DNA of 64,000 bases from Macrostomum lignano (Eukaryota). The notes under the pieces are model-generated. The model was not told the origin of the DNA. It made no database searches and was given only the letters and a program-made list of their open reading frames with translations. The stretch covers positions 7,159 to 71,158 of the forward strand of contig NIVC01000771.1 in assembly GCA_002269645.1 (NCBI GenBank), written 5' to 3'. Positions within the stretch are counted from its first letter, which is position 1, and the number at the start of each line of letters is the position of its first letter. Shown here one piece after another: positions 1-64,000 of this stretch. Made by a program: the position numbers and the translations under genes.

Positions 1-650
1 GAGTGAGCAAGTGAGACAATCACAAAACATGAGCGAGAAAGTGAGACAGTCACAAAATATGAGTGAGAAAGTGAGACAATCACAAAACATGAGTGAGAAA
101 GTGAGACAATCACAAAATATGAGCGAGAAAGTGAGACAATCACAAAATATGAGTGAGAAAGTGAGACAATCACAAAATATGAGCGAGAAAGTGAGACAAT
201 CACAAAATATGAGCGAGAAAGTGAGACAATCACAAAATATGAGTGAGAAAGTGAGTCAATCACAAAACACGAGTGAGAAAACAATACAATTATAAAATAT
301 GAGTGGGAGAGTGAAACAGTCACAAAACATGAGTGAGAAAACAAGGCAATTATAAAATATGTGTGGGAGAGTGAGACAATCACAAAACATGAGTGAGAAA
401 ACAAGACAATTATAAAATATGAGTGGGAGAGTGAAACAGTCACAAAACATGAGTGAGAAAACAATACAATTATAAAATATGAGTGGGAGAGTGAAACAGT
501 CACAAAACATGAGTGAGAAAACAAGGCAATTATAAAATATGTGTGGGAGAGTGAGACAATCACAAAACATGAGTGAGAAAGTCAGACAGTCACAAAATAT
601 GAGTGAGAAAACAATACAGTTATAAAATATGAGTGGGAGAGTGAGACAAT
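1..650. repeat. 30-bp tandem satellite changing into a 60/120-bp higher-order repeat
   Basis: Monomer gagtgagaaagtgagacaatcacaaaatat to ~270. After that two 30-bp variants alternate, and block 271-390 recurs at 451-570. ORFs 11..295 and 256..570 are repeat artefacts. Confidence 0.95.
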
Positions 651-2079
651 CAGAAAATGAGCACCGGTTCCCTAGCAGTGCAGCACACTTGTCTATCAGC
701 AGTCTGCATATTCCTTGAGAAAATAGCCACTTATCCCTAAGCAGTTCTGCAGCAATCCAAGCGTTTATTTGCAGATCCCACTGAGACTAAAAGCGCTCCA
801 AAATGTGACGTCTCTCATCCAATAATTCACAACCGTTATAATGCATACAGGTTTTAAATTCGATATAAATTCTCTAAGGGTTACGAGTATTAAAGTGCTT
901 TAGTAAAATATAGAATCTACAGGTGAGATAGTGATGGATGTCAGGTAAATAACTGACTTTGTTTTAACTCAGATAAATTCTTTGCTTTACTGAAGACTTG
1001 AACTACCTTTCGGCCGTCGAAAAAATCACCGGCAGTCAATCAAAGTAAAAAGCGTCTACGATGCTCTAATTTGATTGTGCAACGTGCAGTCAAGCAGAGG
1101 CGCATTAATAAAGTCAGCTCAGCCTGTAATTTGGGCACATCGTGCAGCTCCCGGCTCAACAGATCGCCACCGAACTCGCCGCTTTCTGTCTTCTTGCAGA
1201 CGGCGCCGCACGCTCTCCTGCCGGCTCAGCCGATCGAACTTGAGCTGATTGATCTCTGTAATAAATTGTCATCGTCTCATCTAAGAGCTACAAAGCCAGT
1301 CTTTTGCAGCAAATGGTACTTTGCAGAGCGTTGCGTACATGCGGACGAATGTACGGAGGCAGGCATCCGTGCCTTGACGGCTTCCAGCTCATTTCTCAGA
1401 AAATCGAGCGCACCTGCGTCCATCTACTTCAGTTGTCTGGTTGGCTAACAGATTTGCCCAAGATTGAGCCGGTCAGGATGTCCCGGAGCAAATTTGATAA
1501 AATATATTTTCGTGACAATACAAGTATAAGCCACAATGCATTCAGCATTGAGACTAACCAACCTACTCTGCTACACCATTACCCATGTAAAGCCATGTAG
1601 TTGCGGCTGCACAACTCAACAAGTCCAAGTTGATGAGTATTTTAGAAAAAATGAACAAAGTTATGCAGATTTTCAGTTTTCAATAGCCTAATGAGTCACT
1701 GTTGGTGTTCACCTTCACAAAAGTTATAAAATAGTCATTAGAAGTTAACTCTGCGTGGGCATCCAAAGGATTTGATTCAGGGTAGATATTTACTTCTTCA
1801 GTAGTGAAAACAAAAAATACAGCAGATTTATTAACAAACTAAACATTTTCATCCAGCACACTTTGCATGTTAATTAGATTTGAGGTGTGCAAAACCGGAG
1901 CAGCTCCAATCGCTGGCGTCTGGAATGTGAAACTCTGAGAGTGTCTTAAATAAATATTTTAGTCAAAAAGGTTCGGACAAAAAACTACTTCACGAGCTAA
2001 TTCAAAAAATCACAATTTAGTATTGGAAAGTTCAGTTTAATAAACATGAGTAGGTGCAGCTCCTTCCAGGTGAGAATCA

Positions 2080-2534
2080 CTACTCTATGTCAAATGGTGA
2101 CAGGCATTCACAAAACGCGCCATCTATGTAGTCATGTTTGTTCCTCAGAGATATCGGACAGTCGTTCATCAATGGAATGGTGTTCCATCTGCAGGCATAA
2201 TTCTCAGATTTCCCAGCGTTATCAGGCTGTCCTTTCTGCCACAGATTGGGATCAATGGGGATCCGGCAGGTGTGCCAAAACCAGCCGCCTGCTGGTTCCC
2301 TGCTCCCGGGATCTTGACTGCCTCCGAGGAAAAAACTGAAATGTTGACCCCGTCGCCGTCTGAACCATCTGTCATGCAGCCCTGCCAAGTAAAAATACTT
2401 GGCCCTGTCGATCGGCTCGGCCATGATGGTGAGTCCCGCTCCGCGTTGCAGCTGGCCAAGGCCGAGTCCCAGCGATGCGAGCGCGTCCGAACGAACTTGT
2501 ACTTCACGCCACACCTGGCGAAGGTAGAGAAGCG
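2080..2534 (-). pseudogene. C-type lectin domain gene with one frameshift (or a sequence error)
   Basis: One frame gives CGVKYKFVRTRSHRWDSALASCNAE. After a shift near 2437 a second frame gives GLTIMAEP...FFLGGSQDPGSREPAGGWFW...LWQKGQPDNAGKSENYACRW...MNDC...AFCE, matching CTLD motifs (QPD, WND-like MND, terminal FxCE). Confidence 0.75.
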
Positions 2535-4120
2535 TTATCGCCTTTGATTCTCGTAACAAGGGCATTCTCGATGCATTTGTATTAGCCTGGGGCTATCCGT
2601 GGAACATAAATTCATGAAGACCAACCCGAAAGCACAGAGTGACAGAGCATTGAGGGCGGCCGTGCACCTCATGTGACTGTGTCATTCCCTGCGTACCCAA
2701 GGGTTCACTAAATGGGTTAGCAAAGCTGGAACACTTCCTCCTCGGTGGCTGGCACACAGGAAACCCAAAAGACCTACCAGGGCGCTAAGCGAAACAAAAA
2801 CGCACGCACCTGTCGTGATGAAAGTCGGCCGGACACAAGGTGCCCGGTCGCAAGCCCGGCTGTCGCCTCACGTACAGCTTGGCGACGCGATTGCAGCTGC
2901 ACTTGCGCACGTTCTTGCTGCACTTGTCAAACAAAAACAGTCTGCAGTGTCCACCCATCGTTGTGAAGGCTTGGCAGGTCTTGAATAAACTGCAGACTGC
3001 TGCGCATCTCTTGCGCGATTTTATGAAAACGAACCTGAAGACGTATTTGGACTCGATGCAGTCCCGGCCGAAAACGGGATGGTAGTTTTTCAGATAAGCT
3101 GGCTTGTCTGAAGCTGGCTTGTCTGAATCTGGCTGGTCTGAAATCGGTTCAAAGCGGTATCAGAGGCTTGCACAAAGCTATCTGTGCGGTACCTGGTTCA
3201 GAAAAGATAATACTCTTGGAAAACCTTCTTATTAGCTCTCACCTGCCCAGTCAGCGGCTGCAATCAGGCTCAGGGCGAGAACAACCAGTCCGATGGCGAG
3301 CTTGTTATAATTGCTCATGTTGGGCAGCAATTTTCCGGAATGAATTCAGACGCGGCGGTTTTACGCTTTGAGTATTTGTATTTTCCAGATAAAATACTTC
3401 TTGAGCAGTGCGGTAGCCACTGCTTATTGCACAAACACTGCTGTGAATTCACCTGTATATATATTCTATGATTCAGAAATAATTCACGGATATGCACAAG
3501 AGACGAAAGCAAAATATCTGCCTTTCTCACATGCAGAAAGCGTTAGTCTCCCGGTTTTGTTCAGGCCGGATATCTTGGATTTCCGAACTCGTAAATTCCC
3601 GGAATCCTGTGTGGAATATCCCGGCTTCTTAGTGTATTTAATAACACAATGAGAGCGCCAAAGTGAGTGCACTCATTCTGTTCGAGCTTGGAATAGGTGT
3701 ACAGTTTATTTTTGGGCTGGAGTGGAGAGAGATGGAGTGGAGACAGAAGAAATAAGAGATGGTCGCGCGCTTCACCTTGGCATGATGCTGTGATGCCCAA
3801 GAAGCGACGAGACGAAATTCTTTCAAATGCGTTAGCTATTTTTTCCAACTTACAATTGTGAGTCGGGTAAAGTGCGTAGGCAGCGCAAGGACCACTAGAA
3901 GTAATCTGGACGCAACACTAAAATATTGCAAAGTATTTGAAGGCTCACTTGTTTGCATTGCAGCTAAGAATTATGTGCTCATAACTGTGTATCAGCTGCG
4001 CTTGAAATGATGACATTTCGCTAGTTTTTTTTTAATTTTATTGTCTCTAAGACTGCCTAGCGTCTAAATCTTAGCCCTATGCTGACTAGGCTGAAAAGAA
4101 AAGTAAATACACTTCATACA

Positions 4121-4922
4121 TCAAAGCAGGATGCCACACCGTCGGAAGAAGACTGCTGTCATGACCTTGCGGACACTTCTCTCGCGTAGGAATGTGATGG
4201 GGTCATCCTCTTCGAAGGCAATCCACTGCCTGCTCTGGGATTTCGTCTCTGGGTTAAACAAGTGAACACAAGTTTCATCTCCTGTCATGATATTGTCCAC
4301 CAATTTTGAAGCCCCTGCATCGAAATTGTTAAGCATGAAGTTAGCGAACTCAACACGAGCTTGCATCTGGGTCGGGTTCAAACGATGGGGCACCCAACGA
4401 CACTTTCCTCATGCCCAGATGATCATGCAATATGAAAATGGCGCTTGAATTCGAGATTCCGACATGTTTTTTGATTTCGCGATCCGTCACTCGTCGATTT
4501 TCATCGAGCAGTCTTCGGACGCTGGCCACTGATGCGTTCGTAATATTCGAATTCGGACGGCATTCGCGCTCATCATCGTCCAGCTCCAGGCAGCCAGAAC
4601 GGAAACGACCAAATCGCTTGTACACCATCGTCTGGGATGGAGCTTCATTACCCAATGCTTTTTGAACCATCTGCAGGCACTCAGGGGCAGATTGGCCAAG
4701 TCAAAATTGAACAAGAATTGCGGCTTGTCTGTAACCCTCTGTCAATCGAAGTCAGGGTCTGGGGTTGTATCACTTTTTCGACCACTGCTTTGTAGCATTT
4801 TAGTCAAAGGGGCTGAAAATTGACATGAAAGACTTCAATATCTACTGAATTAAGCACATCAAATCTTATTTTATTTGCTTAAAAGGAAGTTCAATTTTCC
4901 GCGAACGTATTTAGCCACCCTG
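4121..4922 (-). mobile_element. Degenerate, truncated Tc1/mariner element (5' TIR plus N-terminal transposase)
   Basis: Minus-strand end CAGGGTGGCTAAATACG abuts TA at 4923-4924. HTH region QAAILVQF*LGQSAPECLQMVQKALG...RRVTDREI...LGMRKV has an in-frame stop. A frameshift leads to VPHRL...MTGDETCVH, the first catalytic D. No second TIR seen. Confidence 0.92.
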
Positions 4923-6214
4923 TACAGTGGTCTTTGTGTCAGTGATCACGTCGATCATGAGCAAGCAAAGCGCCATAGCCATAATAAAATTGAAAGCTAC
5001 TGAGAGACAATACCAAAAGTACGTGAGACTATGCGAGTGCCATGTTAATTTTCCTCCGTACATGTAATGGTCAGTGAAGTAGTTAACAAGTCAGTGTATA
5101 TGAATTTATCACACAATTTAGAGACCACTCTCCGAGCTTCCGCTGAGCAGCTCGACCATCTCTCTAGACGCGACGGAGCAGCTTCCGGTTCTTCAACGAA
5201 GGTCGCGGCTGCTTTGGCACAGCACCGGCGCTCAGCTAGCGACGCAGCGGTGCGAGGCTACCGGCCGACCAGCGAGGACAGCCCGGACTACGAGGAGACA
5301 CCGCGGATCGGTCGAGACACGATGGCGCAGACGATGGACAATGGGCTAAATAATGGGCGTGGTGCCAACCAAAGATTTCACGACAGCAGGGTCGGTGATC
5401 TCTGCGTTGCATTGTGACTATAGTGTGCGGGAACATGGTTCATCAAAATTTGATTCATAAACTCGAGCCTTGAATTCCAGCTATTCCAAACATAAAGTAC
5501 CCAAATTTGTCTGAAGCAAAAATAAGATTCGCGTTGCGAAAATACGGACCTATCTACTTGAAGTAGGACATTTAGTATATGGGACTGGCGTTCAGACTTC
5601 CACCTTTAATCAAGCAAGCAAGTTATAAAATAGGCCGGTAAGCAAAGTTCAAATTACCAATTGGTTCGCGCACCCTCAGATTCACAAATGCTCTTCCTAT
5701 TTGTGGTTATGCAAGTAAGATATTCGAGCTTATGAACTGAATTTATGTACTTAGGTCACTCTTGAGGTCACCAAAAAACTCAATAAATTAGCGCATTCGC
5801 GATCTATATCATTTTGTATAAGATTACATGCATTTACCTACGCAAATACTGGTAAGGTAAGTATATATAGAGTAGAGTAGTGTAACGATTCAGCAAGTCG
5901 TTTGGCAATAACAGAGTTTGTATTGTACGAGCCATTGTATTATCGAAATGCATAATTAATATTTCAGTATATTTAAAAACTGGAAAACTGGCACAATGAG
6001 TCGCGAAACTGTATCAATAAATCAAAACGGATCGGCTGTACATGTACCATTGAAAATTCGGAAATTATTGCATAGTAATTCTTCATAAAATGAAAGTGGT
6101 TTGGATTTAAACGGAAAATTTGTTGTTACGTAGTTACGTTAAATAAGATAACGCTAGTTCAGTTTAGTTTCGGTCTTCTCCCGCAGGCGACTCTGCCGCA
6201 GCAGTGCTGGGTGG

Positions 6215-6429
6215 CAGCGGCCGTCACTGCTTGCACACAGCGGCCGTCACTGCTTGCACACAGCGGCCGTCACTGCTTGCACACAGCGGCTGTCACTGCT
6301 TGCACACAGCGGCCGTCACTGCTTGCACACAGCGGCCGTCACTGCTTGCACACAGCGGCCGTCACTGCTTGCACACAGCGGCCGTCACTGCTTGCACACA
6401 GCGGCCGTCACTGCTTGCACACAGCGGCC
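6215..6429. repeat. 23-bp tandem repeat (~9 units) formed from the last codons and stop of the Ly6 gene
   Basis: Unit cagcggccgtcactgcttgcaca. On the minus strand it reads ...GTGTGCAAGCAGTGA, i.e. VCKQ*. Confidence 0.95.
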
Positions 6430-6737
6430 AGCAGGGCCAGAGCCGCGGTCAGCAGGAGGCCGCTGGGACCGAACTGCCTCGGCGAAGAGTTGCACAGGTC
6501 GGTGTTGCAGCACCAGGTGCCGTTGAAGGCCAGGCAGGCAGGGGCAGCCGAACGGCTGATAACGCCAGCCACTTCAGCCTTGGTACAGTAGTTGCCGTTG
6601 GCTGTCGGAGTGCTGCTGGAGACGGAGCTGCAGTCTTCGCAGTCGTAGCACTTGACGGCGTCGGCTGGAGCGGGCAGAAGGCAGACGGAGGCCAGGAGGC
6701 CGAGTGTTGCCAGGCGGAGCACTTGGTGAGGCTGCAT
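6408..6737 (-). CDS. GPI-anchored Ly6/uPAR (three-finger, CD59-like) protein, copy A, intronless, 109 aa
   Basis: Hydrophobic signal peptide, KCYDC start, CCxxDLCN end motif, small-residue omega site (NSS) and hydrophobic C-terminal tail. Confidence 0.9.
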   Translation of the reverse strand: MQPHQVLRLATLGLLASVCLLPAPADAVKCYDCEDCSSVSSSTPTANGNYCTKAEVAGVISRSAAPACLAFNGTWCCNTDLCNSSPRQFGPSGLLLTAALALLAAVCKQ

Positions 6738-6780
6738 TCTGACGGCAGGTTAGGGTTAGGGTTGCTGCTTTGAGAGTTGA

Positions 6781-6788
6781 CTTTAATA
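6781..6788 (-). promoter_or_regulatory. TATA-like box of Ly6 copy A
   Basis: Minus strand GGTCGCGTCTATTAAAG ~45 bp upstream of the ATG. Copy B conserves it (GGTCGCGTCTATTTAAG) although nearby sequence diverges. Confidence 0.55.
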
Positions 6789-7076
6789 GACGCGACCGGC
6801 GCCACCCCAGCCAGCCCTCAGCGCCAACCGCCGGTCACCCAGGCGTATTGTGAGCGTGTTGCCTATGATTTGCCAATTTAGCATTATTCAGTAACTTCCA
6901 AGGTTCGCGTGAAACAGAGAAATTATTTACAGAACTTCAGCAACATGGCTTGGCCCCAGCGGAAAGGTTGATGCCGCCTGAATACCTGCAATTCTACCTT
7001 CGGCGGTGGAGCAGTTCTAACCTGGTTAGAGCAGAGCCAACCTATGGGAGTCGTGCAAAAACGAATGCAATAGCAC

Positions 7077-7242
7077 TAACCCCAGATTAGCACAAACCCC
7101 CAGATTAGCACTACCCCCCAGATTAGCACTTCCCCCAGCTTAGCAGTACCCCCAGATTAGCACTTCCCCCAGATTAGCTCTACCCCCCAGATTAGCAGTA
7201 CCCCCAGATTAGCATTATCCCCAGATTAGCACTACCCCCAGT
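7077..7242. repeat. ~20-bp tandem repeat (cccagattagcactacccc)
   Basis: About 8 imperfect units visible. Confidence 0.9.
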
Positions 7243-7245
7243 TTA

Positions 7246-7470
7246 GTTGAGGCCGCCAGCTTAGAGAGTCTGGGCGTCGAAGGTGAGACAGGCTCTGCCA
7301 ATTTATTTCTTTTTCATTTCAATATTAAGCTTCCTTTGGTATGTCTTCGTCTGGCATTCTACGACAGCGAGGGCGTCATTCGCGACGTGATGCAGAACCA
7401 CCTGGCGGAGACGCTGAGCCTGCTGCTGATGGATCTGCCGCCCTCGGAGCCGCCCCCTCCCCACTCTTAA
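7246..7470 (+). pseudogene. H6PD: Decayed H6PD/G6PD-family exon pair
   Basis: VEAASLESLGVEG ends at a GTGAG donor (7283). Then RLAFYDSEGVIRDVMQNHLAETLSLLLMDLP (7348-7470) matches the G6PD/H6PD motif GxIRDVxQNHL. There is no canonical acceptor AG, and a TAA at 7468 lies next to the Ngaro element. Confidence 0.78.
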
Positions 7471-7914
7471 TTAAGACTTTAATAAGACCGGTTGCCATGG
7501 AGACGGACGCCTGCCTGGTGGGAGCGGCACATTTGCGTGACCCGACTGGTTTTGACTGGTGCTACCTGAAGTGGGATGTCGATGCTGGCGGCGTCTTCAG
7601 CGAGTGCTGCATCAACTACAAGGAGGCTGTGCTGCGGTCCTGCTGGCCTTGCTGCGCTGGCGCCATCAGCTGCACAACCGCCGGGTCGCTGTCTACTGCG
7701 ACAACGCCGCCGCCTGCGCGATCATCAACAAGGGGTCTTTCAGGGAGCCCCGGTTGCTGTGGCTGCTGCAAACTGTTACTCTGCTTTGCCTGAAGCAGAA
7801 CATGGTTGTTACCGCCCATCATGTGCCTGGCCGGTTCCAGCTGTTTGCTGACGCAGCTTCTCGCCTGCACTGCCGTCAAGAATTGCTGAATTTTGTGTTT
7901 CGAGCCTATGCAAC

Positions 7915-8964
7915 ATGTTGTGTCAGCCCGCAAGAGTTTGCCGGTCATGCGCTCAGCCCTCCCACCGCCGCCTTTCTCCTTTTGCAGGTCGCCTCCCTGG
8001 GTTTCTCGACGACGCCGCCGCCAAGCTTCCCCGGCAGGCCTACGCCTCATCATCCAAGAAGTCGCTGTCGTCCGCCATACGCTCCTGGCAACGCTTCTGT
8101 CTCGAGCGGCGACTCGACCCGCTCTGCTGCCGGGCGGAGGACCTCGCGAATTACGTTGCCCGACTCTTGGATGGCCGGCTCAGCTCCTTCGGCAGCGTCC
8201 GCGTGCACATCAGCGCTCTCTCCGCCAACTTCCGGCTGGCAGGGGCGCCAGATCTGACCAAGCATCCGTTGCTGCACCTGGTGCTGCGGGGAGCCAAGCG
8301 CGAGCTCGGAGCCGGGCCGAGCCGCAAGCTGCCTGTGTCCCCCGAGATTTTAACACGGCTGCGTCGTCAAGTTGATTGCTCGAACCCATCCCAAGCTGCC
8401 TGCTGGGCTGCAGTCATGTGCGCCTGGTGGGGCATGTTTAGGAAGTCCAGCCTGTTGCCTGTTGGGCGCGCTGATCCGCCAGTGCTGCATCTCAGTTCTC
8501 TGTCGGAGTGCAAGGACGGTCTGCTTCTGCTGTCCAGCTATGGGAAAAGCAACCAGTTCGGCAGCAGCCACCGGGTTCTGCTGCCGCAACTGACGCCCGG
8601 TCACCCGCTCTGCTCCGTCGCGGCGCTGCGAGATCATCTTCGCTGCAATCGTTTGAGGCTACCGCAGCAGGGCCTGTTCACAATCTCTGGCGGTTCAGCC
8701 GGCAGCGTATCTCTGACATCCCGGATGTTGGACGTGCAGTTCAAGTGCTGGCTTAGCAAGGCGAGCATCAGCGCGGCAGGCTATTCCGTGCACAGCTTGC
8801 GAAGGGGTGCAGCCACCTGGGCGGCGCGTTTCGGTCTGTCAGTCAGGGAGATCCAGAGCGTGGGCGACTGGCGCAGCGACGCAGTGAACTGTTATTTGTC
8901 GTCTGGCGATGCAGCTTTCGGTGCTGCTCGGAAGCTGGCGGTTGCTTTGCTTTCTAGGTGCTGA
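7915..8964 (+). CDS. Tyrosine recombinase of the Ngaro element (open frame, 349 aa)
   Basis: Catalytic set present: MFRKSSL (R), GKSNQ (K), HSLRRGAATWA (HxxR), GDW (W), AVNCYL (Y). The N-terminal SAM-like binding domain is also present. Confidence 0.9.
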   Translation: MLCQPARVCRSCAQPSHRRLSPFAGRLPGFLDDAAAKLPRQAYASSSKKSLSSAIRSWQRFCLERRLDPLCCRAEDLANYVARLLDGRLSSFGSVRVHISALSANFRLAGAPDLTKHPLLHLVLRGAKRELGAGPSRKLPVSPEILTRLRRQVDCSNPSQAACWAAVMCAWWGMFRKSSLLPVGRADPPVLHLSSLSECKDGLLLLSSYGKSNQFGSSHRVLLPQLTPGHPLCSVAALRDHLRCNRLRLPQQGLFTISGGSAGSVSLTSRMLDVQFKCWLSKASISAAGYSVHSLRRGAATWAARFGLSVREIQSVGDWRSDAVNCYLSSGDAAFGAARKLAVALLSRC

Positions 8965-9040
8965 TCGCCTCTTGCCGTTTGCCTTTTGCGCATTCATATT
9001 GCTTTGCTCTTCCTTTTGCGCCTGCTTTTGTTTGGTGTTG

Positions 9041-9460
9041 GGGGCATCGTTGCCAGGCTCCCTCACCTCGTCTGCTCGCCAGCTCTGTGTCTTTGTGTGT
9101 CCTTTGGGGAGGGGGCGGTGTGCACTAATGAACTGGTTTGTGCGGCCAGCACTAACCGGCGTTTGTGTACACCGCCAACCCCCCCCCCGGCTTGCGCCCA
9201 CCCCCTCCCTCGGGAGAGTTTTTATGCCTGCGGGCTAGCTGGGTTTGTCTCGCTGCGCGCTTGAAATTTTTTTCCTATTTTCGTTCTCTCTTGTATTGCT
9301 TTTAGCCCTTAGCTTCGCCTTTCTGCTTTACTTGCTTTGCTTTTACCTTCTAAATGATCTGAAATATAAATTTCGATATAGGGGACATCGTTGCCAGGCT
9401 CCCTCACCTCGTCAGCTCTGTGTCTTTGAGTGTCTTTTGAGGAGGGGCGGTGTGCACTAA
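9041..9460 (+). repeat. Split direct repeats (B1 9041-9128, B2 9381-9460) at the Ngaro 3' end
   Basis: Both copies read gggg(a)catcgttgccaggctccctcacctcgtc...agctctgtgtctttg...ggcggtgtgcactaa. Confidence 0.88.
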
Positions 9461-10053
9461 AAAACTAATGAGCAACCCCATGGTGACACTTTTTTTCACT
9501 CACTTCAGTCAACAGTCTTGCTCTTATGATTTTTTGCCTGACATGAATGTCTCAAAACGTTTGATTGACCGAAGTCAAATGGTTTTCCAGTTGCAGGACA
9601 AAGCCACCCTGCTGACAGCTTATCTCGAATTTCTTGAACAGCTTGGCCTCATGGCTACAGGCTCCGTCAGTTGGTTGACTCAATAGTTGTTTATGCTCAG
9701 CATGATAGATCCGATAACGAATGGGGGAAACTGATCAAGTTGGGACCTGGTAGGGAATAGAGAAGCTAAGCTGGGATCTGGTGATAAATGGGGAAGCTGA
9801 GCTGGGATCTGGTGGGGAATAGAGATGCTGAGATGGGATTTGATGCAGAATAGGGAAGTAGGGAAGGGGAGAGCTGAGTTAGCGTTGCTTTGAGGATTTG
9901 GTGAGCGATTTTATGCCAAACTTAGGCCTTAGGAACTGAGGAACTTATTGGGAGGCTGCTCTAAGCCTAAGGAAGCCAAAGGAGAGGGAGATGGGTGAGA
10001 AGGAGACGGGTAAAAGTTAAGAAAAATCACTAGCAATCAGCGCCCGATAATAT

Positions 10054-11330
10054 TTATCTTGATTTGCCCGGCACCTGAAACCTACTCTTAACGAATAATC
10101 TTATTTGGAGTGGGGTAGGATTGGGTTTCTTTTGAGGATTACAGCTGACAGACAGACACAGTCGAGACACGCGGTGGCTAAACAAAGACAGGCACACAAC
10201 AGGCACAGCAAACAACAGACACAAGGAGGACTCGTCAGCCCCACCTCCTTGTCCATCTGGGCCAAGAGGTCCGCCCTCAGCCTCCTCTTCATCAGCGTAA
10301 GTCACATCCAAAGCCTCGAGCTCATCGTCCTTATCGGCAATCTGTTCCCCATCTTGTCTTCTCCCAGTCCTGATGTCGCCGGGCCTCCCGGACGCCGCGG
10401 CTGGCGCAGACTTGGACGCCACTCCGTACCCAGGAGACGCGGCTGGCGCAGACTTGGACGCCTCTCCGCACCCAGGAGACGCGGTGGCAGCGGCAGCCAG
10501 CCGCAGGCGCTTGGGCGTTGGCTCGCTCACGATGACTCTGCGCGTCAAGCTGCTGAACTTCAGCGCGTTGAAGGTCTCGTCGAACAGCGCCGGGCACTGG
10601 GAGATGTTGACAATGATCGCCGCCTGCCCGCTGCCGCTGAAGTAGGGCTGCAGCAGGCGGGTGAGCTTCGAGTCCCGGAACGGCACCAGCATGGAGGCTC
10701 GGGGATTTCGCTGATTTCTCTGCAGAGTCTCAACGCAGCGGCGCAGGGTCAGCAGGCTGGAGTTGATGCTGCCGGCCTCTCGGGTGCGCTCGCCTGCCGT
10801 GCCGGCGTGGCGCTGCCGCTCCGAGCCGGCGAGGTCTCAGAAGGTCAGGCTGGACACCTGCGGGACGGCGGGGCACTGGAATCTGGGATGGGGGATGTGA
10901 GATGTAGGAGACTGGATTTTGGAAAAGGGATCTACGAGTAGGAGATAAGATTTGGGAGAAGGGATCCAGGAAATGGGATATGGAATTAGGGATCTGGGAT
11001 GCGGGAGCTGGGATGTGGGAGATGGAGATAGGAGATGGAAGATAGAAGCTGGGAGATACGTGGTGGCAGATGGCCGCAAAGTAAAATTATTATTCATATT
11101 TCACATTTTAATTGCGCCAATTTCGCAAGAAAATCAGCAGTCGCAGACGGACTGCTTTAAGTAGCCACGCATTAATATTGCTGCAGTTCTCCTGTTCCTT
11201 CTGAACCAATATGGGAGAGGCAGAAAGCTGGGCAGAGGCGGCCGCACAAGCCAGCAAATGCAGCCACAGTCTGAGCAGACGGGATGAGAAGAGCCTTGGG
11301 GTGTTCTCTGAGGCGTACTTATGAGCAAAT
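10054..11330 (-). pseudogene. Kinesin-6 (KIF20-like) 3' motor fragment, copy A
   Basis: Exon starting 10857: VSSLTF*DLAGSERQ...REAGSINSSLLTL...VPFRDSKLTRLLQPYFSGSGQAAIIVNISQCPALFDETFNALKFS. In-frame TGA at 10837-10839. A frameshifted switch-I remnant (RRNRRTAA...SS) lies near 11120-11200. No P-loop exon found. Confidence 0.88.
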
Positions 11331-11716
11331 CAGCTTTTGTACCCCTGGGGGGGCTGGTTTTGCGGCTTTGGTTAGCGTGGAGGGTGGAGGCTTGTACGTT
11401 GAGTCGTTTTCTACCCTCCCTGTGCAGCGGCCCGCTCCCAGGCCTGCTGAGGGTTTTGATGCCCGGATTATCGGCAGCTCCGTTCCCGTTCGTCTGTTTC
11501 CGTTCTCGCTAACCTTCATCAAATTTTGCGGCTGTTGCTTCGCCATTGTGTTCTCGAAAACCTGTGTTTCTTTGTGTGCTCCAGGTGTTCCTTCCGGGCG
11601 GGGTACTGAGAATCCGCTGCAGCTGCTCCAGGGCCAATAAAATCTGCTGCAGAGGCGGCCGCTGCCCTGCCGGACTCTCGAGCTGAGCTGAGACACCTGC
11701 GACTGAGCCTCCAGCC

Positions 11717-14700
11717 ATGGCAGAGGGAGGGCCACCGTCATTTGCTGATGAAAGAGTGAGTAAAGTAAAAGTGACAAATTGAGGCACATTGAATATTTGT
11801 TGGCTTGATTGCAGTTGCAGTACCTCACTTACATGTTTGAATGTGCAGCTTGGGTGCCTCAATTGCAGTTGCAGGAACTCACTCAGCCGGACCCCAGCAA
11901 CCGGACACGCGTCGGAGACTCACCAGCCGATCTCCAGACTCTCGCCCAGGACGTTATCCGAGGTGACTTCGGCCAGGTGCGGCGGCTGGCAACGCGCCAG
12001 CTGGTCACCAGCGCTGATGCAGCTCGTCGGACCGTCCTCATGCAGGTGGCCGACGCTCCTGAGACTCCCGTGCAGACTGAAAAGTGCATCTTGTACTTAT
12101 TTGAGCTGGGCGCGAACCCCAAGGCGGCTGACGCGAACGGCGACACGGCTGCGCACCTGGCAGCCCGGCGGGACCACCTGCGGCTGCTGACGCTGCTGTC
12201 GTTCGATGCGAAGTGGCTGCGGAACGACAACGGCGCCACTCCGCTGATGGAGGCGGCGCGGACTGGAAGCTGGAAATGCGCCAAGCACCTGCTGCACCTG
12301 CTCAGGCAGCCTAAGTTCAATGAGTGCAGACAGCACGGAAACTCAAAGAGGTCGCGACTGCTCGGACTGAAGGATCGCGAGGGTCGGACGGCGTCGGACC
12401 TGGCGAGGCTCAGCGGCCACTCAGAGCTGGCCAGCTACATCGAGCGGTGAGTGAGCAGTTCGCTGCTGTGTCCATCAAGTTTTGCAGCATTCGGTTGGGG
12501 TGGCCAGAGCTGCAGTCTCAGGCCAGCTAATCAGAGCCAGTCAGCTGAGCTTGTCTCTGACTGACTGCTTGATGGGGGAGAGCTGTGATTGGCTGGCTGC
12601 CTCCCAGCCAATGGGGTGCCGGTCGATCTCAGTCGAGAATGGAAGCTGTAGGGCCTCGGTGTGCAGTGAGAGTGTGTGGGTCGAGCTGCAGATGGAGAAC
12701 TGGGAGGCTGTGCGTGAGTGCTTTGTGAGACATTGTGAGGTGGAAGGAAACTCATGCTGCAAAAATGGAAAATGAGCTGCGTGTGAGAAGTCGGATGCGC
12801 TCTCGCCAATGCTGATTTTTGCAGAGCTGCTGCAGTCCTCTAGGAAAGTCCATCTGCGAGCAGCTCAGATAATTAAGAATTTCCACTTACTAAATCTATT
12901 ATGAAAATTCTATTGTAAAACTGAAATACTACGAAATTGGTTCTTGTTTTGCTGTTGCAGGGAGATGCGGCTGGTTGTGGATGCAGATGGCAAGATCTCC
13001 GGCCTGACAGACCAGGTGAGCGGCATCTGCGGTGCCGATGCGGCTGCAGCTGAGCAGCTGTGCTTAAATTTCCCGCTCGCCTTTGCAGGAGGAGGCGGAT
13101 CGACAGGAACTACGGCGGCTGGCCGAGGCGGGCGACTCGGCGGGGCTGCGGCGAGCGGCGACCCGCGGCAGCTGCGACCTGCCTGACGGATTTGGTCGCA
13201 CCGCGTTGATGCGGGCAGCTTACAACAGCTCGTGCGATGATGAGGCTCTGTGGGAGCAGCTGGTGCAGCTGGGTGACACCACCTGTGCGGATATATGGAC
13301 TGACAGTTGCCTGCACTATGCAGCCTTTGCTGGCAATTTTGCCGCAGCCTCCGCTCTGCTGGCTGCCGGAGCCTCCGCCAATGCCAGGGGTCGGTGGGAA
13401 TCCACGCCCCTCATGCGGGCAGCCTCTGCGTCCCCCACAACCGCCGCCGCAGTCGGTCGGGTTCTGCTGGACTCAGGGGCGGATTGGAGCCTGAAGGACA
13501 GAAGCGGCGACACTGCGCTGGATTTTGCCACACAGAAGAGAAACAGCAAACTGGCTGAGCTGCTGCGTGGGTGAGTTTCCATGGCGACTGAGAAAGTCTC
13601 TCTGACTTTGATTTATCATTGATAAACATTATGCTGTGATTTATGATTGAATATTGAGCAGCTGACTGCAGTTGCTCTGAGTGGGCATTTTTACATTTTT
13701 GTAGTTTAAATGGGCAGCAGACACTGACTGAGCTGCATTGAGGGAGTTTGCAGTGCAGTTTGGCTGCAGATTGCCAGTTGAATATTAATGTTCAGCTGCC
13801 TGCGAGCTGTGAGACACCAGCAAGAATTTTGATGTGGCTTCTGAGTTTTTAAATATACTAAAGAAAAAAAATTAATTTCTAAACAAAAACTTCATATATG
13901 TCTATACATATCTTATAGATTCATAGATTCTTATATCTTATGTATAACAGTCAGAATTTATTAAAAATAACGACTGCAGTTTTTATAGTAATTTTATGTT
14001 TATCAATACAATATTGATCAAAGAATGACAAAAAATTTAAAGAAAAATTACATGTGTTTCAGATTTGAAGGAGAAGTCTTCTTCGATGAGCGTCTGTGAG
14101 TTCGCTTCAGCACACAGCTACAGCACACAGCTACAGCAGACACAGCTACAGCACATAGTTACAGCACACACAGCTACAGCACACACAGCACACAGCTACA
14201 GCACACACAGCTACAGCACACACAGCTACAGCACACACAGCTACAGCACACACAGCTACAGCACACAGCTACAGCACACAGCTACAGCACACAGCTACAG
14301 CACACAGCTACAGCACACAGCTACAGCACACAGCTACAGCACACAGCTACAGCGCACACAGCTACAGCGCACACAGCTACAGCACACAGCTACAGCACAC
14401 AGCTACAGCACACAGCTACAGCACACAGCTACAGCACACAGCTACAGCACACAGCTACAGCACACACAGCACACAGCTACAGCACACACAGCTACAGCAC
14501 ACACAGCTACAGCACACACAGCGCACAGCTACAGCACACACAGCTACAGCACACACAGCGCACAGCTACAGCACACACAGCACACAGCTACAGCACACAC
14601 AGCTACAGCACACACAGCTACAGCACACAGCTACAGCACACAGCTACAGCACACACAGCACACAGCTACAGCACACACAGCTACAGCACACACAGCGCAC

Positions 14701-17700
14701 AGCTACAGCACACACAGCTACAGCACACACAGCGCACAGCTACAGCACACACAGCACACAGCTACAGCACACACAGCTACAGCACACACAGCTACAGCAC
14801 ACACAGCTACAGCAAATACAGCTACAGCACACACAGCTACAGCACACACAGCACACAGCTACAGCACACAGCTACTGCACACAGCTACAGTACATACAGC
14901 TACGGCCATATTCTAAACGTATTGGTCAGTTCCAGCTGTCATAATTAAGCCAAACACAAATTTTCTAGGAAAGCCAAGCGAGTGCCAACACAATTTCCTG
15001 ACGAAAAAGTAAGTAAAGTTAAAGGAGAGAAAACTGAGACATAGAATAATAATAGACTCAATAGAAGTTTCAGGAACTCTCTCAAATGTTTGAATGTGCA
15101 GCTTGGGTGCCTCAATTGCAGTTGCAGGAACTCACTCACATGTTTGAATGTGCAGCTTGGGTGCCTCAATTGCAGTTGCAGGAACTCACTCACATGTTTG
15201 AATGTGCAGCTTGGGTGCCTCAATTGCAGTTGCAGGAACTCACTCACATGTTTGAATGTGCAGCTTGGGTGCCTCAATTGCAGTTGCAGGAACTCACTCA
15301 CATGTTTGAATGTGCAGCTTGGGTGCCTCAATTGCAGTTGCAGGAACTCACTCACATGTTTGAATGTGCAGCTTGGGTGCCTCAATTGCAGTTGCAGGAA
15401 CTCACTCACATGTTTGAATGTGCAGCTTGGGTGCCTCAATTGCAGTTGCAGGAACTCACTCACATGTTTGAATGTGCAGCTTGGGTGCCTCAATTGCAGT
15501 TGCAGAAGCTCACTCAGCCGGACCCCAGCAACCGGACAAGCGTCGGAGACTCACCAGCCGATCTCCAGACTCTCGCCCACGACGTCATCCGAGGTGACTT
15601 CGGCCAGGTGCGGCGGCTGGCAACGCGCCAGCTGGTCACCAGCGCTGATGCAGCTCGTCGAACCATCCTAATGCTAGCGGCCGACGCTCCTGAGACTCCC
15701 GTGCAGACTGAAAAGTGCATCTTGTACTTATTTGAGCTGGGCGCGAACCCCAAGGCGGCTGACGCGAACGGCGACACGGCTGCGCACCTGGCAGCCCGGC
15801 GGGACCACCTGCGGCTGCTGACGCTGCTGTCGTTCGATGCGAAGTGGCTGCGGAACGACAACGGCGCCACTCCGCTGATGGAGGCGGCGCGGAATGGAAG
15901 CTGGAAATGCGCCAAGCACCTGCTGCACCTGCTCAGGCAGGAAAGGTGCAATGAGAGCAATGAGCTCGGAAACTCGAAGAAGTCGCGGCTGCTCGGACTG
16001 CAGGATCGCGATGGTCGGACGGCGTCGGACCTGGTGAGGCTCAGCGGCCACTCAGAGCTGGCCAGCTACATCGAGCGGTGAGTGAGCAGTTCGCTGCTGT
16101 GTCCATCAAGTTTTGCAGAATTCGGCTGGGGTGGCCAGAGCTGCAGTCTCAAGCCAGCCAATCAGAGCCAGTCAGCTGAGCTTGTCTCTGTCTGACTGCT
16201 TGATGGGCGAGAGCTGTGATTGGCTGGCTGCCTCCCAGCCAATGGGATGCCGGTTGATGTCAGTCGAGAATGGAAGCTGTAGGGCCTCGGTGTGCAGTGA
16301 GAGTGTGTGGGTTGAGCTGCAGATGGAGAACTGGGAGGCTGTGCGTGAGTGCTTTGTGAGACATTGTGAGGTGGAAGGAAACTCATGCTGCAGAAATGGA
16401 AAATGAGCTGCGTGTGAGAAGTCGGATGCGCTCTCGCCAATGCTGGTTGTTGCAGAGCTGCTGCAGTCCTCTTGGAAACTCCATCTGAAAGCAGCTCAGA
16501 TAATTAAGAATTTCCACTTACTAAATCTATTATGAAAATTCTATTGTAAAACTGAAATACTACGAAATTGGTTCTTGTTTTGCTGTTGCAGGGAGATGCG
16601 GCTGGTTGTGGGTGCAGATGGCTGGATCTCCGGCCTGACAGACCAGGTGAGCGGCATCTGCAGTGCCGATGCGGCTGCAGCTGAGCAGCTGTGCTCAAAT
16701 TTCCCGCTCGCCTTTGCAGGAGGAGGCGGATCGACAGGAACTGCGGCGGCTGGCCGAGGCGGGCGACTCGGCGGGGCTGCGGCAAGCGGCGACTCGCGGC
16801 AGCTGCGACCTGCCTGACGAATTTGGTCGCACCGCGTTGATGAAGGCAGCTCGGAACAGCTCGTACGATGATAAGGTTCTGTGGGAGCAGCTGGTGCAGC
16901 TGGGTGACCCCACCTGTGCGGATAGATGGGCTGAGAGTTGCCTGCACTGTGCAGTCAGGGCTGGCAATTCTGCCGCAGCCTCCGCTCTGCTGGCTGCCGG
17001 AGCCTCCGCCAATGCCAGGGGTCAGGGTGAACTCACGCCCCTCATGGATGCAGCCATTTGGGCGCCCCCCGCCACCGCCGCCGCAATCGGTCGAGTTCTG
17101 CTGGACTCAGGGGCGAATTGGAGCCTGAAGAACAGAGACGGCAGGACTGCGCTGGATTTGGCCACACAGGAGGGAAACAGCAAACTGGCTGAGCTGCTGC
17201 GTGGGTGAGTTTCCATGGCGACTGAGAAAGTCTCTCTGACTTTGATTTATCATTGATAAACATCATGCTGTGATTTATGATTGAATATTGAGCAGCTGAC
17301 TGCAGTTGCTCTGAGTGGGCATTTTTACATTTTTGTAGTTTAAATGGGCAGCAGACACTGACTGAGCTGCATTGAGGGAGTTTGCAGTGCAGTTTGACTG
17401 CAGATTGCCAGTTGAATATTAATGTTCAGCTGCCTGCGAGCTGTGAGACACCAGCAAGCATTTTGCTGTGACATTTGTGTTCGATTTTAACACAAAATGT
17501 TTTGGTGCCTAGTTTATTTAGGTTTAATTAAAGCAGAATGAAATAATAAAACACAGAGCATGGGCTCTCATCTGAGTTACTCTGACTTCAGACTCCGCAT
17601 TGCCTATTTAGGTACAACGGCAAGATTTACATCGACGAGCCTCTGGCACTGCCGTGAGTTCCTTCAGCACACAGCTACAGCACACAGCTACAGCACACAC

Positions 17701-19545
17701 AGGTACAGCACACACAGCTACAGCACACACAGCTACAGCACACAGCTACAGCACACAGCTACAGCTACAGCACACAGCTACAGCACACACAGCTACAGCA
17801 CACACAGCTACAGCACACACAGCTACAGCACACAGCTACAGCACACAACTACAGCACACAGCTACAGCTACAGCACACAGCTACAGCAAACACAGCTACA
17901 ACACACAGCTACAGCACACAACTACAGCACACAGCTACAGCACACAGCTACAGCACACAGCTACAGCACACAGCTACAGCACACAGCTACAGCACACACA
18001 GCTACAGCACACAGCTACAGCACACACAGCTACAGCACAAAGCTACAGCACACAGCTACAGCACACAGCTACAGCTACAGCACACAGCTACAGCAAACAC
18101 AGCTACAACACACAGCTACAGCACACAGCTACAGCACACAGCTACAGCACACAGCTACAGCACACACAGCTACAGCACACACAGCTACAGCACACACAGC
18201 TACAGCACACACAGCTACAGCACACACAGCTACAGCACACAGCTACAGCACACAGCTACAGCACACAGCTACAGCACACAGCTACAGCTACAGCACACAG
18301 CTACAGCAAACACAGCTACAACACACAGCTACAGCACACAGCTACAGCACACAGCTACAGCACACAGCTACAGCACACACAGCTACAGCACACACAGCTA
18401 CAGCACACAGCTACAGCACACACAGCTACAGCACACAGCTACAGCACACAGCTACAGCACACAGCTACAGCACACAGCTACAGCACACACATCTACAGCA
18501 CACAGCTACAGCACACAGCTACAGCACACAGCCACAGCATGAAAATTATTCTTCATTGCCTTAATCTGCCTCCTCTCAGCCCCCTTTTCTTGGAGCGCTG
18601 GGACAAAGTTCGCCTCATCGGCCGCGGAGGCTTCGGCGATGTCCACGAAGTTCGAACTGACACGGGCGTCACGTGCGCTGCCAAGACTCTCAGACTGCCT
18701 GTGCAGCTCGGTGATGAGCTGCCCTCTGTGAGCACAGAGATCCACAGAGCTTTCGAGAGCGAGAGAAACCTGTGCCGACTGCGGCATCCCAACATCGTCA
18801 AGTTCTTGCACATCGCTCAGCCGGAGCCTGCCACAGTCGTTGTGTTCATGGAGCTGCTGGACGGCCGAAGCTTGGAGAGGTTTATCGACAACAAGCCGCT
18901 GGACGAGCCAAAGATTCGAGACTTCAGCGAGCAGGTGAGCATTGTGCATCCTTGATGCTCCTGTTCCATGTTCCCATGAATGATGACTGCTCACTGACCG
19001 ACCGCTCGCAGATCTGCCGCGCGCTGCTCTACCTGCACAGCGAGCAGCCGCCCGTGATCCACAGAGACATCAAGTGCGCGAACATAATTGTTTGTGCTGG
19101 CAACACGCGAATCAAGCTGATCGACTTCGGCCTGTCAATCAAGCTGGAGCAGTCAGTCACCCACGTCTCAGGCTCCAAAGCCATCCCCAAAGGCACTCTG
19201 AACTTCATGGCGCCAGAGCTGTTCGGAGCGGGAGAGTCGGACAGCGTGCAGTACAGCAGAGAGTCGGACATCTGGGCGTTCGGCTGCTCGGTCTTCCAGA
19301 TGGCGTCCGGCGCGAGGCCGTTCAAAGGCTATGAAGGATTTTATCCAGTCGCTTTTAAAATCACAAACAGCGGCGCCCCCGCCCTGCCGGACGGCCGGTC
19401 GGCAGAGCTGAGGGATTTCTACAGCCGCTGCACCGCCAAGGAGCGCAGGAGGAGAAGATCCGCACAGGAGCTGCTGGAGCACGAGTTCCTGACGGGCGGG
19501 AAGCTGAAGGCGGGATTTTTCAGATTTTTCGACGCATGGAAATGA
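11717..19545 (+). CDS. Ankyrin-repeat Ser/Thr (MAP3K/STE-like) kinase gene 1, doubled ankyrin block, ~1087 aa
   Basis: Exons 11717-11755, 11875-12446, 12961-13015, 13089-13570, 14063-14095, 14969-15008, 15506-16077, 16592-16646, 16720-17204, 17612-17653, 18580-18934, 19012-19545. All introns are GT-AG and phases are compatible (3264 nt). Exon 2/7 acceptors may lie 12 nt downstream. Kinase motifs: GRGGFG, AAKT, HRDIKCAN, DFG, GTLNFMAPE, DIWAFGC. Confidence 0.8.
14108..14900. repeat. (CAGCACACAGCTA)-type intronic microsatellite
   Basis: Low-complexity ACAGC array after the micro-exon. ORF 14065..14916 is an artefact. Confidence 0.95.
15086..15517 (+). repeat. 54-bp tandem repeat x8 duplicating the splice-acceptor region of the second ANK-A exon
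   Basis: Unit catgtttgaatgtgcagcttgggtgcctcaattgcagttgcaggaactcactca, reading MFECAAWVPQLQLQELTH in frame. It is single-copy at the paralogous sites ~11832 and ~39170. Confidence 0.95.
17665..18539. repeat. (CAGCACACAGCTA)-type intronic microsatellite
   Basis: Same repeat and same intron position as 14108-14900. Confidence 0.95.
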
Positions 19546-20559
19546 GAGAAGCTGAGGTTGTTGTTGACGCGTGTTGAGAACGGTTGCACTATTTTCTGAC
19601 GGTTCTTGGTTAGCCTTCATTCAGATCCAGCATCCGCCATCATCCACCCCAGCATCATCAGCATCCTCAACTCAACCTTACCGCTGAAAATGCGCCTAAA
19701 AATGAGACCTAACAAACCATTTTTGCTCACGCCATGATCAGCATATCTGTTTTCCCTGCTGTGCGGAGACTGGGTGGGGATTTCTCTGATTTTGATGCGG
19801 TTTGAGAAGTGTGGGATCATTCTGTTTGCTGGATGAAGCCGTGGTTTTCGCTAAAAATTTATTCTAAGCTGGCCCTACGCCGCAGTTTTTCTATTGGACT
19901 TTGTGGTACATTTTGTGGAAGGACAATTAAGTCGAATTTAGACCAGCTTGTAATTAATTTCTGAGAACGATTGACTCAACTCTGCTCAATTTTCAGACAA
20001 TATTTACTCAAATTTTCCGTTCCTTGTCTGGAGTTCTCCCGAATTACCCATTATTTATTCCAGAACCGTTTGATGAATATCCCGCATACACAGGCTGTAA
20101 CTGCTTCAACTCCCCTGTGACTGAGTGCCAGGTGCACCCAGGAAATTTACTCATTTTTTATCTTATAGTGTTTATTTGCACCGCAGGCGTTACCGCCTCT
20201 TTTACTCTCTGCCCCACCTCTTTTACTCTCTGCCCCACCTCTTTTACTCTCTGCCCCACCTCTTTTACTCTCTGCCCTCCCTTAAGCTGCTCAAATTCCA
20301 ATCTGTACTCAAGCTCTGCTATTTGCCATCTGCTGCTGTTGCTTTTTTGTGAGCTTTGTGGCGAATTACTCAAATATACTCACGTGTGACTCTCTAGCAT
20401 ACCGGAACTGCCCGACTCTCAGCACTGAGTGGCTGTCGTGTTTGCTTAACTCAACTGCTGATAAAAATGAAAATGAAATTCGGGGGGTGGGAGAGTGAGA
20501 TGCTGAAATAGCAGCTGCAGAGAGAGTAGAGCCAGCTGCAGAGAGAGTAGAGACAGCTG

Positions 20560-21180
20560 AGCTGAGACCTGATGGAGAATAGAGAAACTGAGCTGAGATC
20601 TGACGGAGAATAGAGAAACTGAGCTGAGATCTGACGGAGAATAGAGAAACTGAGCTGAGATCTGATGGAGACTGGAGAAGCTGAGCTGGGATCTGATGGA
20701 GAATAGAAGCTGAGCTGAGATCTGATGGAGAATAGAGAAGCTGAGCCAGGATCTGATGGAGAATAGAGAAGCTGAGCTGGGATCTGATGGAGAATAGAGA
20801 AGCTGAGCTGAGATCTGATGGAGAATAGAGAAACTGAGCTGAGATCTGATGGAGAATAGAGAAGCTGAGCTGGGATCTGATGGAGAATAGAGAAGCTGAG
20901 CTGAGATCTGATAGAGAATAGAGAAACTGAGCTGAGATCTGATAGAGAATAGAGAAACTGAGCTGAGATCTGATGGAGAATAGAGAAACTGAGCTGGGAT
21001 CTGATGGAGAATAGAGAAGCTGAGCTGGGATCTGATGGAGAATAGAGAAGCTGAGCTGGGATCTGATGGAGAATAGAGAAGCTGAGCTGGGATCTGATGG
21101 AGAATACAGAAGCTGAGCAGGGATCTGATGGAGAATAGAGAAGCTGAGCTGGAATCTGATGGAGAAGAGAAGCTGAGCTG
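20560..21180. repeat. 31-bp minisatellite (gatctgatggagaatagagaagctgagctgg); other copies at 30785-31000 and 45750-46470
   Basis: Direct reading. Each array is followed by the same gttgacaatctcagcagtgaa flank. Confidence 0.95.
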
Positions 21181-21251
21181 TCGAGTTGACAATCTCAGCA
21201 GTGAAATGCTGAATTGCCGGTCACCGAATGCAATGCAATAAATGCAATAAT

Positions 21252-23472
21252 TGATGTAACCACGCTCTGGTCGCGGGATAGGGCATGGGAACTTTTTCGA
21301 AAGTGCCTCCTATCCCGTGTACCCTCTGCACAGAGCTGTCGAGACTCGGCCAGGTCTCCGACCGGGCCTGGAGACTCCCGCTCTGCTGCACCCCTCCTGC
21401 TGCCTTGGTCCCGTCTCTCCTGCCGCCACACCTGCCTTTCCGGAGCCCCTACCCCTTTCTGTACCTCCCCCTCTACCCTATCTCTTCTGTTCCGCCCTAT
21501 TCTTCCTGTACTTTCTCTACCTCCTCCCTTTTTTTGTCTCCCTCTGCACTCTTTTCCTGCGCTGTCCCCTCTTTCCCTGTGTCTACTTACAGTACTTTGT
21601 GTGCTCACCGTCTCCCCATCCCCTCTCAAACTCCCAAACGGTGACGCAAGTCGTGTGACCCCTTCTCCCCCTCGGTGACTCATCGATGACTCATCCCCCT
21701 CTCTTGCGCAACCTTTTCTCACGCTATTGTTCTCCTTCCCAAATTTCTCATGTGACACCCACCCCACCTCCGCTTCTATTGTTCTCGTTTTTGCTTCTTT
21801 TGTTCTCTCGACCCCCACCAATTATCACATTTTCTCCGATTTTCTCTTTCTTTTGTTCTCGTTTTCGCACCTAATTATCACCTTTTCTCCAATGTTTACT
21901 TTTCCATTGTTCTCAGTTTTCCCCAATTATCCCCGATTTCCAATTCCTTTGTTCTCGACCCCAGCCCTATTGTTCTCAATGTTTGCTTGCGCAACACTTT
22001 CGCGACCACCCGCTGCGCCAATTATCCCCCCACCCCACCTCCGGATTGCGCAATTTCCCGATTTCTCATGTTGCTATGCCGGTCTCATGCTTCTCATCAT
22101 GACTCATTCTGACGTCATTCTGCCGGCAGCCAATCAGAGAGAGGGAGCCATGGTAACGACCTTGAGGAGGCGGCTGTGAGGTCTATAAAAGGAAGCGATT
22201 TCGGCATGAGAATACTCAACTGAGTTTATCTCTGTTCCTCTCCTCGTCCTTCTTTGGACTTGCTGTCAGATTGAGTTCTGACCCATTCGTCTATAAGACG
22301 AATCCCTGCCGGTCCGCGGTCTGTTACCGCCAAGTTATCCTTAGCTCCCCAAGTGAGCTCGCCTATCTGCCAGCGGTCTGATACCGCCCAGCATCATCAG
22401 CATCGCCTGATCTACATCAGCGCCTCGTCGCTCCAGCGCATCGCCGCTTCACCGTCTGCCTGACTGCAGCCTACAGCCGCCCTCGGTCACTCCGCCTCTC
22501 TCTCTCTCTCTCTGTGCAGCTGCCGGTAAGTTCCTGCTACTAATTTGTGCTCTAATTGCCTTTGCTTATCCGGGGTTTGCCTATTTTCCATTGTCTGATC
22601 AGAGAGCTGAGCCAATTGTGATACCGTATCTTTTGCTGTATTTTACTCAATAGTGAAGCCGCCTAATTGCCTGCTTATTTGCCTAAGGGCCTAATTATTA
22701 ACTATTAACTAACTTCATCATTATTCAATCTTTCACCATCATTTCACTCATGGCTTGCTAAGCCTTTCTCCCGGGGTGGCAAAGCATAAGGAAGTTTGGG
22801 TAAGCTAATGGCCTCTCCCCGTGCAAAGCCCGCCTGTGAGTGCGTGCTGCGGGGCCGCGTGTGCGTGCAGTAGAGGGATTAGCGAGTCTTGGCACAGAAT
22901 GGCAGTAGGAAGGTTGCAACCCCATGCTAACGCGTCCCTTCGCCCTGAGCAATCTAAACTGTAGACAGTACATGTTCGCCTCATACTACTCTTAGTAATC
23001 AAAGTCGCAAGTCAGCCTCGCTCACAGCCACAAAGGATCCCCTGCTGAGAAATCCTCCAGGATTGAGCCCAGAGTTCCCGATCATGCCCCAAGCAGAGTC
23101 CCTGTACTCGGCTGCATGCGTCTCCCCTGTTAGCCTAAATCCCCTGGTAACCAATCCAGGCGGGGCTCTAGCCTCGAGAGGTCTGGTAGAAAGATCCAGG
23201 TGCGCCAGGTCACATAGAGTGGTGGCAGCCACTCGGTCATACCATGACCGAGTGACCAACTATTGCACCTTGGCTACAGGTGGGGTCCATGTGGGTCCTT
23301 GGCCCTCTGGTCACGAAGCGCTACCAAAGCTACTAATCATGTGGGCGGGACAGTCTGGTGCTGGAGGTCCGTCAGGTCATTGCCCGGTCATAGGCAGCCT
23401 ACGGTCATTGCCCCCTCTAGCCATGCGTTCGTCTCTCTACGGAGCGGACAGGCGACAAGGGCGGTTACATCA
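21252..23472 (+). mobile_element. Probable solo LTR (2.2 kb)
   Basis: Ends TGATGTAACC...GGTTACATCA with a 4-bp TSD TAAT on both sides. Absent from the paralogous sites at ~31060 and ~46520. Internal CCAAT (~22130) and TATAAAA (~22184). No coding capacity recognised. Confidence 0.8.
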
Positions 23473-23929
23473 TAATAAAAATAATAAAAATGCAATAAAA
23501 AGGCAGGCAGCCGCAGTGCACAGATAAACTGTGTGGAATCCAAAATCTGCCTGTATGTGAGGGATTGGTGAGAGGGGATGGGTGAGAAGGGAAGGGGTGA
23601 GAGGGGGATATAAGATGATTATGGAACATAAGCAATGGTTGTGTGCAGGAGTACAGCTACCTGAAGGATAGCTGTGAGATTGATAAATTCTGTTAGTTGA
23701 TATGCGTGCACGTGCAGCTGGCTAAGAGAGCCCTGTGAGCAGGACTGCTCAAGCTCGCAGCTAACCAAACCTCGAGCTGTGCGAGCATTTGCTACAAAAT
23801 TAAACAAAACTGCTTGAGAAGCCAGTTTTTCACAAGCCAAAGACAGAACAATGAAACCGATGGAGAGGCGGACTCGAATATGCAATAGAATTGAATTTTT
23901 ACAGATGCGCTACAAAACACGGACTGAGC

Positions 23930-24748
<819 letters not shown>

Positions 24749-25149
24749 GCAGAGTGAAGTGCATCGAAGAGACGCTGGAAAATTTCAAAACAGCGCCCAC
24801 CCCCAAGAGCCCCAAGGCAGTGCAAGAGGTCTGTGACTCACTTTTGAGTAAAATAGTCTGCCATACGAATTTTCAGGTGAAATTAAATTTCTGGAAAATT
24901 CCACGCAGCCCATCTCTTTTATGACAAATGATATTCTTCCATGATACTAAAAATGAGTAAGCGATATTGTTTAAAGACATTTGAAAAATTTTTGGACTCA
25001 CAGATTATGTACCCCAGGAGGGCAAAGAAGCGATGCATAGAGATCGATGGCAGCTGCTGTACCGTGTTTTCTTCATGCTTTTGGAAGTATTGTGGATGCC
25101 TCATCAGTATCGATATTGGCCCCTCCAATTGGCCGGCGGCCAACCCTGC

Positions 25150-25435
25150 ACCCACCCTGTCTCTCTCCCTGCCCCTCACCCTGCATCCCAGCCTGTCTCT
25201 CTTCCTGCCCCTCACCCTACATCCCAGCCTGTCTCTCTCCCTGCCCCTCACCCTGCATCCCAGCCTGTCTCTCTCCCTGCCCCTCACCCTGCATCCCAGC
25301 CGGTCTCTCTCCCTGCCCCTCACCCTGCATCCCAGCCGGTCTCTCTTCCTTCCCCTCACCCTACATCCCAGCCGGTCTCTCTCCCTGCCCCTCACCCTAC
25401 ATCCCAGCCGGTATCTCTCCCTGCCCCTCACCCTC
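25150..25435. repeat. 36-bp tandem repeat (~8 units)
   Basis: Unit ccctcaccctgcatcccagcctgtctctctccctgc. Only 1-2 units at the paralogous sites ~33140 and ~48545. Confidence 0.93.
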
Positions 25436-26107
25436 AGGCTCGCACCTGAAAACCCGCAGTGCCGAATATCAAAGGCAGCAAATTTTACAGTCAACGAGAA
25501 CGCACAGGCGCAATGCAAAGCAGTGAATGCTTTGAGCTGGGCAGGGTTAGCGCTCAAGCAGTTTGTCTCTGTGTCGCTGTGAGGCAGCCATCAACCCCCC
25601 CCCCCAAAGCATTCGCTGCGAGTCTTCTTTTGTCACGCTTTCGCAGGCTGCTGGCTCGGCTCTCAAACCTCAGCTTCGCCATTGTCCTCTGGGCATTGAG
25701 CTCGGCTGGTCTGGAGCTGCTTGGATTGCTGGGGTCGGGGTGAGTAGAGGCCGCTGTTTTTTGCAGCTTTGATGTGAGCGCAAGTACAGCGCACACAGCC
25801 CCGACCCCAGCCCTCAGCTCACGGCTGGGCGAAGCACGGAGGAAAAAAAGACAGAAGGAGATGCAGAGGCCGCACACAGCAGCCCAGCTGCACACAGCGG
25901 TGCCTCATCAGTTCTGCCCCATTGTCCAAAAGCTTTGCACCAATATCACCAGCTGTGCACCTGCCTCTCCTTGCCGAATGAGCTCAGCATCTCTGCTGCA
26001 TCAGTTTGAACTTCTGCTGCTCATGCTGAGCTCTGACGACAGATGAAGAGCGAATGGAGGCTGGGAGAGGCAGAGAGTGGCCCTGCGAATTTGCTGACGC
26101 AGCTGCT

Positions 26108-26530
26108 GAGAGACTGTTGCAAATTAAGGAAACAGGTGGGAGACTGTTGCTAATTAAGGAAACAGGTGGGAGACTGTTGCTAATTAAGGACACAGGTGGG
26201 AGACTGTTGCTAATTAAGGACACAGGTGGGAGACTGTTGCTAATTAAGGAAACAGGTGGGAGACTGTTGCTAATTAAGGAAACAGGTGGGAGACTGTTGC
26301 TAATTAAGGAAACAGGTGGGAGACTGTTGCTAATTAAGGAAACAGGTGGAGACTGTTGCTAATTAAGGAAACAGGTGGGAGACTGTTGCTAATTAAGGAC
26401 ACAGGTGGGAGACTGTTGCTAATTAAGGAAACAGGTGGGAGACTGTTGCTAATTAAGGAAACAGGTGGGAGACTGTTGCTAATTAAGGAAACAGGTGGGA
26501 GACTGTTGCTAATTAAGGAAACAGGTGGGA
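26108..26530. repeat. 30-bp tandem repeat (gagactgttgctaattaaggaaacaggtgg); paralogue at 49295-49622
   Basis: Direct reading. Confidence 0.95.
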
Positions 26531-28110
26531 CAAGCGGAGCGCAGAGAAACTCGAAATGAGGGCCCAGCAACTGAGCTGAGTGAGAAATTCTCAGAGACTT
26601 GCGGTTGCCAGCCTGCTGCAGGGGAAGGAGATGGGTGAGAGGGAGATGGGTGAGAGGGGGTGGGTGAGAGGGAGATGGGTGAGAGGGGGATGAGTGAGAG
26701 GGGGATGGGTGAAAGGGGGATGGGTGAGAGGGAGATGGGTGAGAGGGGGATGGGTGAGAGGGGGATGGGTGAGAGGGGGATTGGTGAGAGGGAGATGGGT
26801 GAGAGGGGGATGGGTAGAGGGGGATGGATGAGAGGGAGATGGTGAGAGGGGATGGGTGAGAGGGGGATGGGTGAGAGGGGGATGAGAGGGGGAGGGTGAG
26901 AGGGAGATGGTGAGAGGGGGATAGGTGAGAGGGGGATGGGTGAGAGGGGGATGGGTGAGAGGGAGATGGGTGAGAGGGTGTGTGTCAAAGGAGATGGTGA
27001 GAGAAACACAATACGAGCTTAGAGACAGTAAGATGGTTATGGCACATGAGTACAAATCTGAGATTCCAAACCCACGCACAAAATGACAAAGACAAACACA
27101 GGCTGTAAACTTTAAGCAGTAATATCAGTTGAGCTATTTCAGGTCTTAACATGTAGATTAGCGAACAAAAATGTGTCCCAATTAATCAACAGTAAACTGC
27201 ACATACTTTACATACCATCCAATGTTGATCTGACAGAAAAAATGAAACAGCAATACGTAAATTTGAGCAATGCAGTTGAAAAATCGATATATCTATGCAG
27301 AACTTCCGAGTCAGTCAGTTGCACTGGATAAATAATGTAATAATGTTATTACTCTGGCTGTGTGAGCAGTCAGCTATCTGAAGGATGGCTGTGTGAGCAG
27401 TCGAAGAGCTGCCTGAAGGATGGCTACAAGCAGTCAGTCAGCTGTCTGAATGATGGATATAGATACACATGTACAGAATACAGAGAGATGAGAGCTACTT
27501 GTTAATCGGCTCCGATGTCTTCTCAAGTTGGTCTGCTTAACCTTAGCTACTCAATTGCCGTTAACTGTAGTTCTGTAACTTTACTGTTTCTGTAATGAAA
27601 ATCTGGTAATCTAATTATGAGCTAAGGTATTTGAGCTTGCATGCATAAGCTATGAGCCATAGGAAAATGCTCATAGGATTTGAAATGGGATTTTGGCAAG
27701 GTCACCTGGCCGTGTCAACCTGGCCGGGTCACTTGGCCGAGGCTGGACGGCAACGAGAGGACTCAATGTGAGCCTGGAGCGAGGGGACCAAAGTTATGAA
27801 GTAGGCTCCAACGTTGCTGTCGCCAGCCTCTGTCTAAGGCAGATCAGCAGATCAGACCAGGACAACACGACCAGTTCAGCAGGAGAACGGAAGTTCATTG
27901 TGCTGCCCCGCCTAATGGTATGCAAAAGTGAGATTAGGAAAAGTCCAGCCTGCTGAAGTTGGCTTGCACTAAGAGCGTCAGGCTCCAACGAAAACTGCTG
28001 ACATCAGCGCCCAAGATCTGCGACAGCGGTACTGCTGCGACACTGGTGGAGCTGCCGAATGCCGCACGACGGCCGGGTCTGATCTAGCCGTGTTCACATG
28101 GAACTGGCAT

Positions 28111-28476
28111 TTTTTATTAGAGGCAGAGGGGGGGGGGTTGTGTGCACCCTGGCGCACTTTAAGCGACATAGGCACACAACCGGCGAGAGGCATTACTGCC
28201 CATTCCGCCGACTCCCCTGAGGAGGCATACAAGCGCGCGGATACGTTACGCAGGCACACACTCACACAGGAGTGTACAGCGGCCCTAACTTTATATTATC
28301 GTTAGGCATGTACACTTCACTGCGCCTTGGGGGGTTGGCTCTCAGGGCCGTTAATTGCACGAGCAAAGCCAAGCCGAGATTCCAATTCAGCCCCAAATTA
28401 ATGTGACTGCACTTGGAATCGAGCCTGGGTCGCTGGCAAACCAGAGCAGCTGCGCTACCGCTGAGCTACGGCCCCC
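28111..28476 (-). mobile_element. tRNA-derived SINE (~365 bp) with target-site duplication
   Basis: Minus 5' end GGGGGCCGTAGCTCAGCGGTAGCGCAG (A box) followed by GGCTCGATTCC (B box). Short A tail at the other end. TSD (c)atggaactggcat at 28097-28110 and 28476-28489. Confidence 0.88.
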
Positions 28477-31209
28477 ATGGAACTGGCATACAGGCGTTCA
28501 ATGTTTTTCACTCAAGTAGTGGCTATTGCGTAGTTCTCTAACCCTCTTGCTATTGTGCAGTTTCGAATAATGCGACTGAGCACAAATATGAGCGCGGAAA
28601 AGAAGAGAAACTTCAAGTTGCGCCAGAACAATGGAGCCATTGCAGTTATAAGACTTGGTCTGCACATACTGAAAGTAAAAAGAGGTGCGACGATCACCGC
28701 CCATTCCGACCCACGAAAAACCGCCTATACATGCTGGTTCCCTGACTTTCCGGAGTCTGGACAAGCATTTCTTAGAAAACACCAGTTCTTCCAACCAAGA
28801 GGACATGAGCGGCTAAAGACCAGAAGCTGGAGGTCGACATGCGGCAGAGGCTGAGTTGCAGTGAAATGTATCGATTACTGTATTCATTAGTTTAAATAAA
28901 AATTGTAAAATATTGAACTATGTAGACAGATCGGTGCACATGCAGGCGATGTCAATTTCAACCACTGTCTGGTTGCCTCGTCAGACGGAGTCCACGATGA
29001 AAACTCTGGACTGCGATGTCTGTGAGGCAGTCATACAGTGTGACAGAGCGGACTAGACAGCATCACGCAGGGCTAGTAGGGTGCTGGCGTCAACAGAACC
29101 AGATGTTTGAGACGTTGTGGCTCGGCTATAGGAGTCAGCCTTGTCATGTGGCACAGCAAACGACCTGTTGACTTCATCCCAGGTGCTGTCCGCTAAAATG
29201 AAGGCAAAAAGGCCTACCAAATCCAGCCATGTGTGCCGACTGATAGCATTTAAATTTCTCTAGCCAGAAAAATCAGAAAATGAACAAAAATGAGTAAAAT
29301 TGAAAATTGTTTGCTTGCTTGTAGTTGCTTGCCGCATTAATTCAGCGCTAGTGCTCGATAGTCACCCCAGAAGGCGTAGCATGCCAGCTCTTAGGGGAGT
29401 CAAGTATGCTGGGTCAAGCGTAAGACCATCGTTACCCCTTTGAGAGTCCCCCAGCAGGTGCCAGTAGCCCGACACCACGGCTCTGGGGGGCGGAATCCGT
29501 TCGCCCTTGGGAAAAGCCACCTCGAGGTAAGGAGGAGGCAGACAGACGGAACAAGCAGCAGATTTTAAAATGTTTTCTACTGTACCATTGCTCATCTCTG
29601 CAACCAGCCGGAACCGCATGACATACCTCTAGCCATTGCTCAGCCTACTTGATACCTGCTGAATAGGCTTATCTGTTTGCCTCCTCTGAAGAGAGAGTTC
29701 GAGAAATGAAATATGGCTTGAAAACTACAGATTTACCATGACTCTTTGACCCAGCAGAAGTCCAAAAAAGCCATCTTTGAAATCCTATCGCATTGTCTGC
29801 ACAGTGCACAGGTATGCTGATTAGTACAGTGATTTTAGTTGATATCTGTACAGCTCCGTTTAAAACTGACCCATTCTGCCAGAGAGCCTCAGAAGTTGGC
29901 CTTCATGGCTGAGAATCGCCTCAGGCCAATCGCACAGAATTGAACCAACAGCACATGTATAAATGTTTCAGGAGGCAGCTGCTCCGCCCCTCAATTGCAG
30001 TCTTGGGCTTCATCAGTTGTTTATCATTAAAGTACAGCCGAGCTCTGGCACCCCATCTCAATTCTGTCCAGCTCTCGGCCGCAGCAACTCACTGCATTTT
30101 GCATTCCTGCCACCTGCAGCCAGCAGCAACAGACAGGCTTTGAGCCGCACTGAATGGCCTGAGAGCCATCAAATTCTGGGATGCGAGCATGGCAACAAAT
30201 GCCTTATTTATGACAAAACGCAGTCTTGAGCCGTAGGGAGCGGGTGGTTAGAGAGGCCAGCTCAACCTCAAGCAGTAGTTATCTCTGCTCGCTCGATATT
30301 CTCAGGCCAGCTCAACCTCAAGCAGTAACAGTGCTCGGTGTGTGTTGAGCAGTGAGCTGGGTGGAGCTGCATTGTAGCTAGACTTGTTTGTCTCAGGGGT
30401 TGCGGGGGTTGGGTGGTTCGAGAGGCCAGTATGGGGTGATTGCGAACTCGAGCAGTTTTCTCTTTGCCGGCTGTTTATCACACCAGACTGTCGCACTGCG
30501 AGTGCTGAGCTGGGTGGGGCCGTTCCAGATGAAGGTTAGAGATTTAATTAGCGATGAATCTGCAGAGATGAGCAGCGCAAACCTGAGCTGTCTGAGGCTG
30601 CAGTGGCGGCTGCTCCCGAATGAGTTGCAGCCCCAGCCTTGCACAATGGAGACTCTGCATTGTGCTTGAGCACCCTGCCTGCCCCCTCACTTCACCTTCG
30701 CTTCTGTGCTCAGAGATGACGGGCGGAGGCTGGGGCTGGCGGTCAGCTGCACTTTTTTGATAGAAAACAAGCCTTTTATTTGGGGTCTGAGCTGGGATCT
30801 GATGGAGAATAGAGAAGCTGAGCTGGGATCTGATGGAGAATAGAGAAGCTGAGCTGGAATCTGATGGAGAATAGAGAAGCTGAGCTGGGATCTAATGCAG
30901 AGTAGAGAAGCTGAGCTGGGATCTGATGCAGAATAGAGAAGCTGAGCGGGGATCTGATGGAGAGAGAAGCTGAGCTGGGATCTGATGGAGAAGAGAAGCT
31001 GAGCTGTGGAGTTGACAATCTCAGCAGTGAAATTCGGAAGTGCCGGTCACCGAGTGCAAAATGCATTAAAAAAGGCAGGCAGCCGCAGTGCACAGATAAA
31101 CTGTGTAGAATCCAAAATCAGCCTGTATGTGAGTCCCGCACTGTCCTGGTCAGGCACCGAGCTGATGGCGAATGAAGTCTGAGCTAGAAAATGTTCTAAA
31201 ATAGAGATG

Positions 31210-32205
31210 ACTGAGAGGCGGATAGGTGAGAGGGGGATGGTTGAGAGGGGGATGGGTGAGAGGGGGATGAGTGAGAGGGAGATGGTTGAGAGGGAGATGG
31301 GTGAGAGAGATGGTTGAGAGGGAGATGGTTGAGAGGGAAATGGGTGAGAGGGAGATGGTTGAGAGGGAGATGGGTGAGAGGGAGATGGGTGAGAGAGATA
31401 TGAGTGAGAGGGAGATGGGTGAGAGAGAGATGGGTGAGAGAGAGATGGTTAAGAGGGAGATGGGTGAGAGGGATATGAGTGAGAGGAAGATGGGTGAGAG
31501 GGAGATGGGTGAGAGGGATATAAGTGAGAGGGAGATAGGTGAGAGGGAGATGGGTGAGAGGAAGATGGGTGAGAGTGAGATGGGTGAGATGGAGATGGTT
31601 GAGAGGGAGATGGGTGAGAGGAAGATGGGTGAGAGGGAGATGGGTGAGAGGAAGATGGGTGAGAGGGAGATGGGTGAGAGGGATATGAGTGAGAGGAAGA
31701 TGGGTGAGAGGGAGATGGGTGAGATGGAGATGGGTGAGACGGAGATGGGTGAGAGGAAGATGGGTGAGAGGGAGATGGGTGAGAGGAAGATGGGTGAGAG
31801 GGAGATGGGTGAGAGGGAGATGGGTGAGAGGAAGATGGGTGAGAGGGAGATGGGTGAGATGGAGATGGGTGAGAGGGGGTATGGGTAAGAGAGATATGAG
31901 TGAGAGGGAGATGGTTGAGAGGGATATGAGTGAGAGGGAGATGTGTGAGAGGGAGATGGGTGAGAGGGAGATGGGTGAGAGGGAGATGGGTGAGAGGGAG
32001 ATGGGTGAGAGAGATATGAGTGAGAGAGAGATGTGTGAGAGGGAGATGGGTAAGAGGGAGATGGGTGAGAGGGAGATGGGTGAGAGGAAGATGTTTGAGA
32101 GGGAGATGGGTGAGAGGTAGATGGGTGAGAGGGAGATGGGTGAGAGGAAGATGGGTGAGAGGGAGATGGGTGAGATGGAGATGGTTGAGAGGGGGTATGG
32201 GTGAG
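31210..32205. repeat. 15-bp minisatellite (gggagatgggtgaga); related arrays at 26625-27005, 46655-47112 and 49725-50400
   Basis: Direct reading. All ORFs over these arrays are artefacts. Confidence 0.95.
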
Positions 32206-32582
32206 AGACACAAAATAGAGACAGAAAGATGGTTATGGAACAGGAGCAATGGCTGTGTGCATGAGATGCGGGTATGGGTTATGGCACATGAGTATAAAGC
32301 TATTTGAAGGATGGCTGTGTGAGTCAGGACCAACCACGCGTGTTCTGTGACGCACTGTTTCTAATGTTCAATAGGTTGTTGCTTTTGGCCTTCTTGGAGA
32401 CAAAATATAAACAAAGTGGAACACCTGGTCAGTGAGCGAGCATTTGCTACAAAATGCAAAAACTACTTGACAAGCCAGTTTTTTTAATAAGCTACTGGCA
32501 GAACAATGAAAGCGACGGAGAGGCGGACTCGAATGTGCAATAAAATAGAATTTTTACAGATTTGCAACAAAACACAAGCTGA

Positions 32583-32699
<117 letters not shown>

Positions 32700-34361
32700 G
32701 AGAGAGAGAGATGCAGAGAGAAGTGCACCGAAGAGACGCTGGAAAATTCCAGAACTGAGCGCCCACCCCCGATAGCCGAAGGCACGAATCAAGGCAGTGC
32801 AAGAGGTCTGTGACTCACTTTTGAGTAAAATAATCTGGCATAGCGAATCTTCAGGTGCAAACAAATTTCCGGAAAAATTCCATACAGCTCTTCTCTTTTA
32901 CTTTAGGACAAGTGATATTCTTATGAGTACTATGAGTAGCTTATTGTAAGCGATATTGTTTGCGGAGATTTGAAAGTATTTTTGGACTGGCAGACTATAT
33001 CCGCGAGGGCCAAGAAGCGATGCATAAAGATCGATGGCAGCTGCTGTACCAGGTTTTCTTCACGCTTTTGGAGGTGTTGTGGGTGTCCGATCAGTATCGA
33101 TATTGGCCCCTTCCATTAGCCGGCGGTCAACCCTGCTGTACCCACCCTACATCCCAGCCTGTCTTTCTCAGGTGGCTGATAAACAGAGCTTGTACATGCA
33201 GGTGAGAGACACACCGCTTTCGAGTGGCCCAGACTGCCCAAGAGCTGAGAGGTCAGTGAGCAGTTCTTTGTGGAGATGCTGAGAGACTCGAGGCTGCGAG
33301 CGCCCACCCCAAGTTTGAGGCAGTCCGAAGCGGGCAGCTGAGACGATGAGGTGCAAAGGAGTTGCCAAGAAAGTCAGAATTTCATAAGAGCAGGCGGTCA
33401 GTACCGAGGCACAATGAGCTGCACAGAACCTCTGCAGTGAGGAGGCTGGCAGCTCTAAATGATAGGGTGATGAGGTGGGGCTGAGCTCGCATCCTCTAAC
33501 AGCAGGCATTTGAATGTCAAATTTGAAGGCTTCTGTGCACTGGCTTCAGAGGTGCACTTTTGAACAAAAGACAAAATAGGCTCGACGGCTTCAGCCAATA
33601 ACAGATGTCATTCACCTGCCACATTCCGCCTACATGACAGAGACAAAGAGCCCAATAATGACTGTGAGGCTCGCACCTGAAAACCCGCAGTGCCGAATAT
33701 CCAAGGCAGCGAATTTTACAGTCAACGAGAACGCACAGGCGCAATGCAAAGCAGTGAATGCTTTAAGCTGGGCAGGGTTGGCGCTCAAGCAGTTTGTCTC
33801 TGTGTCGCTGTGAGGCAGCCATCAACCCCCCCCCCCCAAAGCATTCGCTGCGAGTCTTCTTTTGTCACGCGTTCGCAGGCTGCTGGCTCGGCCCTCAAGC
33901 CTCAGCTTCGCCATTGTCCTCTGGGCATTGAGCTCGGCTGGTCTGGAGCTGCTTGGACAGCTGGGGTCGGGGCGAGTAGAGGCTTTGTTTTTCCGCTCCG
34001 GTGTGAGCGCAAGTACAGCGCACAGCCCCAACCCCAGCCCTCAACTCATGGCTGGACGCCGCACAGATGAAGGAGAGACAGAAGGAGATGCAGAGGCCGC
34101 ACAGAGGAAGGAGAGATAGGAGGAGATGCAGAGGCCGCACACAGCAGCCCAGCTGCACACAGCGGTGCCTCATCAACTCTGCCCCATTGTCCAAAAGCCC
34201 TGCACAAATTTCACCAGCTGTGCACCTGATTGTTTCTTGATATTTCTTGATTGCTCAATGTTATGTCCTAGAATATGTACTCTGGAGTATCACTAGCAAT
34301 AAGCTTTCTTCGGGGCGCAAAAAAACACATTTTGTTAAGAAACAATTCAAGAATCGCATGG

Positions 34362-35790
34362 GAGATAGCAAGCATCCCCCAGATAGCAAGCATCCCCCAA
34401 ATAGCAAGCATCCCCCAGAGAGCAAGCATCCCCCAGAGAGCAAGCATCCCCCAGAGAGCAAGCATCCCCCAGAGAGCAAGCATCCCCCAGATAGCAAGCA
34501 TCCACCAGATAGCAAGCATCCCCCAGATAGCAAGCATCCCCCAGATAGCAAGCATCCCCCAGAGAGCAAGCATCCCCCAGAGAGCAAGCATCCCCAGATA
34601 GCAAGCATCCCCCAGATAGCAAGCATCCCCCAGATAGCAAGCATCCACCAGATAGCAAGCATCCACCAGATAGCAAGCATCCCCCAGATAGCAAGCATCC
34701 CCCAGATAGCAAGCATCCCCCAGAGAGCAAGCATCCACCAGATAGCAAGCACCCCCCAGATAGCAAGCATCCCCCAGAGAGCAAGCATCCCCCAGATAGC
34801 AAGCATCCCCCAGATAGCAAGCATCCCCCAGATAGCAAGCATCCCCCAGATAGCAAGCATCCCCCAGATAGCAAGCATCCCCCAGATAGCAAGCACCCCC
34901 CAGATAGCAAGCATCCCCCAGAGAGCAAGCATCCCCCAGATAGCAAGCATCCCCCAGATAGCAAGCATCCCCCAGAGAGGAAGCATCCCCCAGATAGCAA
35001 GCATCCCCCAGAGAGCAAGCATCCCCCAGATAGCAAGCATCCACCAGATAGCAAGCATCCCCCAGATAGCAAGCATCCCCCCAGATAGCAAGCATCCCCC
35101 CAGATAGCAAGCATCCCCCAGATAGCAAGCATCCCCCAGATAGCAAGCATCCCCCAGATAGCAAGCATCCCCCAGATAGCAAGCATCCCCCAGATAGCAA
35201 GCATCCACCAGATAGCAAGCACCCCCCAGATAGCAAGCATCCCCCAGATAGCAAGCATCCCCCAGATAGCAAGCATCCCCCAGATAGCAAGCATCCCCCA
35301 GATAGCAAGCATCCCCCAGATAGCAAGCATCCACCAGATAGCAAGCACCCCCCAGATAGCAAGCATCCCCCAGAGAGCAAGCATCCACCAGATAGCAAGC
35401 ATCCCCCAGAGAGCAAGCATCCCCCAGATAGCAAGCATCCCCCAGATAGCAAGCATCCACCAGATAGCAAGCATCCACCAGATAGCAAGCACCCCTCAGA
35501 TAGCAAGCATCCCCCAGAGAGCAAGCATCCACCAGATAGCAAGCATCCCCCAGAGAGCAAGCATCCCCCAGATAGCAAGCATCCCCCAGATAGCAAGCAT
35601 CCACCAGATAGCAAGCACCCCCAGATAGCAAGCATCCCCCAGATAGCAAGCATCCCCCAGATAGCAAGCATCCCCCAGATAGCAAGCATCCCCCAGATAG
35701 CAAGCATCCCCCAGATAGCAAGCATCCCCCAGATAGCAAGCATCCCCCAGAGAGCAAGCATCCACCAGATAGCAAGCATCCCCCAGAGAG
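34362..35790. repeat. 18-bp tandem satellite (cagatagcaagcatcccc)
   Basis: Direct reading. The 6-aa periodic ORFs are artefacts. Confidence 0.97.
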
Positions 35791-36268
35791 CAAGCGTATC
35801 CCTCATATTTTCCCTGAGAATTTTTCTGTACTTTTTCATAGTTTTTTGTGCAAGCTACTGTATTCCAGAAGCCTAGGACTAGGAGCAAAGGTAAGACTGT
35901 TTATCAGCAACAAACTGTAAAAACCCGCAGATTTTAAAGCCCGCTGATTTCTAATTCCCGAAACTATTTGTAAGCATACATTCTTAAATCTGAAGTGACA
36001 CTCACAAAAACTTGTTAATAGCAGGGGTAGAATTAAACGAAAATTAGAGTACCGATTACAACGAAGGTAGGGTTTTATGATGATTCCCGCAACATAGAAA
36101 TTCTTGTATTAAGAAAATTTTATACTACAGTTGTTAGTGGTTTCCAGAATAAAACGCTTGAAAAACCCTGTGATTCCTTTTTGCATCACGTGAAAGTTTT
36201 TATTTAAAGTACTAGCAAGCAAAAAAATGCCTTGTTGGTTAGCAATCATTTTTACAACTATGTTTCAG

Positions 36269-37684
36269 CTGCGTGTCTATCCGTCTAAGTGGCTACCCGA
36301 CCTAATTACTAACCGAAGAGGCCAGCTTCAATGGCCAGCATCTCCCAAAATCGAGTCTCCAAGCTCCAAAGCAACTCAAACAACAAAAGCGCTGCAGTCA
36401 ACAGCTAATTTGATTCGTCTGGATCCAGCAGTTTGCAATGGAGCCAGCCATTGCGAGTTTTTACTTCACCGAGGCTCCCCGCTCTCCTTGTCCAGACAGC
36501 TGGCATTCCGAATCGCCTCTAAAGTTAAGGAGGCTTTCGTTGCCAGCACAGCCACTGTTTACGGACAGAAAAATCAGTTCCATCTCGCTCTGCCTGGTGG
36601 CCAGTCGGCCCAAATGCTGATGCAGTTTCTGGCAGCATTGTCAAGGGATGACGACACTTTAGCCAACGCTTTTGCTACCACTTTGCATATTTGGGTTACA
36701 GATGAGCGATGTGTTCATGATGGTGAGTGAATCCATTGTTTTGCATCACCTAATATTCTGATAGAGAAAGCTTTACTTAAACATTATGCATTCATTACTG
36801 AAACCAAACTCGGGTATGACTAAAAATAGCTAGTTTTCTTCTAGTTCATAGTCGCGCACTTTTAGTACTGTCCATGCATGTGTGGTAGCTCGTAATAAGC
36901 TTTTTCTTCTTTAATGGTTAACTTTTTTAAGTCTTAAGTCTAAGTGAAAGTTCTTGGTAAAAAAACTAGAAGTATGCAGCGTTCAAGTGCGTTACTTACT
37001 TGCGTATTTCAATGTATTGCGCTATTGATTATAAAAACAGTTTTTGATTTTGCATTGTCAGATCCCGGATCCGTCGCTCAAAACGAATCGCAACTCAACT
37101 CAGCCGTGATTGATCGAAACTTTCTGCAACAACTTCCTTCAGCTGCCCGATTGCCACTCAATCATCTTCACTTTCCACGGCTGCTCACTGCGGATGTCGC
37201 TGGCTGCAAAGCTGCTGCAGATGCTTATGCAAGTGAAGTGGATCACTGGCTCAACTTCAGGAGTAATATTAGCGCCCTGCCACCTAGCTTTGACTTCGTT
37301 GTCCTTGGAGTTGGAACTGATGGGCATGCAGCATCGCTATTCTCACCGCATGATTTGGATAAATGGAACCACAGCATGCCCATCAGCTCTGCTAAAGACC
37401 AGCTATCGCAAGGATGTGAGCAATCAGCTCGCGTCACAAATTCACCGAAGGCGCCTTTCTTACGCATCAGTCTTTCCTCCTGTAGACTTGCGAGTTCTAG
37501 CGAAGTTGCTTTTATTTTAGTCAGCAAAGCTAAACAAGCTGCTATCGACCTGATTGCAAAGCCCAGAGAAACTGAATTGAAAACTCCAATTTACTTTCAC
37601 CTGTTGCGTCTTGTTGGAAAGAAACGTGGCAGATTATGGGTTGACCATTCTTTGGATCTTAACAATATTGTTTTAGAAATATAG
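36269..37684 (+). CDS. H6PD: H6PD 3' exons (linker plus 6-phosphogluconolactonase domain)
   Basis: Exon 36269-36722 (LRVYP...NQFHLALPGG...IWVTDERCVHD) splices in phase 1 to exon 37062-37684 (FDFVVLGVGTDGHAASLFS...RISLS...stop). The linker upstream of FHLALxGG matches the bifunctional H6PD layout. Upstream exons were not found nearby. Confidence 0.85.
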
Positions 37685-37879
37685 TGATTTTTTTTTCTAT
37701 TTTCCTCTGTGTGAAACCATTACTGTGTCTTTTATCTGAAATGTAACAACCAAGTCTATAACCACTTGATTATCAACAGAGGAGTTCAGTTAATCCTGAT
37801 TTGAGTTAGACTAGAAAACCCTTAAGTAAATTAGACACGTCATAAATACTCGTAAATTCAAATAATAATAATAATAATA

Positions 37880-38760
37880 TCACGCCCGTGCCGACCACAC
37901 AAGTGGCCAAAAGGGTGGGCGCATCAAATCGCGCTTCTGGGCAATTGGATTCCGCCCGCCAAGCGCAGACTTGGACGCCACTCCGTACCCAGGAGACGCG
38001 GTGGCAGCGGCCGCTAGCCGCAGGCGCTTGGGCGTTGGCTCGCTCACGATGACGCTCCGCGCCAAGCTGCTGAACTTCAGCGCGTTGAAGGTCTCGTCGA
38101 ACGGCGCCGGGCACTGGGAGATGTTGAAAATCATCGCCGCCTGCCCGCTGCCGGTGAAGTAGGGCTGCAGCAGGCGGGTGAGCTTCGAGTCCCGGAACGG
38201 CACCAGCATGGAGGCTCGGGGATTTCGCTGATTTCTCTGCAGAGTCTCAACGCAGCGGCTCAGGGTCAGCAGGCTGGAGTTGATGCTGCCGGCCTCTCGG
38301 GTGCGCTCGCCTGCCGTGCCGGCGTGGCGCTGCCGCTCCGAGCCGGCGAGGTCTCAGAAGGTCAGGCTGGACACCTGCGGGACGGCGGGGCACTGGGAGA
38401 TGGGATGTGGGATCTGGGGGATGGTATGTTGGAGATGGGAAATGAGATTTGGGGAGACGGGAGTACGATCTGGGTGATAGGAGATGGGATGGAGATCGGA
38501 TTTGGGAGATTGGATCTCGGAGATGGGATCAGGGAGGTGGGAGATGGGAGAAGGCTATTATTAGTTTTTGGCATTTCACCTGCATCAATTTCGCAAGAAA
38601 ATTTGCAGTCGCACACTGGCTGTTTTAAGTATCCACACACTGCAGTTCTGCTGTTATCTCGGAGCCAATAGCTAAAAGAACTGCAATTAGGGTAAGCAGG
38701 CAGGTGAGAAGAGCCTTGGTTTTCTCTGAGGCGTGTCAATGAGCAAACCAGCTTTTGTAC
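37880..38760 (-). pseudogene. Kinesin-6 (KIF20-like) fragment, copy B
   Basis: Near-identical to copy A, including the in-frame TGA (38354-38356) in LTF*DLAGSE. Diverges from copy A after ~37965. Confidence 0.88.
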
Positions 38761-39046
38761 CCCCGGGAGGGGTGGTTTTGCGCCTTTGTGCGTGCGCGGG
38801 GTTGGCGTGGGGGCTGTGCATTGTGTCGTTTTCTACCCTCCCTGTGCAGCGGCCCTCCCCCCGCCTGCTGAGAGATTTTATGCCCGGTTTCAAATTTTGC
38901 GGCTGTTGCTTCGCCTCTGTGTTCCTCTATGTGCTCGTGGTGTTCCTTTCGGACTGGGATAAAATCTGCTGCAGAGGCGGCCGCCGCCCTGCCGGACTCT
39001 CGGGCAGAGCTGACACACCTGCGACTGACGGACTGAGCTAGCAGTT

Positions 39047-42000
39047 ATGGCAGAGCGAGGGCCAATACCAATTCCTTACGATAAAGTAAGTAAAGTTTAA
39101 GTGAGCAAATACAAGCGTATTAATATTTGTAGGATAAATTAGTCGCGAAAACTCACTTACAATTTTGAACATGCAGCTTGCGTGCCTCAATTGCATTTGC
39201 ATGAACTCACTCAGCCGGACCCCACGAACCGGAGAAGCGTCGAAGACTCACCAGCCGATCTCAGGAATTTCGCCCACAACGTCATCCGAGGTGACTTCGG
39301 CCAGGTGCGGCGGCTGGCAACGCGCCAGCTGGTCTCCAGCGCTGATGCAGCTCGTCGGACCGTCCTCATGCTGGTGGCCGACGCTCCTGAGACTCCCGTG
39401 CAGACTGAAAAGTGCATCTTGTACTTATTTGAGCTGGGCGCGAACCCCAAGGCGGCTGACGCGAACGGCGACACGGCTGCGCACCTGGCAGCCCGGCGGG
39501 ACCACCTGCGGCTGCTGACGCTGCTGTCGTTCGATGATGCGAAGTGGCTGCGGAACAAAAACGGCGCCACTCCGCTGATGGAGGCGGCGCGGACTGGAAG
39601 CTGGAAATGCGCCAAGCACCTGCTGCACCTGCTCAGGCAGAGAAGGTTCAATGAGTGCCAGGAGCCCGGAAACTCGAAGAGGTCACGGCTGCTCGGACTG
39701 CAGGATCGCGAGGGTCGGATGGCGTCGGACCTGGCGAGGCTCAGCGGCCACTCAGAGCTGGCCAGCTACATCAAGCGGTGAGTGAGCAGTTCGCTGCTGT
39801 GTCCATCAAGCTTTGCAGCATTCGGCTGGGGTGGCCAGAGCTGCAGTCTCAGGCCAGCCAATCAGAGCCAGTCAGCTGAGCTTGTCTCTGTCTGACTGCT
39901 TGATGGGCGAGAGCTGTGATTGGCTGGCTGCCTCCCAGCCAATGGGGTGCCGGTTTATCTCAGTCGAGAATGGAAGCTGTAGGGCCTCGGTGTGCTGTGA
40001 GAGTGTGTGGGTTGAGCTGCAGATGGAGAACTGGGAGGCTGTGCATGAGTGCTTTGTGAGCCATTGTGAGATGGAAGGAAACTCATGTTGCAGAAATGGA
40101 AAATGAGCTGCGTGTGAGAAGTCGGATGCGCTCTCGCCAATGCTGATTGTTGCAGAGATGCTGCAGTCCTCTTGGAAACTCCATCTGCGAGCAGCTCAGA
40201 TAATCAGGAATTTCTGTTTACTTTATTTTCCTTAAAATTCTCTATATTGTTTTATATTTATAAAATTATATATTTGCGTTTATAGTTTTCGGATTTGAGA
40301 AAATTGCAAATTCGCTGCTCATTTTTGCTGTTGCAGAGAGATGTGGCTGGTTGTGGATGCAGATGGCGAGATCTCCGGCCTGACAGACCAGGTGAGCGGC
40401 ATCTGCGGTGCCGATGCGGCTGCAGCTGAGCAGCTGTGCTCAAATTTCCCGCTTGCCTTTGCAGGAGGAGGCGAATCTACGGAAACTGCAGCGGCTGGCC
40501 AAGGCGGGCGATTTGGCGGGGCTGCTGGAAGCGGCGATCCGCGGCAGCTGCGACCTGCCTGACAAATGGGGTCAAACCGCGTTGATGTGGGCAGCTCAGA
40601 ACAGCTCGTGCAGTGATGAGGCTCTGTGGAAGCAGCTGGTACAGCTGGGTGACCCCACCTGTGCGGATAGATCGGCTGACAGTTGCCTGCACCATGCAGC
40701 CGGGTCTGACAAATCTGCTGCAGCCTCCGCTCTGCTGGCTGCCGGAGCCTCCGCCAATGCCAGGGATCTGTGGAAATCCACGCCCCTTATGTGGGCAGCC
40801 GGCATTGCGCCCCCCGCCACCGCCGCCGCAGTCGGTCGGGTTCTGCTGGACTCAGGGGCGGATTGGAGCCTGAAGGACGTTGACGGCAAGACTGCGCTGG
40901 ATTGGGCCACACATAATGGAAAGAGCGAACTGGCTGAGCTGCTGCGTGGGTGAGTTTCCATGACGACTGAGAATGTCTCTCTGACTTTGATTTATCATTG
41001 ATAAACATTATGCTGTAATTTATGATTGAATATTGAGCAGCTGACTGCAGTTGCTCTGAGTGGGCATTTTTACATTTTTGTAGTTTAAATGGGCAGCAGA
41101 CACTGACTGAGCTGCATTGAGTGAGTTTGCAGTGCAGTTTGACTGCAGATTGCCAGTTGAATACAGTAGTAATACTTTAAATGCTAGCGATAGAGGCTAT
41201 AGAGCGAACACACAGCAATAGCACAATTATGTATTAAAAACGGTAATTTTACCTTTAAATAGTCAAATTAAAGTTTGTATTCATAAAGGACTGAAATTAT
41301 AAAGAAAATATACGGTCAATTTTTTAGATTTGAAGGAGTAATCTACTTCGATGAGACTCTGTGAGTTCGCTACAGCACACAGCTACAGCACACAGCTACA
41401 GCACACAGCTACAGCACACAGCTACAGCACACAGCTACAGCACACACAGCTACAGCACACACAGCTACAGCACACAGCTACAGCACACAGCTACAGCACA
41501 CACAGTTACAGCACACAGCTACAGCACACACAGCTACATGTACAGCACACACAGCTACAGCACACACAGCTATAGCACACACAGCTACAGCACACAGCTA
41601 CAGCACACAGCTACAGCACACACAGCTACAGCACACACAGCTACAGCACACAGCTACAGCACACACAGCTACATGTACAGCACACACAGCTACAGCACAC
41701 ACAGCTACAGCACACACACTTACAGCACACACAGCTACAGCACACAGCTACAGCACACAGCTACAGCACACACAGCTACAGCACACAGCTACAGCACACA
41801 CAGTTACAGCACACAGCTACAGCACACACAGCTACATGTACAGCACACACAGCTACAGCACACACACCTACAGCACACACACCTACAGCACACACAGCTA
41901 CAGCACACACAGCTGCAGCACACACAGCTACAGCTCACACAGCTACAGCATGCAAATTATCCCTTCATTGTCTAAATTTGCATCCCCTCAGACCCGCAGG

Positions 42001-42972
42001 CCCCCCGTTCCGGGAGCGCTGGGACGCCGTTCGCTTAATCGGCCGCGGAGGCTTCGGCGAAGTCCACGAAGTTCTCACCGACATGGGCGTCACGTGCGCT
42101 GCAAAGACCCTCAGACTGCCTATGCAGCTCGGTGATGAGCTGACCTCTGTGAGCTCAGAGATCCACAGAGCTGTCGAGAGCGAGAGAAACCTGTGCCGAC
42201 TGCGGCATCCCAACATCGTCAGGTTCTTGCACATCGCTCAGCCGGAGCCCGCCACAGTCGTTGTGTTCATGGAGCTGCTGGACGGCCGAAGCTTGGAGAG
42301 GTTTATCGACAACAGGCCGCGGGACGAGCCAAAGATTCGAGACTTCAGCGAGCAGGTGAGCATTGTGCATCCTTGATGCTCCTGTTCCATGTTCCCATGA
42401 ATGATGACTGCTCACTGACCGACCGCTCGCAGATCTGCCGCGCACTGCTCTACCTGCACAGCCGGCAGCCGCCCGTGATCCACAGAGACATCAACTGCTC
42501 GAACATAATTGTTCGTGCTGACAACACGCGAATCAAGCTGATCGACTTCGGCCTGTCAATCAAGCTGGAGCAGTCAGTCAGCCACATGTCAGCCTCTTCT
42601 CAGTCCTTGCCCAAAGGCACTCTGAACTTCATGGCGCCTGAGCTGCTCGGAGCGGGAGAGTCGGACAGCGTGCAGTACAGCAGAGAGTCGGACATCTGGG
42701 CGTTCGGCTGCTCGGTCTTCCAGATGGCGTCCGGCGCGAGGCCGTTCGCGAACGCCAAAAGCCTGTTAGAAATGGCCCAGCTGATCGACAGGAAGGGCGC
42801 CCACGCCCTGCCAGACGGCCGGTCCGCAGAGCTGAGGGATTTCTACAGCCGCTGCACCGCCAAGGACCGCAGGAGGAGAAAATCCGCACAGGAGCTGCTG
42901 GAGCACGAGTTCCTGACGGGTGGGAAGCTGAAACCGCGATTCCTGAGGTCGCTTTTCGGTGCAGGGCAATGA
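39047..42972 (+). CDS. Ankyrin-repeat Ser/Thr kinase gene 2, single ankyrin block, ~692 aa
   Basis: Exons 39047-39085, 39215-39777, 40337-40391, 40465-40949, 41328-41360, 41992-42355, 42433-42972. All GT-AG and phase-compatible (2079 nt). Catalytic loop HRDINCSN. Confidence 0.82.
41368..41950. repeat. (CAGCACACAGCTA)-type intronic microsatellite
   Basis: Same intron position as in gene 1. Confidence 0.95.
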
Positions 42973-43584
42973 TAGAATCTGAGCTGGTTGTTGTTTCAAC
43001 ATCATTCAAATTCGTCATCCGCACCCAAACATTATCAGCACCCCAAACTCAATGTTCCCACTAAATGCGTCTGCTATTGATGTGATTCTGCAGAGTCCCG
43101 CTTGAATTTCAGCAAACCCTTTTTGCTTTGGTTAGCATAGATTTGCGTTCACCAGCTGGTTGCTTTATGGTTTATTAGTACATTTTGCTTCCCTTGACCC
43201 AGATCGGTAAAACATAAAATGAAGTAAAATGAAGAACCTGCCAAATTCAAATATAAAATATTCATTTGTCACTATTCTTTCTAAATTTACTCTGCGATTG
43301 CGAGGGGCAAGAGGAGGGAGGGCAGTGCGAATGTCAGAGAGGCAGATGCTGACAATTCAGACTGACAGGTGGCTGATAAACAGCTGTTATACATGACCGC
43401 TTTCGAGTGGCCCGGACTGCCCAAGAGCTGAGATGTCACTGAGCAGTGCTTTGTAAGATGCTGAGAGACTCGAGGCTGAGCGCCCACCCCAAGCCTGAAA
43501 CACTCCGAAACGGGCAGCTGAGACGATGAGGTGCAAAGGAGCTGCCAAGAAATTCAGCATTTCATGAGAGCAGAAGGCGGTCAG

Positions 43585-44471
43585 GGGGGTGTTTTTGTGT
43601 TGCTGACGCACGCTTGTAGATTTAATTGACAAGTTACAAGTAGATGGGCAATCAACTGTAGTCTATGGTCGAGCTTATTCCATGTAGTGACAAATTGACT
43701 GCATGATTTTATCTCCCCGCTAAGGTCTTCTTTGTTGTCCAACTATACATTTCTTTAGATAAGCATGCCATTAACGAACGAAAACAAGCGACTTCTTTTA
43801 TCTCTAGTTCGATATCATAAAAGCGTATTGTTTGGAGAATTTAGCGCCATTGTTACTAAGGTCAACATCAAAGTCGAAATTTATCCTTTCCTTGAATGTT
43901 CGGGGACGCTGAATTGGATCCTCCGCATCGGAATCTTCTGAATCCGAATCGTAAAACATTTTTGCTCAATGCATGTGATATATGCTTTCAATCGATTACA
44001 AGCTTAAATAGCTCGTGGTTCACTACTCAACTTGTCACACATGAATTTACTATGACACTAGTCAATATTAGATTCTATGCAACAAACCGCTTGTAGCGCG
44101 ACTAGTCACTACACCTTTTCACGTTCAATTTTGAACAAAGTCCAGTTCTAAAAAACTAGCGGAAATTCAATTCAGACAATTCAGACTGGGGCAACAAAAC
44201 CCAGTTCAAAACATTCTGCTACGGAAGCGAGGTTTAGCCATAGACAAAATTGTCCCCAGTCTGAATTGTCTGAATTGAATTTCCGCTAGTTTTTTTAGAA
44301 CTGGACTTTGTTCAAAATTGAACGTGAAAAGGTGTACGAGCGTATTCACTTGTAGCTTGTCGCCTACTTGCAACTAGTCAAGTCTCTATGCAACATAAGT
44401 CACCATTCACTGTTCACTTGTCAAGCTTGTAGCTTGTAACTTGCGACTAATTAATTCTATGCAACACCCCC
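43585..44471 (-). mobile_element. Non-autonomous PIF/Harbinger-like DNA transposon
   Basis: Ends GGGGGTGTT...AACACCCCC with a 3-bp TSD CAG. The empty site cggtcagtaccgagg is at ~33395. An internal minus-strand remnant MFYDSDSEDSDAEDPIQRPRTFKERINFDFD resembles a Harbinger transposase N-terminus. Confidence 0.7.
44112..44334. mobile_element. MITE with ~80-bp TIRs and TA TSD (Tc1/mariner type), nested in the Harbinger-like element
   Basis: ta|CACCTTTTCACGTTCAATTTTGAAC...GTTCAAAATTGAACGTGAAAAGGTG|ta, with near-perfect arms. Confidence 0.92.
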
Positions 44472-47114
44472 CAGTGCGGAGGCCCAGAATAAAGTGGTTC
44501 TGAGCTCGCAGCCTCCAACAGCAGGCATTTGAATTTCTAATTAGCCAAGGTTTCTCAGTGCACTGGTTTTAGAGATGCACTTTTAGACAAAAGTTTTGTC
44601 TTTTAAGTCCCAGTCCCAACCTATAACTGGTTTCATTTTCCTGGCGCACCTCCAGCCATTGCTCAGCCTACTTCATACCTGCTGAATTTGCTCACCTATT
44701 TCGATGTCCTTGAAATATGGCCTAAAACTACTGATTTCCCATGACTCTCTGACCCAGCAAAAGTCCTAAAAAGCAATCCATGAAATCCTATCGATTGCAT
44801 TGTCTGCATAGTGTACAGGTATGCTGATTAGTATGCAGTGATTTTAGTTGATATCGGTACAGCTCCATTTGAAACCAATCCATTCTGCCAGAGAGCCTCA
44901 GAAGTTGGCCTTCATGGCTGAGAATCGCCTCAGGCCAATCGCACAGAATCAAACCACAGTACATGTATAAATGTTTCGCAAGAGGCAGCTGCTCAGCCCC
45001 TCAATATCAGTCTTGTGCTTAATCAGGTGTTTATCATTAAAGTGCAGCCGAGCTCTGGCAGCCCATCTCAATTCTGTCCAGCTCTCAGCCGCAGCAACTC
45101 ACTGCATTTTGCATTCCTGCCACCTGCAGCCAGCAGCAACAGACAGGCTTTGAGCCGCACTGAATGGCCTGAAAGCCATCAAATTCTGAGGTGCGAGCAT
45201 GGCAACAATGGCTTATTTATGACAAAACGCAGTCTTGAGCTGTAGGGAGCGGGTGGTTAGAGAGGCCAGCTCAACCTCAAGCAGTAACAGTGCTCGGTGT
45301 GTGTTGAGCAGTGAGCTGGGTGGAGCTGCATTGTAGCTGGACTTGTTTGTCTCAGGGGGTGCGGGGGGTTGGGTGGCTCGAGAGGCCGGTATGGGTTGAT
45401 TGCGAACTCGAGCAGTTTTCTCTTTGCCAGCTTTTATCTCGCAAGACTGCCGCACTGCAAGTGCTGAGCTGGGTTGGGCCGCTCCAGATGAAGCTTGGAG
45501 ATTTAATTAGCGATGAGGCTGCAGAGATGAGCAGCGCACACCTGAGCTGTCTGAGGCTGCAGTGGCGGCTGCTCCCGAATGAGTTGCAGCCCCAGCCTTG
45601 CACAATGGAGACTCTGCATTGTGCTTGAGCACCCTGCCTGCCCCTCACTGCACCTTCGCTTCTGTGCTCAGAGATGACGGGCGGAGGCTGGGCTGGCACT
45701 TTTAGTTTTTTTAGCTTTCTAGAAACTGAAGAAAACAAGCGTTTACTTGAGTCTGAGCTGGGATCTGATGGAGAATAGAGAAGCTGAGCTGGGATCTGAT
45801 GAAGAATAGAGAAGCTGAGCTGGGATCTGATGGAGAATAGAGAAGCTGAGCTGGGATCTGATGAAGAATAGAGAAGCTGAGCTGGGATCTGATGAAGAAT
45901 AGAGAAGCTGAGCTGGGATCTGATGGAGAATAAAGAAGCTGAGCTGGGATCTGATGAAGAATAGAGAAGCTCAGCTGGGATCTGATGGAGAATAGAGAAG
46001 CTGAGCAGGATCTGATGGAGAATAAAGAAGCTGAGCTGGGATCTGATGAAGAATAGAGAAGCTCAGCTGGGATCTGATGGAGAATAGAGAAGCTGAGCAG
46101 GATCTGATGGAGAATAGAGAAGCTGAGCAGGATCTGATGGAGAATAGAGAAGCTGAGCTGGGATCTGATGGAGAATAGAGAAGCTCAGCTGGGATCTGAT
46201 GGAGAATAGAGAAGCTGAGCTGGGATCTGATGGAGAATAGAGAAGCTCAGCTGGGATCTGATGGAGAATAGAGAAGCTGAGCTGGGATCTGATGAAGAAT
46301 AGAGAAGCTGAGCTGGGATCTGATGGAGAATAGAGAAGCTGAGCATATCTGATGGAGAACAGAGAAGCTGAGCAGGATCTGATGGAGAACAGAGAAGCTG
46401 AGCAGGATCTGATGGAGAATAGAGAAGCTGAGCTGGGATCTGATGGAGAATAGAGAAGCTGAGCTGTCCAGTTGACAATCTCAGCAGTGAAATGCTGAAG
46501 TGCCGGTCACCGAGTGCAAAATGCAATAAAAAGGCAGGCAGCCGCAGTGCACAGATGAACTGTGTGGAATCCAAAATCAGCCTGTATGTGAGTCCCGCAC
46601 TGCCCTGGGCAGGCACCGAGCTGGTGGCTAATGGAATCTGAGCTGTTCAAAAAATAGAGATGGGTGAGAGGGGATGGGTGAGAGGGGTATTTGTGAGAGG
46701 GGATGGGTGAGAGGGGATGGGTGATAGGGGATGGGTGAGAGGGGATGGGTGAGAGGGGATGGGTGAGAGGGGATGGGTGAGAGGGGATGGGTGAGAGGGG
46801 ATGGGTGAGAGGGGTATTTGTGAGAGGGAGATGGGTGATAGGGGATGGGTGAGAGGGGATGGGTGATAGGGGATGGGTGAGAGGGGATGGGTGATAGGGG
46901 ATGGGTGAGAGGGGATGGGTGAGAGGGGATGGGTGAGAGGGGAATTGGGCAGAGGGAGATGGGTGAGAGGGGTATTTGTGAGAGGGAGATGGGTGATAGG
47001 GGGATGGGTGATAGGGGATGGGTGAGAGGGGATGGGTGAGAGGGAGATGGGTGATAGGGGGATGGGTGATAGGGGATGGGTGAGAGGGGAGGGGTGAGAG
47101 GGAGATGGGTGATA

Positions 47115-47560
47115 GGGCGATGGACTTCTTCTTCTCGGCCTCTTGCTCGATGTCGTTCAGGCCTGATAGTTCCTCGAAAGCCTCCCACAACTGCTTCCAT
47201 TGTGGGAATACGGCCTTCTGTGATTCGAGGTCGAAGTGTGGGGCGCTTTTTAAGTCAATTTTCGGCTTTGGAGGCATTTCTACAGGAACGCCCCAGAACA
47301 ATTGCAGCTCTGCAATCTTGCTCTTGCTTAGCCTTGACTTCTTATTCGTGGGCTTCTTCTCTGGCTGCTTGCGAAGCCATGTTATATATCGCGAAGCCGA
47401 GAGGGTTATATCTTCTATAGCGCGCGGTCTGAAGAAACTAAAGCTCAGAGGGCGTGGCCGTCTCTCTAGGCCGTCACGTGTATTTATACCATAGACAGTA
47501 ATATTCATACGAGTATAGCCCAAGCTTCAGTGTCACACACATGCATATGCACACATACAC
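47115..47560 (-). mobile_element. Gypsy-type gag N-terminal fragment inserted in the 15-bp minisatellite
   Basis: MPPKPKIDLKSAPHFDLESQKAVFPQWKQLWEAFEELSGLNDIEQEAEKKKSIA resembles the PxFDL...FxxWKxxW gag start. Absent from the paralogous block. Confidence 0.6.
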
Positions 47561-50469
47561 AACAATGGGTGAGAGGGAGATGGGTGAAAGGTAGATTGTG
47601 AGACAACACACAATAAAGACAGTAAATTGGTTATGGCACATGAGTAATGGCTGTGTGCATGAGATACCAGTATGGGTTATGACGCATGAGTACAGCTCCC
47701 TGAAAGATGATTGTCAGTCAGGACAAGCCACACGGTCTGCTAGACTGTTTCTAATGCTCAAAGGGTAATTCAAAGTTGTTTAAAATAATAAATCAGTATT
47801 CAATTATCAGTTTTATCGCCTCAAAAAAGCTTTGCATCGCACACAAAATCTGATTGCATTTGGTTGTTGCATGCTGTGAGCAGGACTGCTCAAGCTCGCA
47901 GCTAAACAAAACCCGAGCTGAGCGAGCAGTTGCTACAAAATGCAACAAATGCTTGACAAGCCAGTTTTTTTACAAGCCAAAGGCAGGACAATGAAACCGA
48001 TGGAGAGGCGGACTCGAATATGCAATAAAGTTGAATTTTTACAGGTGCGCAACAAAACAGAAGCTGAGCAGAAAGGGAGAGAGAGAGGGAGAGAGAAAGA
48101 GAGAGAGATGCAGAGTGAAGTGCACCGAAAAGAAGCTGGAAAATTCCAAAACTGAGCGCCCACCCCGAGAGCCCGAGAGCCCAGACTCAAGGCAATGCAA
48201 GAGGCCTGTGACTCGCTTTTGAGTAAAATAATCTGGCATAGCGAATCTTCAGGTGCAGACAAATTTTCGGATAAATTCCATACAGCCCGGCTTTTACGAC
48301 CAATTATTTTCTTAAGAGTACTATGAGTAGCTTACTGTAAGCGATATTGTTTTCGGAGATTTGAAAGTATTTTTGGACTGGCAGACAAATACAATATATC
48401 TCCGAGAGGGCTAAACAAGCGATGCATAGAGATTGATGGCAGCTGCTGTACCGTGTTTTAGTCACGCTTTTGGAGGTGTTGTGGGTGTCCGATCAGTTGC
48501 CATATTGGCCCCCCATTGGCCAGCGATCAAACTTGCACTCTCTCCCTGCCCCTCACCCTACATCCCAGCCTGTTTCTCTCTCCCTGCCCCTCACCCTACC
48601 TCTAAACTCCAAATTATGGGTGCGAGGCTCGCATCTGAAAACCCGCAGTGCCGAATATCCAAGGCAGCGAATTTTACAGTCAACGAGACGCACAGGCGCA
48701 ATGCAAAGCAGTGAATGCTTTGAGTGGGGCAGGGTTGGCGCTCAAGCAGTTTGTCTCTGTGCCGCTGTGAGGCAGCCATCAACCCCCTCCCCCTCCCAAA
48801 GCATTCGCTGCGAGTCTTCTTTTGTCACGCGTTCGCAGGCTGCTGGCTCGGCCCTCAAGCCTCAGCTTCGCCATTGTCCTCTGGGCATTGAGCTCGGCTG
48901 GTCTGGAGCTGCTTGGACAGCTGGGGTCGGGGCGAGTAGAGGCTTTGTTGTTCCGCTCCGGTGTGAGCGTAAGTACAGCGCACAGCCCCAACCCCAGCCC
49001 TCAACTCATGGCTGGGCGCCGCACAGATGAAGGAGAGACAGAAGAAGATGCAGAGGCCGCACACAGCAGCCCAGCTGCACACAGCGGTGCCTCATCAACT
49101 CTGCCCCATTGTCCAAAAGCCCTGCACAAATTTCACCAGCTGTGCACCTCTGCCTCTCCTTGCCGAATGAGCTCAGCATCTCTGCTGCATCAGTTTGAGC
49201 TTCTGGTGCTCATTCTGAGCTCCGACAGATGAAGAGCGAATGGAGGCTGGGAGAGGCAGAGAGCGGCTGCGAATTTACTGATGCAGCTGTTGAGAGACTG
49301 TTGCTAATTAAGGAAACAGGTGGGAGACTGTTGCTAATTAAGGACACAGGTGGGAGACTGTTGCTAATTAAGGAAACAGGTGGGAGACTGTTGCTAATTA
49401 AGGAAACAGGTGGGAGACTGTTGCAAATTAAGGAAACAGGTGGGAGACTGTTGCTAATTAAGGAAACAGGTGGGGAGACTGTTGCTAATTAAGGAAACAG
49501 GTGAGAGACTGTTGCTAATTAAGGAAACAGGTGGGAGACTGTTGCTAATTAAGGACACAGGTGGGAGACTGTTGCTAATTAAGGTAACAGGTGGGAGACT
49601 GTTGCTAATTAAGGAAACAGGTAGGGGCGAGCGGAGCGCAGAGAAACTCGAAATGAGCGGCCCAGCAACTGAGCTGAGTGAGAAATTCTCAGAGACTTGC
49701 GGTTGCCAGCCTGCTGCAGGGGAAGGAGATGGGTGAGAGGGAGATGGGTGAGAGGGAAATGGGTGAGAGGGAGATGGGTGAGAGGGAGATGGGTTAGACG
49801 GAGATGAGTGAGAGGGAGATGGGTGAGAGGGAGATGGGTGAGATGGAGATGGGTGAGAGGGGGTATGGGTAAGAGAGATATGAGTGAGAGGGAGATGGTT
49901 GAGAGGGATATGAGTGAGAGGGAGATGTGTGAGAGGGAGATGGGTGAGAGGGAGATGGGTGAGAGGGAGATGGGTGAGAGGGAGATGGGTGAGAGGGAGA
50001 TGGGTGAGAGGGAGATGGGTGAGACGGAGATGAGTGAGAGGGAGATGGGTGAGAGGGAGATGGGTGAGAGGGAAATGGGTGAGAGAGAAATGGGTGAGAG
50101 GGGGATGGGTGAGAGGGAGATGAGTGAGAGGGAGATGAGTGAGAGGGAAATGGGTGAGAGGGAGATGGGTGAGAGGGAGATGGGTGAGAGGGAGATGAGT
50201 GAGAGGGAGATGAGTGAGAGGGAAATGGGTGAGAGGGAGATGGGTGAGAGGGAGATGGGTGAGAGGGAAATGGGTGAGAGGGAGATGGGTGAGAGGGAGA
50301 TGAGTGAGAGGGAAATGGGTGAGAGGGAGATGGGTGAGAGGGAGATGGGTGAGAGGGAGATGGGTGAGAGGGAGATGAGTGAGAGGGAGATGGGTTAGAG
50401 GGATATGGATGAGAGAGAGAGATGGTTGATAGGTAGATAGGTGAGTGGAAGATAAAAAATGAGAGTGAT

Positions 50470-50830
50470 GAGAAGACATGAGAAAGACCATGATGAGACG
50501 CGATAAAAGCCATGAGAAGACATGAGAAAGACCATGATGAGACGCGATAAAAGCCATGAGAAGACATGAGAAAGACCATGATGAGACGCGATAAAAGCCA
50601 TGAGAAGACATGAGAAAGACCATGATGAGACGCGATAAAAGCCATGAGAAGACATGAGAAAGACCATGATGAGACGCGATAAAAGCCATGAGAAGACATG
50701 AGAAAGACCATGATGAGACGCGATAAAAGCCATGAGAAGACATGAGAAAGACCATGATGAGACGCGATAAAAGCCATGAGAAGACATGAGAAAGACCATG
50801 ATGAGACGCGATAAAACCCATGAGAAGACA
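50470..50830. repeat. 44-bp tandem repeat (dimer of a 22-bp unit)
   Basis: Unit catgagaagacatgagaaagaccatgatgagacgcgataaaagc. Confidence 0.95.
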
Positions 50831-51569
50831 TGCAGACAGCTCAGGATTATGAATAAATAAGTGAGCACTTATAAACGCAATGGATAATCATATCAGATAT
50901 TTATACAATGGAAATGTACATGTCAATAGCTGGAGTTGAACATTGAGCTGCCGCGAGAGAAATGAATTAACATTTAATTAGTAAAGTCAGAGCGCTAAAC
51001 AACAATATAAACAAGTCAGCATATTTTACATAAAAATACATCTAAACATTGTGCAGGTAACAAGTGCCAGTGCAAAATATGAAAACAGGCCGTTAAGAAG
51101 GTAATTTATGACGCGAATATGCACAATTCTAATGGATTAATACATTGCTATTTTTAACCGACAATTGATAGACTACTACTGAAAATGTTGGCAGTAGTAT
51201 AAACAAAAAACTACTTGAAAATAATGTAAAAAATAAGTATGCAACTGGGTGACTTCAGAGCAGCACAAATATTCATGACAAATTTTGTTAACAAATTCTT
51301 TCATAATATAAACAGGACCCATTCACCCTGCTGCACAAACTCAAATGTAAAATATTCAATATTCAATAAATATTTAGCAATAAAATTTTTAAAATTAATT
51401 GGCAGACGGCCCGGCAGTGCAAATTTCAGATTAAAAACTGTGCAAGGAAACGGCACTACTAAAAACATGAGTAGCAATGATGCAATGCACCTTCAGGACC
51501 TGCGAATGCATTCATATGGGCGTTTTGCAGTGGCTGATTGGACACAAATTATTGAAATTGCAATCAATT

Positions 51570-51945
51570 GGAGGCTGGCCCAGCAACTGGGATCTGGGAG
51601 GCTGGCCCAGCAACTGGGATCTGGGAGGCTGGCCCAGCAACTGGGATCTGGGAGGCTGGCCCAGCATCTGGGATCTGGGAGGCTGGCCCAGCAACTGGGA
51701 TTCAGCAAAGCGAATGCAATAATGAAGCTATATAATTAAGCTCCCATAGCAACCCCCATGGCAATGTGCTGCGATCCCCATAACGCTGCACCGAGCAGCC
51801 ATATGAAACGCACTCAAACTGAGCAGCCATATGAAACGCACTCAAACTGAGCAGCCATATGAAACGCACTCAAACTGAGCAGCCATATGAAACGCACTCA
51901 AACTGAGCAGCCATATGAAACGCACTCAAACTGAGCAGCCATATC
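51570..51945. repeat. Two short arrays: 27-bp x~5 (51570-51700) and 28-bp x~5 (51793-51945)
   Basis: Units gaggctggcccagcaactgggatctgg and gagcagccatatgaaacgcactcaaact. Confidence 0.92.
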
Positions 51946-51957
51946 ACTCAAAGGCAG

Positions 51958-52450
51958 TCAGGAGCTCCTGCCTGTCCCATCCAGCAGCCGCTTGAGTCTT
52001 TGGTGCTCCGCCGGCTCCAGGAAGCCGATGAGCACGCGGTCCATGATGCGCACCGGGTGCCGCAGGAAGCCGAACACCCGCACGCTGCCGGGGGGCCGCA
52101 GCCGCACCGGCGGGTTGTTGCGGATCCGCCGGCTCCACCGCGATGCCTTCGCCACGGCGGCCTCGGTGGCCAGCCGCTGCTCGTCAACGTCTCTGGTCTG
52201 CAGGCTCACCTGGCGGAGCGCCGACAGGTCGAACTCGCGGCCGCGCTCGTCGCAGAAGAAGCTGAAGCTGGCCAGCGGCAGCAGGTGCGGCGCCAGGCTG
52301 ACCCGGCGGGACTTGGCCTCCCGGCTCAGGCAGCCGTGCGGGTCCGCTCGACCGCCGCTGCTTCGCTCTCCGATGAACTGCCGTCTGACCTCGTCGTCGC
52401 TCAGCGTCGTCTCCGACACCGTCTCGAAGACGGCGACGCTCGGCGTATTA
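51958..52450 (-). CDS. Putative coding exon of unknown product
   Basis: GC-rich open frame of >150 codons with host-like codon style (…SETTLSDDEVRRQFIGE…FGFLRHPVRIMDRVL…). No family recognised. Confidence 0.35.
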
Positions 52451-52887
52451 GGGGAGACGGATGGTAGGTCGCTGGTTTGAATCTTCGATATTCGGGATGC
52501 TGACGCTCCGCTCCAGCAAATGATGCAGAATGAGAGCAGCGAGGTGTCACTGACTGAGGTGGCAATGCTAAATATTGGAATAAAATATTGCTCACATTTT
52601 CATCGCACCTCTAGAATGACCAGCTCATTAAGAATGTTGCCGCTAAAATTAGCAATAAGAGCTCATTCTGGAGCTGAGCACGCCATGAACTCATGAAAAA
52701 CTTATTTCTATAATTTCCGGTTTCGAAGTTCGGTTTCAAATTTTTAAGTTCTGGTTTTAAAATTTATTAGTTAACTTCCGTGGTGTGACAAAGGTTAGAC
52801 AACCTCGTCCCAGTCTCATCCCAACTCCAAGTCCTAGTCTCTGTCTACCCCAGTCTCATCTCCAGTCCCAGCCCCAGCCCATTAGAA

Positions 52888-53232
52888 AAGCCATGAGAAG
52901 ACACGAGAAAAGCCATGAGAAGACACGAGAAAAGCCATGAGAAGACACGAGAAAAGCCATGAGAAGACACGAGAAAAGCCATGAGAAGACACGAGAAAAG
53001 CCACGAGAAGACACGAGAAAAGCCATGAGAAGACACGAGAAAAGCCACGAGAAGACACGAGAAAAGCCATGAGAAGACACGAGAAAAGCCACGAGAAGAC
53101 ACGAGAAAAGCCATGAGAAGACACGAGAAAAGCCATGAGAAGACACGAGAAAAGCCACGAGAAGACACGAGAAAAGCCATGAGAAGACACGAGAAAAACC
53201 ATGAGAAGACACGAGAAAAGCCATGAGAAGAC
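52888..53232. repeat. 22-bp tandem repeat (gagaagacacgagaaaagccat)
   Basis: Direct reading. Confidence 0.95.
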
Positions 53233-53599
53233 AGGCGACAGCTCAGGATTATGAATAAATAACTGAGCACTAATAAACGCAATGGATGGTCATCGAAGAT
53301 ATTTATACTATAGAAATGTGTATGTCAACCGCTGGAGTTGAATATTGAGCTGCCGTGAGACACACTCATTAATATTTAATTAGCTTTCAGAGCCCTACTC
53401 ATCAATACAAACAAATAAAAAGCATATTTTACATAAAAGCGCATTTAACTCTGTGCAGCTAACAAGCTCCGGTTCACTAGCACTTTCGGAGTTGTGATAC
53501 TTTGGGTTTGTAATGAGCGATGTTATTTTGGGTTTGGAAGTGCGTTCAGCACAGCAGCGAAGGCGAGCACGCATTTGTGCCAAACCTGTGCCATGCCGC

Positions 53600-54260
53600 C
53601 AGAGACTGCGAGTTGCAGAGCCTCACGACGATCTCGTGCTAAACCAGCTGATCTTTGGCATCTCATTAGCGAAGGTGCGCGAACGCCTCCTGCTGAGCGA
53701 GAGCTCCCTCTGGATGGAGCAATCCAGATTGCCGCCAGCGTAGCAGCTGACGACGGCTTCAGGAGATCAACGCCAAGAGAGCTTCAGAGGCCAGACAGCG
53801 CGACCAATGGCGAAATGCCTGAGATCATCGAATAGTCATCCATGACTGCGGCTGCCTACTCGTATATCGAATTTACCCCGGATCTCAGTTTGTTTCGCTC
53901 GGAGTTCACGGACTTCCTCAGCTCGCTTGTCATCAAGCACCGTCGCACTTCACTCTACTGCCTACAGAAAGAATGGCGGATTCGAGAGGTTCAACGGCTT
54001 CATCAAGACCTCAGTGTGCGCGCCGACGCCCTGCCAGTGAAGCAGGTGGTTCAGGAGCTGCTGCTGGCGCATCGGTCATCTGAGCACGCGCTGACCAACA
54101 AGTCACCGGCTGAACTGATGCTGGGATGAAAGTTCTGCCTGCCAATGGGTCGTCTTCAACCAGCAAGCACCGAGTCAACGACGGACCAGGAGCTGCGGCG
54201 CAGCGTCAAGAAGCGACAGCAGCTGGCCAGGAGCCGCCGCCGGATGCGCAAGCGGAACAC
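53600..54260 (+). mobile_element. Degenerate Gypsy LTR-retrotransposon remnant (gag piece joined to integrase piece)
   Basis: DDLVLNQLIFGISLAKVRERLL / LDGAIQIA (gag), then FRSEFTDFLSSLVIKHRRTS...VQELLLAHRSSEHALTNKSPAELMLG (integrase C-terminal core). Several frameshifts. Confidence 0.8.
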
Positions 54261-54382
54261 GATCACTCTGACCTTGACAGCCGCTGGAACATCAGCCGCT
54301 GCATTCCGGGTGACCACACGGCTTAGGGTGACGGCGGCTCCGCAGCTGCCATCTAGATTGCGGAGATGTCTTAGTGTCTTAG

Positions 54383-54992
<610 letters not shown>

Positions 54993-55316
54993 CGAATCCA
55001 AATAACTTAGCTGAGTGTATTCACTGGCCTTGGCCCACCTGCATACCACTGCAGAGCATCCACAGTGCTTAGCAGGACGCAATTAACCATTATGTGGAAA
55101 TCTCACTTATAAAATATGTTAACCTTCACCTGCACATTTGATAAATCAGTGGCCGCTGCAACATGATTTTAAAACTTTTTCAATCCATTCTCACTTCCAC
55201 TCACAACTAGCGAAATTTTATTGTTCAGAGCGACGATTTTACCTGTTTGGCGTGACTAACCTTGCTTTTACTATGTAGCAGTGCTTTGCTTTTAATTTTA
55301 CTTGATAAGGTTTGTC

Positions 55317-56322
55317 TGTCAGCTGTGCGGGTGTCAGCTGTGCGGGTGTCAGCTGTGTGGGTGTCAGCTGTGTGGGTGTCAGCTGTGTGGGTGTCAGCTG
55401 TGTGGGTGTCAGCTGTGTGGGTGTCAGCTGTGTGGGTGTCAGCTGTGTGGGTGTCAGCTGTGTGGGTGTCAGCTGTGTGGGTGTCAGCTGTGTCAGTTGT
55501 GTGGGTGTCAGTTGTGTGGGTGTCAGCTGTGTGGGTGTCAGCTGTGTCAGCTGTGTGGGTGTCAGCTGTGTGAGTGTCAGCTGTGTTGGTGTCAGCTGTG
55601 TGGGTTTCAGCTGTGTGGGTGTCAGCTGTGTGGGTGTCAGCTGTGTGGGTGTCAGCTGTGTGGGTGTCAGCTGTGTGGGTGTCAGCTGTGTGGGTGTCAG
55701 CTGTGTGGGTGTCAGCTGTGTGGGTGTCAGCTGTGTCAGTTGTGTGGGTGTCAGATGTGTGGGTGTCAGCTGTGTGGGTGTCAGCTGTGTCAGCTGTGTG
55801 GGTGTCAGCTGTGTGAGTGTCAGCTGTGTGGGTGTCAGCTGTGTGGGTGTCAGCTGTGTGAGTGTCAGCTGTGTGGGTGTCAGCTGTGTGGGTGTCAGCT
55901 GTGTGAGTGTCAGCTGTGTGGGTGTCAGCTGTGTGGGTGTCAGCTGTGTGAGTGTCAGCTGTGTGGGTGTCAGCTGTGTGGGTGCCAGCTGTGTGGGTAT
56001 CAGCTGTGTGAGTGTCAGCTGTGCGGGTGTCAGCTGTGTGGGTGTCAGCTGTGCGGGTGTCAGTTGTGTGGGTGTCAGTTGTGTGGGTGTCAGCTGTGTG
56101 AGTGTCAGCTGTGCGGGTGTCAGTTGTGTGGGTGTCAGTTGTGTGGGTGTCAGCTGTGTGGGTGTCAGCTGTGTGGGTGTCAGCTGTGTGGGTGTCAGCT
56201 GTGTGGGTGTCAGTTGTGTGGGTGTCAGCTGTGTGGGTGTCAGCTGTGTGGGGTCAGCTGTGTGGGTGTCAGCTGTGTGGGTGTCAGCTGTGTGGGTGTC
56301 AGTTGTGTGGGTGTCAGCTGTG
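55317..56322. repeat. 15-bp minisatellite (gtcagctgtgtgggt)
   Basis: Direct reading. The Cys-rich ORFs over it are artefacts. Confidence 0.97.
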
Positions 56323-57464
56323 TTACAATGCTGTAGATTTAAGCATTAAAATAAACAGCTTTGCAAGGCTCTCTCGATTGTTTCAATAAAAATTAAGCTC
56401 ACATTCATATTCATATTCAGATGCTAACGAAGCGCCCAGACGGGCCAGTGAGCAGTGATTTATGAGCAATTAAATTTATTATCATGCACTCATATTAACG
56501 TACAATCCACTGCAAGATTCACTCAAGCAAAACTTATTAGCTAAACCAAATAATAGTATTTCCCATTGTTAGAGTTTCAATCGCGATTCTTCAATCTTTG
56601 TAAAATGTTTCTTTTACTTGTTTAATTAATGATAATATACTTGGCGATGCCAAAATTTTACTAATCAATCTATTTTGTAGTAGACATTGTGGGTCCTTAC
56701 CTGCTTCATTTTACTTCGCGAAATCGGCCCCGACATTGGCGCAGACCAGCATTCTCCATAACTGCATCCATCATCTTTGTTGCCCTGCTGGCTCGCTATC
56801 GCAAAGATGCCTTCAGAACCGTCTGGTCTCCCTGTCAAAGAATTTGCGTTCTGTGCTCGAGCGCTCTTCTCAAACAGGGATTTCAAAGATGAATTATAGA
56901 AGAGCGGGAAATTTGTTGAGACTCTTTGGGGTTGACATCATAGGCACGCATGAAATGAAAGCATGGAATGTTTGCCTTTTCAAAGACGTGTAGAAACTGG
57001 GGTCGGATCGGGTGCCCAACCAATGTACTACTATTTATGTGCCAATTGTTGCTAAATTTAGCAGAATCGATTGGTTTGAGTCACTGGTTAGCCAACCAAC
57101 AAGATAAACAAGAACGGAGGAAAATATGCGCAAAGCCGCGGACATTGGTCGCTAGGGCTGTTATTCCAGTCTTCAGATCATCCAGTCTTCCAATCTGCGT
57201 TCTTCCAGTCCTCCGATGTTGCATCTTCCAGTTTTTCGGGTCTTCCGGTCTTCCTGTCTACCACTCTTCCCACCTTCCAGTCTACCACCTTAGCCTAAAG
57301 TCTATGCCAACGAGGTTTTTAAGTGCCAGTATTTAAGGCTCTGGTTTTTAACTGCACGAAAGGCTGGCGGTTTTGCGTAAAGTTGCATCACGCTAGTGGG
57401 TATACGGACTGCCATTCATCGCTTCTTGCTTGCCTGGCGGGGCTGTCACTGATCGATAGGCCAG

Positions 57465-58120
57465 AATTCTTTGAGTTGAATAAGACTGTCAGGGCAACTG
57501 ACGACGGTGACTTAGGCAAGCTGTCTGCGTACTTTGACCAGGCTGACCCAAATTAGTTGCAACAAGCGGTGTTCTTCCTGATCGTTTACCATTTTGAATT
57601 CAGGGGACGTGAGTGATTACACCTTTCAACAAAAAGGATGTTGTCGTGAGTTGCCGCGATGAAGAAGTGAAATGCATCGACCTCGTAAAGGGAAAAAGAA
57701 GGATAACGTCTCGGCAAAGAGTAAAAGTACGAGTAAGAGGCAGCAAATAGGCATATTTCTGGTGACTGAAAAGGCCGAATGTCCTGTTGAAGAAATGAAT
57801 CTTTACTTGTCAAAGCCGTCAGAGGAGAATCCAAATGAAACGATGAGGAGTGTTAGTGACCGAAGGAAGTTCTAGACAAGAGCAGCCTGGCTAAACTAAT
57901 GAAATTACTCGTAATACAAGCTATCTAAAGCTGCCGACCTTTCTCAATCGTCCAGTACCCATTCGATCGACCGTGATCATGACCTTGTCGGAACGAGGAT
58001 TCAATCCCGAGCGGATTCAGGGCGTCTCCGGCGACAAGAAAGCAAAGTGTCGTTAGTTACGCCAAGCCTATCTCAATGGAAAAAAGCGGACGCTTTCGAT
58101 TGCAACGACACCTGGCTTGC
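57465..58120 (+). mobile_element. Decayed Crypton tyrosine-recombinase (DUF3504-type) catalytic region
   Basis: DLGKLSAYFDQADPN*LQQAVFFLIVYHFEFRGRE*..., ECPVEEMNLYLSKP, LSKAADLSQS..THS, TLSERGFNPERIQGVSG, SYAKP. Contains stops and frameshifts. Confidence 0.78.
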
Positions 58121-59248
58121 ATCAACCCAAAAAAGACTGGATGCCGTACTCCTGCCAAAGCGAGTGGCGCTGGACCTGAAGGTGGCACCTGCTTCCACCA
58201 CTGTTGAACTACCTGCTTCTATAGTGCGTTTCAGGTCGCGTCTGCAACCGCGTCATTTGAGTCGACTGAGAGCTATCTGGAGTCAACTGTTGTGTTGGAT
58301 AATTAGAAGGCATCAAGTGTTTTATAAACACGTAAGTAGAAGTGGTTTAAAGTGGTTTAGGTAACTCAGTACTGTCATTTGTTCTATGTTTTATGGTTAC
58401 ATCGAAATTTTTCTAATCAATTATATGCTGGTTTAATAATGCGCTCTCTAACATACATGTGAAACTGTTGTGAAACTGTTGATTCATGCAAGCTAAACGT
58501 AGTCTATGTTAATAAACGGATTAAAGGGGGAAAGTATGTCATGGTACAATGTCGGCCATAGACTGGGTTTTAAACTATGCAACAGGAGACAATTTCTTTC
58601 CACGACCACAGTCTGTAGAAGTTTTCGAGTCGAAAAATGTGATGTATGGCGTAAAATATCTGTGCTCATTAATGGAACACATCAGTGAAGTGTTTTCCCT
58701 CTCGTAGCTATACAAGAATCATTGCATTCGCGTCACGCGTATCACAGGCACGTATTTGACACGTGGTCACTTGTTATTTGTAATGATTTATCGCCCGACA
58801 GGGATTGAGCATTGAAGAAAGTCTCGACATCCGTGAGCACCAGTATTCAACGTCAAGTGTCGGACCAATGACCACAGTATGTCATAACAGGACAATAAAC
58901 GATCGTGTAATTTTTTAGGAGAGACTCCTGGAATAAATACACTGCAAAGATAGGAAATATCGTTCTTTTATCACAAAATGTAGGATTCATACATCGATTT
59001 TGCGTGCTTAAATGGTCTATGCACGAGTGCGCGCAGCGCACGAGTGCCATAGACCATTTAAGCACAAAAAATCGATGTATGAGTTGCATTGTATTACGTT
59101 GGCTTAATACTTTAGATGGCGCGTTAGATGCACGCTCAGTTAATTTGTCTTAACCATAGACAAAAATGCGTGAAAGGCACGCAAGTTGATTGAGTGTTGC
59201 GAAGAAGGGAATAAGAAGCTGTTAAATTAAAATCACTTGTGAGAGAAT

Positions 59249-59707
59249 ATGGCTGAGCCACCAACTAAAGTCAGACTTCTGAATCTGCGCAAATTTCCAA
59301 ACGAAATGATTTCCGGCTTGTCCACCAATGAGATTGACGACATTCTGAACGAGCCTGATAATCTACCGGAGTCGGCAATTGATCGAGAAGAGGAGGATCT
59401 TCTGGAGGCACTTTTCAAGAAGATACCTGACGAAGAAGCTGAACTACTTGAATTGGAACAGCTCGTTTCCGAAATCGAGGACACCGCTGCTAGTAAAAGT
59501 GTGACAAAGGCTACCGAATATTATGTCGGTAAGTTGCAGAGCTTCATGGAGAACCATCCGTCAGTTCAGCGTGATTTGGCGACTTCTACACCGCGCGAGA
59601 TCGACAGTCTATTGCGATACTTCTATGGCTCACTTCGCAAGAGGAATGGCGAATACTTTGCTCCAGCCACGTTGATTTGTATCCTCATTCGCTTTCCCTG
59701 TCAATGA
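59249..59707 (+). mobile_element. Crypton YR N-terminal fragment (KCTD1/ZMYM-like domain), truncated
   Basis: SVTKATEYYVGKLQSFME...REIDSLLRYFYGSLRKRNGEYFAPATLICI matches the LxxFYxxxRKxxGxxYxPxSL pattern. Similarity ends near 59690. Confidence 0.75.
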
Positions 59708-60409
59708 TAGGTAATCGTCTACGCAGTCTACCTTGTTTACACAGTTCCCTGTTATTCGTTCGTTGTACTTGTAGCAGAAGTATACTTATTAAAATATACT
59801 CACTTTCCGTGCATTACACGCACGCGTTAGACGCACGCTTGTTGCCTTTACTCAGATAGAAAATTGCCATAGACACCTACATTAGACGCACAGTAAATCG
59901 TGCATCTAACGCGCGCCAGCGTGATACAATGATTGCATTCGACCTGGGGCAGTGAAGATTACCATTGTTTAGTTTAGCATGTACATCATGTGAGAAGTGT
60001 CAAACGGTTCGCTAACCCGTTGATCCACAAATGCTGTCCATACGAGTACATGCATACGCGTTCGAATAAGATTACACGTCCGTACCCAAATAAGGTAAAA
60101 AATTCCATTAAATGAAACATGTGCATGCACATTATATACTCGTGTAAAATAATTTACAATAAATACATTAAAGCAGTATGCTAAGAGTAAAGAGTCAACA
60201 GGTCATTTGGTAATAACTGAATTTTTTATTGTACGAACGAAACTGTTATTGAAACAATCAATATGTCAGCATATTTAAACAAGCTATATATTTCATGACA
60301 GTATGCATATGCATATATCTAAGTAATGTATATTCAGGAAAGTTCCAGGCTCCACCAATCCAGCCCGGTCTTCTCCCGCAGGCGACTCTGCCGCAGCAGT
60401 GCTGGGTGG

Positions 60410-60532
60410 CAGCGGCCGTCACTGCTTGCACACAGCGGCCTTCACTGCTTGCACACAGCGGCCGTCACTGCTTGCACACAGCGGCCGTCACTGCTTGCAC
60501 ACAGCGGCCGTCACTGCTTGCACACAGCGGCC
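60410..60532. repeat. 23-bp tandem repeat (~5 units) at the end of Ly6 copy B
   Basis: Same unit as 6215-6429. Confidence 0.95.
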
Positions 60533-60840
60533 AGCAGGGCCAGAGCTGCGGTCAGCAGGAGGCCGCTGGGACCGAACTGCCTCGGCGAAGAGTTGCACAG
60601 GTCGGTGTCGCAGCACCAGCTTTTGCTGGTGGCCACGCAGGCAGGGGCAGCCGTGCGGCCGATGACGCCAGCCGCTTTAACCTTGACGCAGTAGCTGCCG
60701 CTGACAGTCTGGGTGCTGCTGGAGACTGAGCTGCAGTCTGCGCAGTCGTAGCACTTGACGGCGTCGGCCGGAGCGGGCAGAAGGCAGACGGAGGCCAGGA
60801 GGCCGAGTGTTACCAGACGGAGCACTTGGTGAGGCTGCAT
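60511..60840 (-). CDS. GPI-anchored Ly6/uPAR three-finger protein, copy B, 109 aa
   Basis: Paralogue of 6408-6737 with the same cysteine frame, signal peptide and GPI tail. Confidence 0.9.
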   Translation of the reverse strand: MQPHQVLRLVTLGLLASVCLLPAPADAVKCYDCADCSSVSSSTQTVSGSYCVKVKAAGVIGRTAAPACVATSKSWCCDTDLCNSSPRQFGPSGLLLTAALALLAAVCKQ

Positions 60841-62179
60841 GCTGATGGTAGGTGATGTCTCACTGAGGCGGGCTGCTTTGAGTGTTGGCTTAAATAGACG
60901 CGACCAGCCTTCCGCGCCAACCCCAGGTACCGAGGTGCAGTGTGAGCGTGTTGTCTATGCTCAGCCAGTTTAGAATCATTGCAGCTTGCAGCAACCCCGG
61001 CTTGGCCCAGCGGAGGGGGGGTTGATGCCGCTTGCACCCCGCGATTCCACCCCGGCTTGGAAGGACAGACCAATCGGAGAGCGGCCTGAGAACAGGCACG
61101 TGGTGCTACCCATGGGAAACAGCCACCCCAGGCCCAGGGCCAGCCGCAAGTCTGATTTGAACGGCTCCAAGACCGGCACAGCTAAACTAAAACCGCCATC
61201 AAATGAGTTTTGTGGTCAAATGATGCCAAATTGAGTCACATGTTATAGTTGGGCTGGGGCTGGCTTTTATTGAGCGTAGCGAGGCGTCAGACAGTGCTGA
61301 CGCAATCTAATTGGCGGTGAATTTAGTTCAGTCAAGAGTTGATAAAACTCGTTTTTTGAATGGATAGTAACAGCTCTGAACAATCAAATGAAAAAACTGC
61401 GCTTCGAATAAAAAGGTCGGGTTGAAAACGACCGAGTTTTAAAGGTAAAATGTGCCTACAATCAAAGACACATTCACAGATTTTGGCGCATGACAAGCAG
61501 CTCAAGAAACAGCTCGCAAATAACCTGAGATCCACTTAAGTAAAAGTTACAATGAAAGAATGCTTTTTATCTTCAGCTAATGGATTATTTCCAAGGGCCT
61601 AGAGATCACAAAGTTAACTAAGTATACTCAGCAACATTGAAAAGCCGCCATCACAGAAGATTCCGTCTGTGGTCGCCACTTTTGAGAGTGCAGGTAAAGT
61701 CTCTCAATCCTGGGAGAGTAGAAGGCATGAGGGGGCTTCTGGACAAAATTTTTCACGTCCTCCATAATCCACCTAAATCCATCCATATTATCCCCGACAG
61801 AATCAGAAAAAAGGGGGGTCGCACTCGCTCCGAAAACGTCCTCCATAATCCACCTAAATCCATCCATATTATCCCGACAGAATCAGAAAAAAGGGGGGTC
61901 GCACTTGCTCCGAAAACTTCGAACATAATCCTATTAAATCCATCCATATTATCCCTGACAGAATCAGAGCATTATCCCTGACAGAATCAGAGCATAACAG
62001 TAGGACACCTGTTATGCTCACTGACACCGACATCCACCCATAGCATGTTCGAAACAATCAGAAAATAATCTGCATTCTTCTCCCCACATTCAATTTGCAA
62101 AGCGAAACCACATCCCTAAGACTTTAAATCATCAGCGCAGGGTCCTCACCCTTTGAAAAAATATAAATTCTCAATAAAA

Positions 62180-62416
62180 ATGTTTCCAGTTGTCTCTCCA
62201 GGTTCTTATTACAAAACGCACGAGCCTAATTACAAATCCAAGTACCGATGCAAACTTGAATGCAGCGAGTACATGAGAAAATATTGGCCCGACGTTGATA
62301 TCAATGTCCCTAATATTAATCAAGCACTTAAATCTCACTGGTTTGAAAAACACGGAGTAGTCATTAACAATTTTGACAGCTATTATAACTTTGCTGAAGT
62401 TATAAGGCAGTTGTAG
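62180..62416 (+). CDS. Small hypothetical ORF (78 aa from the ATG), probably viral/Polinton
   Basis: ATG at 62180 in an aataaaaATG context like that of the penton start. Convergent with the penton gene. No family recognised. Confidence 0.4.
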   Translation: MFPVVSPGSYYKTHEPNYKSKYRCKLECSEYMRKYWPDVDINVPNINQALKSHWFEKHGVVINNFDSYYNFAEVIRQL

Positions 62417-62477
62417 TAGCCAACTACACGGTTGTACCTGGCGGCTTATATCGTAATTTTACAAGTCTGAAGACGAC

Positions 62478-63335
62478 TCACATTCTCTCAATAATAATTG
62501 TTAGCACAAACTCTTCCCCGTTAAAATCGACACCAACTCCATCCTCTGTTTCAAACTGCAGAACGATTTCATGTATCTCTCTATTACTCAGAATCACTCT
62601 TTTCACGGGGTTTGGCTTTTGAACAAGCATTTTGCCACCAGCAACAGAGTTTGAAATGTTAAAAAGTATGTTGGTTCGTTTGCCTTTGAATATCCAATCA
62701 TGGCTCAGATTGCTACGAATTAATATATTCAAACCTTTGACAATGTCAGCGATATTTGGCGCCAAGTACATACCGGATATTAGCCGGGACACAGCAACAG
62801 TGCCAGGCGCCTGCAGCGGGCTTTGGTCTGTGGCGCCACCATAAACTCTCTTTTCAAATCCCAACTCGCGATACCAAGTGCCATCTTTAAACTCTACCTC
62901 TGCGTCCTTATGAACTTGCAAGATAACTCTCATGACAGTTAGATCATAAGTTAATCTAACAGGGAACAGTTTATTTTCTGGTTTGCTTTCATCCGGTATC
63001 TCAAAATGCTTTCGTTTAGTGAAGACGTTCTCCAAGAAGTAATTATAAGTATCCACGCTCTGTGTGCTGACAGGAAATATCACAACCTCTGTTGTAGTAC
63101 GCTTCCATTTGTAATAAAACTTGTTATTTTCCGCTGTCACATTGGGAACATTTGACCACCCAGTGAAATCATTGAGATAGACGTGGTAATTCGCCTCGGG
63201 ATCCAAACGAAGTGGTTGCTCCAATTTTTGAATGAAGATTCCGTTTGACTCAGTAATGCGACCCGCTACAGTGATTGGAATGCTCTCCTTAGAGTGTGAA
63301 ACAATGTTGTTTAGTCTTTCGGCTATGGCTTCCAT
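62478..63335 (-). CDS. Polinton/adintovirus minor capsid protein (penton), 285 aa, open
   Basis: LEQPLRLDPEANYHVYLNDFTGWSNVPNVTAENNKFYY, ELGF, NIADIVKGLNILIRSNL, FKGKRTNILFNI, GVDFNGEEFVLTIII follow the adintovirus penton pattern. Confidence 0.82.
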   Translation of the reverse strand: MEAIAERLNNIVSHSKESIPITVAGRITESNGIFIQKLEQPLRLDPEANYHVYLNDFTGWSNVPNVTAENNKFYYKWKRTTTEVVIFPVSTQSVDTYNYFLENVFTKRKHFEIPDESKPENKLFPVRLTYDLTVMRVILQVHKDAEVEFKDGTWYRELGFEKRVYGGATDQSPLQAPGTVAVSRLISGMYLAPNIADIVKGLNILIRSNLSHDWIFKGKRTNILFNISNSVAGGKMLVQKPNPVKRVILSNREIHEIVLQFETEDGVGVDFNGEEFVLTIIIERM

Positions 63336-63357
63336 TTTTTTATTGAAAAAAAATTAT

Positions 63358-63981
63358 TCAAACTTTACTAGACGAGTTGTTGATCATATTGACCTTGATC
63401 TTCCTCTCAAATGCATAGATAATAAACAGATCAACAGCCGTTGCGGCACCAAATTCTTTCCGCTCGATATTAGTCACAATGTTAACAGGGCTATTGTCTG
63501 TAGGCATTTGTCTAGCAGTCACATCAACACCAAATATTGGATATAGTTTTTTATACTGCAATGTTGTCAAAACAATACCGTTATTCTCTTTGACAGCCAA
63601 GTCCGACAGTTCATTGTAAAACTTACTAATCTTGTTCTCCGAGAAATTCCCATTTTGTGGCAATGCAGGGTATAAATTGTCACTGATCTCATGTTGAATC
63701 GATCGAATGTTTCCATGTAGATATCTACCTACATTAGTTGTATTCCTCATAGTGACAATAATGTACCTTGGATTGCTACAGGAGCCTTCTTTAATGCAAA
63801 TATTGTGTCTTGCGTCATTCCGCTCATCTCTGCACATATAAGCTGTATAAGCAACATCAATGTCTTTCTCAATCGCCTTCAAGTATTCAGCTTTGAGTGC
63901 AGTCTTGGGCTCAATAATTTCTAAGTACAGCTCCACGCCAGTTAGCTTAATCTCCATCGATGTATGATTGGCCCCGACCAA
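63358..63981 (-). CDS. C-terminal half of a Polinton double-jelly-roll major capsid protein
   Basis: NPRYIIVTM, NLYPALPQNGNF, LYPIFGVDVTARQ, DLFIIYAFERKI. Lies directly upstream of the penton gene. An in-frame TAG at 63988-63990 precedes it, so this copy may be disrupted. Confidence 0.72.
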   Translation of the reverse strand: MVGANHTSMEIKLTGVELYLEIIEPKTALKAEYLKAIEKDIDVAYTAYMCRDERNDARHNICIKEGSCSNPRYIIVTMRNTTNVGRYLHGNIRSIQHEISDNLYPALPQNGNFSENKISKFYNELSDLAVKENNGIVLTTLQYKKLYPIFGVDVTARQMPTDNSPVNIVTNIERKEFGAATAVDLFIIYAFERKIKVNMINNSSSKV

Positions 63982-64000
63982 ATTCCTCTATTCGATCATC

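What the first reader, a model, noticed from the sequence alone, without database searches (positions are those of the whole stretch)
11717..19545. Tandem duplication fused in frame: the former start exon became an internal exon, giving one kinase with two ankyrin sensor blocks
Seen: the first ANK-A/ANK-B block has no kinase after its micro-exon (14063-14095, phase-2 donor). Exon 14969-15008 (ttttctag|G AAA GCC AAG CGA GTG CCA ACA CAA TTT CCT GAC GAA AAA|gtaagt) is homologous to the gene 2 start exon (ATG GCA GAG CGA GGG CCA ATA CCA ATT CCT TAC GAT AAA|gtaagt). It has no ATG and has a phase-2 acceptor instead. All 12 exons join without a frameshift (3264 nt). Inference: two differently specified ANK-B modules feed one kinase, so module number is a second axis of variation.
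Basis: partly seen in the sequence, partly recalled or inferred. Interest (0 to 1): 0.8.

Follow-up and report, generated by a model that had tools for sequence, protein, structure and literature searches.

The report
Two-sensor ankyrin-kinase gene in a flatworm
In the flatworm Macrostomum lignano, one gene carries two copies of a fast-evolving ankyrin "sensor" block in front of a single kinase, joined in frame through a former start exon, but nobody has yet shown that the full two-block messenger RNA is made.

Summary
The 12 exons at 11717-19545 all have GT-AG borders and join into one open frame of 3264 nt (3276 nt with the acceptors that RNA-based models of paralogues use). The product is ANK-A/ANK-B, ANK-A/ANK-B, then an intact STE/MAP3K-like kinase.

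The window is the last 64 kb of M. lignano contig NIVC01000771.1 (Mlig_3_7).

For one gene:
- Exon 6 derives from a start exon and keeps about 9 nt of old 5'UTR. The family's 5'-flank motif is absent upstream of it.
- An RNA-seq-derived model at a paralogous locus (PAA77278.1) splices the homologue of exon 6 internally, at the same acceptor and phase.
- A second two-block locus (PAA83579.1 region) is also open end to end, through a different junction.
- Between the blocks, introns are 96.7% identical and the ANK-B exon 90.2% (dN/dS 2.5). The changes sit on the ankyrin binding groove and are split evenly between the copies.

Against:
- No database protein has the two-block architecture.
- The RNA-based model at the other two-block locus skips the inner modules.
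- ANK-only products are common.
- A spliced leader ending in AUG would start block 2 in frame.

The duplication is old and was later partly homogenised. Interpretation partly supported; RNA evidence is missing.

The parts
11652..11678 (+). Conserved family 5'-flank motif (promoter or 5'UTR) upstream of the ATG of gene 1
   Evidence: The motif GAGGCGGCCGCTGCCCTGCCGGACTCT occurs only at 11652 and 38974 in the window, with 0 matches expected by chance. It is conserved upstream of the start exons of L001-L004.
11717..11755 (+). Exon 1, start exon (MAEGGPPSFADER), phase-0 donor gtgagt
11869..12446 (+). Exon 2, ANK-A of block 1.
   Evidence: The upstream AG is favoured by the RNA-based models of paralogues.
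12961..13015 (+). Exon 3, 55-nt linker exon of block 1
13089..13570 (+). Exon 4, ANK-B of block 1 (four ankyrin repeats with hypervariable groove positions)
   Evidence: It has no private change at columns that are invariant in the nine other family copies.
14063..14095 (+). Exon 5, 33-nt micro-exon (FEGEVFFDERL) with a phase-2 donor CT|GTGAGT. If the intron is retained, the reading is CTG TGA, an immediate stop.
14104..14903 (+). (ACACAGCTACAGC)n minisatellite that fills intron 5
   Evidence: The same minisatellite follows every micro-exon of the family.
14904..14968 (+). Unique junction sequence (attctaaacgtattggtcag...ataattaagccaaacacaaattttctag) that ends in the acceptor of exon 6
   Evidence: It is shared with L006 11571-11635 and, up to ggttag, with L001 14023-14041.
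14969..15008 (+). Exon 6, adaptor exon derived from a start exon ((L)KAKRVPTQFPDEK). It has no ATG, a phase-2 acceptor and a phase-0 donor gtaagt.
   Evidence: It matches 38 of 40 nt (my count) of L006 11636-11675, which is an internal exon in the annotated mRNA for PAA77278.1.
15057..15516 (+). 54-bp tandem array in intron 6, 8.5 copies of the acceptor plus the first bases of exon 7. It is open in the frame of exon 7 from 15065, with 8 ATGs and 19 in-frame AG acceptors.
15500..16077 (+). Exon 7, ANK-A of block 2, with tandem acceptors at 15500 and 15506
16592..16646 (+). Exon 8, linker exon of block 2
16720..17204 (+). Exon 9, ANK-B of block 2
17612..17653 (+). Exon 10, 42-nt micro-exon (YNGKIYIDEPLALP) with a phase-2 donor
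17665..18539 (+). Second copy of the minisatellite, in intron 10
18580..18934 (+). Exon 11, N-lobe of the kinase (GRGGFG, CAAK)
19012..19545 (+). Exon 12, C-lobe of the kinase (HRDIK, DFG, APE) and the stop codon
11808..13847 (+). Tract homogenised with 15439-17481. Introns are 96.4-97.3% identical, and similarity ends abruptly on both sides.

Best explanation
Gene 1 (window 11717-19545, which is NIVC01000771.1:18875-26703 in M. lignano) is one transcription unit. It has one family-type 5' flank, two ANK-A/ANK-B sensor blocks and one intact STE/MAP3K-like kinase.

The blocks are joined by an adaptor exon (exon 6). This exon descends from a start exon that lost its promoter and nearly all of its 5'UTR, changed ATG to AAA, and turned the last bases of the old 5'UTR into a phase-2 acceptor. 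Default exon-by-exon splicing gives a protein of 1091 aa (or 1087 aa) with the layout ANK-A1, ANK-B1, linker of roughly 50 aa, ANK-A2, ANK-B2, kinase.

The junction is old. It is shared with at least two other loci, and the two blocks carry different micro-exon types. About 2 kb of the two blocks was later homogenised, most likely by gene conversion. Selection has since driven, or has kept, differences on the ankyrin binding groove of both ANK-B copies.

Shown: the anatomy, the frame, the origin of exon 6, the use of that acceptor in a paralogue's RNA-based model, and the selection signature on both blocks. Inferred: that the full-length two-block mRNA is a real and substantial product, and that ligand binding by either ANK-B surface controls the kinase.
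For: - The frame and splice sites are intact across 12 exons.
- The kinase motifs are intact (my reading of the translation). Pfam Pkinase scores E = 4.9e-47. The closest solved structures are MAP3K2, MAP3K5 and STK24.
- The family 5'-flank motif occurs only upstream of exon 1 and of gene 2, not upstream of exon 6. Homology of exon 6 to start exons begins about 9 nt before the old ATG.
- The homologue of exon 6 in L006 (38 of 40 nt identical, same upstream junction) is an internal exon. It is entered in phase 2 from the donor ATGCAGTCTCG|gt in the RNA-seq-derived model PAA77278.1. The Mlig_3_7 annotation was built from StringTie/TACO assemblies (PMC5730564).
- A second two-block locus, L001, has an 11-exon, 3177-nt ORF that is fully open through a different junction. 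Its annotated transcript runs from the exon 1 upstream of block 1 to the kinase downstream of block 2.
- Between the two blocks the introns show 29 mismatches in 867 nt, and the ANK-B exon 47 in 482 (p = 3e-6). For ANK-B, dN is 0.126, dS 0.050 and dN/dS 2.5.
- 20 of the 31 amino-acid differences fall in family-hypervariable columns (p = 2e-7). B1 has 0 and B2 has 2 private changes at family-invariant columns.
- The changes are split 15 on B1 and 12 on B2.
- 14 of 23 DARPin-randomised groove positions differ, against 16 of 100 other positions (p = 3e-5).
Against: - No A-B-A-B-kinase protein appears among the M. lignano hits or among 1.84 billion representatives.
- The only database protein from gene 1 is a partial of block 1 alone, A0A1I8I8W9. 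This absence is weak evidence, because the annotation there is sparse: a 6-phosphogluconolactonase-like gene at 36227-37684 is also not called.
- The RNA-based model at the L001 two-block locus (PAA83579.1) joins A1 to B2 and skips B1, the micro-exon and A2.
- ANK-only products of about 400 aa are common, and one ends exactly at the stop built into the micro-exon donor.
- dS among all ANK-A paralogues is only 0.02-0.16, which means concerted evolution. Intact ORFs could therefore be maintained by conversion rather than by selection on this particular copy.
Confidence: 0.5

Rival explanations
1. The locus is one transcription unit but mainly makes single-block proteins, with the blocks used as alternative cassettes. 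Exon 1->exon 7 gives block 2 plus kinase. Exon 5->exon 11 gives block 1 plus kinase. Mixed paths such as A1-link-B2 are also possible. All of these are in frame because the modules are phase-symmetric.
For: The isoforms that skip a block, and the A1-B2 chimera, all translate without internal stops at 691-695 aa. The RNA-based model at the L001 two-block locus is exactly such a path, A1 + link + B2 + micro-exon + kinase, 699 aa. The RNA-based model PAA77278.1 likewise jumps between modules of neighbouring paralogues. Every annotated ANK-kinase protein that I retrieved and mapped has a single A-B block.
Against: Short-read assemblers handle blocks that are 95% identical poorly, so the chimeric models may be artefacts. 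Exon 6 would be unnecessary for pure cassette use, yet it keeps its acceptor, its donor and an open frame in two loci. Pairing of neighbouring splice sites favours inclusion of all exons; this last point is an inference.
Confidence: 0.2
2. The locus makes two separate products. The first is an ANK-only protein from block 1, which ends at the stop built into the micro-exon donor or at a 3' end inside intron 5. The second is block 2 plus kinase. That second product would start either from a spliced leader trans-spliced onto the exon 7 acceptor, with the leader's 3' AUG opening the frame, or from an ATG in the 54-bp array or the internal Met (..ILMLAADAPE..).
For: The M. lignano spliced leader ends in ATG, and trans-acceptors look like [T/C]TNCAG (PMC8629364). 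SL-ATG joined to exon 7 reads M(LQ)KLTQPDP.. in frame. Retention of intron 5 gives ..FFDERL* at once. Annotated ANK-only proteins exist, and PAA77278.1 ends at the micro-exon. The 54-bp array is open in frame and contains 8 ATGs. One annotated paralogue product begins MLAADAPE (P0127). About 30% of M. lignano genes are trans-spliced, and repeat-rich spacers are typical of its operons.
Against: Exon 6 supplies an intact cis donor (gtaagt) just upstream of exon 7, which should outcompete trans-splicing. SL-ATG joined to exon 6 is out of frame and stops after 11 codons. Intron 5 contains no AATAAA or ATTAAA, although none lies in the 1 kb after the real stop codon either, so this is weak. Under this model exon 6 is a dead relic, yet its homologue is spliced as a coding exon in L006.
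Confidence: 0.17
3. The two-block arrangement has no function. It is a decaying or silent paralogue kept looking intact by gene conversion, or an assembly artefact that placed two haplotypes or paralogues in tandem.
For: I found no gene model for gene 1 in the NCBI Mlig_3_7 set. The family shows pervasive concerted evolution. The genome is a repeat-rich hidden polyploid with 180 Mb of near-identical duplicated blocks (PMC5730564). The neighbouring gene 2 does show decay.
Against: The blocks differ by 3.3% in introns and 10% in ANK-B, and their flanks are unrelated. The junction is a specific structure that recurs in L001 and L006. The sequence of block 1 is reproduced in a separately deposited UniProt entry, A0A1I8I8W9. 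Neither ANK-B copy carries excess framework damage, unlike gene 2, which has 8 such changes. The excess of non-synonymous changes at groove positions in both copies is not what neutral decay produces.
Confidence: 0.08

Closest known systems
Chimeric or fused genes made by tandem duplication or read-through, in which the downstream start exon becomes internal (general class; from my own knowledge)
   Same: A downstream 5' exon loses its ATG and its promoter and gains an acceptor in the right phase. One promoter then drives a longer ORF built from phase-compatible modules.
   Different: Here both partners are paralogous copies of the same sensor block, so the result is a change in module number rather than a new domain combination. 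The junction has itself been copied to other loci. RNA proof is lacking.
The M. lignano ANK-A/ANK-B family with one block: BOX15_Mlig015152g1 (PAA83579.1), BOX15_Mlig013011g1, BOX15_Mlig017273g1 and gene 2 of this window (BOX15_Mlig027240g1, PAA77016.1)
   Same: The exon plan is the same: start exon, ANK-A, 55-nt linker, ANK-B, micro-exon, minisatellite intron, two kinase exons. Protein identity is 78-82% over the best BLAST alignment, and module identities reach 93%. The 5'-flank motif is the same.
   Different: Those annotated products carry one ANK-A/ANK-B block. Gene 1 encodes two blocks plus the adaptor exon.
Platyhelminth ANK-caspases and the M. lignano caspase with a kinase-like pro-domain (PMC11463336)
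   Same: M. lignano paralogues carry the same N-terminal ANK-A/ANK-B module in front of a caspase (P0013, ANK-A 88% identical) or in front of a kinase plus a caspase (P0180). The logic is the same: an ankyrin pro-domain with a C-terminal effector.
   Different: Gene 1 has no caspase domain. That paper did not describe the hypervariable ANK-B surface or the variation in module number.
Repeat-based recognition proteins with hypervariable binding positions, such as fungal STAND/NLR-like proteins with ANK, TPR or WD repeats, and designed DARPins (from my own knowledge)
   Same: The framework residues are invariant. Variation is concentrated at ankyrin positions 2, 3, 5, 10, 13 and 14. dN/dS exceeds 1, and the paralogues show concerted evolution.
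   Different: There is no NACHT or NB-ARC domain. The effector is an STE-like kinase. A role in immunity or non-self recognition is conjecture.
Animal ankyrin-repeat kinases (ILK, TNNI3K, RIPK4/ANKK1, DAPK1; from my own knowledge)
   Same: Ankyrin repeats and a protein kinase domain lie in one polypeptide.
   Different: The kinase here is closest to MAP3K2, MAP3K5 and MST3 in the STE group, not to the TKL or CAMK groups. No close relative turned up outside Macrostomum. The next hits are below about 35% identity.

Membership tests
Eukaryotic protein kinase superfamily, STE/MAP3K-like, catalytically competent | Full kinase domain with the Gly-rich loop, the VAIK lysine, HRD, DFG and APE | tested here: met
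   Pfam PF00069 scores E = 4.9e-47 over residues 800-1070. GRGGFG, CAAK, HRDIK, DFG and APE are all present (my reading of the translation). The best solved relatives are MAP3K2 (8.6e-30), MAP3K5 and STK24.
Ankyrin-repeat proteins | Tandem 33-residue ANK repeats recognised by the family profiles | tested here: met
   Ank_2 scores E = 1.2e-48 over 7 stretches, with Ank_4, Ank and Ank_5 hits in both blocks. Four repeats in ANK-B align to the TPLH register.
M. lignano ANK-A/ANK-B-kinase gene family | Shared exon plan, phases and 5'-flank motif, and high identity to the annotated members | tested here: met
In-frame fusion gene (two modules expressed as one protein) | Continuous ORF across the junction with canonical splice sites | tested here: met
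In-frame fusion gene (two modules expressed as one protein) | The downstream module has no promoter or start codon of its own | tested here: inconclusive
   The family 5'-flank motif is absent and ATG has become AAA. However, in-frame ATGs in the 54-bp array and a spliced-leader AUG at exon 7 remain possible.
In-frame fusion gene (two modules expressed as one protein) | A transcript that joins the two modules (junction 14095->14969) | not testable with these tools
   No RNA reads were available. The only indirect support is the paralogous exon in L006, which is spliced at the same acceptor in an RNA-based model.
SL trans-spliced operon (two genes, one primary transcript) | 3'-end formation of the upstream gene and a trans-splice acceptor that yields a usable ORF for the downstream gene | tested here: inconclusive
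   Intron 5 has no AATAAA or ATTAAA. The spliced leader joined to exon 6 is out of frame, and joined to exon 7 it is in frame. A cis donor lies upstream of exon 7.
Platyhelminth ANK-caspases | C-terminal caspase (peptidase C14) domain | tested here: not met
   The gene 1 product has no PF00656 hit. Paralogues do have it.

The most novel reading that the evidence does not exclude
The family may be a built-in diversity system. Its parts are phase-symmetric sensor blocks, an adaptor exon, minisatellite introns that act as recombination or splice-choice sites, arrays of duplicated acceptors, and donors with a built-in stop. Together these would let one locus, and the family as a whole, produce many combinations by alternative splicing and frequent unequal exchange: one or two differently specified ANK-B surfaces joined to a kinase, a caspase or no effector. 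That would be a flatworm counterpart of repeat-based non-self or immune receptor repertoires.
Probability: 0.12. Interest if true: 0.85.

Novelty: new variant of a known kind. Interest (0 to 1): 0.5.

Why it matters
If the two-block protein is made, it shows at single-nucleotide resolution how a start exon is converted into an internal adaptor exon, and how the number of recognition modules on one signalling enzyme can change.

The gene also belongs to a Macrostomum-specific family that I could not find described in the papers I searched. In this family the same ankyrin module is coupled to a kinase, to a caspase, to both, or to no effector, and its binding groove evolves faster than the neighbouring introns. 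That is the signature of an arms-race or recognition system, in a laboratory model flatworm where transgenesis is available and the function could be tested.

The analysis also shows that current M. lignano gene models in this family are unreliable. Several are chimeric, some are truncated, and this gene has no model at all.

Tried and rejected
- **Search for a two-block protein.** I looked for any annotated A-B-A-B-kinase protein with the fused product as query, against the 5.8-billion-sequence clustered set and against 1.84 billion representatives. None was found. The longer hits turned out to be one ANK block with two or three kinase domains (P0001, P0170), a different ankyrin array plus kinase (P0175), or ANK-kinase-caspase (P0180).
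- **P0146.** This A-B-A-B ANK-only entry is a frameshift-ridden gene prediction that appears to derive from the L001-type locus. I did not count it as evidence.
- **Reaching the annotation over gene 1.** I tried to get there through the neighbouring kinesin exon. No M. lignano protein was found.
- **The 754-aa ANK-only gene upstream in L001.** I tried to recover its product. It was not returned.
- **ORF intactness as proof of selection.** I downgraded this argument after finding that dS among ANK-A paralogues is only 0.02-0.16, which indicates concerted evolution.
- **Absence of a poly(A) signal in intron 5.** This is uninformative, because none lies within 1 kb after the true stop codon either.
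- **Spliced leader onto exon 6.** Rejected as a start for block 2, because it is out of frame.
- **Structure prediction.** Not run. The tool returns no coordinates, so the hypervariable positions could not be mapped in 3D.

Full report
**1. Source**

The window is eukaryotic, with GT-AG introns and many minisatellites. Its proteins match only Macrostomum lignano closely. Locus L005, fetched through protein PAA77016.1 (BOX15_Mlig027240g1), is identical to window 29047-52135. The contig is 71,158 nt long, so the window is its last 64,000 nt and contig coordinate = window coordinate + 7158. The contig is NIVC01000771.1 of assembly Mlig_3_7. That assembly's annotation is a genome-guided RNA-seq assembly built with StringTie, TACO and TBONE (PMC5730564).

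**2.

They join into 3264 nt with one terminal stop and encode 1087 aa.
- The domain order is ANK, ANK, then Pkinase at residues 800-1070.
- Exon 5 is 33 nt and has a phase-2 donor. Exon 6 is 40 nt, accepts in phase 2 and donates in phase 0.
- Within the window, tblastn finds ANK-A and ANK-B at three places (blocks 1 and 2 and gene 2) but kinase exons at only two, 18580-19545 and 42002-42972. Block 1 therefore has no kinase of its own.
- Both ANK-A exons have tandem acceptors (ttgcag|ttgcag|). RNA-based models of paralogues read ..DERLQELTQ.., which means they use the upstream AG. The likelier CDS is therefore 3276 nt and 1091 aa, using 11869 and 15500. It is also in frame.

**3. History of the duplication**

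- Self-comparison shows high similarity only between 11808-13847 and 15439-17481, at 94.6%.
- Inside that tract the introns are 96.4-97.3% identical. Outside it the copies are old. Exon 1 versus exon 6 is 67%, the following intron 60%, the 3' parts of introns 4 and 9 are unalignable, and the two micro-exons differ in length (33 versus 42 nt) and are 58% identical.
- The micro-exon of block 1 is of the same 33-nt type as that of gene 2. The micro-exon of block 2 is of the 42-nt type seen in PAA83579.1.
- My reading is an old two-block structure that was later homogenised over about 2 kb, most likely by gene conversion. It is not one recent tandem duplication.

**4. Origin of exon 6**

- Normal start exons of the family are preceded by a conserved flank..gaggcggccgctgccctgccggactct..gagacacctgcgactgagc...
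- That motif occurs in the window only at 11652 and 38974.
- Homology of exon 6 to start exons begins about 9 nt before the old ATG. L004 reads ctttctgccATGGCAGAGCAAGTGCC and the window reads ttttctagGAAAGCCAAGCGAGTGCC. The pyrimidine run was therefore already there, gc became ag, and ATG became AAA.
- Block 2 thus lacks the family promoter and start codon.

**5. The same junction occurs elsewhere, and its acceptor is used**

*L006.* In locus L006 (NIVC01000754.1) the same minisatellite is followed by attctaaacgcatcggttag..ataattaagccaaacataaattttatag|GAAAGCCAAGCGAGGGCCAACACAATTTACTGACGAAAAA|gtaagt.

- The RNA-derived model PAA77278.1 (MQSRKAKRGPTQFTDEKLQELTQ..) starts in an exon ATGCAGTCTCG|gtaagt, which has a phase-2 donor. 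It then splices into this exon at exactly the homologous acceptor.
- This is the best available evidence that the predicted acceptor of exon 6 works, and works in the predicted phase.

*L001.* In locus L001 (NIVC01000414.1, gene BOX15_Mlig015152g1) the order is again A-B, 33-nt micro-exon, minisatellite, ttctaaacgaatcggttag, A-B, 42-nt micro-exon, minisatellite, kinase.

- After ggttag the sequence runs straight into the interior of the ANK-A exon (TCTCCAGACTCTCG..). This looks like a deletion of roughly 0.6 kb between short similar sequences.
- The new junction is again in phase, and the 11-exon ORF of 3177 nt is fully open.
- The two-block design therefore predates the split of these loci and is open in both.

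**6. Selection on the blocks**

- Between the two blocks the ANK-B exon has diverged three times faster than the flanking introns: 47 mismatches in 482 nt against 29 in 867, p = 3e-6.
- For ANK-B, dN is 0.126, dS is 0.050 and dN/dS is 2.5. For ANK-A, dN/dS is about 1.
- In an alignment of ten ANK-B exons from six loci, all of them intact, 20 of the 31 differences between B1 and B2 lie in hypervariable columns (p = 2e-7).
- B1 has no private change at family-invariant columns and B2 has two. Gene 2 has eight.
- Polarised by outgroups, the changes split 15 on B1 and 12 on B2.
- Mapped on the ankyrin register, 14 of 23 positions equivalent to the randomised DARPin positions (2, 3, 5, 13, 14, 33) differ, against 16 of 100 others (p = 3e-5). 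Position 10 is also hypervariable.
- Both ANK-B copies therefore behave as translated recognition surfaces under diversifying selection.
- Caveat: dS among all ANK-A paralogues is only 0.02-0.16, which means concerted evolution. Patchy conversion could therefore contribute, and ORF intactness alone proves little.

**7. What argues against a two-block protein**

- No retrieved protein has A-B-A-B-kinase.
- The only database protein from gene 1 is A0A1I8I8W9, a partial without a Met that covers exons 2-4 of block 1, with 370 aligned residues at 99.7% identity.
- I found no NCBI model for gene 1. The annotation there is sparse, though: a 6-phosphogluconolactonase-like gene at 36227-37684 is also uncalled.
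- The RNA-based model at L001 joins exon 1, A1, the linker, B2, the 42-nt micro-exon and the kinase, and skips B1, the 33-nt micro-exon and A2. PAA77278.1 also hops between modules of neighbouring paralogues. These paths may be real alternative splicing, or artefacts of assembling short reads over near-identical blocks.
- ANK-only products of about 400 aa are common.
- Every micro-exon donor is NN|GTGAGT in phase 2, so a retained intron stops translation at once. PAA77278.1 ends at that point.
- The M. lignano spliced leader ends in ATG (PMC8629364). Joined to exon 7 it would read M(LQ)KLTQPDP.. in frame, whereas joined to exon 6 it stops after 11 codons.
- The 54-bp array in intron 6 is open in frame and contains 8 ATGs.

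**8. Most likely mechanism**

The locus has one promoter, and neighbouring splice sites are the expected partners. Exon 6 has an acceptor that a paralogue's RNA-based model uses, and both blocks are under protein-level selection. On that basis I favour a single mRNA that encodes two differently specified ANK sensor blocks ahead of one STE/MAP3K-like kinase. I put this at about 0.5.

How the blocks control the kinase is inferred, not shown. Ligand binding to the hypervariable groove might release or assemble the kinase.

In other family members the same N-terminal module is coupled to other effectors:
- a caspase (P0013);
- a kinase plus a caspase (P0180);
- three kinase domains in tandem (L002, P0170);
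- a different C-terminal region of about 570 aa (P0018);
- no effector at all.

Variation in module number and module type is thus a general trait of the family.

**9. Comparison with what is known, and novelty**

- Fusion by internalising a start exon is a known kind of event (from my own knowledge).
- ANK-caspases of flatworms, and an M. lignano caspase with a kinase-like pro-domain, have been reported (PMC11463336).
- I found no description of this ANK-A/ANK-B family, of its hypervariable groove, or of its two-block members.
- I file the finding as a new variant of a known kind, of moderate interest. One junction-read count would decide it.

Noticed in passing
window 39047-42972 (gene 2, BOX15_Mlig027240g1, PAA77016.1): Gene 2 looks degenerate. 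The canonical exon 2 acceptor has mutated (ttgcagttgcag became ttgcatttgcat). The annotated mRNA instead uses an AG 12 nt inside the exon. It then enters the kinase exon at an AG 8 nt downstream (ACCCGCAG|G), which shifts the frame and yields a 436-aa ANK-only ORF. The ANK-B of gene 2 has 8 private changes at family-invariant columns, against 0-3 in the two-block genes (the other single-block copies have 0-7).
   Followed up: partly
window 15057-15516; also L001 10089-10475: A 54-bp tandem array (8.5 copies) duplicates the ttgcagttgcag acceptor and the first bases of the ANK-A exon. It is open in the exon's frame (ELTHMFECAAWVPQLQLQ repeated), with 8 ATGs and 19 in-frame AG acceptors. Several UniProt partial proteins start inside this translation (WVPQLQLQELTQ..).
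   Followed up: partly
window 14104-14903, 17665-18539, 41369-41950; L001 12725-14018; L006 10705-11600: The same (ACACAGCTACAGC)n minisatellite fills the intron after every micro-exon of the family. The block-to-block junction lies at its 3' end. It might be a recombination hotspot or a splicing element.
   Followed up: no
window 14094-14101 and 17652-17659 (micro-exon donors): Every micro-exon donor is NN|GTGAGT in phase 2, so retaining the intron creates an immediate TGA. The RNA-based protein PAA77278.1 ends exactly there. This could be a built-in switch between the kinase-bearing form and an ANK-only form.
   Followed up: partly
L002 20125-23647 (NIVC01000875.1, BOX15_Mlig034440g1): One ANK-A/ANK-B block is followed by three tandem copies of the kinase exon pair. 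Predicted proteins carry two (P0001) or three (P0170) kinase domains.
   Followed up: partly
L001 1-2934: Upstream of the L001 two-block gene lies an ANK-only gene with an annotated product of 754 aa. Most of its kinase has been deleted, leaving only the last 40-odd bases of the kinase exon and the family 3' region. I could not retrieve its full product, which may itself have two blocks.
   Followed up: partly
proteins P0018/P0019, P0180, P0176: The ANK-A/ANK-B module also occurs in front of a different, unidentified C-terminal region of about 570 aa, and in an ANK-kinase-caspase protein. A further protein, P0176, has kinase, kinase, caspase and then ankyrin repeats at its C-terminus. Domain shuffling is rampant in this family.
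   Followed up: no
window 7915-8964 (+), 10054-10692 (-), 36227-37684 (+): Three other coding features lie in the window: a tyrosine-recombinase-like ORF (weak PF00589 hit, probably from a mobile element), the C-terminal exon of a kinesin motor domain on the minus strand just upstream of gene 1, and a 6-phosphogluconolactonase/glucosamine-6-phosphate-isomerase-like gene. I found no called gene or database protein for any of them.
   Followed up: partly
window 62478-63981 (-): Two adjacent long ORFs (285 and 207 aa) in AT-rich DNA have no Pfam match. Their origin is unknown; a mobile element is possible.
   Followed up: partly
window 27538-28560 and L001 17549-18191: A segment 95-97% identical lies directly after the kinase stop codon in L001, but about 8 kb downstream of the gene 1 stop in the window. 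The intervening 8 kb is mostly tandem repeats, which suggests a repeat expansion or an insertion in the 3' flank of gene 1.
   Followed up: no

Follow-up and report, generated by a model that had tools for sequence, protein, structure and literature searches.

Termini of the form AG...CT are a trait of Polintons/Mavericks. These elements are described as 13–25 kb long, with terminal inverted repeats of 100–1500 bp and target duplications of 5–8 bp, and as carrying genes for pPolB, an RVE integrase, an ATPase, a protease and a double-jelly-roll (DJR) major capsid protein (MCP) with an adjoining penton (PMC4028283; 10.1101/2023.08.22.554363). For adintoviruses, where exchange of virion modules between lineages is reported, an N-terminal OTU domain in PolB is given for both classes; the Alpha class has an archetypal pfam03175-type PolB, with PLA2 and pX fused as PLA2X being typical of its virion modules, and the Beta class has a divergent PolB, a Terrapene-class capsid and GasderminX and cupiennin genes (PMC8502044). 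Accounts of nematode Polintons describe swaps of pPolB1 and pPolB2 (10.1101/2023.08.22.554363), and module mosaicism is described for Polisuviricotina (10.64898/2026.10.13.758929). Orthopolintovirales-related insertions in a rhabditophoran are mentioned in one preprint; in our literature search on Polintons/Mavericks and flatworms the Macrostomum lignano family considered here was not found among the matches listed.

We analysed a stretch of 64 000 nt (the window) from M. lignano contig NIVC01000771.1 (C771). At 61717–64000 it holds a Polinton/Maverick capsid end, truncated at window base 64000; as the contig terminates there, extension to the right is impossible. A whole version of the insertion is carried by contig C1330 (17 055 bp, with a 6-bp target duplication), and the empty site, with the target hexamer in single copy, was found in contig C1023; the anatomy of the element was deduced from C1330 and 10 more contigs. 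The genome search with the penton gave 136 scored matches, and 346 exact 22-nt termini were found in the genome against none for a reversed control; the observation is not due to chance. These copy counts take in duplicated loci of the assembly. It is probable, in our assessment, that the window holds one end of a 17-kb Polinton that integrated recently and is present in well over a hundred copies, with two long-diverged capsid cassettes on a shared polymerase pool, whose members are likely to recombine while co-replicating and likely to lend one another integrase and polymerase.

The element begins at 61717 rather than at 61715, the start proposed in an earlier, sequence-only reading of this DNA. 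The hexamer at 61711–61716 is host DNA, the target-site duplication that flanks the C1330 copy on both sides. The terminal inverted repeat (∼700 bp, 61717–62416) begins with 5′-AG and matches both ends of sibling elements; AG...CT ends were observed on the ∼700-bp terminal inverted repeats of the family, and the window repeat shares about 96% identity with its counterpart at the other end of the insertion. What had been noted as a repeat-rich end is a set of subterminal tandem repeats (61755–61995) inside the terminal repeat, with 80-bp units (×2.7) at 61755–61968 and 23-bp units (×2.1) at 61948–61995, the copy number varying across sibling matches. The small convergent ORF noted earlier is there as well (62180–62416, plus strand, 78 aa counted from Met); it lies inside the terminal repeat and is therefore present at both element ends, as was seen in both repeats. 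Next to the repeat are two adjacent minus-strand genes, as had been noticed: the open class A penton (minor capsid protein) gene (62478–63335, 285 aa) and, across a 22-bp gap (63336–63357), the 3′ half of the class A MCP gene (63358–64000), truncated by the contig end.

The recent age of the insertion, previously suggested by the open penton, finds its support elsewhere: in a target duplication without mismatch, in the existence of an empty site and in the lack of substitutions between the window and C1330 over 60000–64000 (0 substitutions, 4 indels). The open penton itself is weak evidence of age because 128 of the 136 scored copies are free of internal stops. Perfect 6-bp target duplications were seen in 23 of the 32 end pairs examined (5/6 + 15/21 + 1/1 + 2/4; C276 and C1652 represent a single insertion); the other nine pairs had no perfect duplication.

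The proposed identity, Polinton or adintovirus, holds for the family at large: pPolB, RVE integrase, ATPase and protease genes, the matching terminal repeat and the 6-bp duplication are present in siblings or in the C1330 copy, together with sibling genes for a DJR capsid and PLA2. The integrase of siblings matches PF00665 (rve) with 34.5 bits (cut-off 32.6) and has visible D, D, E motifs; the A32-like packaging ATPase matches PF04665 (Pox_A32) with 26–29 bits (cut-off 22.8); the adenovirus-like cysteine protease, with a constant position after the polymerase, falls just below the cut-off of PF00770 (Peptidase_C5; 20.1 bits versus 21.3, E 5.5e-4). Other sibling ORFs gave Pfam matches to PLA2 (50 bits) and Adeno_PX (30 bits). 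With its 17 kb, ∼700-bp repeats, 6-bp duplication and full gene set, the M. lignano element resembles described Polintons/Mavericks; it differs from them in capsid proteins far from library relatives, in a protein-coding gene within both terminal repeats and in two capsid cassettes on a single backbone.

Likeness to adintoviruses, as these are described in PMC8502044, extends to the animal host, the integrase with adenovirus-like virion genes, the parvovirus-type PLA2 and the pX-like core peptide. Unlike in Alpha adintovirus, PLA2 (173 aa) and pX-like (157 aa) genes are separate, on opposite strands and flanking the integrase, with no fused PLA2X. Among the ORFs scanned Pfam named no gasdermin; five ORFs stayed without assignment. 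The polymerase of siblings and of the C1330 copy matches PF03175 (DNA_pol_B_2) with 39–60 bits (cut-off 25.8) and has 6835 relatives at E ≤ 1e-20; still, even the 60-bit match, over ∼390 positions, is a weak one, the protein diverging from PF03175, carrying an endonuclease VII-like insert and having no OTU domain named by Pfam (adintoviruses were compared by their published descriptions). An open frame of ≥1250 aa was found for only 3 of the 148 polymerase matches scored, a point against our preferred explanation. As the frame breaks are scattered and three frames are full length, we rejected programmed frameshifting and a shared intron; the breaks fit long-read indels, and also decay. Group I introns, reported for other Polintons of this genome, were not found in 14 loci of the family.

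The upstream minus-strand frame has a TAG at 63988–63990, which the sequence-only reading took as a sign of a damaged MCP. Single-base indels near 63972 and 63993, both no more than 30 bases from where the contig stops, put the ∼20-base stretch between them out of frame. At both places the window differs from all 10 sibling contigs compared, and at the first one the short-read contigs of 4/4 runs disagree with the window, with the reservation that such contigs pool copies and may hide a rare allele. Located between two indels that 10 sibling contigs do not have, the TAG is not a nonsense mutation; the C1330 copy has the same three bases in an MCP gene open over 431 codons. The two indels, and the TAG with them, are probably assembly errors of the contig end. 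That the window copy is a damaged provirus with a genuine MCP stop would agree with the presence of TAG in the window and with the state of the C1330 copy, in which the assembly splits integrase, polymerase and protease too by frame breaks, so the insertion may be non-autonomous; given a TAG outside the frame of the gene and a copy without a single substitution, half of whose four indels are crowded at the contig end, we regard such damage as very improbable.

The class of the MCP was called correctly: the 431-aa MCP of a sibling that shares 99% identity with the C1330 copy passes the cut-off of PF21738 (33.7 bits versus 27), pointing to a double-jelly-roll protein, and Pfam gave no useful match for the half present in the window. 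Its library relatives include only 11 matches above 40% identity, the next ones being at 22–24%. For Alpha/Beta typing, no relative was found in IMG/VR. The suggestion of a possibly undescribed lineage stands in so far as we found no account of this family in print; supplements of 10.1101/2023.08.22.554363 and 10.1101/2025.04.19.649669, and Repbase, may list it.

The penton had no Pfam match. Its similarity to viral minor capsid proteins (E 8e-10) and its structural model support the earlier penton call: the 285-aa protein adjoining the MCP is predicted to fold like a penton, in a model of modest confidence (pLDDT 59) with jelly-roll ends and an inserted domain at about residues 59–198. The best Foldseek matches were the mavirus and Sputnik pentons (E 4.6e-4; TM-scores under 0.4), and VIA rows 1–7 were all viral capsid, penton or penton-derived chains.

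What the sequence-only reading missed is the split of the family into two capsid classes, the existence of inverted capsid-only derivatives and the nature of the small ORF as a gene of the terminal repeat. Between classes A and B we measured dS 2.4 and dN 0.12 in the penton, where divergence is highest at residues 161–200, and dS 1.4 and dN 0.10 in the MCP; the two-class stretch spans about 2 kb. In a 900-nt stretch of the polymerase the median difference is 1.3% for pairs inside class A, for pairs inside class B and for pairs across the two classes (27 copies). Capsid class is unlinked from the polymerase tree: on the tree of 27 copies it changes 8 times versus 8.7–8.8 for shuffles, with 199 of 500 shuffles being as low. 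As resolution in this tree is poor (3 of its 24 inner branches starred), absence of clustering is a weaker argument than the equal distances. Painting of 37 chosen copies gave 18 of class A, 14 of class B and 5 mosaics, within-gene ones included. Another possible source of mosaics is ectopic gene conversion among copies in the chromosomes, which counts against our preferred explanation.

Nematode Polintons and Polisuviricotina, in the accounts cited above, likewise have replication and virion modules that re-associate; there, the polymerase is swapped or the swaps are across distant lineages, while in M. lignano the capsid cassette has two states that coexist in a single young population of one genome, and mosaics occur within genes.

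The window insertion as seen in C1330 is a recombinant: the capsid genes at the window end belong to class A, and behind the terminal repeat of the far end lie the 3′ 176 codons of a penton of class B. The same class B fragment is present in C819 with a different target duplication; hence, the recombinant was inserted at least two times.

In three other insertions (C1652/C276, C633 and C1584) we observed capsid genes inverted at both ends, perfect target duplications, no integrase gene and at most the last ∼90 codons of the polymerase. Their inverted arms are 99.5–99.9% identical, except one 746-column piece at 97%. These cases were mostly chosen for inverted capsid genes; in a sample from the list of termini only 1 of 25 end pairs was of this kind. 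One may argue that fold-back long reads or collapsed repeats created such structures, and a large share of the mosaicism, as artefacts of assembly, since the assembly of the family has many indels and several contigs stop inside element copies. Fold-back reads would also have mirrored the flanks, though, and the flanks are unique with direct 6-bp duplications; moreover, the arms show a few differences from each other, and one derivative was assembled twice, in the separate contigs C1652 and C276, which are 99.7% identical. An artefact is thus highly unlikely.

Copy-back defective viral genomes keep terminal signals, lose replication genes and need helpers. The M. lignano derivatives are similar to them, and to non-autonomous transposon elements as defined in PMC6431247, in retaining termini without replication genes; what sets them apart from both is capsid genes that are kept and doubled, and integration accompanied by target duplications. 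We found no paper pairing Polintons with copy-back.

A Polinton replication model and non-autonomous Polintons were reportedly put forward by Kapitonov and Jurka in 2006. By analogy with known Polintons, the integrase would excise and insert the element, pPolB would copy it by protein priming that starts at the ends, and packaging would be the task of ATPase, protease, MCP and penton. Template switching during protein-primed copying could produce mosaics as well as fold-back (copy-back) genomes in which either end is a capsid end, and these, retaining terminal signals, may be integrated in trans. Alternatively, the element may move only as an intracellular transposon and form no particle now, with mosaics and inverted arms made by post-integration gene conversion and repair between chromosomal copies. 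Hundreds of near-identical copies would be templates for conversion, single elements with a perfect target duplication can have terminal repeats that diverge from each other by up to 16% (C110, 84.5% identity; C782, 88%), as conversion of one end would give, and particles are not in evidence. Against this, capsid dN/dS is 0.10–0.20 within each class and 0.05–0.07 between classes, from which it follows that selection acted on capsid function while the family spread recently; a single recombinant design is found at two sites with different target duplications; and the capsid-only derivatives combine nearly identical arms with intact duplications at three sites. We therefore hold the transposon-only account to be unlikely. 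By their substitution pattern the open capsid genes are under purifying selection. From the two capsid gene sets on a shared polymerase and the capsid-only copies, it is likely that members of the family recombine and assist one another in moving, as in a virus population. Contigs from sequencing runs cover the element and are uninformative on transcription.

Taken as another Polinton end alone, the finding is ordinary. Two old cassettes on a 1.3%-diverse polymerase pool, along with integrated capsid-only fold-backs, are population traits expected more of a virus than of a transposon. Whether animal Polintons of today form particles is an old open question; with well over a hundred young insertions, purifying selection on the open capsid genes and public data for the organism from seven studies, particle purification and long-read tests are feasible.

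The terminal-repeat ORF weakly resembles the half of RNase T2 that contains CAS II (PF00445, a family described as including viral members). The PF00445 match (18 bits, cut-off 26) covers positions 66–101 of 188 and was seen at E ≤ 0.1 in only 7 of 32 copies; in a PDB comparison the best three of three matches were to RNase T2 (E 0.012–0.051), with alignments to human RNase T2 and actibind that fall in the helix and CAS II region. The atlas score was 0.92, with low recognition. The three-helix model (pLDDT 61; structural best Z 4.0) had no T2 chain among the matches listed from 48 161 PDB representatives and BFVD, and a profile of 32 copies had no PDB match; with PF00445 at 7/32, these comparisons did not support an RNase T2 fold. 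Recent capture from the host gene was rejected, as the host RNase T2 exons were found and showed no similarity. In the literature search RNase T2 was not mentioned among the matches listed.

One could join all these observations into a living endogenous animal virus population with a recombining backbone, two balanced serotype-like capsid types, copy-back defective genomes that provide capsid genes in double dose and rely on others for packaging and integration in trans, and a microprotein that derives from RNase T2, is encoded in both terminal repeats and serves counter-defence early on, as a decoy or by binding RNA; we consider this combination conceivable, if rather doubtful. The CAS II motif is KHG in 25 and KYG in 28 of the 53 motif-bearing copies, 4 of 57 copies having no motif. 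At 78 aa, with no CAS I motif (first catalytic His) in its sequence and with Tyr for the second His in 28/53, the product cannot be a complete T2 enzyme and is catalytically incomplete. Its codon variation (22 synonymous variants on 43 sites against 34 replacement variants on 191, dN/dS about 0.30) indicates that the ORF is under purifying selection.

The 285-aa ORF at the window end (62478-63335, minus strand) is open. A second minus-strand frame, from 63358, is separated from it by 22 bp and shows a TAG at 63988-63990; a 78-aa ORF (62180-62416) converges on the 285-aa frame, and tandem repeats occupy 61755-61995. The sequence-only reading had described this anatomy correctly. The window corresponds to G000:C771:7159-71158; its end is also the end of contig C771. 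Pfam gave no name to either large ORF. A structure model of the 285-aa protein, built on an alignment of 11 relatives (mean pLDDT 59), bore out its proposed identity as a penton. In Foldseek the top-ranked hits were the pentons of mavirus and Sputnik (E 4.6e-4 to 4.3e-3), and the BFVD matches, from E 8e-10, were minor capsid proteins of viruses. The first seven VIA-align rows were all viral capsid, penton or penton-derived chains (Z 9.0-6.4; e.g. Sputnik, Z 6.4, rmsd 3.6, 113 aligned), with unrelated rows starting below them at Z 5.3. Both ends of the protein make the jelly roll, with a domain inserted at about residues 59-198 (ranges from VIA-align). A profile search found 507 relatives at E ≤ 0.001, most of 225-290 aa.

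The stretch is a real, young Polinton end. We observed this insertion, flank included, on contig C1330, with no substitutions and four indels over window 60000-64000 and 97.4% identity beyond. The C1330 copy spans 175990-193044 (17,055 bp) and is flanked by a 6-bp duplication that is identical on both sides and matches window 61711-61716; the empty site on C1023 has the hexamer once. Sibling copies have the order terminal repeat, variable region, PLA2 (reverse), integrase, pX-like core peptide, pPolB, protease, two unknown ORFs, ATPase and two more unknown ORFs (reverse), MCP, penton, terminal repeat. The proposed Polinton/adintovirus identity is thus upheld by pPolB, integrase, ATPase, protease, MCP, penton and terminal repeats in siblings and by the duplication around the C1330 copy; membership in the Polinton family is practically certain. 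Exact 22-nt termini numbered 346 in the genome against none for a control, a count that takes in loci assembled more than once, and the 6-bp duplication was perfect in 23 of 32 end pairs examined, off by one base in 3 and unmatched in 6. Among the best-scoring 136 of 597 penton candidates, 41 were 95-100% and 95 were 79-81% identical.

On C110, C782 and C570 the two terminal repeats of one element are 8-16% apart even though its target duplication is perfect; therefore, repeat divergence is unusable for dating these insertions. In many copies (C175, C217, C422, C741, C1122, C2829) insertions of several kb are nested; C175 holds a reverse-transcriptase element, and C2829 one Polinton within another. 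No group I intron was detected in 14 loci of this family. The variable regions of the C1330 and C819 copies contain a tRNA-like 71-nt match (36 bits; L016:6691-6761, L013:6600-6670), possibly a SINE head.

The MCP had been read as damaged by the TAG, most likely an artefact: the TAG sits out of the gene's frame between single-base indels near 63972 and 63993 that set the window apart from all 10 sibling contigs compared. The three bases also occur in C1330 and C819, where the MCP is open. Short-read contigs from all four runs agree with the siblings at the first indel and the listed pieces end at the second, though such contigs pool copies and could hide a rare allele. Both sites lie within 30 bases of the contig end, and assembly error is the likely cause. 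Long genes of this family are often broken: a frame of at least 1,250 aa remained in 3 of 148 scored polymerase matches, with no common break position, and in the C1330 assembly integrase, polymerase and protease of the window's insertion are split, so it may be non-autonomous.

The copies carry one of two diverged capsid cassettes, class A (that of the window; penton 285 aa, MCP 431 aa) and class B (287 and 428 aa). Between them synonymous sites are near-saturated (dS 2.4 for penton, 1.4 for MCP) and protein change is small (dN 0.12 and 0.10); within classes, dN/dS was 0.10-0.20 (12 and 16 unique pentons, 9 and 18 unique MCPs). The pentons differ most at residues 161-200 (43-63% identity). 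The two-class stretch comprises the penton and the MCP minus its first ~70 codons. By contrast with this A/B divergence, a 900-nt polymerase stretch had a median difference of 1.3% in all three comparisons (A with A, B with B, A with B). On a weakly resolved polymerase tree of 27 copies capsid class was unclustered (8 changes versus 8.7-8.8 in shuffles). Painting of 37 copies, partly picked for intermediate identity, gave 18 A, 14 B and 5 mosaics. We infer that an old capsid dimorphism rides on one young, freely recombining backbone. The ORF adjoining the MCP, orf404 (L014:7867-9078), likewise varies between several states (56-99% among copies), and the ATPase exists in two forms (87% versus 99-100%), neither linked to capsid class.

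Three elements, on C1652 (11.3 kb; assembled again as C276), C633 (13.1 kb) and C1584 (8.5 kb), have terminal repeat, penton and whole or part MCP at each end in inverted orientation; they lack an integrase gene and retain no more than the last ~90 polymerase codons. Their arms (~4.7, 4.8 and 1.75 kb, respectively) are 99.5-99.9% identical, except for a 746-column stretch of C633 at 97%. The flanking DNA of all three is unique, and the direct duplication is perfect. Such full fold-backs are a minority, as one was found among 25 pairs drawn from the terminus list. In a shorter form, a class B penton fragment, its 3′ 176 codons, stands at the far end of the window's insertion and of the C819 copy (DNA identity 96-98% to class B, 73% to class A); C33 has 23 codons. 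During copying that starts at the capsid end, the polymerase may change template and so remake that end, and a helper integrase would then integrate the product. It is fairly probable that the copies form a recombining, trans-mobilised population.

The 78-aa ORF lies within the terminal repeat and hence at both element ends. It is very likely a gene, because its length is kept (46 of 57 copies are 78-80 aa long) and dN/dS is about 0.3. Three sequence methods weakly suggest likeness to RNase T2: Pfam (18 bits against a cut-off of 26), PDB sequences (all three matches, E 0.012-0.051) and the atlas (score 0.92 at low recognition). Against this likeness, the CAS I motif is absent, and Tyr replaces the second His in 28 of 53 motif-bearing copies. 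A three-helix model (pLDDT 61) brought up no T2 chain among the matches listed from 48,161 PDB representatives or from BFVD (best Z 4.0), and a profile of 32 copies had no PDB match. The best guess, though less likely than not, is that the product is an RNA-binding microprotein of T2 descent without catalytic activity. A host RNase T2 exon lies ~1.7 kb from the end of one sibling insertion (G000:C4945:21541-23466; also C3540, C2606), probably by chance, since the ORF has no similarity to it.

The element bears every sequence-testable hallmark that the accessible parts of two Polinton accounts set out (PMC4028283, 10.1101/2023.08.22.554363). Its PLA2 and pX are separate genes, whereas they are fused in Alpha-class adintovirus virion modules, as far as the sections seen of PMC8502044 describe them. 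The polymerase has a weak PF03175 match and shares 42-48% identity with thousands of relatives; those that are named come from marine invertebrates, an insect and a snake. Its endonuclease VII-like insert falls under the homing-endonuclease inserts of Polinton polymerases described in the available portion of PMC11161782. Exchange of modules between lineages is already known, according to the excerpt of 10.64898/2026.10.13.758929. In article listings, outside preprint supplements and Repbase, we found nothing on a single young family with a two-state capsid cassette, on fold-back Polintons that are integrated and capsid-only, or on a terminal-repeat gene resembling T2. The kind of element is known, but its unusual population structure makes the virion question testable.

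The insertion lies in a short, very high-copy host repeat (window 61620-61716; 957 candidates), which resumes beyond the far side of the C1330 copy. The host flank (window ~59900-61710) is duplicated without a Polinton near the window start (G000:C771:4617-7851; 91% over 1.8 kb). Intronless ORFs at 60514-60849 and 6411-6743 (both minus strand; the second 82% identical) look like Ly6/uPAR (CD59-type) host genes: a signal-peptide-like start is followed by cysteines in a pattern that ends CCDTDLCN and by a hydrophobic tail; the Pfam CD59 match reached E 0.28 only. An ORF at 59243-59707 (plus strand) has a weak QRICH1-domain match (E 0.01), and a 392-aa QRICH1-domain ORF (E 1.2e-4; L013:3581-4756) lies in a 2.2-kb insert within a terminal repeat of the C819 copy; we take both to be possibly Crypton-like tyrosine-recombinase elements. 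Tandem and microsatellite arrays are dense over window 1-57000 (62 rows).
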